Translations under genes and position numbers: made by a program
DNA from: Naegleria gruberi
Taxonomy: Eukaryota
Assembly: GCA_000004985.1 (NCBI GenBank)
Contig: GG738877.1
Length of the DNA stretch: 64,000 bases
Direction: 5' to 3' (one strand)
Notes under the pieces: generated by a model
Seen by the model: only the letters and a program-made list of their open reading frames with translations
Databases searched by the model: none
Told to the model about the DNA's origin: nothing
Part shown: positions 1 to 64,000 of the stretch, in pieces
How the letters are laid out: the number at the start of each line of letters is the position of its first letter
How positions within the stretch are numbered: the stretch's first letter is position 1

Positions 1-423
1 AGATGATCCCGATTTAAATTGTAGACCAATAAGAACAATATTCAAACTATTTGTATCAATTAACAATTAATGGATCAATTAGAGAATATAATGATTGTGG
101 ATAATACATACATTATGGACAAGACAAGAATTGTGACAGAACCAATCAACCAATAGATGAGGAAACTTCTCTTTGGTGAGGAGGTCATGCCAGAATTCGA
201 TCCATCTCTGTGATGATGGTCACTGTGATCTAACTCGTCACTGTACATTTTTTTTCTAATTATGTGAAATTAGAGGTCGACACCTCAAAATAAAGATTTT
301 GTGAAGAGTTCACTATGAATTAACTTTTGTATTGTGTTCTTTGTGTGATTTGAAACTCTGATTTTGTGGTCTTATTAATCTGTTTATTTTACAAATAATT
401 AAAACAAATTAAAAAGGGATTGT

Positions 424-1995
424 TTAAGGACGAGAGCATCCATATCCAGATAGATTTTCTTCAATGTGCATTTGGAGTTTCATTCTTTCATTTCTTCTAA
501 TAATTATAAAGAGCGCACATAACAATGGAATAAGAGTGGAACACAACACCCCACTCAAAACAGCAAATAAAATAGTTAAAGTATTACTGTTAACAAATGG
601 CATGGCGTCAGCAAACTCCAAAGATGGAGTGAGTGTTATAATACAGGTATCATACTGGGGATTTTCTACAAGAATATAGCACCATATTGATCTAAGTTCA
701 TCATTGTTATAGTAACCAGAAGACACAAACACTTTAGAATAATGTTGGTTACTTGGAATAGTATCTGTTGCAAGATAAATTGGCAATCCATCTGTTAGTA
801 ATGTTGTGTCAGGAAAATTAACTTGTATCAATAGCCTGTATCCTCTTGGAATAAGTATTTTGAAAGCCTTTGATCCACCTTTAGATAAGTTAATCCTTTC
901 AGCAGTGTTTCCTTCTAATAAGGCTGGAATCATTGAAGAGGAAATAGTAGGAATGTAGGCTGACTTGACTGCTATAAACATGTCATGATCGACATTGTAT
1001 TCTTGATTGAATAGACATGTCAAGGAGGTTGTTTCATCATTAAATCGTGATTCAAGTTGGTGAATCTTTCCTTCTATAAGGAACATGCATGTAAGTGACT
1101 CAAACGACATCTCAATTAAGTTGTTGCTTATATCGAAATCATATTTCGCTCTATTGAATCCAATATCAATTGTTGCTTCTGTCAAATTCAGAGGTTGGTT
1201 GAATAATGAAACTTGGAATCTTGCTAAAATGTAATAGCCCTCTGGTATGTCGCTATATGATACATAGTATCTACCAACAGATATAAAGGGAGATAAGGTT
1301 GGCGCAACGTAAGCAGCCTTTGGGAAGGTATATAATACAGATTTGATATTGTTGGTACACATAAAAGAAATGCTTCTTGGGTAGTGTATCGAAACAGATC
1401 TATCAAACTTAACGTTTTGTACGTCTTTAAATACAAATACTCCAAATATGAAGGAGTCATAAAGATCAATAGTGGTTGTGAAACGAGTTCCTTTCTGTGA
1501 AAAAGTCCCAGGATATTTACATGAATTATCTTGTGCATTATAGAGAGCTATCCAATACGAATACGGATCCAAGTTGAAGAAGGTGGGAACATGTGACTCC
1601 ACACCAATTTCCAAGCTTAAAGAATTCTGATTGAGATCGATCTGAGTCAAGTTTAATGAATAGAAAGCTATTTCACGGAAGGGTTTAGGGAGGATAGGAA
1701 GTGTACACTTTGATTTTAAGGAAATCTGATTCAGTGATATGTTTCCTTTCAGCATTGAATTGTCGGGAAGTGAAAAAAGGAGAGAAAACTTTAAACTATT
1801 AAAATCATATCTGACTGGCATCTCCCTACTTAAAGGATAAGATTTTTCCATATAGGTATCTTTAAATGTACAACTTGTTGCTTCTTGACCTGCAACAATA
1901 AGGCTTATTGAATAAATAACAAACTGTAGAAAGAGTAGTATGGAAAAACAACCTCCAGACTTCCCTTTAAGTGATGAAGAAGGAGTGAAGGCCAT
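424..1995 (-). CDS. Type I membrane glycoprotein, unknown function (N-terminal signal peptide, LRR-like ectodomain, many NxS/T sites, C-terminal TM plus short basic tail)
   Basis: Uninterrupted 523-aa ORF. Hydrophobic N-terminus (FSILLFLQFVIYSISLIVAG). C-terminal TM (LTILFAVLSGVLCSTLIPLLCALFIII) followed by RRNERMK. Repeated L/N-rich segments (ISLNQISLKS, NLTQIDLNQNSLSLE). No recognisable catalytic motif. Confidence 0.5.
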   Translation of the reverse strand: MAFTPSSSLKGKSGGCFSILLFLQFVIYSISLIVAGQEATSCTFKDTYMEKSYPLSREMPVRYDFNSLKFSLLFSLPDNSMLKGNISLNQISLKSKCTLPILPKPFREIAFYSLNLTQIDLNQNSLSLEIGVESHVPTFFNLDPYSYWIALYNAQDNSCKYPGTFSQKGTRFTTTIDLYDSFIFGVFVFKDVQNVKFDRSVSIHYPRSISFMCTNNIKSVLYTFPKAAYVAPTLSPFISVGRYYVSYSDIPEGYYILARFQVSLFNQPLNLTEATIDIGFNRAKYDFDISNNLIEMSFESLTCMFLIEGKIHQLESRFNDETTSLTCLFNQEYNVDHDMFIAVKSAYIPTISSSMIPALLEGNTAERINLSKGGSKAFKILIPRGYRLLIQVNFPDTTLLTDGLPIYLATDTIPSNQHYSKVFVSSGYYNNDELRSIWCYILVENPQYDTCIITLTPSLEFADAMPFVNSNTLTILFAVLSGVLCSTLIPLLCALFIIIRRNERMKLQMHIEENLSGYGCSRP

Positions 1996-2310
1996 TTTTT
2001 TGTGGCGTAAACACCCAGCGCGTCATTCTCACAATTATTTTACAGCCTTTGTACAGGGATCTAAGGGGCGACTAACCAGGTTTGTGTTTTAAGAGTAAAA
2101 AGTAGCTTAATTGGCGAACGAAAAAATCTTCTATGAAATGGAATCCAAAATCCGTAAATCGAAATGATGAAAATTTAAAAGAATATTATGTTTGATAATA
2201 ACTACATCAAAACACAGAATAATATTGTTATTTAAATTAATTATTAAATTGATGATGTAACAAATCTATTAAAATGATGCAAAGAGGCTTCTAAAACAAA
2301 ATCTAAAAAA

Positions 2311-3810
2311 ATGCAACCTGAGAAAAAGCGTCTGTGCTTTGAGGTGTCCCCGATGTGGACAATTATTTTTCTGTATCTTGTTTTAGCTGGTGTGTTTGGT
2401 GTTCTTGCGATCGGAGGCATATTTGGACCACCTGCTGTTGAAATTGTTGATGATAAACCATTGAATCTTGAACCATCAGTTTTTAAAGAAGTTTTAGATG
2501 GTGATAAACCACTTATTGGATTTTTTGATGATCTCTCTGTTTTTAATGATGAAGTGATTTTTACCATGACTTTCTATCCAAATGAAAGTTTAATTAATTC
2601 GATCGGATTTGAAGACATTTTGGAATTGGAAGTTACATTAACCGGAACAGATTCACAAGGAAAAAAACATGATCTTACACCAACAACAACAAAGATTCAC
2701 AAGAGAGAATTAATTTGTCGTCAAGGCCAACAAACTTGTCAACCTGTTACTCTCTTCCAATTACCTTATGTTGCATATCCAAAATATGAAACAAGAATTT
2801 CCATCAAAAATCAAAAGAAGCAAGCTGAATTGGATTTCTTCGTTCCAAAATTATATTTCAGTTATATGAGTATGAATGATAGTTTTGTCAAATTTGAAAT
2901 TGGTATGTATATTAATGATCAAAACACATCAACTAACTTGAATAGCTTTTAGATATGTCTTCTTATTCTTTAACATTCTTATATATGCTCTCTTTGTTGG
3001 ATTTACTAGATTCAAGCAACCATTCTCTGTATGGCACACTGAACAAAAGTGGATTGCTCTCATTTTGGGATTCTTGGTTCTCTATAATAGTAAGTAGTAT
3101 TTGATTTCAATTCTAAAACTGTTTTAGACCCTGTTTATGTCCTGCAATATATTTCTGATATCTGGCTATTCAGTTTGATTAATATTGTCTTTAGAGTTAC
3201 ATATATTTCACTTATTTTGTTCAGCTTTTTGGTATTTGCTCATTCCATTTATACAAAGGAAGAGAATCGTAGTGTATTTACATTCTATTTCCCAAAGGGT
3301 ATTTTAATTACCTCATTGTGGATTCTTACAACTGTTTCATTCATTATGGTCAGTCTTAACAAGCAATTTGATACAGTTTACTCATTTGAAGAATTGACAT
3401 ACCACAATTATATTACCGCAGCTATAATATTCTTATTAGCTCTATATATTTTACAACTTTTATATTATATTATTAGAGGTGTTGGAATGATGGGTGACCT
3501 TCCAACAAAGTATTCTTCCAAATTTAAGGTTATTTATGGTGTCACACTTTTTGTGCTCTTTATTGCTATTGCAACATCAGTTATTTCATATTCTCTTGGA
3601 AAGCTTACATCCTTCTTATTCTTGGCTAGTCATGCCTTGTTGAATTTGTGGCCATTTGCATTGGCTATCTTCTTCCTTCCTTCAAATGAAAAACACATTG
3701 GAGAAGATAGAGATGAAATCAGAATCCTCCAAGGCGCTGATGAAGATGATGATGAAGAACTCGAATTACGAAATGAGGATGAGCAAAGTGATGATCAAAA
3801 CGAAGAATGA
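2311..3810 (+). CDS. Multi-pass membrane protein with an N-terminal TM, a ~180-aa luminal domain and a polytopic TM core; tentatively Wntless/TMEM181-like. Multi-exon.
   Basis: ORFs 2311..2952 and 3175..3810 are on the same strand. Between them are clean short introns: GTATGT...TTTTAG at about 2904..2952 (about 50 nt) and GTAAGT...TTTTAG at about 3099..3138. The 3' half is a series of hydrophobic helices ending in an acidic tail (DEDDDEELELRNEDEQSDDQNEE). The family assignment rests on architecture only. Confidence 0.4.
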
Positions 3811-3876
3811 GTGTATTTATAAAATTTAATTTCAATCTATTTACATTGTTATTTAATATTTACATACTTTACACAA

Positions 3877-5298
3877 TTATTCTTGATTCAATAACTTTTC
3901 ATAATCTACACCCCTATCTCTATAAAATTCAAAAACAATTGGATTCATAAGACTGAAATACAATGGTGGAATGAAAGAGATTAAAATCATGGTTGAATAG
4001 CCGAATGGTAGTTTTGGAGATTTCTCATAAACTCTCAATTTGTAATATTCTCTGGTTGCATAGAAATGATGATCTGCATGGAAAACAATATTGAAATAGG
4101 CATAACTACTCATTCTAAACAAGGCATCAAAGCTATGAGTTTCATTCACTGGTTCATACTCACCATCATCCCTCAATTTTCTCTTCAATCCATAATGTTC
4201 AATATAATTCACACATTCAATAAGAATAATGGCAATCAATGCAGTAAGCAAGTAGGAACTCAAACCCAAAGTACCAAACTTGTAAAATACAAACGAGGCA
4301 AACAATACCAATGAAACAGTACTCCAGAACATTTCTGAGAAGAGTAAACTTGGAAGTGTTGTGTTAAATCTTCTTCTCCTTCTTTCTCTATGCTCAGTAT
4401 CAATGTGCCAAGCATTCATATATCCACCAATACAAGATCTCACAGCAAAATTGTAAAGATTTTCTCCAAATCTTGCAGTGGCAGCATCTTGAGGAGTTGC
4501 TGCTTTCTTATGATGAGAATAAACATGTTCCAGAGGGAAATGTAAATAACCATGGAAAATTAAAATAATCCTAGCACATAAATTCTCAATGAAGGTTCTC
4601 TTATGAAGTAAATCATGAGAAACTGCTCCTGATTGACCCAAAGCAACACCCAATGAAATTGAATGCATGAGAAATTGTTCAGCAGTCAACAAGTGAACTC
4701 TACTCAAAGAATAGAAAAACAAACAAGTTAATGAAATCGTATAAATGATTGGAACCATTCTATACAGGGTACTATAGTCTCTTGTTTGTGAGTCAATTTC
4801 CTTCTTATCATGTTCTTGATTCATATAGACGTACTCCTTTCCATTGTAAAAATAGTCAATCATTGGAATGATTACAAAACCAAATAATGGACCAGCCAGA
4901 AATGAAGTACAAATTACAGTTTCATCAGAAGGAAAATACTCTGAAATTATAACAGAAATGTTGTGATTATTAATAGTAGGAATCATTATAGTCTCTGGAA
5001 TTGTTGTAATTGTTTTATGAATGAAAGACAACGGCTGAGTAATGATATGTTTACGAAGAGGATGATCAACACTTTGAGATAAAGCCCACCACGAGAATGC
5101 ATGTAAACAAACAAGAATATGAATGTTAATCAAGTAGAGAATTGGGTTATTCCACAAGGGTGGATTTTGACTTGTAACATTTGAGTTGTTATTTACAATA
5201 TCACCACCACCAACTTGTGATAATTCATCATGATTATTTTGATGAATTTCATGAGTCAATGCACCATTCTCATTCTTCTGGGTTGTTGATATCAACAT
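3877..5298 (-). CDS. AlkB-type integral-membrane alkane 1-monooxygenase / fatty-acid-hydroxylase-superfamily di-iron enzyme
   Basis: Single 473-aa ORF, no intron. All four AlkB signature boxes are present in canonical order: HDLLHKR (HELGHK-type); EHVYSHHKKAATPQDAATARFGENLYNF (EHNRGHH...ATxxDPATSRxGESxYxF); VNYIEHYGLKRK (NYIEHYGL, the 'HYG' box); FHADHHFYATREY (LQRHSDHHA). Hydrophobic helices lie N-terminal to box 1. Confidence 0.8.
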   Translation of the reverse strand: MLISTTQKNENGALTHEIHQNNHDELSQVGGGDIVNNNSNVTSQNPPLWNNPILYLINIHILVCLHAFSWWALSQSVDHPLRKHIITQPLSFIHKTITTIPETIMIPTINNHNISVIISEYFPSDETVICTSFLAGPLFGFVIIPMIDYFYNGKEYVYMNQEHDKKEIDSQTRDYSTLYRMVPIIYTISLTCLFFYSLSRVHLLTAEQFLMHSISLGVALGQSGAVSHDLLHKRTFIENLCARIILIFHGYLHFPLEHVYSHHKKAATPQDAATARFGENLYNFAVRSCIGGYMNAWHIDTEHRERRRRRFNTTLPSLLFSEMFWSTVSLVLFASFVFYKFGTLGLSSYLLTALIAIILIECVNYIEHYGLKRKLRDDGEYEPVNETHSFDALFRMSSYAYFNIVFHADHHFYATREYYKLRVYEKSPKLPFGYSTMILISFIPPLYFSLMNPIVFEFYRDRGVDYEKLLNQE

Positions 5299-6041
5299 AT
5301 TTACAAGATCCTCTTCTTATTCCTTACTTCCTCCAGAGTGGTGGTTTGAGTGTTTGAGTGCTTGTTGTATTTTGTAAAATAACCGAAAAAAATTGAGCTT
5401 GGCAGTGAGATTGAGTGTTGATTTGATTTTTTAGTTTGATTTATCTCTAGATGGATATTTGCCAAACTTTAATCTCGATTGAGATTGCATGGCGGAAGAG
5501 ATGTCCTCTCTCTAATTGGTTCGATAACCGAGTGAATGTTGAGCATAAATATAAATAGAGTGAATACTCGTCAATTGTGCATAATGATAATAATCGATGT
5601 TATCTTTAATTTGATTGGATTGAAATGTCTTCAACACGTTTTGCATTCGAAAGGAGTTTGATTCTTTTTTACAAATTGAAAGAGACTTTAAATCAAAATA
5701 GGAAATATTAAAAGAACATTGAACATTGGGGTGCTGTTTTTATTTTTAAAGAGAGAACATATTGAATAAGGCACATCATTGTCTGTAAGGCGTTTAACAT
5801 GATTTTGAAATTCACATTCCCTCGAAGAAGATGATGATTAGTATTTGGCTCCTCTTTAGTATTGGGTGTGAACATTTGTTATTGACCTTCGAAATTAATA
5901 AGGGTCCAAAAAATTGAGTTTCCTCCTTTTTTGTGAACAAATTATTAAAGATTGCAGAGTTAGTGCAATTTCAAAGTTCACAAATGGTGCTATTTTAAAA
6001 TTGCATTCAAACTGGAAATCAATAAAAAACAAAAGAAAAAA

Positions 6042-7451
6042 ATGAAAGACTTTGAAAAAGCAGAGCTTCCCTTTGATATTGTTCCAACTTCTGATCACTT
6101 TGATTATTTAGAAGCCTTGCAAAATGAAGAATATTATAACAAGGGAATTATTTTACAAATTATCTTTGAAAAGGAGAAGGAAGAATTTCCATCAAAAGTA
6201 TTCTCCGATTTGATGAATAGATTGGTGTTGAGAACAGATAGTTCGGTTCTCACTATTTTGTGTCCATTGTTTTCTATTGAGATGCCGAAGGGTAATTCAA
6301 AGTTTACAACTGTTCGGGATTTGTTACTTGCTATCAAATATTCAATTGATGATATGCCATCTAGTATTCAAAGTCAACTCTTGCCAAAGATTGGTGTATT
6401 TTCTGAAATTGTTAACAATGTAGATTATGTTCCTGATTGGTTCAAATTGATTATTGAAGATCCACTTGGAAATTCAAGAATTCAATGTAATAGAATAGAA
6501 AACATTTCAACATTGAAGGATTGTTACGATAGTGATCCAAATGTTCATGCTGATTTCTTTACTCGTACAGAAGCTGATTGTCTTGAATTTGATTTGATTT
6601 TGGAAATTGAAGAAAGACCAAACACACTTTATGGAGATAACGCTTTAGAAAAGATTATTGAACTCATTCAAAATTCATCTAAAATTTTGGGATTGACAGG
6701 AGCAGGTATTTCTGTTGAAAGTGGAATTTCTGCCTTTAGAAACAGTGGCAATAGTCAATTGCAAAATATTTGGGAAAAGTGGAATCAAGATGAAATGACC
6801 TACCAGAATATTCTTTCTAAAAAAAAGATAAGAGACGATTACTTTGAGATGCATGCGTTCTTGAAGGAACAAATTTCCAAGGCAGAACCAAATGGCTCTC
6901 ATCACTTGTTCGCTCAACTCAAGGAGAAAGGAAAGTTGTTGAAAGTTATCACTCAAAATATTGATGGCATGCATCAAAAAGCTGGACTTTCAGATGACAA
7001 AGTTATTGAAATTCATGGCAGCTCCAGAGGAGTTGTTTGTACCAAATGTCGTACATTGGTCGAAGATCCAGAGAAGATTTACAGTCAAGTCAAGGATTGT
7101 GTCTTAGAAGGAAAATCTTTGCCAGATGAACTGGTAACATGCAAATGTGGAGGTGTTTTGAAACCAAATACAATCTCATTCGGTGAAGAATTACAAGATA
7201 GCAAATTAATTGAAGCAAGGCAACAATGTAGAGAATGTGATTTGATGATTATTATGGGAACAAGATTGTTGGTTTCACCAGTTAATCAATTACCAAAGTT
7301 GGTGGCTGCAAGAAATGTCCCAGTTGTCATTATTAACTTGGAGAGCACACCATTTGATAGAAATAGTGTTGCTGTCATGAACGGCAAGAGTGGTGAAACT
7401 TGTAATTATATTCTTCATCGTTTAACCTCTATCAACAATCAAGAACGATAG
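6042..7451 (+). CDS. Sir2-family NAD-dependent protein deacetylase (sirtuin) with ~200-aa N-terminal extension
   Basis: GAGISVESGISAFRNSG (GAGIS..GIP.FR Rossmann motif), ITQNIDGMHQKAG (TQNIDGLH), HGSS, zinc ribbon CTKC...CKCGG, ISFGEEL (FGE motif), LMIIMGTRLLVSPV (GTSL..PV). ATG at 6042 is confirmed in the sequence. Confidence 0.9.
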   Translation: MKDFEKAELPFDIVPTSDHFDYLEALQNEEYYNKGIILQIIFEKEKEEFPSKVFSDLMNRLVLRTDSSVLTILCPLFSIEMPKGNSKFTTVRDLLLAIKYSIDDMPSSIQSQLLPKIGVFSEIVNNVDYVPDWFKLIIEDPLGNSRIQCNRIENISTLKDCYDSDPNVHADFFTRTEADCLEFDLILEIEERPNTLYGDNALEKIIELIQNSSKILGLTGAGISVESGISAFRNSGNSQLQNIWEKWNQDEMTYQNILSKKKIRDDYFEMHAFLKEQISKAEPNGSHHLFAQLKEKGKLLKVITQNIDGMHQKAGLSDDKVIEIHGSSRGVVCTKCRTLVEDPEKIYSQVKDCVLEGKSLPDELVTCKCGGVLKPNTISFGEELQDSKLIEARQQCRECDLMIIMGTRLLVSPVNQLPKLVAARNVPVVIINLESTPFDRNSVAVMNGKSGETCNYILHRLTSINNQER

Positions 7452-7540
7452 CAATAAAAAAGCTTATTCCTTTTTTCCAGCCAATTTACACTTCCAACAA
7501 TCAAAAGAATCGTTAAATTTTTAAAAACAAACACAAAAAA

Positions 7541-10500
7541 ATGAAGAGAAAACCAACTACACAGTCATCACAAGATCAAAAGAAGAATAGACAGAAAGAA
7601 CATGAATCGGTTATTTCGAAAGGAACACCTTCTGATTTTGATGAAGAGGAAGCCAACGAAGATATTGAAGACGATGAAAATATAATGGAAACTGAAAATA
7701 TGGAAGAAGACGAATATGATGATGATGATATTGTGAATACACAACTTACACAAGGATCATTAGAAGATTTAAAAAAGTATAAACCTGTAGCACCAAAATA
7801 TGCAAACTGGTCAAGACCACACCTCAGCAAGGATTCACTCTATGTAAAAGGCACAGCATCAATTGCTTTCCAACAAATGGATGCCGATTATACATTAGCC
7901 GAACAAAAACCAGGCTATCCAGGACCTGCATCAGGCAACGTACCTATTGTTCGTTTGTATGGTGTTACTGAAGAAGGGTTCTCTGTGGCATGTCACGTCA
8001 GAGGTTATACACCTTACTTTTATATTGAACAACCAGAAAATTTCAATCCTGATCAATGTAGAAACTTTGCACAATTTTTGAATGCTAGAATGTCCGAACG
8101 AGGTATCAAGAAGGCAGGTAAAGTTGACGAATATGTTGTGAATGTTAGTATTGAAAAGAAGAAGAGTTTGATGCATTATGCATTTGATACCAAAAAATCA
8201 TTTTTAAGAATTGAAGCTAGTATCCCTCCTATGGTTCCTCACATTAGAGAATTCCTTGAAAAGGGTTTTAACGTTCCTGGTATTGGGTTTAGAAAATTCC
8301 TCACATATGAAAGTAACGTTCTGTTTGTTTTACGTTGCATGATTGATTCGAATATTTTTGGTGCTAATTGGGTAGAGCTTCCAGCAGGTACATACAAGTG
8401 GAGAAATGAAAATGATAAGACTAGTCATGCTCAAATTGAAGTTGATATTTCATATGAAGATTTAATAAGTCATGCCCCAACAGAAGAAGGCTGGCACAAG
8501 ATTGCACCTCTCAGAACTCTTTCATTTGATATTGAATGTAAAGGTAAAGATGGTCACTTTCCTCAAGCTGAATCAGATCCTGTAATTGTTATTTCCAATT
8601 ATGTTACTGTTCAAGGTAAATCAGAACCACTCATCAAGAATATTTTGTGTTTAGGAGATTGTGCACCAATAGTTGGTGTAGAAATCCATTGTTTCAAGAC
8701 TGAAAAAGAAATGTTAGAAACTTGGAGAAATTTCGTTATTGGTATCGATCCTGATATTATTACAGGTTACAACGTTATTAACTTTGACTTACCTTATTTA
8801 ATTAACAGAGCCAAAGCTTTAAAGTCTGGTTCCTTCCCATTCCTTGGTCGTATTGCTGGTAAGAGATCTCAAATGAAAAATAGTACCTTTTCTTCAAAAG
8901 CATACGGTACCAGAGAAAGTAAGGATATTAATATTGAAGGTAGAATCCAACTCGACGTTATGCAAGCAATTCAAAGAGACCACAAACTTTCCTCATACAC
9001 TTTGAACTCGGTATCAGCTCATTTCCTTGGTGATCAAAAAGAAGAAGTTCACCACTCTATTATTTCTACACTTCATGAGGGTAGTGATGAAGATAGAAGA
9101 AGATTAGCTTCATACTGTCTTAAAGATGCTTTCCTTCCAATTAGACTTTTGGAGAAATTGTTGATTATTATTAATTATATTGAAATGGCTCGTGTTACTG
9201 GCATTCCAGTTTCTTTTATTTTAAAGAGAGGTCAGCAAATTAAGGTTATTTCTCAATTGTTGAGAAAAGCTAAGAAGGAAGAATATTTAATGCCAACTAT
9301 TTCTAAAAGTGGAAAGAAGGAATCACTTGATGAAGAAGGTGAAACATCAGAAGAGACTTATGAAGGTGGTTTCGTTTTGTCACCAAAAACTGGCTATTAT
9401 GACATTCCAATCACAACTCTTGACTTTGCTTCTCTGTATCCATCCATTATGATTGCTCACAATTTATGTTATACTACCCTCTTAAAGAAAGAAGATTTGG
9501 CCAAATTGAGTGAAGATCAATATGTAAAAACTCCTAGTGGTGACTATTTTATCAAGAGAGAAGTTCAACAAGGTTTACTTCCACTTGTTTTAGAAGAACT
9601 CTTACAGGCAAGAAAACAAGCTAAAAAGGATATGGACAAGGCAACCGATCCTCTTGAAAAGGCTGTTATGAATGGTAGACAGCTTGCCTTGAAGATCAGT
9701 GCCAACTCTGTGTACGGTTTCACTGGTGCCCAAGTCGGTATGCTTCCTTGTCTTGAAATTTCACAATCTGTAACTTCTTTTGGTAGAGAAATGATTCAAC
9801 ACACAAAGGAAATGGTTGAAGAAAATTATACTATTAAGAATGGTTATGAAACTAATGCTGTTGTTATTTATGGTGACACAGACTCTGTCATGGTAAAGTT
9901 TGGTACAAAGGATATCAGGAAAGCGATGGAACTTGGTCTTCATGCTTCTCAAGAAATTTCAAAGACTTTTGTCAAACCCATCAAACTTGAATTTGAAAAA
10001 GTTTATTATCCATATTTACTTTTGTCCAAGAAGAGATATGCTGGTTTGTTGTGGACAAAACCAGAAAAGTTCGATAAGATGGACGCTAAGGGTATTGTCA
10101 CAGTCAGAAGAGACAACTGTGCCTTGGTGAGAAACCTTGTAAATACTTGCCTCCATTTAATTTTGATTAAGAGGAGTATTGAATCTGCTGTAAATTATGC
10201 CAAATCAGTAATTTCTGATCTGTTGATGAACAGAATGGATATCAGTATGCTGGTTATTACAAAAGCTCTAGTCAAGAAGAGTGATAAATACAAAGCTAAA
10301 CAATCTCACGTTGAGCTTGCAGAAAGAATGAGTAAGAGAGATCCTTTAACTGCACCTCGTGTCGGTGACAGAATTCCATATGTTATAGTTAAAGCTCACA
10401 AAGGTGCTAAAGCTTATGAAAAGAGTGAAGATCCTATCTGGGTTTTAGAAAATAGTATTCCAATCGATGCACAATATTACTTGGAACATCAAATTAAGAA

Positions 10501-10936
10501 ACCTCTCGAACAAATTTTCCAACCTATTATTGATAACACACAATCACTCTTTAGTGGTGATCACACCAGACAAATTGCAGTACCAACACCTTCCAAAGGA
10601 GGTATTATGAAGTTTGCTCAAAAGCAATTAAGATGTCTTGGATGTAAAGTTGTTCTTCCAAAGAATGGTGGTACAACAATTTGTTCTGATTGTTCTCAAA
10701 AAGGTGTAGCTCCAAAAATTTATGAATCTGCCATCAATAAGAGAAACCACTATGAAGATATTTACAGTAGAGTTTGGACTCACTGCCAAAGATGCCAAGG
10801 TAGTTTGCACTCTGATGTTCTTTGTACAAATAGAGATTGTCCAGTCTTTTATATGAGAAAGAAAGTACAAAAAGAATTGGCAGACAATCAAGAAATTCTT
10901 AACCGATTCGATGAAGAAGTTATTCATGATTTTTAA
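7541..10936 (+). CDS. POLD1: DNA polymerase delta catalytic subunit (family B polymerase)
   Basis: 1131-aa intronless ORF. Exonuclease motif FDIEC. Polymerase motif A DFASLYPSIMIAHNLCYTT, motif B KISANSVYGFTGA, motif C YGDTDSVMV. C-terminal CysA/CysB metal-binding module (CLGCKVV...CSDCS; CQRCQGS...CTNRDCPVFYMR). Acidic N-terminal tail. Confidence 0.95.
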   Translation: MKRKPTTQSSQDQKKNRQKEHESVISKGTPSDFDEEEANEDIEDDENIMETENMEEDEYDDDDIVNTQLTQGSLEDLKKYKPVAPKYANWSRPHLSKDSLYVKGTASIAFQQMDADYTLAEQKPGYPGPASGNVPIVRLYGVTEEGFSVACHVRGYTPYFYIEQPENFNPDQCRNFAQFLNARMSERGIKKAGKVDEYVVNVSIEKKKSLMHYAFDTKKSFLRIEASIPPMVPHIREFLEKGFNVPGIGFRKFLTYESNVLFVLRCMIDSNIFGANWVELPAGTYKWRNENDKTSHAQIEVDISYEDLISHAPTEEGWHKIAPLRTLSFDIECKGKDGHFPQAESDPVIVISNYVTVQGKSEPLIKNILCLGDCAPIVGVEIHCFKTEKEMLETWRNFVIGIDPDIITGYNVINFDLPYLINRAKALKSGSFPFLGRIAGKRSQMKNSTFSSKAYGTRESKDINIEGRIQLDVMQAIQRDHKLSSYTLNSVSAHFLGDQKEEVHHSIISTLHEGSDEDRRRLASYCLKDAFLPIRLLEKLLIIINYIEMARVTGIPVSFILKRGQQIKVISQLLRKAKKEEYLMPTISKSGKKESLDEEGETSEETYEGGFVLSPKTGYYDIPITTLDFASLYPSIMIAHNLCYTTLLKKEDLAKLSEDQYVKTPSGDYFIKREVQQGLLPLVLEELLQARKQAKKDMDKATDPLEKAVMNGRQLALKISANSVYGFTGAQVGMLPCLEISQSVTSFGREMIQHTKEMVEENYTIKNGYETNAVVIYGDTDSVMVKFGTKDIRKAMELGLHASQEISKTFVKPIKLEFEKVYYPYLLLSKKRYAGLLWTKPEKFDKMDAKGIVTVRRDNCALVRNLVNTCLHLILIKRSIESAVNYAKSVISDLLMNRMDISMLVITKALVKKSDKYKAKQSHVELAERMSKRDPLTAPRVGDRIPYVIVKAHKGAKAYEKSEDPIWVLENSIPIDAQYYLEHQIKKPLEQIFQPIIDNTQSLFSGDHTRQIAVPTPSKGGIMKFAQKQLRCLGCKVVLPKNGGTTICSDCSQKGVAPKIYESAINKRNHYEDIYSRVWTHCQRCQGSLHSDVLCTNRDCPVFYMRKKVQKELADNQEILNRFDEEVIHDF

Positions 10937-11201
10937 TCTCATGGTGTTGATTGTATCTCACCTAAACGAATTCAAAATAATGAATAAGACAACTACTTAG
11001 ATAAATTTCCATTTAAATTATTAAACCCATCTTACAATAGATTTCCTCAAATCCATTTCACTAACTTGTAAAATCTGATTGGTGTTGCTTTACTTTCAAT
11101 ACCTTTAGATATTTCCAATTTTATTTGGAGATGACTTAATCGTTTCGAATAAACATAATCACCATTCGGAGAGACATGTTGTTCATTATGTATAAATAAT
11201 T

Positions 11202-22050: not shown

Positions 22051-22758
22051 ATGACAACAAAACGTAGTAAGAGGAGTGTTACCGAGAAGAAAAAAATAAT
22101 ACTAGATGAAGATGATGAATTAAATGATCTATCGGAAGAAGAGGAAGAAAAAGTTGATGAAGATTCCGATTATGAAGAATCTAAAAAGAAAAAATCGAAA
22201 AAGGACAATAAAAAGGAAACCAAAAAGGAGACAAAGAAGGATAGTAAGAAGGAAAGTAAAAAGGATACAAAGAAAGATAGTAAAAAAGAGTCTTCTAAAA
22301 AAGAATCAAAAAAGAAGGAAACAAGAGAAGTTAAAAAGAAAGAAACAAAGAAGGAAACAAAATCTTCATCATCATCGGATCAAACAGCAACTTCTACAAC
22401 AAAAGGTTTATTACCTTTCAAATTAAAATTAGGATTTACAAAAGGAAAACGAAAGCGATCATTCAGACAAATTGTTTCAAAACAAGATTTAGCTAGCGAG
22501 GATGTTGATGAAAATGAATTGGAAAATCAAGATAATACAAATGGAAATCAACAACAAAATTTGACCTATTCTTCCATACAGGTTGGAAGTTTTTCACTCT
22601 ATCCTAAACCAAAATATTGTGATATTACTGGACTCTTATGTAAATATACCAATCCACACAACAAATTACAATATCATTCATCATGTATTCATCCATTAAT
22701 TTCCTCACTTTCAGAAGAAAAGATACAGCAATATCTTTCTGTGAGGTCTTTAAAATAA
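22051..22758 (+). CDS. YL1_C-domain nuclear protein (Ies6/INO80C-like) with Lys-rich KKE/KKD repeat region
   Basis: C-terminal KYCDITGLLCKYTNPHNKLQYHSSCIHPLISSL matches the YL1 C-terminal domain (Y.CDvTGL.A.Y.DP.T.L.Y) of Ies6/INO80C. The central region is (KKE[ST]KKDSKKE)n repeats. Confidence 0.6.
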   Translation: MTTKRSKRSVTEKKKIILDEDDELNDLSEEEEEKVDEDSDYEESKKKKSKKDNKKETKKETKKDSKKESKKDTKKDSKKESSKKESKKKETREVKKKETKKETKSSSSSDQTATSTTKGLLPFKLKLGFTKGKRKRSFRQIVSKQDLASEDVDENELENQDNTNGNQQQNLTYSSIQVGSFSLYPKPKYCDITGLLCKYTNPHNKLQYHSSCIHPLISSLSEEKIQQYLSVRSLK

Positions 22759-22858
22759 ATATTTTGTAAAATTGAAGAAATTTGAAATTGTAAATTGAAA
22801 CTTCAACGATAAATTTGGAACTAGAAAGATCTGATTTTAAGAAAAACAACAATAAAAA

Positions 22859-23668
22859 ATGTCGTCATTTGATTTACTTGCAGATGAAGATTTAATTTAT
22901 CAAAAAAAGCAACCAACAAGAAATAAGAAGAAAACAAAACAGCAACACTATGAAAAATCAATCATTCCAGAGACAGAATTTACAAAAATACACTTGAGCG
23001 AAGTTTGGGTTGTAATTTTGAAATATTTTGATTTTAAATCTCTGTATACTTCCTTTCTGTTTGTTGATAAGAAAGTGTGTGAAATTCTATACTCCCTTGA
23101 ATTCCAGAAATATATTCTTAATAGAGAATTTGAGGATGTTCTTTCTGGAGAATATGAATCAGATCACTCAGCTCTATACTCTCAAAATCAAAGCCTTCAA
23201 AGAAGTCTTATGAGAGTATTGGAAATTAATGATCGATTAAATATATTCGAATTAAGAAAGACTCATTCCAAACCAAAATCTGATCATCCACACAAAGTAT
23301 TTGAAAATTTGTTTTTTGGATTATTGAACAAGAGAACAAATTTCACAAACAGAAATATGATATTGAGGAAACTCATCAAAGTAAAGGTCAGTATTGGAAC
23401 AAGATCTGAGGTGGAATTCGACTCTTACAAAAGAGGGAAAATGAAATTATTCAGATCAGCTAATGAGAATGGTTTTGGAATGGTAGAAACAATTCCAGAT
23501 GTTCACAAAGAGGAAAGAAAACAAATGGAATGTGAACATTTCAACATTCTTGTATCAAGGAATGGAAATGATCCAGATTATCCATTCACTCTCCGTTGTA
23601 AAACATGTGATGCAACTGGACTACCTTGGCGTGATACTGTACAGAAACAAATCCAAAAGTATTTATAA
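22859..23668 (+). CDS. Hypothetical protein, possible F-box-like N-terminus and C-terminal Cys motif
   Basis: 269-aa ORF. LSEVWVVILKYFDFKSLYTSFLFVDKKVCEIL resembles an F-box. C-terminal ECEHFN...CKTCDATGLPW. Confidence 0.4.
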   Translation: MSSFDLLADEDLIYQKKQPTRNKKKTKQQHYEKSIIPETEFTKIHLSEVWVVILKYFDFKSLYTSFLFVDKKVCEILYSLEFQKYILNREFEDVLSGEYESDHSALYSQNQSLQRSLMRVLEINDRLNIFELRKTHSKPKSDHPHKVFENLFFGLLNKRTNFTNRNMILRKLIKVKVSIGTRSEVEFDSYKRGKMKLFRSANENGFGMVETIPDVHKEERKQMECEHFNILVSRNGNDPDYPFTLRCKTCDATGLPWRDTVQKQIQKYL

Positions 23669-25243
23669 AACCTTGTGTGGATTCATAATATTGTTTGGAT
23701 CGAGAGTTTTCTTGATTGATTTCATCAAATTGAGTGCAACATTGGTTTGTGAATAGTGGAGATAATTCTTTTTCAAAACTCCAATACCATGCTCTGCTGA
23801 AATACTTCCTCTATGCTTGCTTGTCCATTCATAGACATATGGTTCAATAGTTTCCTTAATTTGTTTTTCAAATTTTGGTGAGACAATGTTCAAGTGGAGA
23901 TTTTCATCACCCAAATGTCCAAAACTGTAAACCTTTGCTTGTGGGAAGACTTTCATTCTCTCCTTCATATCCAATACAATGTCATACATTTTGGCGAGTG
24001 GAATTGAAATGTCATACTTGTACACATAGCCATCCTTTTTCAATGATTCTGAAACCAACTCTCTAAATTTCCAAAGATATTGCGATTGTTTTTCATCAAA
24101 TGCTAAACTTCCATCAGTGGCTACTCCTTCTTCTAAGGCCTTTGCAAAGAAATCATTTAATTTTTCTTCATCGTGCTCTTTAGAACTTCCTTGTGTTTCA
24201 ATGACGAGATAGAATGGATGTTCTCCCTCAACTGGTGGTTGAAGAGTTTCATGATTTAATCTCATTACCAATTTCATACTATCACTATCAACAAACTCAA
24301 CAGCAGATAATATTTCACCCAACTCTCTCTTTGCCATTAAAATTAATTCTTGAACTTTTTCAAATGATTCAACGGAAATAAGAGCTACATTGACAGATTT
24401 TGGTTTGATTGGAACTTGAAGAGCTACTTTTGTAATAATTCCCAAAGTTCCTTCACTTCCAACAAATAAATGTGATAAATGATAACCAGTATTATCCTTT
24501 CTAATTTCCTTAATTGAATCCATAATTGAGCCATCTGGTAAAACACATTCCAAACCAAGTAAATTCGAATGTAATGAACCAAATTTAACATATCTAATAC
24601 CTCCAGCACCTGTTGCAATATTACCACCAATTTGACAACTTCCTTTAGCAGCCAAATCAAGTGGCATTTGATATCCCTTCTCTTCCAAAGTATGATTTAA
24701 ATGTTCTAAAATACAACCAGATTGACAAATCAATTTTCCACTCTTATCATTAAATGAAATAATTTCATTCATTAAATTTGTACTCAAAATGATTTGAGGT
24801 CTATGTTCAATTTGTTCATTTACAGGTATTCCACCACCTACTAAACCAGTATTTCCTCCCTGTGGAATAATAACAATATTATTCTCATTACAATATTTTA
24901 CAATTTTTGAAACTTGTTCAGTTGTTCTAGGTCTCAAAACAAGTTCGGAAGCTCCTTTAAATTGACCTGTCCAATCATGATTAAAAGCCATATCAATTTC
25001 ATTAGGATTATATAAAACTTCACCTCCTTTCTTTGTTGTTGAAGTGTCCTCATCAAAAATCCTTTTAATTTCATCTACATGTTTCCTATCGAGAGTTAGA
25101 GCAATATTATTGGAATGAAACAATCGTTGGAATGTTGTGCTCATTCCCTTGCCACTAGTATTTTTCAATTTGAATAGAAGATGATGATTATTATTATTTG
25201 ATGCTAATAAAACAGCACGACAAAGGCTTTTATGAATAAACAT
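23663..25243 (-). CDS. d2hgdh: D-2-hydroxyglutarate dehydrogenase, mitochondrial (FAD-linked oxidase, D-lactate dehydrogenase family)
   Basis: 526-aa intronless ORF. FAD-binding PCMH domain (LVLRPRTTEQVSKIVKYCNENNIVIIPQGGNTGLVGGGIPV; MPLDLAAKGSCQIGGNIATGAGGIRYVKFGSLH; RKDNTGYHLSHLFVGSEGTLGIITKV). C-terminal HLGDENLHLNI...SAEHGIGVLKKNYL...LDPNNIMNPHKVL. Near-collinear with metazoan D2HGDH. N-terminal presequence. Confidence 0.9.
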   Translation of the reverse strand: MFIHKSLCRAVLLASNNNNHHLLFKLKNTSGKGMSTTFQRLFHSNNIALTLDRKHVDEIKRIFDEDTSTTKKGGEVLYNPNEIDMAFNHDWTGQFKGASELVLRPRTTEQVSKIVKYCNENNIVIIPQGGNTGLVGGGIPVNEQIEHRPQIILSTNLMNEIISFNDKSGKLICQSGCILEHLNHTLEEKGYQMPLDLAAKGSCQIGGNIATGAGGIRYVKFGSLHSNLLGLECVLPDGSIMDSIKEIRKDNTGYHLSHLFVGSEGTLGIITKVALQVPIKPKSVNVALISVESFEKVQELILMAKRELGEILSAVEFVDSDSMKLVMRLNHETLQPPVEGEHPFYLVIETQGSSKEHDEEKLNDFFAKALEEGVATDGSLAFDEKQSQYLWKFRELVSESLKKDGYVYKYDISIPLAKMYDIVLDMKERMKVFPQAKVYSFGHLGDENLHLNIVSPKFEKQIKETIEPYVYEWTSKHRGSISAEHGIGVLKKNYLHYSQTNVALNLMKSIKKTLDPNNIMNPHKVL

Positions 25244-25424
25244 TTTTTAATAAATTTAAATTTTAGAAATTAAAAATCGATAAATTGGAATTTTAAAAGG
25301 ATTTTTTTATTGCACGAAGAGGTTGTGATGATTTTCTCCGTGTATTGTGTTAGAATAATTTAACTTCTAATTAATTATGTACACACCAATATTATTTTCC
25401 TTAATAATTTAAGTCTCTCTGAGT

Positions 25425-26863
25425 TTAATGATCCGAGTAGTCACCATTCTCATGGTTTTGTTCATTGTCAACATGTTGATGAGGATGATGAAGTGTATCA
25501 TGAGTTGTTGGAATGAGGTTGGTAGTTGAAGGATTAATGCCAGGAACTATTGGGTCATGTTTCATGAGCTTTCTTTGTCTACGTTCTTCTGAATGTTCAT
25601 GGTCAGAATCTTCATCACTTGACGACCAATCATTCTTTCTTCGTTTCTTATCATTTTCAGTCATATCTGTGAAAGGTTTATGATGAGCTCCCAGCGTCGA
25701 TGTTGGTTCTTTTTTCTTGGTTGATTTGGTCTTAGAGGAATATTGTGGTTGACTATAATATGGATCAGTAATTTGTGCAACTGGAGGGAATTTAGAACTT
25801 TGAGCTAAATGGTTTACAGCATATTGACCTGTACCAGTTGCTGGATTGATTGAGGGAGCTGTTGACGCGTAAGCTTTACCTCCTCCCAAAATTGGAGTCC
25901 TAGATGGATTAATACGAATATTTCTATTTCCAAGAAGTGTACCAGAACATTCTAAAGCTTTGTTTCTAGATTCCATATGTAAAAATTCCACAAATGCAAA
26001 TCGTGCACTATGTACTGCATCTCCAGCCAAAACAACTTTAGTAACAGGACCACAATTAGCATCAAAAAATTCTTTAAGATCATCTTCTGTCAATGAAATA
26101 TCAGCATTTCCTACATAAACAGTTCTATTAATTTGATCATGATGGGCAGGAGTAAATGAATAAACAGCACCATTTCCAACAGCACCTGGTGTAGGCTGAA
26201 TTGGTGTCCTCGATCCTAAAATGCGTAGGGCATATCTTCCAAGAAATTGACCAGACAAGGAAACAGCTGCTTGTGCACTTTCCTTCTGTTCAAATTCAAA
26301 AAAGGCAAATCTTGTTGGATGTTGAGTGTCTCCACATACTCTGTAATTTACAATTCTGCCACAGTATGAGAAGAACTCACATACTTGAGCTTCCAATATT
26401 TGTGTATCAATACTTGTTACATAAATTGTTCTCTTGATTTTATCATCTTCCTCAGCCTTCCTCTTTAATTCCGATTCTGAAAGAAATTGATATTTTGTTG
26501 CATTATCATCTGTAGGTGAAATTTGAGTTGGATTTGATTGTACAGGTGTTGGATTAGAGATTGGACTACGACTTAGGGATATTTTCAAATGTTTACCAAG
26601 AATTTCTGTTCCGCTAAGTTCGATAGCTACTTTTGCCTCCTCACTTGATGAGAATTCTACAAATGCGTATTTATTTGTTGGCTCTCTAATCATGGTTGTA
26701 TTTTGTTGTTGTTGTTGATATTTCCCCATAATACAATTTTTTCATGTACTTACCCAGCTATCTTTACGTTGCAAATAGTCCCGCAGTCGTCAAAGAAAGT
26801 TTTGATTAACTCTTCGTTAAATTCTGCTGGAAGATTGGAAACGTAGATTGTGCGTCCAGACAT
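25425..26863 (-). CDS. RNA-binding protein with three RRM domains (2 exons)
   Basis: Exon 1 at about 26754..26863 (MSGRTIYVSNLPAEFNEELIKTFFDDCGTICNVKIAG, RNP2), GTAAGT intron of about 68 nt, exon 2 at about 25425..26685. RNP1 octamers KYAFVEF, RFAFFEF and RFAFVEF, each preceded by RNP2-like (IYVTS..; VYVGN..). Gln/Pro-rich linker, acidic/His-rich C-terminus. Confidence 0.75.
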
Positions 26864-27263
26864 TTTTTTTGCAGTTGTTTATTGTTGGAATGATTTTTTA
26901 CTTTCCGTCGCTGTTGTAACCTCTTTAATAAATTATTCTGTATTCACTCTATATTGTAATAATATTAATATTGAATTGATCGTCATCATAGTTCTTGCTT
27001 CTTGTTCCGATAACTTATCACATTATTTAAAAATCTCTCATCAAATAGATGAATTGACCAACAATGAACTGGATATGAAAGAGGCTCATTCAGTTTCTGA
27101 ATAAAGACCACATGACGAAAGTATCAATAGATATTATATTATTACAATTTTATTCTCTATAGAAATTTACAGGTAGATTATAAATTAATCTTGATCTAAA
27201 ATAATTTTGTTCAATTAATTTAGCAAATAATTATGTGATTTGTTATTGATGATCAAGATCGTC

Positions 27264-27695
27264 CTAGTAGAATCTTCTGAAAAGATTAAATCCTCCTTCC
27301 ATTGGTCTAGCAGGAGTACTTGTTTCTTCCTCTTCCGATTTTGTATTATTATCAACAACAGTGACAGTGGTGCTATTATTTGATGATGTTATTACTGGTG
27401 TTGTAGTATTACTATTAGATGATTCTGATTTTTGAACAACATTTGGTGTGGCTTGTTTAGTAATGACGATCGTCTTTTCCAACTCATCTTCATTTGTCTT
27501 ATCGGATGCTGACTGTTTTTCTTCCTCTCCTTCTGTTGTAGATTCCTTGAAAGAAAGAGCCTCTTCAGCCTCCTTTTTCTTTGCTTCAATAGCAGCAGCA
27601 TCAAAGTACAAGTGAAATTCTCTGCCTGCATATCCACCTATTCCTAATCCTAAAGCTGAACCCAACAGCACTGCTCGCATACCAAAATTATTCAT
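27264..27695 (-). CDS. Small hypothetical protein with N-terminal glycine-zipper TM segment
   Basis: 143 aa. MRAVLLGSALGLGIGGYAG followed by charged Glu/Lys-rich and Ser/Thr-rich tail. Confidence 0.4.
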   Translation of the reverse strand: MNNFGMRAVLLGSALGLGIGGYAGREFHLYFDAAAIEAKKKEAEEALSFKESTTEGEEEKQSASDKTNEDELEKTIVITKQATPNVVQKSESSNSNTTTPVITSSNNSTTVTVVDNNTKSEEEETSTPARPMEGGFNLFRRFY

Positions 27696-27822
27696 TTTTT
27701 AAAGTTTATTATTCACAACTTGACGAGGACAAAAATATTGTGTGGATCTATTTTCTAATCAGATTCTTGCATGTAGCCAAAATGTTTTCCAAATAGTCTG
27801 GAATAGTCTTATTGGAGGAGTA

Positions 27823-28925
27823 TTATTCTTGATTATTTTCAGTAGAGTTTTTAACAATTTGCATTTCTTGTTTTCTTTTAAAAACTACTTGTTTCAATTC
27901 ATCTGAGAGAGGATTATTTGAGAGAGATGATCTTTGAGTTCGAATGGGTATTGAATATGTCGTTGGTTTTGATTCTGTTTCAGTTGTTGAATTATTCACA
28001 GAAGAGGAAGTTTCAGTAAGCTTTGATTTGTGCATAATTGGTGGCATTCTAAATCTTGACCCAAGGCTGAGAGGTTTTTCAGGTTCTGGCATTTGATTTT
28101 CGCATTCATACACATTAACAACTTTCTTCTCAATATTAAGGAATGGTTTTTGGCTGGAAGCACGAGGTGAAAGAGATTCTTCATGATAAAATCTTCTATC
28201 GAGAGTTTCTCTTTCTTCAGAATTAAAGGGGATTGTTGAAAATTCCTCAAAATAGCTATCAATACCTTTATCAGTGCTATCCAAAGACTCTAGTTTAGGA
28301 TAATAAAAGTTCTCAACCTCTTTACATAAAAGCTCAATCTTGTACTTTAAATTGCCAACACTTTCCATTAATGATGACTCAGTTCTTTTTAATTGATCTT
28401 CTGGTTGTTTTTCTGTCATCAAATATACGTATGATTTGAGAGTATCCATACAACTTTCAATTTCTTTTTTATATTGCGAGAAATACTCAAAATCGCTCTC
28501 TTCACTAACCTCATTCAATTTTTCAATTTTTTCTAATATTTTGAAACTGATTGATCCAATTTTACCCTTTTCAGAAAACTCATGCAATACTATTGATTGA
28601 TTAATTAAATATTGATTAAATATTACGTACGCTTCTCCTTTAACTGAATTGTTATCTCAGTATTTTTAGAAAAGTGAATTATAGTTGTAAGCAAAAATTC
28701 ATCCAAATCATAATTTACAGTAATTAAATCACTAATTGATGCAATACTGTTGGTATTTAAACTATCCAAAAATGTATGAATGTCCAAAATTTGTGGAATA
28801 GGTTCTTCAGTTAAGCTCTCAAAAAACGAAAGAACACTTGTTTTTGTGTGAATGGTAGACTTTAAAGAATCTACCAAACTTTTCCTCATGTATTTACATT
28901 TCATCATACTTTCAGGAGTTTTCAT
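27823..28925 (-). CDS. Hypothetical protein (two adjacent same-strand ORFs, probably 2 exons)
   Basis: ORFs 28623..28925 and 27823..28587 on the minus strand, separated by about 35 nt. No recognisable domain. The exon join is not resolved. Confidence 0.35.
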
Positions 28926-29001
28926 CTCAATTCGAGAAATAGGTGCATTATGGAGATTGTCACTATTTATATTTAATAAATTGAAAAATTAAAACTTTAA
29001 C

Positions 29002-29760
29002 CTACATGAAATATCCTCTTGAAGTCAACTCTATCTCTTTAATAGTTTTTAAAATACCATTACATTTCTTGTGGTATAATCTCATTGATCTAATGATTCG
29101 TTTCAAATTTGTACATGTATTTTCATTCAAAATTTTTAATTTATACAATGAGTTCTTTTCTTGTTTTAGTATTTTAATTTTCATTAAGTAACCTACCTCA
29201 AATTCTCTATACTTTACAATTAATAAAAACAAGCCAGCTACAAGCATCATTGTAATAAGGGATGGCAGATAATCTGCTGTAAAATGAAATAAAACTAATA
29301 TACAAAATAATAAAATTATCAAATATGAATTAGGCTCTGTAATATTTGGAAATACTTCATTATCTGAAGATAAATATTCAATTGTATTTTCAATACTTTC
29401 AGATTTCTCCTTTGCTAAAACATAACAATATTGTTCTAAATAGGATGTAATAGCATTATCCAAATAGTATTGATCATAATCAAATAAAACAAATGATATC
29501 TTTTTCCAATAATATCGAGACATCTTTAAAGATAACGAAATTAGTTGGTTCATCAAAAGGTAGAAATGGTTTGTTGATTTTGAAATATTATCAATGGATG
29601 ATTTTGTTTGTTCTCCCTTTAATGATGAAGTAGGATCGGATAGACTCGACATGGCTTGCTCACCATTTTGCTCCTGATCCTTTAATCGACTTTGCAGCAA
29701 ATCATGCATTGGTGTTCCCGGCCTTATGACTTTGTACATTTTTTGTGATTGTTCATGCAA
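29002..29760 (-). CDS. Hypothetical membrane protein (two adjacent TM helices near the C-terminal third)
   Basis: 252-aa ORF with YLIILLFCILVLFHF and LITMMLVAGLFLLIV hydrophobic segments. Confidence 0.4.
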   Translation of the reverse strand: MHEQSQKMYKVIRPGTPMHDLLQSRLKDQEQNGEQAMSSLSDPTSSLKGEQTKSSIDNISKSTNHFYLLMNQLISLSLKMSRYYWKKISFVLFDYDQYYLDNAITSYLEQYCYVLAKEKSESIENTIEYLSSDNEVFPNITEPNSYLIILLFCILVLFHFTADYLPSLITMMLVAGLFLLIVKYREFEVGYLMKIKILKQEKNSLYKLKILNENTCTNLKRIIRSMRLYHKKCNGILKTIKEIELTSRGYFM

Positions 29761-29910
29761 ATCTTGTATTCGTTGTAGACAATCTTGATTGTGTTAATTC
29801 TAATTGCGTTTCTAAATCATTATTATTATTAATAGAGAATACATTGTTTTAGAAGTTTAAATAAGATGGTAAATATGATGATTATTTGAAGAAGAATATT
29901 AATGATGAAT

Positions 29911-30533
29911 TTAATGTTCTTGTTCTTCACAATACTTTTGATAAGCATCCTTGGACATTAATTCTTCAGCTTCTTGTTCGAATTCCAACTTGATCATCCA
30001 ACCATCAGCTTCAGCACTTTCGTTGACGACACCTGGGTTATCATTCAAAACAGCATTGACTGCAGTAATCTTACCAGAGACTGGTGAGTAAACTTCAGAA
30101 ACAGACTTGACAGATTCAACTTCACCAATAACACTGCTGGCTTGAATAACATCACCAACCTTTTATCATCATGCACATTCCGAAATTATTTTGTAAGCAT
30201 GATACCAGATTAATTTTCATCATCGCCGTTAGCAATTTAACATTTTCAATAATAATAAATTTAAATAATATTTAAACAGAAAATTAAGTGAGTACTGATG
30301 AAGAGAAAATCACATACCTTGACGGACAAAGCAACGTGAACAATTTCACCAAGCTTTGATTGGGCTTCTTCAGAAATACCAACAACAGCTTGCTTTCCAC
30401 TTTCAAATCTAACCCATTCGTGATCCTTTGAATATTTAACAGTGGCATATGATTGTCTTTGAACAAAATTCAAAGATTGCAATTGTCTGAAATTTCTAGA
30501 GGTATTCTTGGTGATTCTAGCGAGAGAGAACAT
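29911..30533 (-). CDS. gcvH: Glycine cleavage system H protein (lipoyl carrier), mitochondrial; 2 exons
   Basis: Exon 1 at about 30318..30533 (mitochondrial presequence [17 protein letters not shown]..., then [40 protein letters not shown]). GTATGT...AG intron at about 30160..30317. Exon 2 at about 29911..30159 encodes [60 protein letters not shown], with the lipoyl-lysine in the ESVK motif. Confidence 0.9.
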
Positions 30534-31077
30534 TTTTTTTTCTTCAAGGTTGCCTGCTGGAACGTTTTGCCGATTATTAGCTGGGCTTTGATGTTAAAAT
30601 AGGCACAAATTAATACAAGGCAATCCCAAAGCTTCTGAAATATTACTCTATAATTTATTATAAAACATTGCAAATTTGCTTGAAAGTGGTGGATGATGTG
30701 ATATGGTTGTCGGTGGTAATTAGTATCAACTTGAAGTAATAAATTCAACCCAGTGAATGAAACTGGAATTTCAAATTGATTGACTCCCTGCTGTTTCACA
30801 AGAAGTGATAATGAGGTAGATGATGACTATTCGCAACAATAATGACGTTATTCTTGATTCCTTTGTTACATTGATTAAAGATGTTGTTCAGTTTTTTTGC
30901 AAGGTTGTATCATTATGAGAGATTGTGTAAACTTTTTTTTCTGATAAAAACTGGAAAACCGCTTTCCACCAAACACAAGAAGAAAAAATGCCTACACCGC
31001 TGTTGATATTCTATTCATAGCAAACGCTGCTTGTCAATGCTCAAGAAAAAAAGAACACAACACTGCTAATCATCAAC

Positions 31078-32898
31078 ATGCCATCAACACAACCACGTAA
31101 ATCAGTGTCATTTACATTGGAAGATGAATTTACCTTTGAGGATGATGAACCTAAAACATCCGTTAATAATAATTTTTCATCATTTTATGATGATGATTTA
31201 TCGGATGGAAATCGTTCACCTGTATTGACAAACAACAGTACAATTGCACCACCTTCTCCAGAACTTGATTTTGATGAGGATCTAGATAATATGTCTGATT
31301 ATAACTATGAAAACAAACAGTATGAGGAAAACTTGTCACAATCACTCTCTGATATTTTGGAAAATGATGAAAAACAAGTTAAAACTGAAATAGACGAGTT
31401 ATTTGATGAATATGAAAAAGAGCAGGAAGAAGAAGAAGAAGTATCAGTTAAATCACCAATTCTTTCAATTAGATTTACTGCTCAACCAACTCAATATACT
31501 GTTTCTTCACCTACTGTTTCTAGCCCTGGCTTAAGTCAATATCAAAAAGAACAAAGAAATATTTATCAATACGATGATATTAATCAATTGTCAGTACCTA
31601 GTCAACAATCACCAAAAATCAGTCAACCAGTTGTTGAAATTGTACAAAATTCAACAATGCAAGATGATAACGAGGAAGAAAGTGCCTTTCACAAACTAGA
31701 TCCTTCTGTAAAATGTAACCCAGAAAATATTCCTACTACCAATTGTACAGAGAATAATTCACCTAAGTCACCTATTATTGTTGGTGAACAAAAGACAGTT
31801 CCCCAACCATCACAACAACAACAACTCCCTCAATCAAACCAACAACAAACAGTAATTCCAGATTCTCAAGAAATAGATATTGATTTTTCTCAATTAGAAG
31901 AAGCTTTAAATCAACCAGAAACTCCTAATGTAAATAATTCTACAATTGAAGAGGAAGTTCCAAAATCATCTCCTATTGAAATTCTAAGATCTAAAATTCC
32001 ATCATCTCCTCAAAAAAAGAAACCACTCAAGCTAGTTCAATCATACAAAGATGAAATTGTATGCACTCCAGAATTTTTACCAAATCCATCCAATATGGAC
32101 GAAATTGAGAATTCTGAAAATTCTCAAATGGAACTTGTAAAATTGGATCCAAGACCTTCTAGTCCTTCAAAACCATTATCATGGAGAGAAGCTATTTATA
32201 AGAATAGACATGCAATTTCTCCTCAAAAAGTTACACAACCAGAAAAAGAATTAGTTGCAATCAAAGATTATTTTGGTCTCACAACTTTCCAAAGAGGTAA
32301 TAATTATTCTGGTGAAGAAAGAATTTTTGAAATGACAGCAGAATTATTGGAAGTACAAGAAGGTGATGAATTAACATTTCTCTCGTCTAAATGTTGGGGA
32401 ACAGTGGAAGTTCCATATCAACAAAGTATTGTTTTTGAAGAACAAACCATGTCAATTAGAAAATGTGTTTGTTCATGTCCAGTTGAAACAAATTGTAAAC
32501 ATTCATGTGCAGCATTAATTACTTGGTTTAATTGTAAAAAGAAATCAATTCCATATCCAACATTAGATTCTGTTGGAAAGAGATTAGAGGAAACAATGAG
32601 TGAAATGAATAGATTAAGACAAGAATTGGAATCTTTAAAGAAGGAAAATGAAATTTTGAAAAGTTCAGCAAATTCTGATTACAGTTCAGGAAGTGAGGAT
32701 TTCGACATGAAAGACGCTTCAACTCCAACCAAAAATCATTCTGGATTTATTTCTTCAAATAACTTTGTGACACCAACAAGAGACCCTTCGCTTTTACCAT
32801 CTTTTATCAGTCCTTCACCTGCATCTGTTGATAATTCATCCCTGAAAAGAAAGAGAACAGATTTTTCCTTAGATCCAAATAATAAAAAGATCAAATAA
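31078..32898 (+). CDS. Hypothetical low-complexity protein with Cys-rich motif and C-terminal coiled coil/NLS
   Basis: 606-aa ORF. Acidic N-terminus, Q/P/S-rich middle, CVCSCPVETNCKHSCAALITWFNCKK, coiled-coil MSEMNRLRQELESLKKENEILK, KRKRTD...KKIK end. Confidence 0.45.
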   Translation: MPSTQPRKSVSFTLEDEFTFEDDEPKTSVNNNFSSFYDDDLSDGNRSPVLTNNSTIAPPSPELDFDEDLDNMSDYNYENKQYEENLSQSLSDILENDEKQVKTEIDELFDEYEKEQEEEEEVSVKSPILSIRFTAQPTQYTVSSPTVSSPGLSQYQKEQRNIYQYDDINQLSVPSQQSPKISQPVVEIVQNSTMQDDNEEESAFHKLDPSVKCNPENIPTTNCTENNSPKSPIIVGEQKTVPQPSQQQQLPQSNQQQTVIPDSQEIDIDFSQLEEALNQPETPNVNNSTIEEEVPKSSPIEILRSKIPSSPQKKKPLKLVQSYKDEIVCTPEFLPNPSNMDEIENSENSQMELVKLDPRPSSPSKPLSWREAIYKNRHAISPQKVTQPEKELVAIKDYFGLTTFQRGNNYSGEERIFEMTAELLEVQEGDELTFLSSKCWGTVEVPYQQSIVFEEQTMSIRKCVCSCPVETNCKHSCAALITWFNCKKKSIPYPTLDSVGKRLEETMSEMNRLRQELESLKKENEILKSSANSDYSSGSEDFDMKDASTPTKNHSGFISSNNFVTPTRDPSLLPSFISPSPASVDNSSLKRKRTDFSLDPNNKKIK

Positions 32899-33109
32899 CA
32901 ATTTTAATCCATAATTGCTGCATTATCTTGTAATCTTTATTAAGAAATTCATATTGTAATGCCAAACATCACATTATCTGCTTCATATCTCCTCTTGTAA
33001 TCTTTATTAAGCAATTCAAATTGTTCCAATCTTTTGTTGGTGTTTATCTTGAAGATAATATTGCAAACTGAATAGTGTCTGGATTTGATAAAAAATTAAT
33101 CCAGCAAAA

Positions 33110-33190
33110 CGTTGAGGATGGGATTCGAACCCACGCGGATTACTCCACCAACTTAGCAGGCTGGCGCCTTAACCACTCGGCCACCTCAAC
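33110..33190 (-). tRNA. tRNA-Ser (anticodon GCU), type II with long variable arm
   Basis: Reverse complement reads GTTGAGGTGGCCGAGTGGTTAAGGCGCCAGCCTGCTAAGTTGGTGGAGTAATCCGCGTGGGTTCGAATCCCATCCTCAAC. 7-bp acceptor stem (GTTGAGG/CCTCAAC), GAGTGGTTAA D-loop, anticodon loop CUGCUAA, long variable arm, GTTCGAATC T-loop, G73 discriminator. Confidence 0.85.
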
Positions 33191-33362
33191 TTCTTGTTTG
33201 TAATCATTCAAAATTTAACGGCCTTACAACCAATTGCAAAGTTGTAAACAGATGAATGTTCATACAATTATTAACCATGCAAGGAAGGACTGAAAACAGG
33301 AGATTTCTCTCGGGTCTGTTATTGATGCTTTGCAATTAATTGGTATTAATTTATATAAAAAA

Positions 33363-35604
33363 ATGATCGGACACAACCAACTCAGACGTTTATCAATTCT
33401 TGCCAATCATTTGTGCAGTGGTTTTGATGTAAATAATCAAAGTAACATCATAGAAGAAAATAGTACAAGTGGTGGAGGAAGAATTTATGATCCAACACTT
33501 AAAACACCTCCTACCATCAAAACAAGTTTTTCCCTCACTCAACAAGATGTACATTCAATTGCCAATAATTTATTAAAACCTGATTATGTAGAATTGAGAC
33601 AAAAATTATTGGATTACTTTACAAAGAATCAAGACTATTTTAAAATGTATTCTGGTTATGATGCTAAATTGGAAGAATGTAGACAAAAATCACATGATAG
33701 AGCATTGAAAATTCTCTCTCAAGAATTTGTTTCTCCAATTGATATTTTGAAAGATCCATTGAAAATTTCTCTCTTTTTGAATTCAATTCCAACTGATGTT
33801 AGTAGCTTGGTTAAATTGTCAGTCCATTTCAATTTATTTGGTGCTTGTATTGCTCACTTGGGTACAACTGAACAATTAGATAAATGGTTGGGTCCAAACA
33901 GTACATTCTCAAAGGAACTTGGTTGTTTCCTCATGTCTGAATTGGCTCATGCAAGTAGGTGATCTTTCAATTTAATATTTTTACACTAATCATCTTTTAA
34001 CAGGTAATGTTAGACAATTGGCAGTTACTGCTACCTATGATTCTTCAAGAAATGAATTTATTATTAATACTCCTGATGAAGGAGCCCAAAAGTATTGGAT
34101 TGGTAATGCATTCAAGAGTGCAACAAGTGGTGTTTTATTTGCACAATGTATTGTTGATGGTGTTAATCATGGTATTCACTCATTTGTTGTTCCATTAAGA
34201 GATCCAAAGACTATGAAGGTTTATGATAACATTTTAATTCGTGATGTTGGTATCAAGATGGCTTTGAATGGTATTGACAATGGTATGGTTGCATTCAATA
34301 ATTATAGAATTCCTGCATCCAATTTACTTGCCAGATATGCCAAGATTAATAATGGAAAATATGAAACAACCATTAAGAATGAAAATGTCAGATTTGCCAA
34401 GCATATTGGAGCTCTTCTTCAAGCTCGTTTAGGTGTTGGTAGTGGATCTATTAATGCTTTACAAATGGCTTTAATTGTTGCAATCAGATATGCACATAGA
34501 AGAGAACAATTTGGTCCACCAAAATCAAATGAATGGAAGTTAATTGAATACAAGACTCACCAAATGAGATTACTTCCACTTTTGGCTGAATCATATGCTT
34601 ACAATTTCTTCTCTTCATATTGTATGAAGAAATATGAAGAATATATGAAGAGTGGATTTAAGGAAGAATTATTGAAGAATTTGCACTTGCTTGCTTCTGT
34701 TTCTAAGGTTGTTATATCTTCAAGAAATTTGGATATTATTCAAGAATGTAGAGAATCATGTGGTGGTCAAGGTGTTTTAACTAGAAACCTTCTTCCAATT
34801 CTTAGAGTTGACTCTGAAGCCAACGTTACTTTGGATGGTGATAACCACTTGTTGTTATATCAAATCTCTGGTGTATTGTTGACTGAATATGCCAAACAAT
34901 TCAAAACATTACCAAATGTCAAGAATAATGTATTTATGTCAGCTTTGACAAATATTGTTGGTCCAAGTGTTGATGCTATTAACTCAATTTATATCATTGG
35001 AAAGGAAGGTGTTAATGATTTCTGGAGAAATGGATTACTTACTCATTATGCTAACACTTCAAAGGATCATATCCTTTCCAAAGAATTCTTGATGGGTGCT
35101 TTGCAATACAGAGAAAATAGACTTGTTCACACTCTTGCTTCCAAGATGTACAAATTGACTGAAAAATATAAGAGTTTAAATAATAACACTCACACAGCTC
35201 AATACCTTGCCCATAATGAAGCATCAACTCACAGTCTCAATTGTGCTAAGGCTTATTGTGATAAGATTATTGGTCAAATTTTCTTTGAACAACTTGATTC
35301 TATCAAATCATCCATGGGTGTCTATAGCAATGTTTACAAAATCATGCAAACAATGTGTCAACTCTTTGTCTTATCCATTATTGCTAAGGATCCATTCTTC
35401 TTAGCCAAGAAGGTTGTTGGAGCATCCAAATTCAAAGCAATTAAAAAGTTGAGAGAAGAATTGGCCACAAGTTTAGCTGGAAACTCTTTACAATTGATTG
35501 ATGCCTTTGCTATTCCAGATTTTGTTTTGGATGGCTCAATTGGTGCCAGAAATTTCCATTACATTACTTTGAATGGTTACAATCATGAAATTCAAGATAT
35601 GTAA
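33363..35604 (+). CDS. Acyl-CoA oxidase (peroxisomal-type), 2 exons
   Basis: Exon 1 at about 33363..33954 and exon 2 at about 34004..35604, joined by a 49-nt GTAGGT...AACAG intron. The junction restores ELAHASNVRQLAVTATYD (TELGHGTHLRGLETTATYD in ACOX1). Downstream ACRESCGGQGV-type motif (CRESCGGQGVLTRN), IAIRYAHRREQFG and acyl-CoA oxidase C-terminal helices. Confidence 0.85.
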
Positions 35605-35747
35605 AATAGAGTATTTATTCCCTCACAAAATCATCCAATTAAAATGCAATCTTGCATGATACTATTATCTCTGAAATTTACAGCAGCTGATACTAATAGC
35701 GCTTTAAATATTCGTTAAAAGCACTTTTAATTTCCTCTTAAAATAAA

Positions 35748-36983
35748 ATGCCCTCATCAGTTAAAAGCGTTTCCTCAACAAAGACGCCAAGGACGACAAC
35801 AAAATCGCCCGTTCAGAAGGATCCAATGGAGGAAATCTATAAGGATCCAAAGAAATATCAAGAATTTTATAACGAATTATTCGATAAATTAGATACAGAG
35901 AAGAGAGGATTTGATGAGTGTTCGTTCGTGTTCCTTAATACAAAGAGACCTCTCGAACCTATCATTTCTCTGCAAACATCAACAGAGGAATTATTCTATG
36001 GATCCTATGATGGTCCAATTAGATGTTTTAGTACAACTAACGGGAAAAGAACACAAACTCTAAGAGGACACAATTCTCTGATATCATCTCTTGAATTGGT
36101 TCCTAGGGCAACAGTATCAACTATCTTGGGATTGGAAGAAGATGATATCGAAGAAGAACAAACTGAAGATGAGAAGGAATTAAAGTCAAGGAATGAATTA
36201 GTTTTATTTAGTGGATCAAGGGATGGAGATATCAGATGTTGGGATTTGAAATCATCAAAATGTGCCAAGAAAATGTCATCACCAAATGGAGCTCCCATAA
36301 CAAGTATGAAGGTTTGTTTAAGGAATAATGATAGACCATTCTGTGCTAGTGGAGCTCTTAATGGAGATGTTTCGTTGTGGGATTTGGAAAAGGGTGTTAT
36401 TAGTACAGTTTATACTGGACATGCATCGAATGTTTCCTCAATTGATTATGCAGATACGAAATTGTTCAGCTCAAGTTTTGATTCTTTTGTAAAAATTGTG
36501 GATGTGGAAAAAGAAGAAATTGTATCAGTATTAAGACCAAACCAACAACCTATTAGATCAATATCAGTGAGTGGTAACGATCTATTTGTTGGTACTTCAA
36601 CAGGTGTAATTTATCAATATGATTTAAGAAATGGACAAGTGACTGGTTCGTTTAAGGGGCATGCGGATAGTGTTCTGTGCACTAGAATTTATGATGCAAA
36701 CTATCTCTTATCTGGTTCTGAAGATTCATTTGTTGTTTTGTGGGATATTAAAACAAAGGAAATGGTTCACGTATATGGAGGACACAAAGATTGTGTTACT
36801 GCCATCTCAATAACTGACCAAGATAAAAGTGTCTACTCAGGTTCATTAGATAAAACCATTAGAAGATGGGGCGCAAATAGTGCTATTCAACTTGTGCAAA
36901 AAGAAAGAGAATTAATTGAACACAAGAAACGCTTAGAAGAATTACTTGCAAAATCACGAAAGCCTGCTGCCAACACCAGATAA
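35748..36983 (+). CDS. WD40-repeat protein
   Basis: 411-aa ORF with about 7 WD-like repeats (LRGHNSLISSLE..., SGSRDGDIRCWDL, GHASNVSSIDYA, GHADSVLCTRI..., GHKDCVTAISI...WG). Confidence 0.7.
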   Translation: MPSSVKSVSSTKTPRTTTKSPVQKDPMEEIYKDPKKYQEFYNELFDKLDTEKRGFDECSFVFLNTKRPLEPIISLQTSTEELFYGSYDGPIRCFSTTNGKRTQTLRGHNSLISSLELVPRATVSTILGLEEDDIEEEQTEDEKELKSRNELVLFSGSRDGDIRCWDLKSSKCAKKMSSPNGAPITSMKVCLRNNDRPFCASGALNGDVSLWDLEKGVISTVYTGHASNVSSIDYADTKLFSSSFDSFVKIVDVEKEEIVSVLRPNQQPIRSISVSGNDLFVGTSTGVIYQYDLRNGQVTGSFKGHADSVLCTRIYDANYLLSGSEDSFVVLWDIKTKEMVHVYGGHKDCVTAISITDQDKSVYSGSLDKTIRRWGANSAIQLVQKERELIEHKKRLEELLAKSRKPAANTR

Positions 36984-36998
36984 AAAAGTTATTTGGTT

Positions 36999-38584
36999 TT
37001 ATTTAGCCAATTTGAAAAAGTTGGATGGAATGAGGCCTTGAGCTCCCGAAGAATTTTCACCAATAAACCAACCATCTGTGTTAACTTCTACTACTGTTAC
37101 AATTTCTCCTGCTTTGAAACTAATTTCTTGATCATCTTGAGCCTCATAGTCATATTGAGCTACAACCTTTGATCCCTTATTAATAGTAAGTAAATCCTCT
37201 GGTATTATTGAACCTTGAGTTTCTTCCACAAAGTTTGAAGGGAACAAACCAGTCATTCCACTATTATTAATACCTAACCACCATCCGTCGTCATTCATGG
37301 CAAGTACATTAATATAATCACCTTCCTTGATTGTAAGTTCACCTTCATCAGCCGCATCATAACCATATATACAGGTAACAGTCTTGATAACCTTTGTTGG
37401 AATTTCTTCTTCAATAGGTTTAGCAGTTGTTGTGGTTTTTTTAGGTTCAGTTGATGCATTGGTTGAAATACTGCTAACTGGAGGAGGTTGATTAATAGTT
37501 GTTGTTGGTGGTGGTGTTATTTTAACACTTGAAACAGAAGTAGTGCTACTGGTACCAACAGGGCTAACAGGAGATGAAACAGATCCATTCATTGTGGAGA
37601 ATCTCTTCTTATTAAGTTCATCTGGAATCTTAATAACATAAGGTTCAAATTGATCAGGAGCAGGTGGTCTACTGCCTGATCTAATACCACCAATAAATGT
37701 TTGAATTTCTCTTTCCTCATTCATTGATTCAAAGCTTTGTTCCATGTAATCTGATTGAGCTGTAGTACTCTTTCCGATAGCAAAGTTCATTTTAGCAAAA
37801 CGAACAAGCAAATCTTTCATTTCATTACATCTCTTTCTATCCAAAGCTTCCAAGCTTGCCATAAGAGCACCTAACTTTGCATAGTATTGTTGATCCATAT
37901 CATGTAATTTCCTAATAGCCAAATCATAATCTTCTTCAGCTTTTTTAGATCTCTTTTCATAAGTATTAACTTCCTTATTTAATTTTTCCAACTTTTTTGG
38001 TGGCATTGCATTGTCACTATAAAGAGTGAGTTGCAATTCTTCCAAGTGTTTCTTTTCTTCTTGGTCTTTTTGTTTGGCTTGTTGAGCATCATGTCTAGTA
38101 TTGTTTAGGTCCGATCTCAACTTTTTCTCCTCCTTGATTGCAGCTTTAATTGATTTAGAAAGTTCCTTTCTTAAAGCTGTAATTTCCTTGAATAAATTTT
38201 CAGATAAATCTCTTGATGAATCAAGATATTGATTACCAATAGTTTGCAAACCGGTTGCCATTCTATCAAAAGGTTCCCCAGTTTCACTGTTGTTTATGTG
38301 ATTATTGTGATGGTTAAAATTCAAAATCAAATTGAATTTTAGAGAATTACATACAATGAATTCTTTTCGGTAGTGAGTTTTGTTTTAGACAACTTTTTAC
38401 CGATTGTTTCATAGAGACTAGCTGTCTCTTTAATTAAACTTTGGAATTGTTTTACATCAGCTTTGCTCACCACCAATTTCTCTGCCAATTCTGTGAATTT
38501 ATCCCACAAATCGACTTTGTACGAATATGAAGTTGTGATCGCAACTGCAGATGGAGGCAGACCAGATAGATCGGTTGTGCTCAT
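36999..38584 (-). CDS. F-BAR (FCH) domain protein with two C-terminal SH3 domains (Bzz1/Nwk-like); 2 exons
   Basis: Exon 1 at about 38348..38584 (FCH start: KVDLWDKFTELAEKLVVSKADVKQFQSLIKETASLYETIGKKL). Short GTATGT...AG intron. Exon 2 is 36999 to about 38290 with coiled-coil F-BAR helices and two SH3 domains (CIYGYDAADEGELTIKEGDYINVLAMNDDGWWLG...FPSNFVEE; VVAQYDYEAQDDQEISFKAGEIVTVVEVNTDGWFIGE...IPSNFFKL). Confidence 0.75.
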
Positions 38585-38842
38585 TTTTTTGTTGTGATGA
38601 TTTACTTGTTGATTTTAGACGAGGAAAGATTGATGATTTGTTGTTGTCGTGAAAGAAATTGCTGCTGCTGTTATTGGGTTGGTTTGTTATCCTCAGTGGT
38701 ATGAAATGGATGGTTGTTTGGGGCAAAAAAAGGATTGAGGTGGATGTGTTTTTTTTTGAATTGTCATATCTCGTTTGACTGTAATTTTGGCGGCAGCAGA
38801 GAGAATCAGGTTCATTTGACGATAAAATAATAAGTAAAAGGA

Positions 38843-38931
38843 AGGGTGGTACGTGGATCGAACACGTGACCATCGGATGTCTGCTGCAAATAACATTGCA
38901 ATCCGGTGCTCTACCGCTGAGCTAACCACCC
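38843..38931 (-). tRNA. tRNA-Cys (anticodon GCA) with a 17-nt intron 3' of position 37
   Basis: Reverse complement reads GGGTGGTTAGCTCAGCGGTAGAGCACCGGATTGCAA[TGTTATTTGCAGCAGAC]ATCCGATGGTCACGTGTTCGATCCACGTACCACCC. 7-bp acceptor stem, T-loop TTCGATC, anticodon loop UUGCAA|A, U73 discriminator (the eukaryotic Cys identity element). One A-C mismatch at the top of the anticodon stem makes the anticodon assignment moderately confident. Confidence 0.6.
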
Positions 38932-39192
38932 TGTTGATGAATGCAAAATATACCTACACGCTGTCTACTCTAAATCATTGAGTTGTTTGATTGTTATTGA
39001 GATTATTGAGATATTATGATGTCTACTAACAGTAACACTTTCAAGTTCAAAATAATACAATTTGGTTGATAAGTAAAATACTTGTTGTATTTATTATTCA
39101 AAATTGTGGCGGTTTACTCAGATTGGGAAGGAATTTAAAAGATATATTATTTACAATTGGTTGGGGATTGGAAGAATGATAATGTTAGAAGA

Positions 39193-40311
39193 CTAGTGTT
39201 GGTGCATTTGAAGTGCTTGCTTTTCAATGAAAGAGTTAACCAAATAGTTAAAATCAACGTTAATTCTATAAAATCTAAGTAATGATTTTGCTTTCTGTTC
39301 TCTCTTCATTACTTTTCCATTTCTAGAGTTTCTCTTCTCGGCAAAAATTGTTATTGTACTCTTTTTCATTGCACAACATTTCAGTCTATTTTCCTTAATC
39401 AATAAATCTCTATCATATTTACCAACAACAATATGATGATGTTGATTAAAACACAATGATCCATTCTTAATAGGTTCAGAGTTTTGAATTTGTCTAGAAA
39501 TCTCTTCTGATTTTTGAATCTCAAATGTTGATGGTTGGTGAGTTGGATTTGAACTAGTTTGGGGAGAGTTATCAATTTTAAGAGTGACGTTTGGTTGATT
39601 GTTTTCAAATATTTGGAGAGAGTGGTTGGAATGAGAATTTTGTAGGATGGAATGGAAATCTTCTTCTAGAGAGAGTGATTGATTAGTTTCTTCATCATCT
39701 GACATGTCAGAAACCGAGTCATCATCATCTTCTTCTTCATCTTCTGGTATTTCTTGAAAGTGTTGTGGTTCAATAACTTCATATGGATTAAAGCTAGTTG
39801 TTTCTTCAGTTGTTTGAGGAGCTAAACATTGAGAAATCTTCATATGTGACTTGATCATTTGAATTCTCCCAAGAGTTGTATAGTAATTATTGTCACCATT
39901 TTCATTGGCAAGATATTCTTCACTATTCATATCTTCAATTAATTTTTCAGTTTCCTTTACAATATCTGAAACATGAGAGCAAAATACCTCATTATCTTGT
40001 CTTTTAAGATCTTGCAATGGGTCACTTGAAACAGTTCTTAATAAATGTTGGACATATCTGGATCTCAATTCAACAATGAATTGATAAAGATGAGGTTTAT
40101 GAACCAATGACTGTAATGGAATTGAAAAGAGTCTATCCATTGGTACTCGGAATAAGCGTTGTTGTTCTTGTTGATGTGAATGGAGGTGGGAATGTTGAGT
40201 TGTTGGTTGATGATTAACTACTCTACAGTGAGGAGTTGTTGTTGTATTGTTAGGAGTTGCTGTTTGAATAGAAGGTTGGGCTGATGATTGATTCATCTTT
40301 ATGTACAACAA
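39193..40311 (-). CDS. Hypothetical acidic protein
   Basis: 372-aa ORF. His/Gln-rich N-terminus, acidic run (EDEEEDDDDSVSDMSDDEE). No recognisable domain. Confidence 0.4.
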   Translation of the reverse strand: MLYIKMNQSSAQPSIQTATPNNTTTTPHCRVVNHQPTTQHSHLHSHQQEQQRLFRVPMDRLFSIPLQSLVHKPHLYQFIVELRSRYVQHLLRTVSSDPLQDLKRQDNEVFCSHVSDIVKETEKLIEDMNSEEYLANENGDNNYYTTLGRIQMIKSHMKISQCLAPQTTEETTSFNPYEVIEPQHFQEIPEDEEEDDDDSVSDMSDDEETNQSLSLEEDFHSILQNSHSNHSLQIFENNQPNVTLKIDNSPQTSSNPTHQPSTFEIQKSEEISRQIQNSEPIKNGSLCFNQHHHIVVGKYDRDLLIKENRLKCCAMKKSTITIFAEKRNSRNGKVMKREQKAKSLLRFYRINVDFNYLVNSFIEKQALQMHQH

Positions 40312-41629
40312 GTTAGGATTTGAAAATGTATGAGGAGGACTATTAGAAATGCAATAAAAATAGCAGTATAAATTGTCGTCTTGTATATTCGCTTATTATT
40401 TGTAGCAGCGTTAGATGTTGTGCTATTTCTTTTATATTGGATGATGATGGAGATTTGATTGAGAGAAGAAATAGCCAACAAAAAAACCCAGAGAATCGAA
40501 CATTTTGACAAAATGGGAGAATATGAGCACAAAAAGCATCACCATCATCTGTGATACCGTTGGCAAGGTGCGAAAAATACTTTCAAGAATTTGTGACTGC
40601 TATTTTTAAGAGAGGATCAACCTGAAAGGAGACAAAAAGCGTTTGAATGAAAAATTGCCCCAGAATCATCTCTAGCAATAAAAAGAGCACGAGCTTGATA
40701 AATTTGATCTTTTTTCTTACACTACAAAAAAGTACATATTTTGTTCCTCAGTTAAAGTTTCTGTTGAATAATTGAACCTCTTCACTACTGTTCTCTTAAT
40801 AAATTGTTTGTTGTATTAAATCCTCAAGAACTCATTCATTTTAAAGAATCACAGGTTAATATTAAGAATCGTTGCTTTATTACACAACCTCTCTCTTTAT
40901 TTAGTACCACGGAATGAGAGAGGAAGGTTGACCTCAAAAAAGCTATTCGGGTGCTTTGAAAAAATTATCCTACCGGAAGTTAATAGTCCTCAACACCATT
41001 GCCGAAACTGTCGCAATTATTCGTTAAATTGAAAAAGAAGCGTAAGGGTTACCCAATAATGAAAGAAAGTTGCGATTTACAATAAAAGTTGAATGGGTTG
41101 TATAAAATATTCAGTTTCAATTACAAATATTCAAATTCAATAATTCTGAAATGAAGATTTCAATTAGAACGTAACCTATTTACTTGAACAGAGAGAAGCA
41201 TCAACAGATGTTTTAAACTGAGGAATGATGGATTAGAATCTGGATTGGGATTTAAATGAATTTAGAGAATTAAATTCCTCAACTCTGGTCGGTTGATTTA
41301 CCAATATTGTTTGCTGAATTGAGGTTACTTTTTTGGCTTTTTCGGTACATAATAATGTTTTGGTAATTTGCTAAAAACACCATATCTAGAACTTGTTTTT
41401 GGAACTTAAACAACCCAAAATAAAAGTTTACAAAATATTCAAACCAACAAATTATACAAAAGGAATACTGTTTGTAATTGTTATAGTTGATCTTATTGGA
41501 AGTTAACAGTAGATGGATTACAATAATTACATTAGCTTTATTTTCTTTATAAATTTGAGAATTTGAAAAGAATTGGGATTCATTTGTATTTATTTACATT
41601 ACAAGTTGGCTATTATTTACATTGATATT

Positions 41630-43204
41630 TTAATCAGTATTATTTCCATTGTTTGAAGGAGTGTCCTCAAAATCAGCTTCTGTGTGATAGTAGTAACATT
41701 CATGACCGAATGGGCAATTAACTCCAAATCTGCATCTAATACTCTTCAATTTCTTACGACTTTGTTCATCAATTTTCGACTTGTTTTTCAAGTGAATGTT
41801 TCTGCACTTGTCACCAAACTTACATTCACCTTTTTTGAAAAATTGGCATACTTGTTGAACCGTTTGATTGGAATTGTTACTGTTTGGAGTGTTTGTGGCA
41901 CATGAATTATCACTGGCCATAGGAAGTGCACCATTTGAGGAAGGGTTTTGTTGTGGTAGGGAAGGAGAATGTGGAATACTGCTTCCAAAATTAATAACAG
42001 TAAAGGAAGATTTGGATTTAACCTGTGGCTGTTGTTGTTGTTGAACTCTTGTGTGAGAATTGTGTGTTTGTGGAACAATTAAAGTAGTATTCGAATGAAC
42101 AAACGGACAATTTTCAACTTGACAACCTTCAGGTGAGTAATAAAATCTGCAAAGTTGTGCAGAATCATCCTGTTGAGTAGTGTTAGGAGATAAAGTTTGT
42201 TGTTGTTGAAATAATTGGTAACCAACACCATTCATTTGAGCCATTCCAGTAGGACATGATTGTGAAAGAGTTCTTCTATTAACTGGTGTTGCAGTATTTT
42301 TGAAAGCTTGTTGAGGATGAAGATAACGATCCACACTGGTAGCTCTTTGATGAAATTGGTTTGTTGGTCTTGGTTTGAATGTGGTAAGGCTATTGGAATG
42401 GAATTGATCATCCTGATTATTCTCATCAGATAAAACTTTATCAACAACAGAACGAACAAACATGTTATCAATAGGATTGGATGAGGTCATATTGTCAATC
42501 TTTGATTCATTAAATGAATTTGCGTAGGAAGAAGTCGAAAGTGAAGAACCAAATTGGCTACCTCCAAATAAACCAGGTGAAGAAGCAAGTGTTAAATCAT
42601 CCATGGATGAGGATAACTCATTCACAAATAATCCTCCACTGTTACAACTTGTTGAATAAGATTGTCTTGCATATTCACCAACATCATCCCAACTCATTGG
42701 TCTAGAATGAACTATTGGTCTGGTTTGAGTTGCACCACTTTTAGGAGTGCTAAAGGTATTAATGGTTTGGTTATTATCATTATTAGTATTAGAACTAGTA
42801 ATGGTAGGAGTAAAAATGTTAGGTTTTGTGTGGGAAGTATTTAAACTGCCATTAATAGGATGTGGATTAGGAGAAGAACCATAGTAAAAGTTAGGAGGGC
42901 TTCCCATTGTACTTGTAGAGTGAGCAGAACTGAATGATGAACCGAGATTGCTCAATGCCAATGAGGATGCAGATGAAAAACTGCTAGAAGTATTACTAGA
43001 GTAACTGGAAGCAAAATTTGAACCACTGTCCGATACAGGGGTGCCATATTGTTGTTCATTCTTGAATTGTTTAAATGAATTATTAAAATTCATAGGATGA
43101 ACGCTTGTTGTTTGATAACTCATACCGAGTAAATTTTCATCCTGTTGTTGGGGATGATGATAAGAATTGTTGAAATGCTTCTTGTTTGAGTAGGGAATAT
43201 TCAT
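41630..43204 (-). CDS. CCCH-type zinc-finger protein (three C-x-C-x-H fingers), Ser/Asn-rich
   Basis: CRFYYSPEGCQVENCPFVH, CQFFKKGECKFGDKCRNIH and CRFGVNCPFGHECYYYH near the C-terminus. Long S/N/T-rich low-complexity N-terminal region. Confidence 0.7.
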   Translation of the reverse strand: MNIPYSNKKHFNNSYHHPQQQDENLLGMSYQTTSVHPMNFNNSFKQFKNEQQYGTPVSDSGSNFASSYSSNTSSSFSSASSLALSNLGSSFSSAHSTSTMGSPPNFYYGSSPNPHPINGSLNTSHTKPNIFTPTITSSNTNNDNNQTINTFSTPKSGATQTRPIVHSRPMSWDDVGEYARQSYSTSCNSGGLFVNELSSSMDDLTLASSPGLFGGSQFGSSLSTSSYANSFNESKIDNMTSSNPIDNMFVRSVVDKVLSDENNQDDQFHSNSLTTFKPRPTNQFHQRATSVDRYLHPQQAFKNTATPVNRRTLSQSCPTGMAQMNGVGYQLFQQQQTLSPNTTQQDDSAQLCRFYYSPEGCQVENCPFVHSNTTLIVPQTHNSHTRVQQQQQPQVKSKSSFTVINFGSSIPHSPSLPQQNPSSNGALPMASDNSCATNTPNSNNSNQTVQQVCQFFKKGECKFGDKCRNIHLKNKSKIDEQSRKKLKSIRCRFGVNCPFGHECYYYHTEADFEDTPSNNGNNTD

Positions 43205-43842
43205 GATGATGTGTGATAAATAATAAAATTAAAAAAAAGATGATGCTACTCTCTCCTTTCGTTCGAAACTGTTAACTATATTAAAGAGAAACTATTGTTT
43301 CGAAAGGTTGCTCCACAAGAGAACAGAGAGATCAAACCAAGAATTGCAAAGTCGAGTTTTATGAGAGAGAATTTTTTTCTTCTATTCTTTTTGTTTTGTT
43401 GTGTTGTGAGTGCGCTCTTCTTTAAAGAAAAAGAAGCGCTAAACAACTTAACCCGCCAAAAAAGAGAAACACACGTTGAATGCAGTGAAAAGATATCAAA
43501 CGTTCTCCCTTAAGGTTTGTGATTGATGAAACATTATTAATAATAAATTTTGTCACATATGTCAGGAAAGGGAGATGTATTTCCATTTGATTAATGTTAT
43601 TTTTAGTTAATTAATGATTGGGTCTGTTTTTCTCTTTATTGCAATTTAAAATATGTTGTTGATCAATAAATTGGTAGTGTATTTTCCATTGGTCAATAAC
43701 GAGTAAACAAACTGGAAAGGCTGCTAATAAACAAACCTTTCAGCTCTTTAAAATATTGATGATCTCTTGCTTGTTGTATTAGCAATTTGATCGCAAAAAT
43801 ATTGTCATTCTTAGAAATTAAAATTTAAAAAAAATATTTTAA

Positions 43843-45629
43843 ATGGCGAACAGAAAGCTTATGGCTGAGGTCGATAGGACCGTAAAAAAAGTGAATGAAG
43901 GTATTGAAAACTTTGATGAATTGGAAGAAAAAGTATATAGTGCCCAAAGTTCTTCGCAAAGGGATAAATTTGAAGGAGAATTGAAAAAGGAAATTAAAAA
44001 ACTACAACGTCTGAGAGAAACAATACGTGGCTGGATATCTGGTAATGAAATTAAAGACAAGGAATTACTGGTGGAAAAGAGGCAACAGATTGAAACAAGA
44101 ATGGAAAGGTTCAAGAAATGCGAGCAGAAAACCAAGATGAAGGCCTATTCTAAAGAAGCCCTGAGTAAAAGTCAAGTCGAAAAACGAAGTAGGAACAAAC
44201 AAAATATTATTCCTGACTCGAAAGAGAAGAAGCAAGCTAAGAAATGGCTGAAGGATATGATAGAAACACTGACGAACGCTGTTGATTCAATTGAAGAAAA
44301 AATTGAAGAAGAAGAAGAAAAGGAAAAGAAGAAGGATGGAGATATGATTGAATCGCATCGATCACGTCAAAGAAAACATGAGGAATATATTGATAAGTTA
44401 AACCAAGTTTACGAGTTTTTGGATAATGATGAAGGTATTACACCTCAAGATTTGGAAGAACTTAAGGAATATGTAGAATACTATGTAGATGAAAATGAAG
44501 AAGCTGAATTTGTGGAAGATGATGATTCATTTGAAACAATATTCAAAAAACATAAGGAATGGGAAGAATCAGCACCAAAGGAGGAACTCGTGGATGTTGA
44601 TGAAGTCAAGGATAGTATTAAAAATTCTGATGAATATGATGATGAAGATTCTGATGAAGGGTTTGATGAAGACTTGGATTCGGATGATGATGATGGTTCA
44701 AGTAATGTTGACGATGATGAAGATTTAAGTTCTCCAATATCAACATCTTCAAAAGATGATGATAAGAAGAAGAAATCTCCTCCTAATACAACACCTGTTG
44801 TTAATGTGAATCCATCGATAACGAAACCTTCAGGAAGTAATCTCACAGTTACAGCTGTTGTATCAAAAGACAAGAAAATTACCAAACAAGCACCTCCAGC
44901 TATTTCTACCTCTCCTAACCAACCATCCACCACCCAACAACCAAGTGGTCAAGTTACTCCAAACACTACCACTCCAACAACAACTAAACCATCTTATAGT
45001 GATTTAGTTAAGTCTCCAAAAACTCCTCTTCAACCACAACAACCAACTCCAACCAATACTTCCACAACAGCAACAACAACAAAACAAGCTGCTACTACTA
45101 CTACAACAGCAACAACAGCATCAGGTTCTACGACTCCAACATCTACCACTATCAAAAAGCCTGCTGTTTCATATATTGATATTGCTCAACAAAATAAGAA
45201 TGCTCCACAAGGTCACAATTTAACAGTTTCTATTAGTGATTCAAATAAGCAACAAGTAACAACACCAACAGTTGCAGCTACAACACCAACAACAACAAGT
45301 AATAAGAATGCTAAACAACAAGCTACAACAACAACAACAGCAACAGCAACTACAACAGCTACAAAGCAGCAACCAACCACAAAGGGTCAACCTGCTCAAC
45401 CAACCAAAAAAGCTCAAACTAATGCCAACCAAAGTACCACCCCAACTAGNNNNNNNNNNNNNNNNNNNNNNNNNNNNNNNNNNNNNNNNNNNNNNNNNNC
45501 AAACCAACTCTCACAACTAATGATTATGAACAATGAACCTATGTTTACTTTGATTTTGAAACACTTTGGTGTCAAAGAATTAAGGATGGTTTCAGTTTTG
45601 AATATGCTTTCCTTGAAGATGAATTGTAA
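43843..45629 (+). CDS. CNOT3: CCR4-NOT complex subunit 3 (Not3/5 family); coding sequence interrupted by an assembly gap
   Basis: N-terminus MANRKLMAEVDRTVKKVNEGIENFDELEEKVYS...LKKEIKKLQRLRETIRGWISGNEIKDKELLVEKRQQIETRMERFKKCEQKTKMKAYSKEAL is near-identical in pattern to the CNOT3 N-terminal domain. After the N-run, a different frame encodes the NOT-box C-terminus [37 protein letters not shown] (human [39 protein letters not shown]), ending at TAA about 45627. Confidence 0.8.
45450..45499. other. Assembly gap (50 x N)
   Basis: Literal run of 50 n characters inside the CNOT3 gene. It is flanked upstream by a long ACA/GCA/CAA codon-repeat (Thr/Ala/Gln-rich) tract, which explains the assembly failure. 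Confidence 0.98.
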
Positions 45630-45721
45630 ATCCTGTGCAAACTCTTTCCCAACTCCTCATTCCCCCCTTAGTTACCTTTTTATTGACAAAACCTTTCTGA
45701 GATGAAAGGTTTTAAAATAAA

Positions 45722-46219
45722 TTGAAGTTTAAAAAAAAAATGAGTAAAACAAAGTCAATAGTTGATGGATGGATTTCATCAAGTGATGATGAAGCATCCA
45801 ATGAGAGACAAAAACAGTCATCTCAAGCAGTAATGAATAAGTTCTTTTCACAACAACAAGGAAGTGGAAAACAACAAAACAAAAGATTGGGAATTCAAGG
45901 CGATAAACTTTCCGAACAAAACCTAAAACAACAACAAAAAAACAAAATTGACAAAGTGAATAGTGATTTAAAATTCTTAATTTTAAAGAAACATGATGCT
46001 CGTAAAAGAATGAAAAGGAAAGGACAACTTATTTCTTATGGAGATGAATCTGATGAAGAAGTAAAACAAGAGGAACAAAAACCAACAACAGATTCTACAA
46101 CAGCAACAACAGAACAAAATTCTCTTAAAAGAAAAAAGGAGGAAAGTGATGACGAAGATGAAAGTAAAATTAAAGTATTAGCTAAAAAGAAAAAGAAGAA
46201 AAAGAAAAGTAACAAATAA
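45722..46219 (+). CDS. Small Lys-rich basic protein (nucleolar/NLS-like), unknown function
   Basis: 165-aa ORF. Q-rich N-terminus, KRKGQLISYGDESDEE, C-terminal KKKKKKKKSNK. Confidence 0.4.
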   Translation: MKFKKKMSKTKSIVDGWISSSDDEASNERQKQSSQAVMNKFFSQQQGSGKQQNKRLGIQGDKLSEQNLKQQQKNKIDKVNSDLKFLILKKHDARKRMKRKGQLISYGDESDEEVKQEEQKPTTDSTTATTEQNSLKRKKEESDDEDESKIKVLAKKKKKKKKSNK

Positions 46220-46220
46220 T

Positions 46221-47255
46221 TTAATTACTATCTGATAGATTCGCAGTTTCTTTGATAATTCTTTCAATAGTTTGTTTTCCAGCATCATCAACATTTTGTT
46301 CCAATTGTTTCAAAAATTCAAAACCTTGATTTTGTCTGTCAACTCTTCTGAATAGAGTTAATGCTAAACTTATGAAGGAATCAAATGATGGTAACCCTAT
46401 TTCTTCCAAATATGATTTATCAGTAAACCTAGCTCGCTTATAGGCTAATTTTAATCTATTCAATTGATTAAATGCTTCATTATAATGTCCACCATTCGTT
46501 AAAGCAATTGTGAAATAGTATAATTGTATCCAAAATGATGGTTTTAGTTGAAAATTCGAATTCTTTTGCAATTCCTCAATTTGTGAAAATGCATAATTTG
46601 CTAATCTAATTAGTGAGCTTTCCTTATTATCTACTTGTGCAGCAGTATTTGCTAAATTAAACCAATCTTGTACTGATTTTGAGTCTAAAGCAGCTTTCCT
46701 AAACCAAGGTAATGACTCTTTTAGTTCATTATTCTTGTAGTAACTTAATCCTATCAATCTGTATACTCTTCTTGATGGATTTGAATTTTCATTTTGAATA
46801 TCTTCGTCGTCACTAGATGGAATATAAGGAAGAACAGCAAATATAAATTGTCTTGCTTGGTCAAATTGTAAATTGTCAATTAATATATTAGCCAAATCCA
46901 AAGCTTGATTAGGTGTTAATTTATCCATTTCCAAATCATTGATTACTTGTTGATGATCAATGGAAAGGGATTTATCCATTTTCTCGTTCATATTAATTTC
47001 CTTGTCATTTGCTTCGTGTTCATCCGACGATCCATTCATAACTTTTTTCTTCTCACTTTCATTAATATTTAATTCCGAATCATTATGATTATTATTTTGT
47101 TGTTGATTTAATAAATTTGATGCCATTGTGATAGAATATTGGAGAGGCTTGGACATGAATAGGTGTTTCATGATGGAGTCAAGCCTTCTCTTCCTTGTTT
47201 CATCATTTTGCATTTTTATTAATAATTGAAAAAAACAACTCAACTTACCTAACAA
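46221..47255 (-). CDS. Hypothetical helical-repeat (TPR-like?) protein
   Basis: 344-aa ORF. Helical, with A..Y/F..A periodicity in the C-terminal two thirds. No firm family assignment. Confidence 0.35.
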   Translation of the reverse strand: MLGKLSCFFQLLIKMQNDETRKRRLDSIMKHLFMSKPLQYSITMASNLLNQQQNNNHNDSELNINESEKKKVMNGSSDEHEANDKEINMNEKMDKSLSIDHQQVINDLEMDKLTPNQALDLANILIDNLQFDQARQFIFAVLPYIPSSDDEDIQNENSNPSRRVYRLIGLSYYKNNELKESLPWFRKAALDSKSVQDWFNLANTAAQVDNKESSLIRLANYAFSQIEELQKNSNFQLKPSFWIQLYYFTIALTNGGHYNEAFNQLNRLKLAYKRARFTDKSYLEEIGLPSFDSFISLALTLFRRVDRQNQGFEFLKQLEQNVDDAGKQTIERIIKETANLSDSN

Positions 47256-47260
47256 CTTTC

Positions 47261-48904
47261 ATGAAGAAGAATATTATTGAGAATATTGATGAAAAGGTTT
47301 TAAAAGAGGTTGAAAAGAGGAAACATTGTAAAAATCCTTTTGAGGATAGGTTTTTGAATCTTACACTTTCTTCCTTCGTAATGAATGAAACTACTAGCCT
47401 TGATGATGACGAATTAGTTGAAATTGAAAGCTCCATCATGAATGCATCAGTAAATGTTTCAATCAGATCAGAGCTGATTAAGGAGATGATTAAACAGACA
47501 GTCAAAAGTGTTGATCATATTGTTGCAAGAAAAACATTATCAAATTCATCGAAGGCTGAAAAGAAGGATGAAGGATTAGGTGACGAATTGTTATCAGCAA
47601 ACTTCGAATTCATTTTCAATGAAGAAAGATACAAGGCTTTTAAAGAAAATGATCAAGAGAAGATTGAAAAGTATTTGTCTTTAACTTCAGAAATTGAACA
47701 CATCTCAACTAATCAAAAGTTGGAAGAGTTGCCGATTCCTCAATCATCTAATAATCACAATTATTATGTTTTAAATTATCATCAATCTGATTTCTTCAAA
47801 ACATCTCACCAGACTGGAAATGAGGTATTGGATCATCATACGTTAATTGAAATATTCCAAGGATTTGAATCAGTGCTGGAAATGGAAGAAGAGAAAGTTG
47901 AAGAATTATTTGCTTTGGAGGGCATTAATATATATGATGAAATTGAAATGCATTATGATGATCCAATGATAATTGACAACCAAGAGGAATCAACTGCTGT
48001 TGAGGAAAACACAATCGAGATTGGTGGGATTGATATGGTTGTTGAGGAAAATGAGGAAGAGTATGAACAGAATGAAGATGTTGGAGAAATAGAATGTGAA
48101 AATAAGGAACCTGAACATGTAACTGAGGCTCCTAAGCCAAAGGAAAAAGCTGAGTTGAAATACTATAGAATTATTGACATGGATACCACTATTGAAAGAA
48201 AAAAGAGCTCAAAACAAAACACCTTAAGAACGAAGCAACGAGTTGAAGACAACTTGATAGAAGTAAAACCAAGATCAGATAATGTTGATAATGGATTTTT
48301 TAAAAAACCAAGTGAAGCTTTTAATCAACCATTTCTAGATCCAGATTTTACTGGTTCCTTATTATTTCCTAACATTGACATTATCCAACTGTCAAGTATT
48401 TTATCACGATCAATTGAGGGAGAACTGCCTGAAAGAGCAATGTATGAACTAGGAGGTTATCATGATTGTGAATATGGTGGGATTGATGATTATCTTTTCG
48501 GAAATGAAATTAGTTTATTGGAAGATCAGCAAGATAATAATACAGAGCTGGGTGGTGTTGAAATGCAAGAAGAAACAGTTGAAGTGACAGTTCCAAGAAC
48601 AAAGACCATTATTGACAATCTCATTGAGAATGCTGAAAAGAAAAAAATTGTACCAATTGTAAAGATATCCTCAATTATCAATGATAATCTCTCCAATAAT
48701 CAAACAACAACCTTAACAGAGCAGTATCAATATAGTCATCTTGGCAATCAGAATGTATCCAAGGCAAGGTTCTTGATGGCCCTTCTCCATTCAGTCCATC
48801 AAACAAATATCAAAGGAAATGCTCAGATTACTCTGTCAAACGTTGGAGAAGATAAGAAAGAGGTAAAAATCGTTACAAGAAATATTCCCGCCAAAACTCA
48901 ATAA
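47261..48904 (+). CDS. Hypothetical acidic protein (weak kleisin/Rad21-Rec8-like impression at the termini)
   Basis: First in-frame ATG at 47261 (MKKNIIENIDEK...); the listed ORF start at 47195 is a TTG. Long acidic middle. The C-terminal KARFLMALLHSVHQTNIKGNAQITL weakly resembles a kleisin C-terminal winged helix. Unconfirmed. Confidence 0.35.
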   Translation: MKKNIIENIDEKVLKEVEKRKHCKNPFEDRFLNLTLSSFVMNETTSLDDDELVEIESSIMNASVNVSIRSELIKEMIKQTVKSVDHIVARKTLSNSSKAEKKDEGLGDELLSANFEFIFNEERYKAFKENDQEKIEKYLSLTSEIEHISTNQKLEELPIPQSSNNHNYYVLNYHQSDFFKTSHQTGNEVLDHHTLIEIFQGFESVLEMEEEKVEELFALEGINIYDEIEMHYDDPMIIDNQEESTAVEENTIEIGGIDMVVEENEEEYEQNEDVGEIECENKEPEHVTEAPKPKEKAELKYYRIIDMDTTIERKKSSKQNTLRTKQRVEDNLIEVKPRSDNVDNGFFKKPSEAFNQPFLDPDFTGSLLFPNIDIIQLSSILSRSIEGELPERAMYELGGYHDCEYGGIDDYLFGNEISLLEDQQDNNTELGGVEMQEETVEVTVPRTKTIIDNLIENAEKKKIVPIVKISSIINDNLSNNQTTTLTEQYQYSHLGNQNVSKARFLMALLHSVHQTNIKGNAQITLSNVGEDKKEVKIVTRNIPAKTQ

Positions 48905-48937
48905 AACGCACCGTTTCAAAAATTCAAAATAAAAAAA

Positions 48938-49984
48938 ATGGAACTTCTTGATGCTACCATTCTGACGCCAACCAAGCCACGCTTTGAATATCATACACCA
49001 TCCAAGACAGTAAGAGTAGGATCGGATGAAAATATTGGATCTACCTGTAAAGTTAGATTTAAAACACCAACAGGAAAATCAACAACACCTCTCCAACCAC
49101 TTGACCCAAATACTCTTTCCACTACTTTTGCTTCACCGATACCAGTTAAAAGTAGGCTTACAAAGAGAAGAAATATAAAAAACAAACTCAATTCACCAAC
49201 ATCTTCATCAACAACTGCCACCACAACAAATGAAAAAGATCCTTCTCCTTGTACACCAAGCCAAAAACGTTTTGCTTCACCAAAATCACCTGTAAATGAT
49301 AGTATATTTGATACAACTAAGACTCCTAAGAGATTCAGTGTACTTAAAACTCCAGTCAATAAGAAATCCCTCTCTAAATTATTTTCACCAATTTTCTCTC
49401 CTTTGAATAAGGTTAAAATCTCAAAGAAGGAAACAACAAAACATACCAAGCCAAAGATTAGATATGGAATTACCGAGCAAGAATTAGTCAAACATTACAC
49501 TGTATCAGAATTAAGAGATTACTGTTACTCCCACTCTGATAAGAAATTTTCACAACTCACAAAACAACAATTAGTGACAAAAGTTTTGGATATTTTACAA
49601 CCTGTCATTGATGTTGTGTTGACAAGCCCATTGGCAGCTGCTGTTAAGAGTAAGAGATTATCGAACACCTCAGAAATGCTTTCTTCACGTGAACACATGT
49701 TATCAGAACTTATTGAAACTAAGGAAAACAAGGAAGAAAGTGATGATGAGTTTATTGAGGAACCAATTCAAAAACGATCCACAATTTCGAAACCATCTTC
49801 CAATCCTGTAACTTCGTGGAGTGTTGATACAGATAATGTTTACTCTCTTTTCTATAATCTTAAATTGACAAATCTATCGAGTATGAAATCATATTGTGAG
49901 GATAATGATATTAATCCATATGGAGGTAGAGAGGTGTTAAAACGTAGAATTATTGCATATTTGTCTAATAAAATTAGAGGTTAG
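48938..49984 (+). CDS. SAP-motif nuclear protein rich in S/T-P (CDK-type) sites
   Basis: C-terminal [30 protein letters not shown] fits the SAP motif. A second SAP-like helix is [39 protein letters not shown]. The N-terminal half has many TP/SP sites and basic patches. Confidence 0.5.
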
Positions 49985-50357
49985 CCAATTTCTTCAATTT
50001 TTCTAATTCTTCCTTCTTCTTTTCCAAATCCAATTTTTTCTGTAATCTATCTGCCTGGTGATAATAGGCACTAATGTATCTTCCTCCTACGTTAAATCCA
50101 GACAGACCTTCACAGGCATCTCTGGCATCGAAAATATCCTCATACACAACATAGGCTGTTCCTTTTGTTTTTGTAGTATTTCCGAGTCTAATTTGTCTGA
50201 TCGCACCAAACTTTCCCAAAAGATCATACATTTCATCCGATGTTATTTTGTGAGGAAGGTTCTTTAGGCAAAGAATACGATTTACTTTTGGTGGAAGTCG
50301 TTTCAAGGCTTGTTGCCTGCTAGTAGCTGATGGCGTGCCAAGAGGTGTTGATGACAT
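49974..50357 (-). CDS. SF3B6: Splicing factor 3B subunit 6 (SF3b 14 kDa / p14), RRM-like
   Basis: [73 protein letters not shown] aligns almost residue-for-residue with human SF3B6 ([74 protein letters not shown]). Confidence 0.9.
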
Positions 50358-50638
50358 TTTTTAAATTTAAAAAAAACAAAATAATTGAAATGATGGAAAT
50401 CAGCAACACTCCCTCTTCAACATTTACAACTTTCGATCAAAACAAGGCTTGTTTGAAAACTCATGAAGAAGCAACTCACTCAAATCATGGTTGTTTAAAC
50501 AAGAAACATAAATTTGTATGTTTTTCTCAATTATGAAACTATTAACTCAATCAGAATCCACCCCTAATTTCAAATCATCATTCCAATGAGTATGAAACTG
50601 AATTAGATTATACAACTGAACAAGTCAATAGGAGAGAT

Positions 50639-50884
50639 GTGGAAATTGAAAGGTTGAAAAAGTCTATTGAAACATTAAACAAGGCTTGTTTTGATGAGGA
50701 TGAAGAAGATGAATTGGATGACTTAATAGACAAATGGAGAGTAGCATGTCAGGAAATGATTTACACACTTGTTGATAAACTACAACCAACATCAGAGAGA
50801 ATGAGTTTGGGCAATTTACTCAATCATCTCGGAATTGATTATGATATTATTCATTACGATAAAGAAGAGGAGTCTTTCTACTGA
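50639..50884 (+). CDS. Small coiled-coil protein, possible Swi5/Sae3-family recombination mediator
   Basis: 81-aa ORF. N-terminal heptad region (MEIERLKKSIETLNKA). The C-terminus (DDLIDKWRVACQEMIYTLVDKL...SLGNLLNHLGIDYD) resembles the S. pombe Swi5 C-terminus (IDLLHTYNEIRDIALGMIGKVA...ELFDRFGVN). Similarity judged by eye only. Confidence 0.35.
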   Translation: MEIERLKKSIETLNKACFDEDEEDELDDLIDKWRVACQEMIYTLVDKLQPTSERMSLGNLLNHLGIDYDIIHYDKEEESFY

Positions 50885-50957
50885 TTATTGATATGATGAT
50901 AATGGACCCATCATCGTGCAATAACAAACAAATAAAAAATTCCTTTATCACAACAGG

Positions 50958-52539
50958 ATGTTGGAGGAGAGCCACACCATTAGTAACCCTAACGAAATTG
51001 ATGAGACAGTAACTGTTTCATCATCGTCCTCTTTGCCATCATCTCACACTAATTCACAACCTTCAACACCAACTATTGAAGATGTTAAAGAGGATTCCGA
51101 TAAGAAAACTCTCTTGGAAATACAAGATTCATCACCACTAGTAGAAGTAAACCAACAATCATCAACACCAACAACATTCACAGCATCACCAGTAAAAGAA
51201 AATATCAATTCACCAAATTCACCATCATCATCTATAATTAATTTGGAAGATAAAGAAGTGATTGTTGATGCAGAAAGCAACAAACATAGAAAAGCAACAA
51301 TAGCAATAGAGGAAGAAGAGGATGAGGATTCTAATGTACCAAATGAAAAGTGGGCAGGTATGGAAAATTGTGGATTTCCTGCCTGTTTTGATTTCGAAAA
51401 AGAGGAAAAGGCATTATTTGATAAATACATGTCAAGTCCTTTGAGAAAAAAGTACATGACAGATTGTAAAGAAGCTTGGCTTGAATATTTCATGACTACT
51501 AATAATGGATGTATGTAAATGTGGAATAATTTTATTGTAAATATAATAGTTTATAATAAGGTTGTGTATAATAGTACTGTAAAATCATTAATAAGAAAAC
51601 ATGGAATATTTCCAGCTTACAGAAAAAAGCTTTGGTTAGAAATTAATAATGTGGATAAGAAAATGATTGAAAATCAAGGATATTATCAAAAAATGTTACA
51701 AGTTCATCAAGATGTATTTAATGAAGCTGAACATCAAATTGATTTGGATCTTTCACGTACATTTCCATCACATCCATTCTTTGCAAAAAAGAATTCAAAA
51801 GGAAGACAACAATTGAAGAGAATTCTCATTGCATTTTCTTGGAGAAATCCATATGTGGCCTATGCTCAAAGTTTAAATTACATTGTTGCAATGCTTTTAT
51901 TACATTGTGATGAAGAAACAGCCTTTTGGTTGTTTGTAGAGTTGGTTGAGGAAATTTTACCTAGAAATTATTATAATCCACAATTGACAGGAATTAGAAT
52001 TGATTCTAAAGTATTGGACGAATTAATAAGGAATAGACTTCCAAAAATTCATTCACATTTTCAAAATTTAGAATTAGATTGTACAGCATTTTGCTCTGGA
52101 TGGTTTATGAGAGTTTTCCTTGATATTTTCCCAGTTGGTAAGTCAATTTAATTGTCATTTGTTTTTTAAAATACTATTTGAATAATATTATTGAATATTA
52201 TTGTACAATTGAATATTAAATACTATAGAATGCAGTTTGAGGATTTTAGATTTGGTTTTTGCTGAGGGAAGTAAAATTCTTTTCAGAACTGTATTGAGCT
52301 ATCTGAAAATATATGAAAATCAAATATTAGCAATGAAATCTATGGGTGATATACTTCATTTCATTAATCAAGAACCTCAAAAGTTTTATGATCATCCAAG
52401 ATTAACAAAATCAATGTTTAACTTTTATTTATTAACACGTAAAGAAGTTGATTCACTTCGGACAAAATACAAGACAATAGTAGAGAAGGAAGATGAAATA
52501 TTGGAACAAAGAAGAAAGATTATTAAACAAAAAAAGTAA
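50958..52539 (+). CDS. TBC-domain Rab GTPase-activating protein (3 exons)
   Basis: Arg-finger IDLDLSRTFPSHPFF (IxxDxxR) and Gln-finger YAQSLNYIVAMLLL (YxQ) motifs; RILDLVFAEGSKILFRTVLSYLK. Introns at about 51511..51549 or 51515..51574 (GTATGT/GTAAAT...AG) and about 52138..52228 (GTAAGT...TATAG). N-terminal ~180 aa is S/T-rich and acidic. Confidence 0.75.
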
Positions 52540-52686
52540 ACAATGTATAGTATATGATTTTTGTGATCCTCTCTCTATCTCAACCTCATATCTGAGTTCA
52601 TCTATCACTTATTTGTCTTTGGCTATCATATTGTTCGTTATGATATTTTCCCGCCATCTGGCTTTACACTTTTTATTTTAAAAAAA

Positions 52687-54569
52687 ATGAAAAACTTTAA
52701 AAAGCAATATATTGCTGGCTGTAGAGATCAAGGCATTGAGCCTCTATCGATGGTCGTTAATCTTAACGATGATGATGAATGCGTTCAGATTTTAAATTTA
52801 GGAGAACTAACACTCGGAACAAAGAATGGTATTGCTATCGGTCAAGCTTTACATTCAAATCAAACTTTTACTCATATTAATCTAGCTGAAAGTTATATGG
52901 GAGATTCGGGTGTTGATGCCGTATGTCAAGGGTTGATGCAATCAAAGGTTATTGAATCCCTCGATTTTAGAGGAGCCAATTTATATAGGTCCAATGGGTT
53001 GGCACAACTACTTGCCAAAACATTCACTTTGAGAGAACTCAAATGTGAATGGAACAGTTTGGGAGTCTATGAAACTGGTATTTCTGAAATATCTGAGGCT
53101 CTTAAGTCTAACAAGTCCCTTATGACACTGGATTTGAGGAATAACAAAATTACACCTGAAGGAGCAAACTCTCTTTCTAATGCTTTGAGAGCAAATAGTG
53201 TTTTGCAAAATTTGGATTTGAGATGGAACTATTTGGGAGTTAGAGGTGGTAAATATATCATGGAAGCATTACATGACAATTACACAATTATTGATTTGAA
53301 GTTGGCAGGTAATGAGATCGATTACAAAACTTTACAAGAAATTGATAGAATGATTAGAAGAAATTACGATGTGATGGTAACCAAACAAAAAGAATCAGAA
53401 ATGTCAACAAAATTGAAAACTGAAATAAGTGAACTGAGTTCAATGCAAAACGTAAGTATCAAAACAGAAATTATGTAATCAAATTGGAATAGAAACGAAT
53501 TGAAACTCTTCAACACCAAGTGGTATCCCAACAAAGTGTCTATTCCAATCAAATCAAAAGTGCCCATGAACAACTATTAGATCTCGAAAAACACAACACT
53601 AGATTGATCTCTGATTTGACAGAAACTAAGAATAATGAAAATAGATATTATTCAAAGCTGAAAGACGTTGAGGAAAAATTGGCAATTGTTGAACAAAATC
53701 TGTTGAATGAAACAAAGGCTCATAATGAAGCAAGAAAGCAATTGAAAGATTCATCTGATGAAGTGTTAAGACTCAGAGAACTCTCAGACGATCTTCAAAG
53801 AGAAAAAATCAGAAATGAAGCAACCATCAAAAAATTGAATGAACAATTAACAACTAAGGAAGAAATGTTGGCTAATACCAACCATAAATTGTACAGTGCC
53901 CAAAATGATAAAAGTGACCTCAATGCTCAATTGAATGATGCTCACAGACAATTAGAAGTTTTACAAGGAAGTGTTCGTTCACTAACACTGATCGAACAAG
54001 AATATAGTAAGATGAGACAACGTATTTCTGAGATGGAGGTGGAAAAAGAGAGAGCATTAATTGACTTGAAGGCAAAGTGTGATGAAGATAAAATTCACGC
54101 TGACAAGATGACTAATGAAAAGTTACAACACGAAAGAGACAAATATATTCAATTAGGAGAAGAGCATGAAAGATTGAAAAATAAGAATAAGCAAATGGAA
54201 TCAAATTTATTGAAACTTAACGAGAAAGTTCAACAATTAGATAGACAACTAATTGACCTAGGAAATGAATCAGACCAAAAGAGTATTCTTATTAATCAAC
54301 TCCAATTAAAGCTTAGAGAAGCAGATGAAAATGCTCTTAAGGCAGTAGAAAAGATGAACACACAGGCCCTTAATCACAAGAAAGAACTTGATGGTTACGT
54401 TTTCAAGCTTGACTCGAAAGAAACTCAGGTTAACCAACTAGAGAAAGAGGTACGACAACTTCAAATGGAATCAGTAAAACTTAAGGAACAACAAGATAAG
54501 AATCTGTATACAATTGAATCTAGGATAACACAAGAGCTTAAATCTATCATAAATGAATTAAAACGATAA
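52687..54569 (+). CDS. LRRC45-like protein: N-terminal RNI-type leucine-rich repeats fused to a long C-terminal coiled coil (2 exons)
   Basis: LRR exon 52687 to about 53451 (LDLRNNKITPEGANSLSNALRANSVLQNLDLRWNYLGVRGGKYIMEAL). A 41-nt GTAAGT...AATAG intron at about 53452..53492 joins in frame (…SSMQN|KRIETLQHQVVSQQ…) to the coiled-coil exon ending 54569. The listed ORF 53520 begins at a GTG. Confidence 0.6.
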
Positions 54570-54574
54570 ATTCT

Positions 54575-56398
54575 TTAATTTAATTGCATAGATACTTTTG
54601 TGAAAAAGTAATGTACCATTATTGGGATGTTATAAGTCTTGTTCAAAAGTTCAGACATGGCAGTATTTAAATTTTGATTAACATAAACTTGTGGTTGTTC
54701 TTTTTCTTGATCATATTCAACTCTTATTTCAACAAAGTCATTATCTGTAGTTGTCTTGATATAAATAATATCGCTTGGAGTTGAGTACTCTACTTCAACT
54801 CTTCTTTGATTACTATTGTCTGTATGATGTCTTGATGTTCCTGATGTATTATGTGTACAAATATTATCAAGAAGACCCTTAGAAGAATCTTGAACTTGGC
54901 TAAAACATGAAAGAAGAATATCATTAAGTAACATGTGCTTTTTCATGACAGCTAAAGTAAATCTCATTTGATCAAAATTCAAGAATGGAACTCTTCTAAT
55001 AAAAACACCAGAATTTGTTGCCAATTTTTCAGAAATATTTGAAGTAGTTGAAACAAAGTTATATACACTTGATTGTACTTTCTTTGTTGAACTTGTTGAA
55101 TAACCTGATAATAAACAATTTTGAAAAGTTTCCAATACTCTAATATCTCTATTATACTGCTCATTTACACTCATATCCCTAGTAAAGTCAGGTGGTAAAA
55201 TATTTTCAGGTTCTTGTTGTTTTTCTAAACTTGATTTTTTAAGTGATGAAATAATGGATTGAAGGAAATTCAAATTTTTAGCTGTATAAAGAGGTATTAA
55301 AGTTTGTTCAGTAAATACCATAACAGGACATGTTTGTTGTAATGCATTTCCAGCACATCCTTCAAGTGTTACAATAACTTTTCTATCTCTAAAATAATTA
55401 ATAGAAACACCTTCACATATTATTGAAACCTTGTCAGATGGAAAATTTCCTTCTCTTGTAATATAATGTTCAAATTCTCTCATTACACTTGTACTTTTTA
55501 AGAATGAACTTGTATCATTAATTTGTGTAGATCTTAAACTTGCTTTATCTGTAACAATACAATTAGGTCTACTTGCTACGAGATGATATAATTTACAAAC
55601 ATCTAATAATTTCTTTTCAAATAATTCAGGATTCCTATCTTTAACTAGAGTACTCATTAAATCTTCTGAAATTGGTTTAATTTCTTTGTGTTGTGATTCT
55701 GGATTATTTCCTTGTTTTGTTTTTTGAAATTTAATTGATTTTAATTCTTTTGTTTCAGTAAATTCAACATCCAAATTTAAAATATCACAACCCATTGAAT
55801 AACCAGTAACAAGATCTGAAGAACTAATTAAATCTGTTATTGGTAAGGCAGCATAATCTTCCTTTCCAATAAATTCATTCATTTCTTTAGCAACAGAATT
55901 TAAAATTCTTTCAATTATTTGTTGATGTTGATATTGTGTTAATACTTTTTCTGTACATTTTTGAATGGCATCCAAAAGTTCTCTTTCTTGTAATTGAATT
56001 CTATTAAATTCTTTAACTGATTTTGATTGTTGTTGAGTTTTTTCAAGAAATGCTCTTGGTTTTATAGTTAATTGTTCTTCAACTCTTTGTTTTATAATTG
56101 AAATTGCATGTTTAAGAGATTCTCTTCTTTCCAAAATATTATCACTCATATGTAATGGATGAACTAATCCATTATCATTAACTTGTTGTACTTCATTTTC
56201 CATCTTTTTAAGAATTTTTTGTATCTTGTCCCAATAATTAACATCTGCTAATTGTGAATGTTGTTGTTGTTGTGTTGGATTATTTACATCAATATTTGAT
56301 TGATCATTAATTGGTGTTGAAGTTAAAGGTGTACCAACATTACTTGTTGGTGTTGTATTTACTTCCGATAATAAATTAATTGGTGTTGAAGATGACAT
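54575..56398 (-). CDS. Hypothetical 607-aa protein, unknown function
   Basis: Long intronless ORF. S/T/N-rich N-terminus, otherwise mixed composition. No motif recognised. Confidence 0.45.
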   Translation of the reverse strand: MSSSTPINLLSEVNTTPTSNVGTPLTSTPINDQSNIDVNNPTQQQQHSQLADVNYWDKIQKILKKMENEVQQVNDNGLVHPLHMSDNILERRESLKHAISIIKQRVEEQLTIKPRAFLEKTQQQSKSVKEFNRIQLQERELLDAIQKCTEKVLTQYQHQQIIERILNSVAKEMNEFIGKEDYAALPITDLISSSDLVTGYSMGCDILNLDVEFTETKELKSIKFQKTKQGNNPESQHKEIKPISEDLMSTLVKDRNPELFEKKLLDVCKLYHLVASRPNCIVTDKASLRSTQINDTSSFLKSTSVMREFEHYITREGNFPSDKVSIICEGVSINYFRDRKVIVTLEGCAGNALQQTCPVMVFTEQTLIPLYTAKNLNFLQSIISSLKKSSLEKQQEPENILPPDFTRDMSVNEQYNRDIRVLETFQNCLLSGYSTSSTKKVQSSVYNFVSTTSNISEKLATNSGVFIRRVPFLNFDQMRFTLAVMKKHMLLNDILLSCFSQVQDSSKGLLDNICTHNTSGTSRHHTDNSNQRRVEVEYSTPSDIIYIKTTTDNDFVEIRVEYDQEKEQPQVYVNQNLNTAMSELLNKTYNIPIMVHYFFTKVSMQLN

Positions 56399-56605
56399 GA
56401 TGATCTTTTAAACACAACTCTAAGTTCTCTGTCTCTCTGATGATTGTATTTTTTTTAAAAATTAAAAATTCGGAACAAGGCTTGAAAAAATTCTCTCAAC
56501 ATTAATTCTTTTGATTCAGCCTCATTCTGCAGCATAGAGAAGGCTATTTTCTCTGAGATCCGATTATAATTTATTATATCATCATTTGTAAATTTTATAT
56601 TAACA

Positions 56606-58838
56606 ATGCCATCAAGAAAAGTAGTATTTACTTCACCTCCTAAAATACTTCAATCACCAACATCATCTTTATCTTCATTAAAACATTCATCTCCATCAAT
56701 GGATTATCATCAATTATCAATGGAACATTTTAATAATAAAGAATATGAACAATCATTGGAAAATTTAAATAAACTCTTAAAAGAAACAACCAATACAACA
56801 GAAATATTTAAAATTAAACATAATATTGCAATAGTAAAATATTTACATGAAAATCATTCGGAAGAAAAATTACTTTTAGAATTGGAAGAAATTAAACAAT
56901 CAACTAGAAAACATTCTAATCATCAATTTCCAATTTTAATTTACAATCAATCTGTATTATATTATAAAAAGGAAAAATATAACAAAGTATTAGAATTATT
57001 GGAGCCTTTATTTGAATCATTAGATTCTAATAATGAAAATTCTATTAATAATCAATTATTAAAATATGATGAATTTCTAGTTTTAAAAATATGTTTTTTA
57101 TTATTAGATATATTTATTGATAATATGAAATCAATTGAAAAATCACAAAATGTAATTAAATATATTGATAATAATTTTCAATCTATTATTCAAAGTACAA
57201 TACCATCTCTTCCACAATTAAATATAACAGAACTTTCTATAACTGAATCAAAATTTAACATTTTATTTTATAAGACAAAATTAGCAATTTTACAAAAAGA
57301 TGAAATTTCAATCATTTTAGATTTTATTCAATCTGCTAATCATGTTATTAAAAATGCAAATATTTCAAAAGAGGAAAATAATTATATTAATAGTATCATG
57401 ACAAGTAAAATTTGTCTACTCGAATGTTTTTTAACTTTAACTAGAAATAATTCTAATAATAATGAAATTTATCATAAAAATATTAAAGAATGTATTCAAT
57501 TATTAACTCATCATAAAGAATCACTATCTCCAATTGTTTATTTTAATAATTTAGGATGTATTTATTTAAAAAAAGAAAATGGAAATTCTACAATGTCACA
57601 ATTTTACTTTTCCAAAGCATCAAAATCAAATAATTCTTTTGCTTGTTATAATTTAGCTTATCAATATTTATTAAGAGAATCTGAGAAAATTAAAGAAATT
57701 ACAAATTGCCTTTGTAAAAATAATCCATTTCTTGATTGTTATGAATTATTTCATAAAGCTTCATTAACAATGTATGATAATCCTTATTTATGGATTAGAA
57801 TGGGAGAATGTATTTTATGTGAAAATCAAAGATTATTGAAAAAGGAAATTTTTGAATCATTTCAACAAATGTCAAATAATTGTTCTGGAAATCAAACAAT
57901 TCATTTACCAGTATTAACAAATTGTGGAATTAAGAAATATTCTTTACAGAAAGATATTTTAGATGTGTAAGTTTATTCTTTTATTTAATATGTGAAACCA
58001 TTTCAATATATATTCATATTAATATTATTAATATTTAATATTATTAATATTTAATATTATTATTAAATGTATTATTTCATTAAATATATAAATTACTAGA
58101 TGTGAAGAAGAATTAACTAAACAAAACAAGTATAATATTGAATTATTAAATGATAGATTTACAAGAAAGAATTTAGAAGAAATGTCATTAGAAATGGCAG
58201 AAAAATGTTTTCATAATTCTTTAATAATTTTATCTAATATTTTATCAGAATATAAAATGAAATATAATTTAAATGATAATTTTCAAACATTACAAAGTAA
58301 TAATGAAATGATTAATCAATCATTTATTAGATTACAACAAGCACTTATTAATGTAACATTAAAATTAGCATATGTTTCATTATGTTTAGATAATCCATTA
58401 ATTTCAATTACACATTGTAAAACTATACTTTCACTTTCAATTTCATATTCAAATTTAAATATATGTCCTGTACAATATACTATAATTGCACTTTCATATG
58501 CATTTGAAGCATTAACAATGACAGATCAATCAGAAAAAGTATTTCAAATAGTTACACCTCAACAATTACAAATTCTAGTTACACATTTACAACAATCATA
58601 TTCAGAAAGTGAGGGTTTATTATATCAACAAATATTACTTTTAAATTTATCAATTGTTCATTTAATTCAAGGAAATTATGAAAAATCACAACAAACTCTT
58701 CATCACATTACTCAAAATATTCATCAATTACCAAATCAAATCAAACCTTACTTTTTATGTGTACAATTATATCTTTTATTAATTGAAGGTAAATCACAAC
58801 AAGCCATTCAATTAATTTCTTCAATAAAAATTCAATAA
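56606..58838 (+). CDS. CNOT10: CCR4-NOT complex subunit 10 (TPR-like), 2 exons
   Basis: ILIYNQSVLYYKKEKYNKVLELLEPLFESLD...LVLKICFLLLDIFID (human [33 protein letters not shown]...AVCFLLVDLYIL); NPYLWIRMGECILCENQ (NPRLWLRLAECCIAANK); LNLSIVHLIQGNYEKSQQTLHHITQNIH ([29 protein letters not shown]); PYFLCVQLYLLLIEGKSQQAIQLISSIKIQ ([26 protein letters not shown]). Intron at about 57966..58099 (GTAAGT...ACTAG). Confidence 0.85.
58010..58072. repeat. AT-only tandem repeat (about 16-nt unit AATATTATTAATATTT, about 3 copies) inside the CNOT10 intron
   Basis: Direct reading: attaatattattaatatttaatattattaatatttaatattattattaaat. Confidence 0.7.
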
Positions 58839-58952
58839 TTAACATCATAATGACCTTTCAATTCACTCTCTCAACACTTCAAATTTGAATAACGAAAAAC
58901 TTTGTTTATATTATGAAATGATTGGAATTCTAATCACTTTCTATCCCATATA

Positions 58953-60140
58953 TTGTCCACTTACCCATTAACTTCCAATCACGTTCAATCTAAAAATACA
59001 AAACAAAATATTGAAAAAAACATCACCAAACATCATCAAAAGGCTTTGAAAAGGATGATGAATAATCAAAACCAACAACAACAAGGAACATTTCCATTTG
59101 ATAGTGCCATTCTATCTGATAATTCACAATATACCTATGGAGGAGAACAATCGTGTACATATATTTGTTTAACTGCTATTGAATACTTTTTAAATAATTA
59201 TTCCAAGTTTAGAATTCCGATTTCATCATCAACATCAAAAGATCTTAAAATTACAAAGAATGATATTGATTATGTATTACAATTAGGTGTTTCAAGAGAT
59301 AGAAAAGTTGGACTAACATCATGTGATGATGTTTATTCTAATAACGAATATTTTCAAAAAACACTTGAATTGAAATCAATGCACATTTCAAAATTAAGTG
59401 ATAGTCTTTCTTTTAAACAATTACTTAAAGAAATGGAATCAAAATCAATTGATACAAAATCATCAAGTGATGTAACTGCTCTAGTTTTAACTAAACCACC
59501 TGAAACTATTGCTATATTTTATGATTGTTATGGTTATTTAAATGGAAAAGAGAATGAATATTATCCATGGTTTATATTTGATTCACATCCAAGAAAATAT
59601 AGTAGAGGTGGTGGTTTTTATTTATTTAAGGATTTATCTAAAATTGAACAATATTTGAAAAAATTATTTATTGATGATTTTGATTATTATAGAAATATGT
59701 TTGATTCTTATCAAGCTAAATCTCATGTCATGTTTGAAGGTACTATTGTAACATTAAAACCTCTTTCAAATTTGAAAACTATTCAACCACCACAAACTGT
59801 AAATCAACCACAAATTGTAAATAGTCCAAGTCAACCAGTCAAACAAGAATCAAACATTCCAAATAATACTAATAATAATAGCACTCCAAAAGAATCTCAA
59901 AAACAAGTAATAGTTCAACAACAACCAGTAGATCAAAATCAATTGATTGAACAATTAATGAAAAAGATTGATCAATTAACACAAGTTAACAAACAACAAT
60001 TTGAAGAAATTCAAACACTTACCTACTTGTTAAAAGAAGAACAAGAAAATCATCAAAGAACTGCATTAGAAAATCAAAAGCTTAAAAAATCAACCAAACA
60101 ACAAGAAAATGTAATTGATAAGATTTTCTCTTCCTTTTAA
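58953..60140 (+). CDS. Hypothetical protein; N-terminal globular region with Cys...His arrangement, C-terminal Q/N-rich coiled coil
   Basis: 395-aa ORF with SCTYICLTAIEYFL (Cys) and later FIFDSHPRKYSRGGGFYLF (His), a spacing reminiscent of papain-fold peptidases/deubiquitinases. C-terminal LIEQLMKKIDQLTQVNKQQFEEIQTLTYLLKEEQ coiled coil. No firm family. Confidence 0.4.
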   Translation: MSTYPLTSNHVQSKNTKQNIEKNITKHHQKALKRMMNNQNQQQQGTFPFDSAILSDNSQYTYGGEQSCTYICLTAIEYFLNNYSKFRIPISSSTSKDLKITKNDIDYVLQLGVSRDRKVGLTSCDDVYSNNEYFQKTLELKSMHISKLSDSLSFKQLLKEMESKSIDTKSSSDVTALVLTKPPETIAIFYDCYGYLNGKENEYYPWFIFDSHPRKYSRGGGFYLFKDLSKIEQYLKKLFIDDFDYYRNMFDSYQAKSHVMFEGTIVTLKPLSNLKTIQPPQTVNQPQIVNSPSQPVKQESNIPNNTNNNSTPKESQKQVIVQQQPVDQNQLIEQLMKKIDQLTQVNKQQFEEIQTLTYLLKEEQENHQRTALENQKLKKSTKQQENVIDKIFSSF

Positions 60141-60397
60141 TGACATTCTAATTTAAAATGTACATTTCCTTGGTGATGGTGTAAATAAACAAAATAACTT
60201 CAATCCATTAATGTAGTTTGCTTGGTTACTTCAAGAGTTATTTCTCCTCCTACTCCGATTAAAGGCTTGTTCGTTCTCCTCAATTTCAAATCTAAAAAAA
60301 TAACAACAACAAAATATCATTTTGCAATCATCTATTTTACTAGGAGAGATTGCTGATTTTTGGATTAAATTATTATAAAACCTCGAATCGGATCAAT

Positions 60398-61613
60398 ATG
60401 AAAAGATTATCAACAATCATATTTATAATTTCTTGTATTTTGTTATTCTTTACTTTAATAACATCAACAAAGGCTGATGATGATGGATTATGTTTAATGA
60501 CTAGTAATGGATTTGAGAATGGAACAAATAATTTCCCAACAGTTAAGAATAGTGTACCTTTTTATTTGGATCCACAAGCTTCATCATCTCTTGGAACAAT
60601 TTGTCCACATTTAGTTGGTCAAAAAGTTTGTTGTAATTCTACTCAAGTTTCTACAATGGTTTCTCGTTTTACACTTTTAGATGCAACGTATGTTGTTTTA
60701 ATATTATGTAATAGTTTTAATTGTTATATGAAATTGTGTTACAATGATTGTACAATCACATTTGGAATTTCATTGAACATTTGGATTAATCTATTGATTA
60801 ATATTTATCAAATATATTTTAATGATAATTGTTTTAATATTGATATGAAAAATTAGATTTTGGCGTTGTATTGCTTGTGTTTTAAATTTAAAGAAAATGT
60901 GGTGTGATTTTACATGCAGTAATCAACAAGGACATTTTCTTACCATTGAATCAATGTATGAAACACCAAAATATGCTCAATATATTAAGGAAGTTAATTT
61001 TTATGTTTCATTAGATTTCCAAAATCAAATTTGGGAAAGTTGTAAAGATGTTAAATTAGGTCAATTACCAGTTAAAGATACATATGCAAATGTTAGAGCT
61101 TATTTACAAGGAATGGTAAATTTAGCAGTTCCAAATCCAAATATTCAATACATTTTCCAAACAAGTGAATCACATCTTGAAAAACTTACAATTACAAAAA
61201 ATATTACAAAAACACCACTCAGATATGATCAATCACCAAATTATGAAGATATTTCAGTTCCATCAGTAGAACATTACAAAACTAGAAAAATTCAAGATTT
61301 CAATAATTCAACAACTCAATTTTATAATGGAACAATGTTAGCATGTGAATTATCATGTGATTGTACATATTGTGAAAAGGCTTGTGGAACAATTACACCT
61401 GATTATTCATGTAAAATCTTTGGATCACCATGTTTTGTTGTTGCATCAATTGGTGGAAGTGTTATTTTAGGTTTATTTATTATTGCAATCATTTCTGCTC
61501 TATTCGAAAGAGGTTTTAATTGGTTTAGAAATAGAAATAACAAAACGAATGAAAATATTGAAGTTAATCAAGAAAATTCTTTAAATTCAGATAGAAGATA
61601 TAGAACATTTTAA
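60398..61613 (+). CDS. NPC1 N-terminal domain (sterol-binding NTD)-only protein with signal peptide and single C-terminal TM anchor; 2 exons
   Basis: Signal peptide MKRLSTIIFIISCILLFFTLITS. The NTD is collinear with human NPC1 NTD: LCLMTSNGFENGTN...ICPHLVGQKVCCNSTQVSTMVSRFTLLDAT ([33 protein letters not shown]). A GTATGT...AATTAG intron at about 60689..60855 restores FWRCIACVLNLKKMWCDFTCSNQQGHFL ([29 protein letters not shown]). The gene ends with one TM (VVASIGGSVILGLFIIAIISALF) plus a short tail and stop at 61613. No sterol-sensing domain or further TMs follow. Confidence 0.7.
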
Positions 61614-61678
61614 TTTATTACCTTTTTGATATAAAAGTCACATTACCATTAAATAATAATAATAATCATAATATTACT

Positions 61679-62761
61679 ATGAATACTACCACAACAACAG
61701 CTCCTCAACAACTACTACAACAACCACAATTTATGAATAGTCCATCACTTCATTATAATAATTTACCTCCGGACCATATTCTCAATAAACAAAGATCTAA
61801 TATTAGTATTAAACAAATTAATAAGAATATTCAAACTATTACAAATAATACTAATACTAATAATAATACTAATACTACTAGTAATAATAATATAACATCA
61901 CCATCAATAATGAATATTCCACCTAATAATAATAATAATCCGATAACATCAATATTAAATAATAATAACAATTCAATAATGATGTTAAATAATGGTCAAC
62001 CAATAATAATGACAACATCAAATCAACAAATTAATGTTGGAGGAGGAGGTGATTTAATGTTACCTCCTAATAATAATAATAATATTATGAATAATAATAG
62101 CTCTAATTTAAATGTTAATAATAATTTAAATTCATCATTAAATTCAATCAATAATAATAATATCAATAATACTACTACTGAAAATAGTAATAATAATAAC
62201 AATTTAATATTAACAAATCGTACACAATTTTTACTTGATTCATCATCAATAATAAATAATGTAGAAATGTTATTTAATATTCGAATTGGAAATTCTAAAC
62301 AAATAGATATGGAAATTACTAAAAGTGGAAATGAAATTAAACATTATTCTAAATCATGTATTCATGATTTAGATTCACTTCAAAGATATTGGTCAGAATG
62401 TTATAGAATTGAAAGTGAACATTTAAATGATAAACCATTAATGTATATTCCAATTACAGGTTTAATTAATATTAAAGTATTTAAATTATTTAATAATATT
62501 CCAATAATGGAACATAATTTAGAAAAGAAATATGATTTTAGACAATCTGATTCTTTAATAGCTCCAATTAAATTTGATAATAATATTGTAATTGTTTTAA
62601 AATTAATGAAAATGGATTATGTTGAATTTATTGGTTTACAATCATTTGATTTTTATTTAATTAAATCATCACAATCTTCCACTTCTTCATCAACAATAAC
62701 ATTACAATCATCTTCCACTTCTTCCTCTTCAACTGGTCCAATTATTTTAAATAATCAATAA
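61679..62761 (+). CDS. Asn-rich hypothetical protein with a C-terminal globular domain
   Basis: 360-aa ORF. Long poly-N/T tracts, then about 150 aa of ordinary composition (NVEMLFNIRIGNSKQIDMEITKSGNEIKHYSKSCIHDLDSLQRYW...). No family recognised. Confidence 0.45.
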   Translation: MNTTTTTAPQQLLQQPQFMNSPSLHYNNLPPDHILNKQRSNISIKQINKNIQTITNNTNTNNNTNTTSNNNITSPSIMNIPPNNNNNPITSILNNNNNSIMMLNNGQPIIMTTSNQQINVGGGGDLMLPPNNNNNIMNNNSSNLNVNNNLNSSLNSINNNNINNTTTENSNNNNNLILTNRTQFLLDSSSIINNVEMLFNIRIGNSKQIDMEITKSGNEIKHYSKSCIHDLDSLQRYWSECYRIESEHLNDKPLMYIPITGLINIKVFKLFNNIPIMEHNLEKKYDFRQSDSLIAPIKFDNNIVIVLKLMKMDYVEFIGLQSFDFYLIKSSQSSTSSSTITLQSSSTSSSSTGPIILNNQ

Positions 62762-62930
62762 AATTCAAAAAATAAAATATTCAAACCCTTTCCATTCATA
62801 TTTTAAAAAGCTTTTAGCCTTTGATTTTGTTTTATTTTAATAATAAATTTTTGAAAGCCTTTAAAAAAAATTCATCAACATATCATATTTTAAACCAATA
62901 GCCTAAAACAATTCATCATCATCTTTAAAA

Positions 62931-63694
62931 ATGTCATCATCAAATGAAATTGAACAATCCAATGAATTGGAAGCACTCCAATCAATTTATCCAACAGAAT
63001 TAACTATTAATTCATCAACAAATTTTAAAATTGAAATTTATCCCTATACAGTCGAATCGGAAACAGAAACTAATAGTGTTGGTATTACATTGGAAGTTAA
63101 TTATACTCCTGATTATCCAGAATCAGTTATACCTTCATTTGAAATTTATAATACAAGAGGTTCTATTACAAAACGTGAAATGAGTGAATTAAAAGACATG
63201 TTAATAGAAACAGCTAATCAATTTTTAGGTACATCATGTGTATTTACTATTGCTAGTACAATTCAAGAATATTTAGTTCAATATCAACAACGTGAATCTG
63301 CTCTAAATGAACAAGATAATTCATCATCTTAACAACAAAGAATGATGAAACATCATCAAAGGATAGATTTACAATGGATTCTGAAGTATTAGCATCAAAT
63401 ATTGGACGAGGAACACCTGTTACTATTGAAAACTTTAGAGAGTGGCGTGATAAATTTGTTGTTGAACAAAAGAAAATTATGGAAAAACAAAGAATTGAAA
63501 AGGCTAAGAAATTACCAGGTCCTAAAAGTGGTAGAGAAATATTTGAAGAACGTCAACAACTTTTGATCAGTAAAATTGGTGAAGCAGCTGCTGCTAATCA
63601 ATACGTTGAAGAGGATGATATTGATGAAGATTTATTCTTGGAAGATGAAGATGAAGAAGAAGTCAATAATGAAGATGAACAAGATGAAGAATAA
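62931..63694 (+). CDS. RWDD1: RWD-domain protein, RWDD1/Gir2-like (DRG-family regulatory protein), with an apparent frame break between the two parts
   Basis: ORF 62931..63332 is an RWD domain (EQSNELEALQSIYPTELTINSS...VGITLEVNYTPDYPESVIPSFEIY...). ORF 63374..63694 is the DFRP region (RGTPVTIENFREWRDKFVVE...KSGREIFEE + acidic tail; human HGTPVTIENFLNWKAKFDAE...LSGKQLFETD). The two are in different frames, with about 10 nt of mutual overlap around 63320..63332 and no usable GT...AG intron. Confidence 0.7.
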
Positions 63695-64000
63695 ACTATT
63701 TATACAGTTTATTTTGTTTATTATTATTGAAATATTTGTTGTTGGATTGTGAACTTTTGGTAATTCTTTCATCATTACAATTTTATTTAAAATTTAAAGA
63801 AAAATTCATCACAATCGATCAGCCTAAACAATTCACACAACAATAAGAAGTGCACTAAAATAATCGGAAGATGACATCTAATCAAATTAATCATAATGAA
63901 AATATCATAAATAATAACAACATGTTATTAGAAGAATTACCTAATGAAATACTTTGTTTAATATTAGATCATTTTGAATTTAAATTTCTATTTCACAATT

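What the first reader, a model, noticed from the sequence alone, without database searches (positions are those of the whole stretch)
3877..5298. AlkB-type integral-membrane alkane hydroxylase homolog with all four diagnostic His/HYG boxes
The 473-aa intronless ORF carries the complete AlkB signature set in canonical order: HDLLHKR; EHVYSHHKKAATPQDAATARFGENLYNF; NYIEHYGL; FHADHHFYA. It also has N-terminal TM helices. AlkB alkane 1-monooxygenases are characteristically bacterial, so a full-length homolog embedded between ordinary eukaryotic genes is unusual and suggests horizontal acquisition. It shares a ~740-bp divergent promoter region with the sirtuin gene. Substrate range (alkanes, fatty alcohols or other lipids) and the required rubredoxin-type electron donor are open questions.
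Basis: partly seen in the sequence, partly recalled or inferred. Interest (0 to 1): 0.65.

Follow-up and report, generated by a model that had tools for sequence, protein, structure and literature searches.

The report
Amoeba gene for a bacterial-type AlkB oxygenase
This Naegleria gruberi gene encodes an intact copy of the membrane iron enzyme that bacteria use to oxidise alkanes; amoebae of this group have kept it and altered its substrate pocket, so it probably now acts on one of the cell's own lipids, possibly as the sterol enzyme that Naegleria appears to lack.

Summary

It is not contamination. Its neighbours are eukaryotic, its codon usage matches theirs, and its position is conserved in N. 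lovaniensis and N. fowleri. Those orthologues carry a GT-AG intron, and dN/dS is about 0.07.

Homologues also occur in Willaertia and Acrasis. They form a small clade in which every member of known origin is eukaryotic, set among hundreds of bacterial AlkBs. A bacterial origin is therefore plausible, but it is ancient and the donor is unresolved.

New here: the clade replaces substrate-pocket residues that are 90-97% conserved in the other AlkBs, and keeps only two of six rubredoxin-docking arginines. This points to a changed substrate and electron donor.

Untested lead: two papers report that Naegleria lacks an identifiable sterol C-22 desaturase. A published non-P450 C-22 desaturase family lists one N. 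gruberi member, which may be this protein.

The parts
3877..5298 (-). Complete CDS of the AlkB-like protein (473 aa + stop), identical to N. gruberi XP_002675644.1 / NAEGRDRAFT_80273 / UniProt D2VK76
5158..5298 (-). N-terminal tail, residues 1-47: poorly conserved and predicted disordered
   Evidence: pLDDT below 50 for most of it. Diverges between Naegleria species, with pN 0.35 between N. fowleri and N. lovaniensis
5080..5145 (-). TM helix 1 (residues 52-73), following a W-N-x-P motif (W49-N-N-P52) that is shared by Naegleria, Willaertia and environmental member P0286
4915..5079 (-). Naegleria-specific insert of about 55 residues between TM1 and TM2 (residues 74-128). It is absent from Willaertia and bacteria, contains a conserved N-I-S sequon, and is under purifying selection
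   Evidence: Alignment; omega 0.069 for residues 41-135; sequon at residue 113
3922..4896 (-). AlkB catalytic core (residues 135-459), which aligns to the solved FtAlkB and FtAlkBG structures
4879..4881 (-). Gly140. This is the position equivalent to Ile54 of FtAlkBG and Trp55 of P. putida AlkB, which limits substrate chain length. A small residue here predicts a long tunnel
4603..4617 (-). His box 1, HDLLH (H228, H232)
4510..4530 (-). His box 2, EHVYSHH (H258, H262, H263)
4189..4209 (-). Box 3, NYIEHYG (ligands E367 and H368)
4213..4218 (-). Codons E361-C362. At this phase-0 site the N. lovaniensis (48 nt), N. fowleri (72 nt) and environmental L008 (34 nt) orthologues carry a GT-AG intron. 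N. gruberi has none
4066..4098 (-). Y401-F-N-I404-V-F406 followed by His box 4, HADHH (H407, H410, H411). Y401, I404 and F406 replace the near-invariant L315, L318 and R320 of canonical AlkB
4126..4137 (-). HSFD, in place of the canonical AlkB HSWN. W is invariant in 359 of 359 non-clade sequences. D is present in all 13 clade members
5299..6041 (.). 743-bp divergent intergenic region shared with the sirtuin gene. The head-to-head arrangement is conserved in N. lovaniensis
6042..7451 (+). Syntenic neighbour: a sirtuin with an N-terminal ZPR1 jelly-roll domain. It anchors the locus as eukaryotic

Best explanation
The ORF is a genuine nuclear gene of Naegleria gruberi. It encodes a catalytically intact integral-membrane diiron oxygenase with the AlkB (alkane 1-monooxygenase) fold.

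Shown:
- It has six TM helices, and all nine His ligands plus the Glu ligand are present.
- It belongs to a small clade that also contains N. lovaniensis, N. fowleri, Willaertia magna, Acrasis kona and eight environmental sequences, at least one of which lies on a clearly eukaryotic contig.
- The clade sits among hundreds of bacterial AlkBs.
- The gene is under strong purifying selection.

Inferred:
- An ancestor of these heteroloboseans acquired a bacterial alkB once, before the Naegleria-Acrasis split. The gene was then domesticated: codon usage ameliorated, introns were gained, and the N-terminus and the TM1-TM2 loop were added.
- The protein sits in an endomembrane, probably the ER. It binds the long aliphatic tail of a hydrophobic substrate in a tunnel formed by TM2, TM4 and TM6. 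It uses O2 and two electrons delivered at its cytosolic face to hydroxylate or desaturate that tail.
- The whole clade has replaced pocket residues that are near-invariant in other AlkBs, and most of the arginines that dock rubredoxin AlkG. The gene is also retained in every heterolobosean genome sampled. I therefore judge modification of an endogenous lipid, with a cytochrome b5-type donor, more likely (about 0.55) than assimilation of environmental n-alkanes with a rubredoxin chain (about 0.3).
For: Identity and integrity:
- 100% identical to the N. gruberi RefSeq protein, on a 394.7-kb scaffold.
- phmmer E=2e-44 to FtAlkB.
- H137, H141, H167, H171, H172, H272, H311, H314, H315 and E271 of FtAlkBG map one-to-one onto H228, H232, H258, H262, H263, H368, H407, H410, H411 and E367.

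Eukaryotic residency:
- Neighbours are DNA polymerase delta, a sirtuin and a TMEM181/Wntless-like gene.
- GC3 is 0.27, and RSCU correlates at r=0.95 with pooled neighbours.
- The sirtuin-alkB arrangement recurs in N. lovaniensis. The downstream kinase, exportin-T, AAA ATPase and Prp18 genes are shared by N. lovaniensis and N. fowleri.
- GT-AG introns lie at the same phase-0 site in N. lovaniensis, N. fowleri and L008. Acrasis has an intron at a different site.

Selection: dN/dS is 0.07 between N. fowleri and N. lovaniensis, and 0.12-0.13 against N. gruberi.

Clade:
- Naegleria has 97% and Naegleria+Willaertia 99% bootstrap support.
- The 13-sequence clade has 70%. The five named heteroloboseans fall within a clade of at most 13 of the 374 sequences in 91 of 100 replicates.
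- The Cyanidiales sequences never join it.
- Environmental member P0194 lies on a contig with kinase, BTB, metacaspase, E2 and RhoGAP genes.

Functional shift:
- L274 becomes I, V, A or T; it is L in 335 of 359 non-clade sequences.
- L315 becomes Y in 10 of 13 clade members; it is L in 342 of 359.
- R320 becomes F, Y, L or M; it is R in 328 of 359.
- HSWN becomes HS(W/F)D.
- Every clade member departs at 4 or 5 of these five sites, whereas 268 of 361 other sequences depart at none.

Donor:
- Only R234 and R306 remain of the six AlkG-docking arginines, and R284 has become Glu.
- No rubredoxin gene lies next to the closest bacterial genes examined.
- The window has no rubredoxin or cytochrome b5 motif.
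- ER enzymes of this superfamily in eukaryotes use cytochrome b5 (PMC9485055).
Against: - No activity, expression or localisation data exist for this protein. I found no paper that names it.
- The Willaertia report of K00496 could not be traced in that paper's supplements.
- The phylogeny is neighbour-joining on Kimura-corrected distances only. The node joining the clade to any bacterial group has 20% support or less, so neither direction of transfer nor donor is demonstrated.
- AlkB-like genes in several eukaryotic supergroups leave room for an older eukaryotic origin.
- The protein is about as similar (31-40% identity, E about 1e-50 to 1e-62) to AlkBs of classical alkane degraders such as Alcanivorax, Acinetobacter, Rhodococcus and Mycobacterium as to the Bacteroidota homologues. 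Conserved alkane hydroxylation cannot be excluded.
- Gly140 fits a long-chain alkane tunnel.
- Several of the AlkG-docking arginines are also variable among bacterial AlkBs, so their loss is weak evidence about the donor.
- ER localisation is inferred only from the lack of an obvious targeting peptide and from analogy.
Confidence: 0.7

Rival explanations
1. It is a conventional alkane 1-monooxygenase. It lets the amoeba omega-hydroxylate environmental or prey-derived long-chain n-alkanes and feed them into beta-oxidation, with electrons from a rubredoxin/rubredoxin-reductase pair encoded elsewhere in the genome.
For: The AlkB fold and ligand set are complete. Identity to AlkBs of known alkane degraders is 31-40%. 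A small residue (Gly140) sits at the chain-length-limiting position. N. gruberi prefers lipids as fuel (PMC6205838). In one environmental relative an acyl-CoA synthetase-like gene lies next to the gene. Automatic annotation calls the Acrasis and Willaertia homologues alkane 1-monooxygenase.
Against: The whole clade has replaced L274, L315, R320 and the HSWN motif, all near-invariant in about 360 other AlkBs. L274 was shown to be essential in FtAlkB by an L274W substitution, whereas L315W had little effect (PMC10110569). Four of the six AlkG-docking arginines are lost. The gene is retained in every sampled heterolobosean, including the pathogen N. fowleri, under strong constraint; that pattern is unlike an accessory catabolic gene. 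No rubredoxin partner is known in Naegleria.
Confidence: 0.3
2. It is the missing non-P450 sterol C-22 desaturase of Naegleria. On this reading it is an AlkB-fold enzyme that inserts the delta-22 double bond of ergosterol using cytochrome b5, and is analogous or homologous to Tetrahymena Des22A and Des22B.
For: Two independent studies found no ERG5/CYP710 orthologue in Naegleria, although ergosterol needs C-22 desaturation (PMC6136796; PMC8296547 Additional file 4). Tetrahymena Des22A and B are FA-desaturase-superfamily enzymes with 5-6 predicted TM helices, as in AlkB and unlike the four of SCD. They are ER-localised and depend on cytochrome b5. Their OMA-derived family lists exactly one N. 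gruberi protein, NAEGR07775, together with Bacteroidota proteins. The protein here is entry P007715 in EukProt, a similar serial number. The clade has a remodelled pocket and is retained throughout the group.
Against: Homology to Des22 or to the Fusarium delta-3(E)-desaturase could not be tested, because the sequences were not obtainable. No ciliate or fungal protein appears among the named hits, so any relationship is distant. InterPro assigned Des22 to no family, whereas this protein is unmistakably AlkB. Table S2 of that paper lists 'Alk B' as a family separate from 'C22'. Equating NAEGR07775 with this protein rests only on similar serial numbers. N. gruberi also has a CYP710-like P450, XP_002678320.
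Confidence: 0.2
3. The ORF is bacterial contamination or a chimeric assembly, not an amoeba gene.
For: The closest non-heterolobosean homologues are bacterial.
Against: The window has uniform GC of about 33% around the gene. Eukaryotic genes flank it within 66 bp and 743 bp. Codon usage is identical to that of its neighbours. Orthologues lie at syntenic positions in two independently assembled Naegleria genomes, on 676-kb and 723-kb contigs, and carry spliceosomal introns. The best bacterial identity is only about 40%.
Confidence: 0.01
4. It is an ordinary vertically inherited eukaryotic fatty-acid, sphingolipid or sterol desaturase or hydroxylase (SCD, DES1, ERG3 or FA2H type) that merely shares histidine boxes with AlkB.
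For: Pfam assigns only the generic FA_desaturase domain. NCBIfam returns nothing.
Confidence: 0.02

Closest known systems
Bacterial alkane 1-monooxygenase AlkB (P. putida GPo1 AlkB; Fontimonas thermophila FtAlkB, PDB 8SBB and 8F6T)
   Different: The host is eukaryotic. There is an extra N-terminal tail of about 50 residues and a 55-residue TM1-TM2 insert. Pocket residues L274, L315 and L318 are replaced by I, Y and I; R320 by F; HSWN by HSFD. Only two of six AlkG-docking arginines are kept. No fused or adjacent rubredoxin exists.
Uncharacterised 'alkane 1-monooxygenase' homologues of Bacteroidota (Saprospiraceae, Chitinophagales, Flavobacteriaceae, Cyclobacteriaceae)
   Same: These are the best-scoring bacterial relatives (31-40% identity). 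They share the ExVNYIEHYGL context and a small residue at the Trp55 position, and they are stand-alone genes without an adjacent rubredoxin.
   Different: They keep the canonical L/L/L/R/HSWN pocket signature and lack the N-terminal additions. The tree does not resolve them as the sister group (support 20% or less).
Heterolobosean orthologues: N. lovaniensis C9374_003349, N. fowleri FDP41_008978, Willaertia magna KAL9657856, Acrasis kona 'alkane 1-monooxygenase'
   Same: Same clade (bootstrap 97, 99 and 70-91), the same altered pocket signature, and the same locus in the three Naegleria species.
   Different: The N. gruberi gene has lost, or never had, the intron before the NYxEHYG motif. The 55-residue loop is Naegleria-only. 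Acrasis and Willaertia have shorter N-termini.
Other eukaryotic AlkB-like genes: Cyanidioschyzon merolae CMM273C ('similar to alkane hydroxylase'), Cyanidiococcus, an MMETSP transcript (P0171), and the Chlamydomonas, Volvox and Tetrahymena 'Alk B' entries in Table S2 of PMC9485055
   Same: They are AlkB-family proteins encoded in eukaryotic genomes or transcriptomes.
   Different: The Cyanidiales proteins keep the canonical motifs (HSWNSSH, LQRHADHH) and never group with the heterolobosean clade (0 of 100 bootstraps). They probably have a separate origin. The green-algal and ciliate entries were not examined.
[quoted passage not shown]
   Same: These are eukaryotic membrane diiron enzymes of the FA-desaturase superfamily with 5-6 predicted TM helices and an Asn-containing third motif. 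Their published family contains one N. gruberi protein and several Bacteroidota proteins.
   Different: They are experimentally desaturases of lipid tails, not hydroxylases, and depend on cytochrome b5. Direct sequence relatedness to the protein studied here was not testable. No member appeared among the named top hits.

Membership tests
AlkB (integral-membrane alkane 1-monooxygenase, class III diiron) | Significant full-core sequence homology to experimentally characterised AlkB | tested here: met
   phmmer E=2.2e-44 (8sbb_A) and 1.6e-43 (8f6t_A) over residues 135-459; 699 representative proteins at E<1e-30
AlkB (integral-membrane alkane 1-monooxygenase, class III diiron) | Nine histidine ligands in four motifs (HxxxH, EHxxxHH, NYxEHYG, HxxHH) plus the Glu ligand | tested here: met
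   One-to-one mapping onto the FtAlkBG ligands listed in PMC10113152; invariant across 68 aligned homologues
AlkB (integral-membrane alkane 1-monooxygenase, class III diiron) | Six-TM AlkB fold, distinct from the SCD1 and Scs7p folds | tested here: met
   [not shown]
AlkB (integral-membrane alkane 1-monooxygenase, class III diiron) | Conserved substrate-vestibule residues (L274, L315, L318 in FtAlkB numbering of PMC10110569) and the LxRHSDHH and HSWN contexts | tested here: not met
   N. gruberi has I360, Y401, I404, F406 and HSFD. All 13 clade members depart at 4-5 of the five sites, whereas 268 of 361 other sequences depart at none
AlkB (integral-membrane alkane 1-monooxygenase, class III diiron) | Rubredoxin (AlkG) and rubredoxin reductase electron supply, with a basic docking surface of six Arg | tested here: inconclusive
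   Two of six Arg are retained, and R284 is replaced by Glu. These positions also vary among bacteria. The 64-kb window has no rubredoxin motif. The rest of the genome could not be searched
AlkB (integral-membrane alkane 1-monooxygenase, class III diiron) | Terminal hydroxylation of n-alkanes | not testable with these tools
   Needs an enzyme assay
Horizontally acquired bacterial gene in a eukaryote | Physically integrated in the eukaryotic chromosome and evolving as a host gene | tested here: met
   Eukaryotic flanks, conserved position, introns, host codon usage and purifying selection
Horizontally acquired bacterial gene in a eukaryote | Nested within bacterial diversity with an identified donor lineage, and absent from most eukaryotes | tested here: inconclusive
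   The clade lies among bacterial sequences, but its sister node has 20% bootstrap support or less. The best bacterial hits span several phyla at similar scores. AlkB-like genes occur patchily in other eukaryotes
[quoted passage not shown] | Sequence homology to I7M1E1, Q236U7 or A0A2H3GTI9 | not testable with these tools
   The sequences were not obtainable. The family list contains N. gruberi NAEGR07775, whose identity with this protein is unproven
[quoted passage not shown] | The host makes delta-22 sterols but lacks a CYP710/ERG5 enzyme | tested here: met
   Literature only: PMC6136796 and PMC8296547 Additional file 4
Ordinary eukaryotic FADS-like desaturases and hydroxylases (SCD, DES1, ERG3, FA2H) | Four-TM SCD or Scs7p-type fold, with best homology to those families | tested here: not met
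   [not shown]

The most novel reading that the evidence does not exclude
The heterolobosean AlkB-like protein (N. gruberi XP_002675644, N. fowleri FDP41_008978) is the long-sought non-P450 sterol C-22 desaturase that completes ergosterol synthesis in Naegleria. On this reading a bacterial alkane-hydroxylase fold was re-tooled into a cytochrome b5-dependent desaturase of the sterol side chain. Humans have no such enzyme, so it would be a parasite-specific drug target in the brain-eating amoeba.
Probability: 0.2. Interest if true: 0.85.

Novelty: new variant of a known kind. Interest (0 to 1): 0.55.

Why it matters
AlkB is studied almost entirely as the bacterial entry point for alkane degradation. 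A conserved, intron-bearing AlkB lineage under strong selection in Heterolobosea shows that the fold has been domesticated in eukaryotes. Its ligand set is intact but its substrate pocket is rebuilt, and one carrier is the lethal pathogen N. fowleri. That gives enzymologists a natural experiment on what sets AlkB specificity and choice of redox partner.

It also supplies a concrete, testable candidate for a gap that two Naegleria genome and sterol studies state explicitly: no C-22 desaturase has been found, although ergosterol is made. If that link holds, the enzyme adds a target absent from humans to the sterol pathway, which is already exploited against Naegleria through CYP51 and ERG6. If the enzyme instead hydroxylates alkanes, amoebae would join the set of hydrocarbon oxidisers in soil and water.

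Tried and rejected
- NCBIfam scan of the protein: no family at E<=0.1, so no curated equivalog name.
- Literature searches for the gene's identifiers: nothing. Searches for Naegleria with alkane, rubredoxin or AlkB HGT: no paper on this gene.
- Willaertia paper supplements: searched for K00496 and alkane, no occurrence. The reported expression could not be tied to the orthologue.
- Third homologue search, with a profile of only the C-terminal clade-specific region (A4), meant to pull out named eukaryotic relatives: it returned only short fragments. This was a dead end and used the last search.
- Foldseek against AFDB50, to rank Tetrahymena Des22 and the fungal delta-3-desaturases: library unavailable.
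- Zauner 2008 (PMC2662314): not held.
- Searches for the old Tetrahymena and C. merolae identifiers: only the JBC paper itself.
- The Rieske+PaO oxygenase next to the gene in environmental locus L008 was examined as a possible sterol C7-desaturase neighbour. It resembles the PaO/DdmC type, not demonstrably Neverland/DAF-36, so it was not used as evidence.
- Motif scan of the window for rubredoxin or cytochrome b5: none.
- Contamination and the ordinary-desaturase reading were considered and rejected (see rivals).
Full report
**1. The observation**

The window holds a 473-codon ORF on the minus strand at 3877..5298.
- HDLLHKR at residues 228-234
- EHVYSHHKKAATPQDAATARFGENLYNF at 257-284
- NYIEHYGL at 364-371
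- FHADHHFYA at 406-414

It scores 88.6 bits on Pfam FA_desaturase (E=7.6e-25). More tellingly, it gives E=2.2e-44 and 1.6e-43 against the only two solved AlkB structures, aligned over residues 135-459. Hydropathy and the predicted structure give six TM helices: 52-73, 129-150, 176-199, 206-231, 317-341 and 343-368. The divergent spacer to the sirtuin gene is 743 bp.

**2. Whose gene it is**

The protein is 100% identical to N. gruberi XP_002675644.1 (EFC42900, NAEGRDRAFT_80273, UniProt D2VK76). It is annotated only as "predicted protein" and lies on a 394.7-kb scaffold.

Contamination or chimerism is excluded on several grounds:
- The flanking ORFs are eukaryotic: a TMEM181/Wntless-like gene ends 66 bp away, followed by a ZPR1-jelly-roll-SIR2 sirtuin and the DNA polymerase delta catalytic subunit.
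- GC is uniform at about 33% around the gene.
- GC3 is 0.27, and the RSCU profile correlates with pooled neighbours at r=0.95. That is higher than any neighbour correlates with the rest.
- N. lovaniensis has the orthologue (61% identity) in the same head-to-head arrangement with the same sirtuin, on a 676-kb contig.
- N. fowleri has it too (FDP41_008978, 482 aa, on a 723-kb contig), followed by the same kinase, exportin-T, AAA-ATPase and Prp18 genes as in N. lovaniensis.

In N. lovaniensis, N. fowleri and an environmental relative (L008), the coding sequence is interrupted by a short GT-AG intron. The introns are 48, 72 and 34 nt long and sit at the same phase-0 site, just before the xVNY(I/V)EHYG motif. 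N. gruberi lacks this intron.

Nei-Gojobori dN/dS is 0.07 between N. fowleri and N. lovaniensis, and 0.12-0.13 against N. gruberi. Synonymous sites are near saturation.

**3. What family it belongs to**

An AlphaFold2 model built on 68 homologues has mean pLDDT 82 and pTM 0.79, with the core mostly above 90.
- Foldseek against the PDB finds only the two AlkB entries (E=9e-16 and 1.6e-14, TM 0.73-0.77). Nothing else is below E=0.08.

Using the ligand list in PMC10113152 and the HMMER alignment, all nine His ligands and the Glu ligand of FtAlkBG map one-to-one. They fall on H228, H232, H258, H262, H263, H368, H407, H410, H411 and E367.

The protein is therefore an AlkB-fold enzyme with an intact diiron site.

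**4. Distribution and origin**

An exhaustive HMMER scan of 1.84 billion representatives found 3114 hits, 699 of them at E<1e-30.

The closest were N. fowleri, then Willaertia magna KAL9657856 (46% identity), then an environmental heterolobosean (P0133 and P0280). A profile search added "alkane 1-monooxygenase [Acrasis kona]".

In a neighbour-joining tree of 374 sequences (347 columns, 100 bootstraps):
- Naegleria is monophyletic at 97%.
- Naegleria plus Willaertia has 99%.
- A 13-member clade has 70% support. It holds the three Naegleria species, Willaertia, Acrasis and eight unnamed environmental sequences.
- The five named heteroloboseans fall within a clade of at most 13 sequences in 91 of 100 replicates.

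One unnamed member (P0194) lies on a 27-kb contig full of eukaryotic genes: kinases, BTB, metacaspase, E2, RhoGAP and CRAL-TRIO. Another (P0136) lies on a 48%-GC contig with long spacers and secreted, possibly GPI-anchored, neighbours. Acrasis has its own intron near the 5' end.

All remaining strong hits are proteins annotated as alkane 1-monooxygenase, nearly all bacterial (a few are eukaryotic, treated in section 5, and one is from a Lokiarchaeia MAG). In a scan of GTDB species genomes the best were Saprospiraceae, Lewinellaceae, Chitinophagales and Flavobacteriaceae at 31-40% identity. Legionella, Acinetobacter, Alcanivorax, Rhodococcus and Mycobacterium scored almost the same. The node joining the eukaryotic clade to any bacterial group has 20% support or less.

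My reading is one acquisition of a bacterial alkB before the Naegleria-Acrasis divergence, with the donor unknown. This is an inference. It rests on a distance tree and needs maximum-likelihood confirmation.

**5. How unusual this is**

- The red algae Cyanidioschyzon merolae ("similar to alkane hydroxylase") and Cyanidiococcus have canonical-looking AlkBs. They never group with the heterolobosean clade (0 of 100 bootstraps).
- One hit is an MMETSP transcript.
- Table S2 of PMC9485055 lists "Alk B" entries from C. merolae, Chlamydomonas, Volvox and Tetrahymena.
- A Willaertia transcriptome and proteome paper mentions K00496, alkane 1-monooxygenase (PMC7285305).

No paper I could find discusses the Naegleria gene.

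**6. What is different about the heterolobosean proteins**

*Additions.* There is a variable, disordered N-terminal tail. TM1 is preceded by a W-N-x-P motif. In Naegleria only, there is a 55-residue TM1-TM2 insert with a conserved N-I-S sequon. That insert is as constrained (omega 0.069) as the core (omega 0.051).

*Pocket.* PMC10110569 identifies L274, L315 and L318 as highly conserved vestibule residues. L274W and L318W abolish activity, whereas L315W has little effect. Across the 359 aligned sequences outside the heterolobosean clade and the Cyanidiales:

| FtAlkB site | Other sequences | Heterolobosean clade |
|---|---|---|
| L274 | L in 335 of 359 | I, V, A or T |
| L315 | L in 342 of 359 | Y in 10 of 13 |
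| L318 | L in 349 of 359 | I in 8 of 13 |
| Arg before HxxHH | R in 328 of 359 | F, Y, L or M |
| HSWN | canonical | HSWD; HSFD or HSYD in Naegleria and Willaertia |

The W of HSWN is invariant in all 359 other sequences. Every clade member departs at 4-5 of the five sites scored, whereas 268 of all 361 non-clade sequences depart at none.

*Tunnel length.* The residue equivalent to Trp55 of P. putida AlkB and Ile54 of FtAlkBG limits chain length. Here it is Gly140, which predicts a long tunnel.

*Donor surface.* Of the six arginines that dock rubredoxin in FtAlkBG, only R234 and R306 remain. R284 is replaced by Glu380. These positions also vary among bacteria, so this is weak evidence.

*Partners.* The two closest bacterial genes whose surroundings I examined have no adjacent rubredoxin. 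The 64-kb window has neither a rubredoxin nor a cytochrome b5 motif.

**7. Mechanism**

Shown: the diiron site is intact, the fold is AlkB, and purifying selection is strong.

Inferred by homology with FtAlkB (PMC10110569, PMC10113152): a hydrophobic chain enters laterally from the bilayer between TM2, TM4 and TM6. One end is presented to the His-ligated diiron centre at the cytosolic face. Two electrons reduce the centre, O2 is activated, and a C-H bond is attacked.

Three observations point away from opportunistic alkane catabolism and towards a housekeeping reaction on an endogenous lipid:
- the coordinated replacement of pocket residues across the clade
- retention of the gene in all five heterolobosean genomes sampled
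- the eukaryotic membrane context, where enzymes of this superfamily use cytochrome b5

The outcome could be hydroxylation or desaturation. I put the endogenous-lipid reading at about 0.55 and true alkane or long-chain hydroxylation at about 0.3. N. gruberi's preference for lipid fuel (PMC6205838) fits either.

**8. The most interesting lead**

Two independent studies state that Naegleria has no recognisable ERG5/CYP710 sterol C-22 desaturase, although its end product ergosterol requires one (PMC6136796; PMC8296547 Additional file 4).

In Tetrahymena the C-22 desaturases Des22A and Des22B are not P450s. They are FA-desaturase-superfamily proteins with five or six predicted TM helices, ER-localised and dependent on cytochrome b5. 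Their only characterised relative is a fungal acylamide delta-3(E)-desaturase (PMC9485055).

The OMA-derived family used in that paper contains exactly one N. gruberi protein, NAEGR07775, together with Bacteroidota proteins. The protein studied here is number P007715 in EukProt. The close serial numbers suggest it may be the same protein, but they do not prove it.

I could not obtain the Des22 or Fusarium sequences, so homology is untested. No ciliate or fungal protein was among the named top hits, which means any relationship is distant. I give this reading about 0.2.

**9. Verdict**

The core of the interpretation, an AlkB homologue of probable bacterial ancestry in a eukaryote, is supported.

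It needs three corrections:
- The acquisition is ancient and shared across Heterolobosea.
- AlkB-like genes in eukaryotes are already annotated elsewhere.
- Neither alkane substrates nor a rubredoxin donor should be assumed.

The altered pocket signature and the possible link to the missing C-22 desaturase make the gene worth an experiment.

Noticed in passing
window 56000-64000: GC drops to 22-26%, against about 33% in the rest of the window. The stretch still carries a run of same-strand ORFs with ordinary eukaryotic domains: an NPC1 N-terminal domain split over 60350-61613, RWD at 62931-63332, and DFRP_C at 63374-63694. The reason for the compositional shift is unexplained.
   Followed up: partly
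window 6042-7451 (+); also L001 7976-9394 and L008 1-741: The sirtuin next to the alkB-like gene carries an N-terminal ZPR1 jelly-roll domain (PF22794) fused to SIR2. This architecture is conserved in N. lovaniensis and in an environmental relative.
   Followed up: no
L008 777-2295 (-): In an environmental Naegleria relative, a Rieske [2Fe-2S] + PaO-domain oxygenase, split by an intron or frameshift, sits between the sirtuin and the alkB-like gene. It resembles PaO/DdmC-type oxygenases. Whether it relates to the Rieske sterol C7-desaturase reported in Naegleria was not resolved.
   Followed up: partly
L009 8119-9735 (-), next to 10001-11083 (+): On a eukaryotic environmental contig, an acyl-CoA-synthetase-like (AMP-binding) gene is transcribed divergently from the alkB-like gene P0194. 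This may hint at a fatty-chain substrate, or it may be coincidence.
   Followed up: no
window 2311-2952 and 3175-3810 (+): Two adjacent ORFs carry a TMEM181 GOLD domain and a Wntless-like TM domain. They are probably one gene with an intron. Its stop codon is only 66 bp from the alkB stop, in convergent orientation.
   Followed up: no
window 33110-33190 (-): A single tRNA-Ser(GCT) gene.
   Followed up: no
[not shown]
   Followed up: no
L006 / L007 (Logan SRR32315873, SRR32315890): P0136 and its 68%-identical relative P0286 are clade members from an unidentified organism with 48% GC. Their neighbours are secreted proteins that look GPI-anchored. P0286 shares the W-N-H-P TM1 motif with Naegleria, so further unsampled lineages carry this gene.
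   Followed up: partly

What the first reader, a model, noticed from the sequence alone, without database searches (positions are those of the whole stretch)
60398..61613. Standalone NPC1 N-terminal (cholesterol-binding) domain protein anchored by a single TM helix
After removal of an intron of about 167 nt, the product aligns through the Cys-rich NPC1 NTD (…ICPHLVGQKVCCNSTQVSTMVSRFTLLDAT / FWRCIACVLNLKKMWCDFTCS…). The gene terminates after one TM segment and a ~30-aa tail. It lacks the sterol-sensing domain and 13-TM body of NPC1, and the next gene downstream is an unrelated Asn-rich ORF. An NTD-only, membrane-tethered lumenal sterol-binding module is not the canonical NPC1 architecture and may be a lineage-specific sterol-handling protein.
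Basis: partly seen in the sequence, partly recalled or inferred. Interest (0 to 1): 0.55.

Follow-up and report, generated by a model that had tools for sequence, protein, structure and literature searches.

The report
Membrane-anchored half of split NPC1
This Naegleria gruberi gene really does encode only the sterol-binding head of the NPC1 lysosomal cholesterol transporter on a single membrane anchor, but this "split NPC1" layout was already described for Naegleria and many other protists in 2016, so it is real but not new.

Summary
A two-exon gene (60398-60687, 60857-61613; GT..AG intron of 169 nt) encodes a 348-aa type I membrane protein. It has a signal peptide, an NPC1 N-terminal domain (Pfam NPC1_N, 101 bits, E 1e-28; the AlphaFold model matches only NPC1, NCR1 and NPC1L1 NTD structures), one TM helix and a 35-aa tail ending in YRTF. 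No NPC1 membrane body lies anywhere in the 64-kb window. The window matches Naegleria gruberi; the deposited model is identical but starts at Met34, so it lacks the signal peptide and the first conserved Cys. The N. fowleri orthologue is syntenic, has its intron at the same position and phase, and ends in the same way.

The protein is not lineage-specific. Adebali et al. 2016 (PMC4990510) reported that N. gruberi and most chromalveolates have a 12-TM NPC1 without the NTD, plus a separate ~300-aa protein made of signal peptide, NTD and TM. Trinh et al. 2018 (PMC6062155) showed that an engineered NTD-TM1-lysosomal-signal fragment restores transport by NTD-less NPC1 in trans.

Small additions from this work: a corrected start; loss of two disulfide loops in the standalone proteins aligned; and enrichment of endolysosomal sorting motifs in the tails. 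The 12-TM partner could not be retrieved with these tools. Verdict: already known, low interest.

The parts
60398..60687 (+). Exon 1 (290 nt, ends in phase 2): signal peptide plus the first part of the NTD up to ...LLDA(T)
   Evidence: This is the first ATG of the open frame. An alternative model P0010 and the close relative P0018 begin with the same signal peptide, and P0018 ends at ...LDAT.
60398..60475 (+). Predicted signal peptide MKRLSTIIFIISCILLFFTLITSTKA (aa 1-26). It is missing from the deposited N. gruberi model, which starts at Met34 (60497).
   Evidence: Hydrophobic N-terminal segment. Orthologues have a signal-like segment followed directly by the first conserved Cys. The deposited model P0001 lacks it. 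The cleavage site is inferred, not computed with a dedicated predictor.
60688..60856 (+). Intron, 169 nt, GTATGT...TTAG, 17.8% GC
   Evidence: It lies at the same codon position and phase as the 135-nt intron of the N. fowleri orthologue.
60857..61613 (+). Exon 2, including the TAA stop (61611-61613)
60476..61397 (+). Lumenal NPC1 N-terminal (sterol-binding) domain, aa 27-277 (the genomic span includes the intron). Fourteen Cys align with 14 of the 18 Cys of the human NTD. Gln83 aligns with human Gln79. There are 5 N-glycosylation sequons.
   Evidence: Pfam match to aa 32-166. AlphaFold2 model pLDDT 82.3. Foldseek hits: 3gkh_A E 1.6e-10 TMt 0.66, 9f40_A 0.68, 3qnt 0.66. Cys and pocket mapping.
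61161..61331 (+). Insertion (aa ~199-255) between the core NTD and the C-terminal Cys knot. It is shared with N. fowleri, Willaertia and the MMETSP transcript P0009 among the aligned sequences, and is absent in the others and in human NPC1. Low model confidence; probably a flexible loop.
   Evidence: Alignment. pLDDT is 48-62 over P0001 residues ~170-215.
61356..61385 (+). CxCxxCxxxC knot (C264, C266, C269, C273), aligning with human C238, C240, C243, C247
61398..61433 (+). Juxtamembrane motif PDYSCKIFGSPC carrying an extra Cys pair (C282, C289). It is present in 11 of 27 aligned standalone proteins and replaces the Pro-rich linker of human NPC1.
61434..61505 (+). Single transmembrane helix (aa 290-313), positionally equivalent to TM1 of full-length NPC1
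   Evidence: Hydropathy. Modelled as a long helix. Foldseek alignments to full-length NPC1 are 285-294 columns long, against 235-255 for isolated NTD crystal structures. Equivalence to TM1 is inferred.
61506..61610 (+). Cytosolic tail (aa 314-348) ending in YRTF (61599-61610), a YXXphi-type sorting motif at the extreme C-terminus
   Evidence: N. fowleri ends ...RYSTFN and P0016 ends ...KYSTF. Motif enrichment across family tails. A sorting function is inferred.

Best explanation
The gene encodes the detached N-terminal subunit of a split NPC1 sterol transporter of Naegleria gruberi.

Shown here:
- It is a type I membrane protein: signal peptide, glycosylatable Cys-rich lumenal NPC1 NTD, one TM helix and a short tail.
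- It is a complete gene that is conserved and syntenic in N. fowleri.
- It has many standalone relatives.

Inferred:
- The protein enters the ER.
- It is sorted on its own to endolysosomes or phagolysosomes through the C-terminal YRTF (YXXphi) signal.
- Its NTD pocket (Gln83 = human Gln79) takes sterol from a soluble NPC2-like carrier.
- It passes the sterol in trans to a separately encoded 12-TM NPC1 body that carries the sterol-sensing domain. The two polypeptides together would do what the 13-TM NPC1 does in animals and fungi.
For: NTD identity:
- Pfam NPC1_N at 101 bits and PDB sequence hits.
- The model matches only NPC1-family NTD structures.
- 14 of 18 Cys positions and Gln79 are conserved.

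Complete, independent gene:
- Stops follow in all frames and there is no NPC1 body in the window.
- The N. fowleri orthologue is syntenic, has the intron at the same position and phase, has the same C-terminal end, and has a different downstream neighbour.

Widespread standalone family.

Published comparative genomics:
- N. gruberi NPC1 has 12 TM and lacks the NTD.
- A separate ~300-aa protein with signal peptide, NTD and TM occurs exclusively with such short NPC1s (PMC4990510).

Published experiment:
- Human signal peptide-NTD-TM1 with an added lysosomal targeting signal trans-complements deltaNTD NPC1.
- It needs lysosomal localisation and sterol binding to do so (PMC6062155).

Sorting motifs:
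- YXXphi or [DE]XXXL[LI] occur in 22 of 47 family tails, against 7.0 +/- 2.3 in shuffled tails.
- They occur in the last 8-9 residues of 15 of 47 tails, against 1.7 +/- 1.2.

Against: - The 12-TM partner in N. gruberi was not retrieved here. A search with the human NPC1 body returned only vertebrates, so its existence rests on PMC4990510.
- No sterol-binding, localisation or interaction data exist for any standalone protein.
- The loop that in human NPC1 carries L175/L176 (needed for hand-off from NPC2) and the C177-C184 disulfide is about 10 residues shorter and has no Cys in all 11 standalone proteins in the alignment.
- Human N86 is Arg in N. gruberi, and the residue aligned with F203 is missing. 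Pocket and docking details may therefore differ.
- The shuffle test on the tails does not correct for relatedness among the sequences.
Confidence: 0.78

Rival explanations
1. It is an autonomous sterol receptor or scavenger. The tethered NTD would capture sterol at the plasma membrane or in phagosomes (as proposed for the NPC1L1 NTD) and deliver it directly to the bilayer or to other carriers, without the 12-TM NPC1.
For: The NPC2-docking loop is shortened and two disulfide loops are lost. The protein has its own sorting signal. Acrasis kona has two standalone paralogues. The N. fowleri orthologue is upregulated when feeding on cholesterol-rich host cells.
Against: Standalone NTD proteins are reported to co-occur exclusively with NTD-less NPC1 (PMC4990510). 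In mammalian cells NTD-TM1 alone gave no cholesterol export; it needed deltaNTD NPC1 (PMC6062155).
Confidence: 0.13
2. It has an NPC1-NTD fold but binds a different, non-sterol ligand. The fold is distantly related to folate and riboflavin receptors.
For: Some pocket-region residues differ (R90 for human N86; no counterpart of F203). Weak Foldseek hits to folate receptor alpha and Juno.
Against: The folate receptor hits are not significant (E about 0.8-2, probability 0.23 or less), whereas the NPC1-family hits have probability 1.00. Pfam matches only NPC1_N. Gln83, equivalent to human Gln79, is conserved in 24 of 27 family members.
Confidence: 0.05
3. It is a gene-model artefact: the locus is really the first exons of a longer NPC1 gene whose membrane body is spliced on from further downstream.
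For: Only 2.4 kb of sequence lies downstream in the window, and no transcript data were available.
Against: Stop codons follow in all frames within 66 nt. The three downstream ORFs are conserved, unrelated genes (an Asn-rich gene and an RWD/DFRP_C gene). In N. fowleri the gene ends at the same R-Y-x-T-F terminus and is followed by a SNF2 helicase. Complete transcript-derived standalone ORFs exist in Pharyngomonas, Stygiella and an MMETSP transcript.
Confidence: 0.02

Closest known systems
'Separate cholesterol-binding protein' of split NPC1 systems (Adebali et al. 2016, Genet Med, PMC4990510)
   Same: Same organism named (N. gruberi), same size (~300 aa) and same architecture: signal peptide, NPC1 NTD, C-terminal TM. 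Same inference that it works with a 12-TM NTD-less NPC1.
   Different: Nothing essential; this gene is an instance of it. Added here: exact gene structure and corrected start, conserved intron and synteny, Cys-loop differences, and sorting-motif enrichment.
Human NPC1 N-terminal domain (PDB 3GKH) within 13-TM NPC1
   Same: Same fold (Foldseek E 1.6e-10, TMt 0.66). 14 of 18 Cys positions are conserved, as is Gln79. The domain is followed by one TM helix, as NTD-TM1 is in NPC1.
   Different: It is not fused to the SSD-containing body. It lacks C31/C42 and C177/C184, and the L175/L176 loop is about 10 residues shorter. It has a ~57-aa insertion before the Cys knot. It has a short PDYSC...C linker instead of the poly-Pro linker, and its own YXXphi tail.
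Engineered pNTD-TM1 fragment of human NPC1 (Trinh et al. 2018, eLife, PMC6062155)
   Same: Identical design: signal sequence, NTD, one TM, then a lysosomal targeting signal. It was shown to work in trans with deltaNTD NPC1.
   Different: That construct is artificial and human. The Naegleria protein is a natural gene whose activity has not been tested.
N. fowleri A0A6A5BFF9 / FDP41_009014 ('Niemann-Pick C1 N-terminal domain-containing protein')
   Same: Syntenic orthologue (about 48% identity) with the same intron position and phase and the same TM and RYxTF end.
   Different: 401 aa in the deposited model, with a longer N-terminus and a longer insertion. It has Asn at the position of human N86, where N. 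gruberi has Arg.

Membership tests
NPC1 N-terminal domain (Pfam PF16414) | Profile HMM match above the curated gathering score | tested here: met
   101.2 bits against a cut-off of 27, E 9.9e-29, profile positions 4-142 of 244. The C-terminal Cys knot aligns weakly in phmmer.
NPC1 N-terminal domain (Pfam PF16414) | Same three-dimensional fold as solved NTD structures | tested here: met
   AF2 model pLDDT 82.3. All 12 significant Foldseek PDB hits are NPC1, NCR1 or NPC1L1; TMt is 0.66-0.68 to the isolated NTDs.
NPC1 N-terminal domain (Pfam PF16414) | Conserved cysteine framework | tested here: met
   14 of 18 human NTD Cys positions are conserved. The four missing ones are C31/C42 and C177/C184, and I recall that each of these pairs forms a disulfide in 3GKH. 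The pairing itself could not be checked because model coordinates are not returned.
NPC1 N-terminal domain (Pfam PF16414) | Sterol binding in the pocket (Gln79; Pro202/Phe203) | tested here: inconclusive
   Gln83 aligns with Gln79 and is conserved in 24 of 27 sequences. A Pro aligned with Pro202 is present, but Phe203 has no counterpart and N86 is Arg. Binding itself cannot be tested here.
Split NPC1: separate NTD protein (Adebali et al. 2016) | ~300-aa protein with N-terminal signal peptide, NPC1 NTD and a single C-terminal TM | tested here: met
   348 aa: signal peptide 1-26, NTD 27-277, TM 290-313, tail 314-348.
Split NPC1: separate NTD protein (Adebali et al. 2016) | Same genome encodes a 12-TM NPC1 without an NTD, and no full-length NPC1 | not tested
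   Stated for N. gruberi in PMC4990510. The partner is not in this window. My attempt to retrieve it returned only vertebrate NPC1.
Split NPC1: separate NTD protein (Adebali et al. 2016) | Functional or physical interaction with the NTD-less body | not testable with these tools
   Only the human engineered analogue has been tested (PMC6062155).
Canonical full-length NPC1 / NPC1L1 / NCR1 | NTD fused to a 12-13-TM body with a sterol-sensing domain (Patched PF02460, PF12349) | tested here: not met
   No Patched or SSD Pfam hit in the product. The gene stops after one TM. The bodies of five full-length NPC1s find nothing in the window.
Folate receptor / riboflavin-binding family | Sequence or fold match to folate receptors | tested here: not met
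   No Pfam Folate_rec hit at E up to 1. The best Foldseek hit, 4lrh_A, has E 0.84 and probability 0.23.

The most novel reading that the evidence does not exclude
Standalone NTD proteins may not be simply NPC1 cut in two. The clade has lost the disulfide-braced loop that in human NPC1 carries the NPC2 hand-off residues L175/L176. It has also gained a conserved juxtamembrane Cys pair and its own adaptor-binding tail. It could therefore load sterol by a different route, or shuttle between compartments independently of the 12-TM body. The N. fowleri orthologue, induced on host tissue, could then be a specific cholesterol-scavenging factor in brain infection.
Probability: 0.15. Interest if true: 0.5.

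Novelty: already known. Interest (0 to 1): 0.15.

Why it matters
Natural split NPC1 systems show that the sterol-capturing head and the membrane-translocating body need not be covalently linked. That bears on how NPC1 moves cholesterol across the lysosomal glycocalyx, and it offers a two-gene system for dissecting the hand-off. The point has been made in print (comparative genomics in 2016, trans-complementation in 2018), so this locus adds an example rather than a discovery.

Practical value from this work:
- The deposited N. gruberi model should start 99 nt further upstream.
- The N. fowleri orthologue reported in proteomics as an 'NPC1-like cholesterol transporter' is only the NTD subunit, not a full transporter.

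Tried and rejected
For the same reason the structure model lacks the signal peptide and Cys32.
- The look-up of encoding contigs has no record of P0001.
- The first word-indexed homologue search found only the gene itself. The profile search with alignment A1 found only five proteins.
- The attempt to retrieve the N. gruberi 12-TM NPC1 with the human NPC1 body listed 120 vertebrate sequences and nothing useful. This was a poor use of a capped search.
- Kwon et al. 2009 (PMC2739658) is not held, and no supplements are held for Adebali et al.. The human disulfide pairing is therefore from memory.
- The afdb50 fold library was unavailable.
- The first Pfam call on the neighbours failed on a wrong frame.
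- A GPI anchor was rejected because 35 hydrophilic residues follow the hydrophobic segment.
- Read-through or onward splicing was rejected.
- Adjacency of the partner gene was checked in the flanks of two orthologous loci (L001, L002). No Patched or SSD gene is recorded in either.

Full report
**1. What is in the sequence**

The region 60398-61613 on the + strand holds a two-exon gene.
- Exon 1 is 60398-60687 (290 nt). The intron is 60688-60856 (169 nt, GTATGT...TTAG, 17.8% GC against 27-29% in the exons). Exon 2 is 60857-61613 and ends in TAA.
169 nt is the only GT..AG solution that keeps the frame and gives an ungapped join (...LLDAT|FWRCIAC...) when aligned with homologues.
- The product is 348 aa: a hydrophobic N-terminal signal-like segment (aa 1-26), a Cys-rich domain (27-277), a 12-residue juxtamembrane motif PDYSCKIFGSPC, one hydrophobic helix (290-313), and a 35-aa hydrophilic tail ending in YRTF.
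- There are five N-x-S/T sequons in the ectodomain.
- Stop codons occur in all three frames within 66 nt after the TAA.

**2. Is it an NPC1 N-terminal domain?**

Yes.
- Pfam NPC1_N (PF16414) matches residues 32-166 at 101.2 bits (cut-off 27, E 9.9e-29), and nothing else matches at E up to 1.
- phmmer against PDB sequences finds the human NPC1 NTD (3gkh, E 1.3e-10), full-length NPC1, yeast NCR1 and NPC1L1. The C-terminal CxCxxCxxxC knot aligns with human C238-C247.
- An AlphaFold2 model built on a 27-sequence alignment has mean pLDDT 82.3 and pTM 0.69. Confidence is low only in an inserted loop.
- Foldseek against the PDB gives 12 significant hits, all of them NPC1, NCR1 or NPC1L1. Examples are 3gkh_A (E 1.6e-10, TMt 0.66), 9f40_A (0.68) and 3qnt (0.66). 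The next best hits, folate receptor alpha and Juno, are not significant (E 0.8 or more).

For residue mapping I used the human NPC1 sequence from memory. I first verified it as a 1-1278 to 1-1278 match of 2995 bits to 3jd8_A. The mapping gave the following.
- Naegleria C32, 69, 78, 79, 101, 104, 113, 117, 159, 260, 264, 266, 269 and 273 align with human C25, 63, 74, 75, 97, 100, 109, 113, 159, 227, 238, 240, 243 and 247.
- Human C31/C42 and C177/C184 have no counterpart in any of the 11 standalone proteins aligned. All five fused NPC1s in the alignment have them.
- I recall that these four form two local disulfides in 3GKH. That is from memory, because Kwon et al. 2009 was not available.
- The second missing pair sits in the loop carrying L175/L176, whose mutation abolishes NPC2-to-NTD transfer (PMC6163316). 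That loop is about 10 residues shorter here.
- Gln83 aligns with human Gln79 and is conserved in 24 of 27 family members. Human N86 is Arg in N. gruberi but Asn in 15 of 27 members.
- A Pro aligns with Pro202, but Phe203 has no counterpart. The P202A/F203A double mutant does not bind cholesterol (PMC6062155).

**3. Source organism and deposited model**

The product is 100% identical to a Naegleria gruberi 'predicted protein' of 315 aa that carries only PF16414.
- That model starts at Met34 (60497), so it lacks the signal peptide and the first conserved Cys.
- The upstream ATG at 60398 is the first in the open frame.
- An alternative model (P0010) and a close relative (P0018) use the same start.
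- All orthologues place the first conserved Cys directly after a signal-like segment.

**4. Is the gene complete and independent?**

- Four full-length NPC1 proteins and human NPC1 match the 64-kb window by tblastn only at this locus, and only through their NTDs.
- The downstream ORFs are an Asn-rich gene with no Pfam hit and an RWD/DFRP_C gene.
- The N. fowleri orthologue is P0151 (FDP41_009014, UniProt A0A6A5BFF9, 401 aa). Its locus is syntenic: the upstream 218-aa and 395-aa ORFs, the downstream Asn-rich gene, and the RWD and DFRP_C parts all match.
- Its single 135-nt intron lies at the same codon and phase (LLDM(V)|FWRC, phase 2). Its product ends ...RYSTFN, against ...RYRTF here.
- In N. 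fowleri the next gene downstream is a SNF2 helicase. Onward splicing into a membrane body is therefore excluded for practical purposes.

**5. Relatives**

An exhaustive HMMER search of 1.84 billion cluster representatives gave 520 hits.
- The best 25 are all short. Of the best 150, 122 are under 450 aa and 18 are 900 aa or longer.
- Many short hits are fragments. Dozens, however, are complete proteins with signal peptide, NTD, CxCxxCxxxC knot and TM, followed by a short tail.
- Named members come from N. fowleri, N. lovaniensis, Willaertia magna, Acrasis kona (two paralogues), Pharyngomonas kirbyi, Stygiella incarcerata (a jakobid) and Perkinsela.
- The architecture is therefore old and widespread, not lineage-specific.

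**6. What the literature already says**

- Adebali et al. 2016 (Genet Med, PMC4990510) report that NPC1 in N. gruberi and most chromalveolates lacks the NTD and has 12 TM helices.
- They find that all such organisms encode a separate ~300-aa protein homologous to the NTD, with a signal peptide and a C-terminal TM. The two co-occur exclusively, and concatenating them resembles human NPC1. That is this gene.
- Trinh et al. 2018 (eLife, PMC6062155) built the same design artificially: signal sequence, NTD, TM1 and a lysosomal targeting signal.
- They showed that it restores cholesterol export when co-expressed with deltaNTD NPC1. It did so only if it reached lysosomes and could bind cholesterol, and it had no activity on its own.
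[quoted passage not shown] It is in fact only the NTD subunit.

**7. Mechanism**

Shown:
- the domain identity, topology elements, completeness and conservation of the gene.

Inferred:
- ER entry and type I membrane topology;
- independent sorting to endolysosomes or phagolysosomes;
- sterol uptake from an NPC2-like carrier;
- hand-off in trans to the separately encoded 12-TM body.

One piece of new support for independent sorting comes from the tails.
- Across 47 non-identical family tails, YXXphi or [DE]XXXL[LI] motifs occur in 22, against 7.0 +/- 2.3 in shuffled tails.
- They occur within the last 8-9 residues in 15, against 1.7 +/- 1.2.
- Tyr-type motifs are seen in Naegleria, Willaertia and P0009. 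Di-leucine-type motifs are seen in other members.
- The shuffles ignore relatedness, so this is suggestive only. It does parallel the need for an added lysosomal signal in the engineered construct.

**8. Weak points**

- I could not retrieve the N. gruberi 12-TM partner. A search with the human NPC1 body listed only vertebrates, so that element rests on PMC4990510.
- No biochemical data exist for any standalone NTD protein.
- The shortened L175/L176 loop and the altered pocket residues leave room for a different loading mechanism or an autonomous role. This is the rival explanation and the 'novel case'.

**9. Verdict**

This is an already described component of split NPC1 systems, and interest is low.

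Noticed in passing
window 60398-60496: The deposited N. gruberi protein model (315 aa, P0001) starts at Met34 (60497). It omits the signal peptide and the first conserved Cys. The ATG at 60398 is the better start.
   Followed up: yes
window 62931-63694: An RWD (PF05773) plus DFRP_C (PF16543) gene is split into two ORFs in different frames. The N. fowleri orthologue is a single uninterrupted 254-aa ORF of 765 nt, against 764 nt here. The frame switches around 63320-63335 within ...NSSS*/TTKNDETSSKDRF. This points to an apparent 1-nt indel (assembly error or real frameshift) rather than an intron.
   Followed up: partly
window 61679-62761: An Asn-rich 360-aa ORF starts only 65 nt after the NTD gene's stop. 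It has no Pfam hit, but residues 183-329 are 42% identical to part of a 510-aa N. fowleri gene. It is therefore a real conserved gene of unknown function with a low-complexity N-terminal half.
   Followed up: partly
window 58182-60140: The upstream ORFs are conserved and syntenic with N. fowleri. 58182-58838 is 59% identical to the C-terminal end of a 714-aa TPR/CNOT10-like gene. 58953-60140 is 41% identical to a 384-aa gene with no Pfam family.
   Followed up: partly
L002 (N. fowleri VFQX01000066.1) 11664-19530: There is a synteny break. N. fowleri has four genes between the NTD gene and the RWD gene: a SNF2 helicase and ORFs of 354, 510 and 529 aa. N. gruberi has only the Asn-rich gene there, which is the homologue of the 510-aa gene.
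   Followed up: no
P0019 (544 aa): An unnamed protein consists of at least two and a half near-identical tandem copies of a complete NPC1 NTD, with no TM helix. This is an unusual multi-NTD architecture, or possibly an assembly artefact.
   Followed up: no
P0005 and P0013 (Acrasis kona): Acrasis kona carries two distinct standalone NTD genes. P0013 (223 aa) shows no C-terminal TM in the deposited model.
   Followed up: no
window 63873-64000: An ORF running off the window end begins MTSNQINHNENIINNNNMLLEELPNEILCLILDHFEF..., which reads like an F-box motif. This is from reading the sequence only.
   Followed up: no
PMC11964265 versus P0151: [quoted passage not shown]
   Followed up: yes
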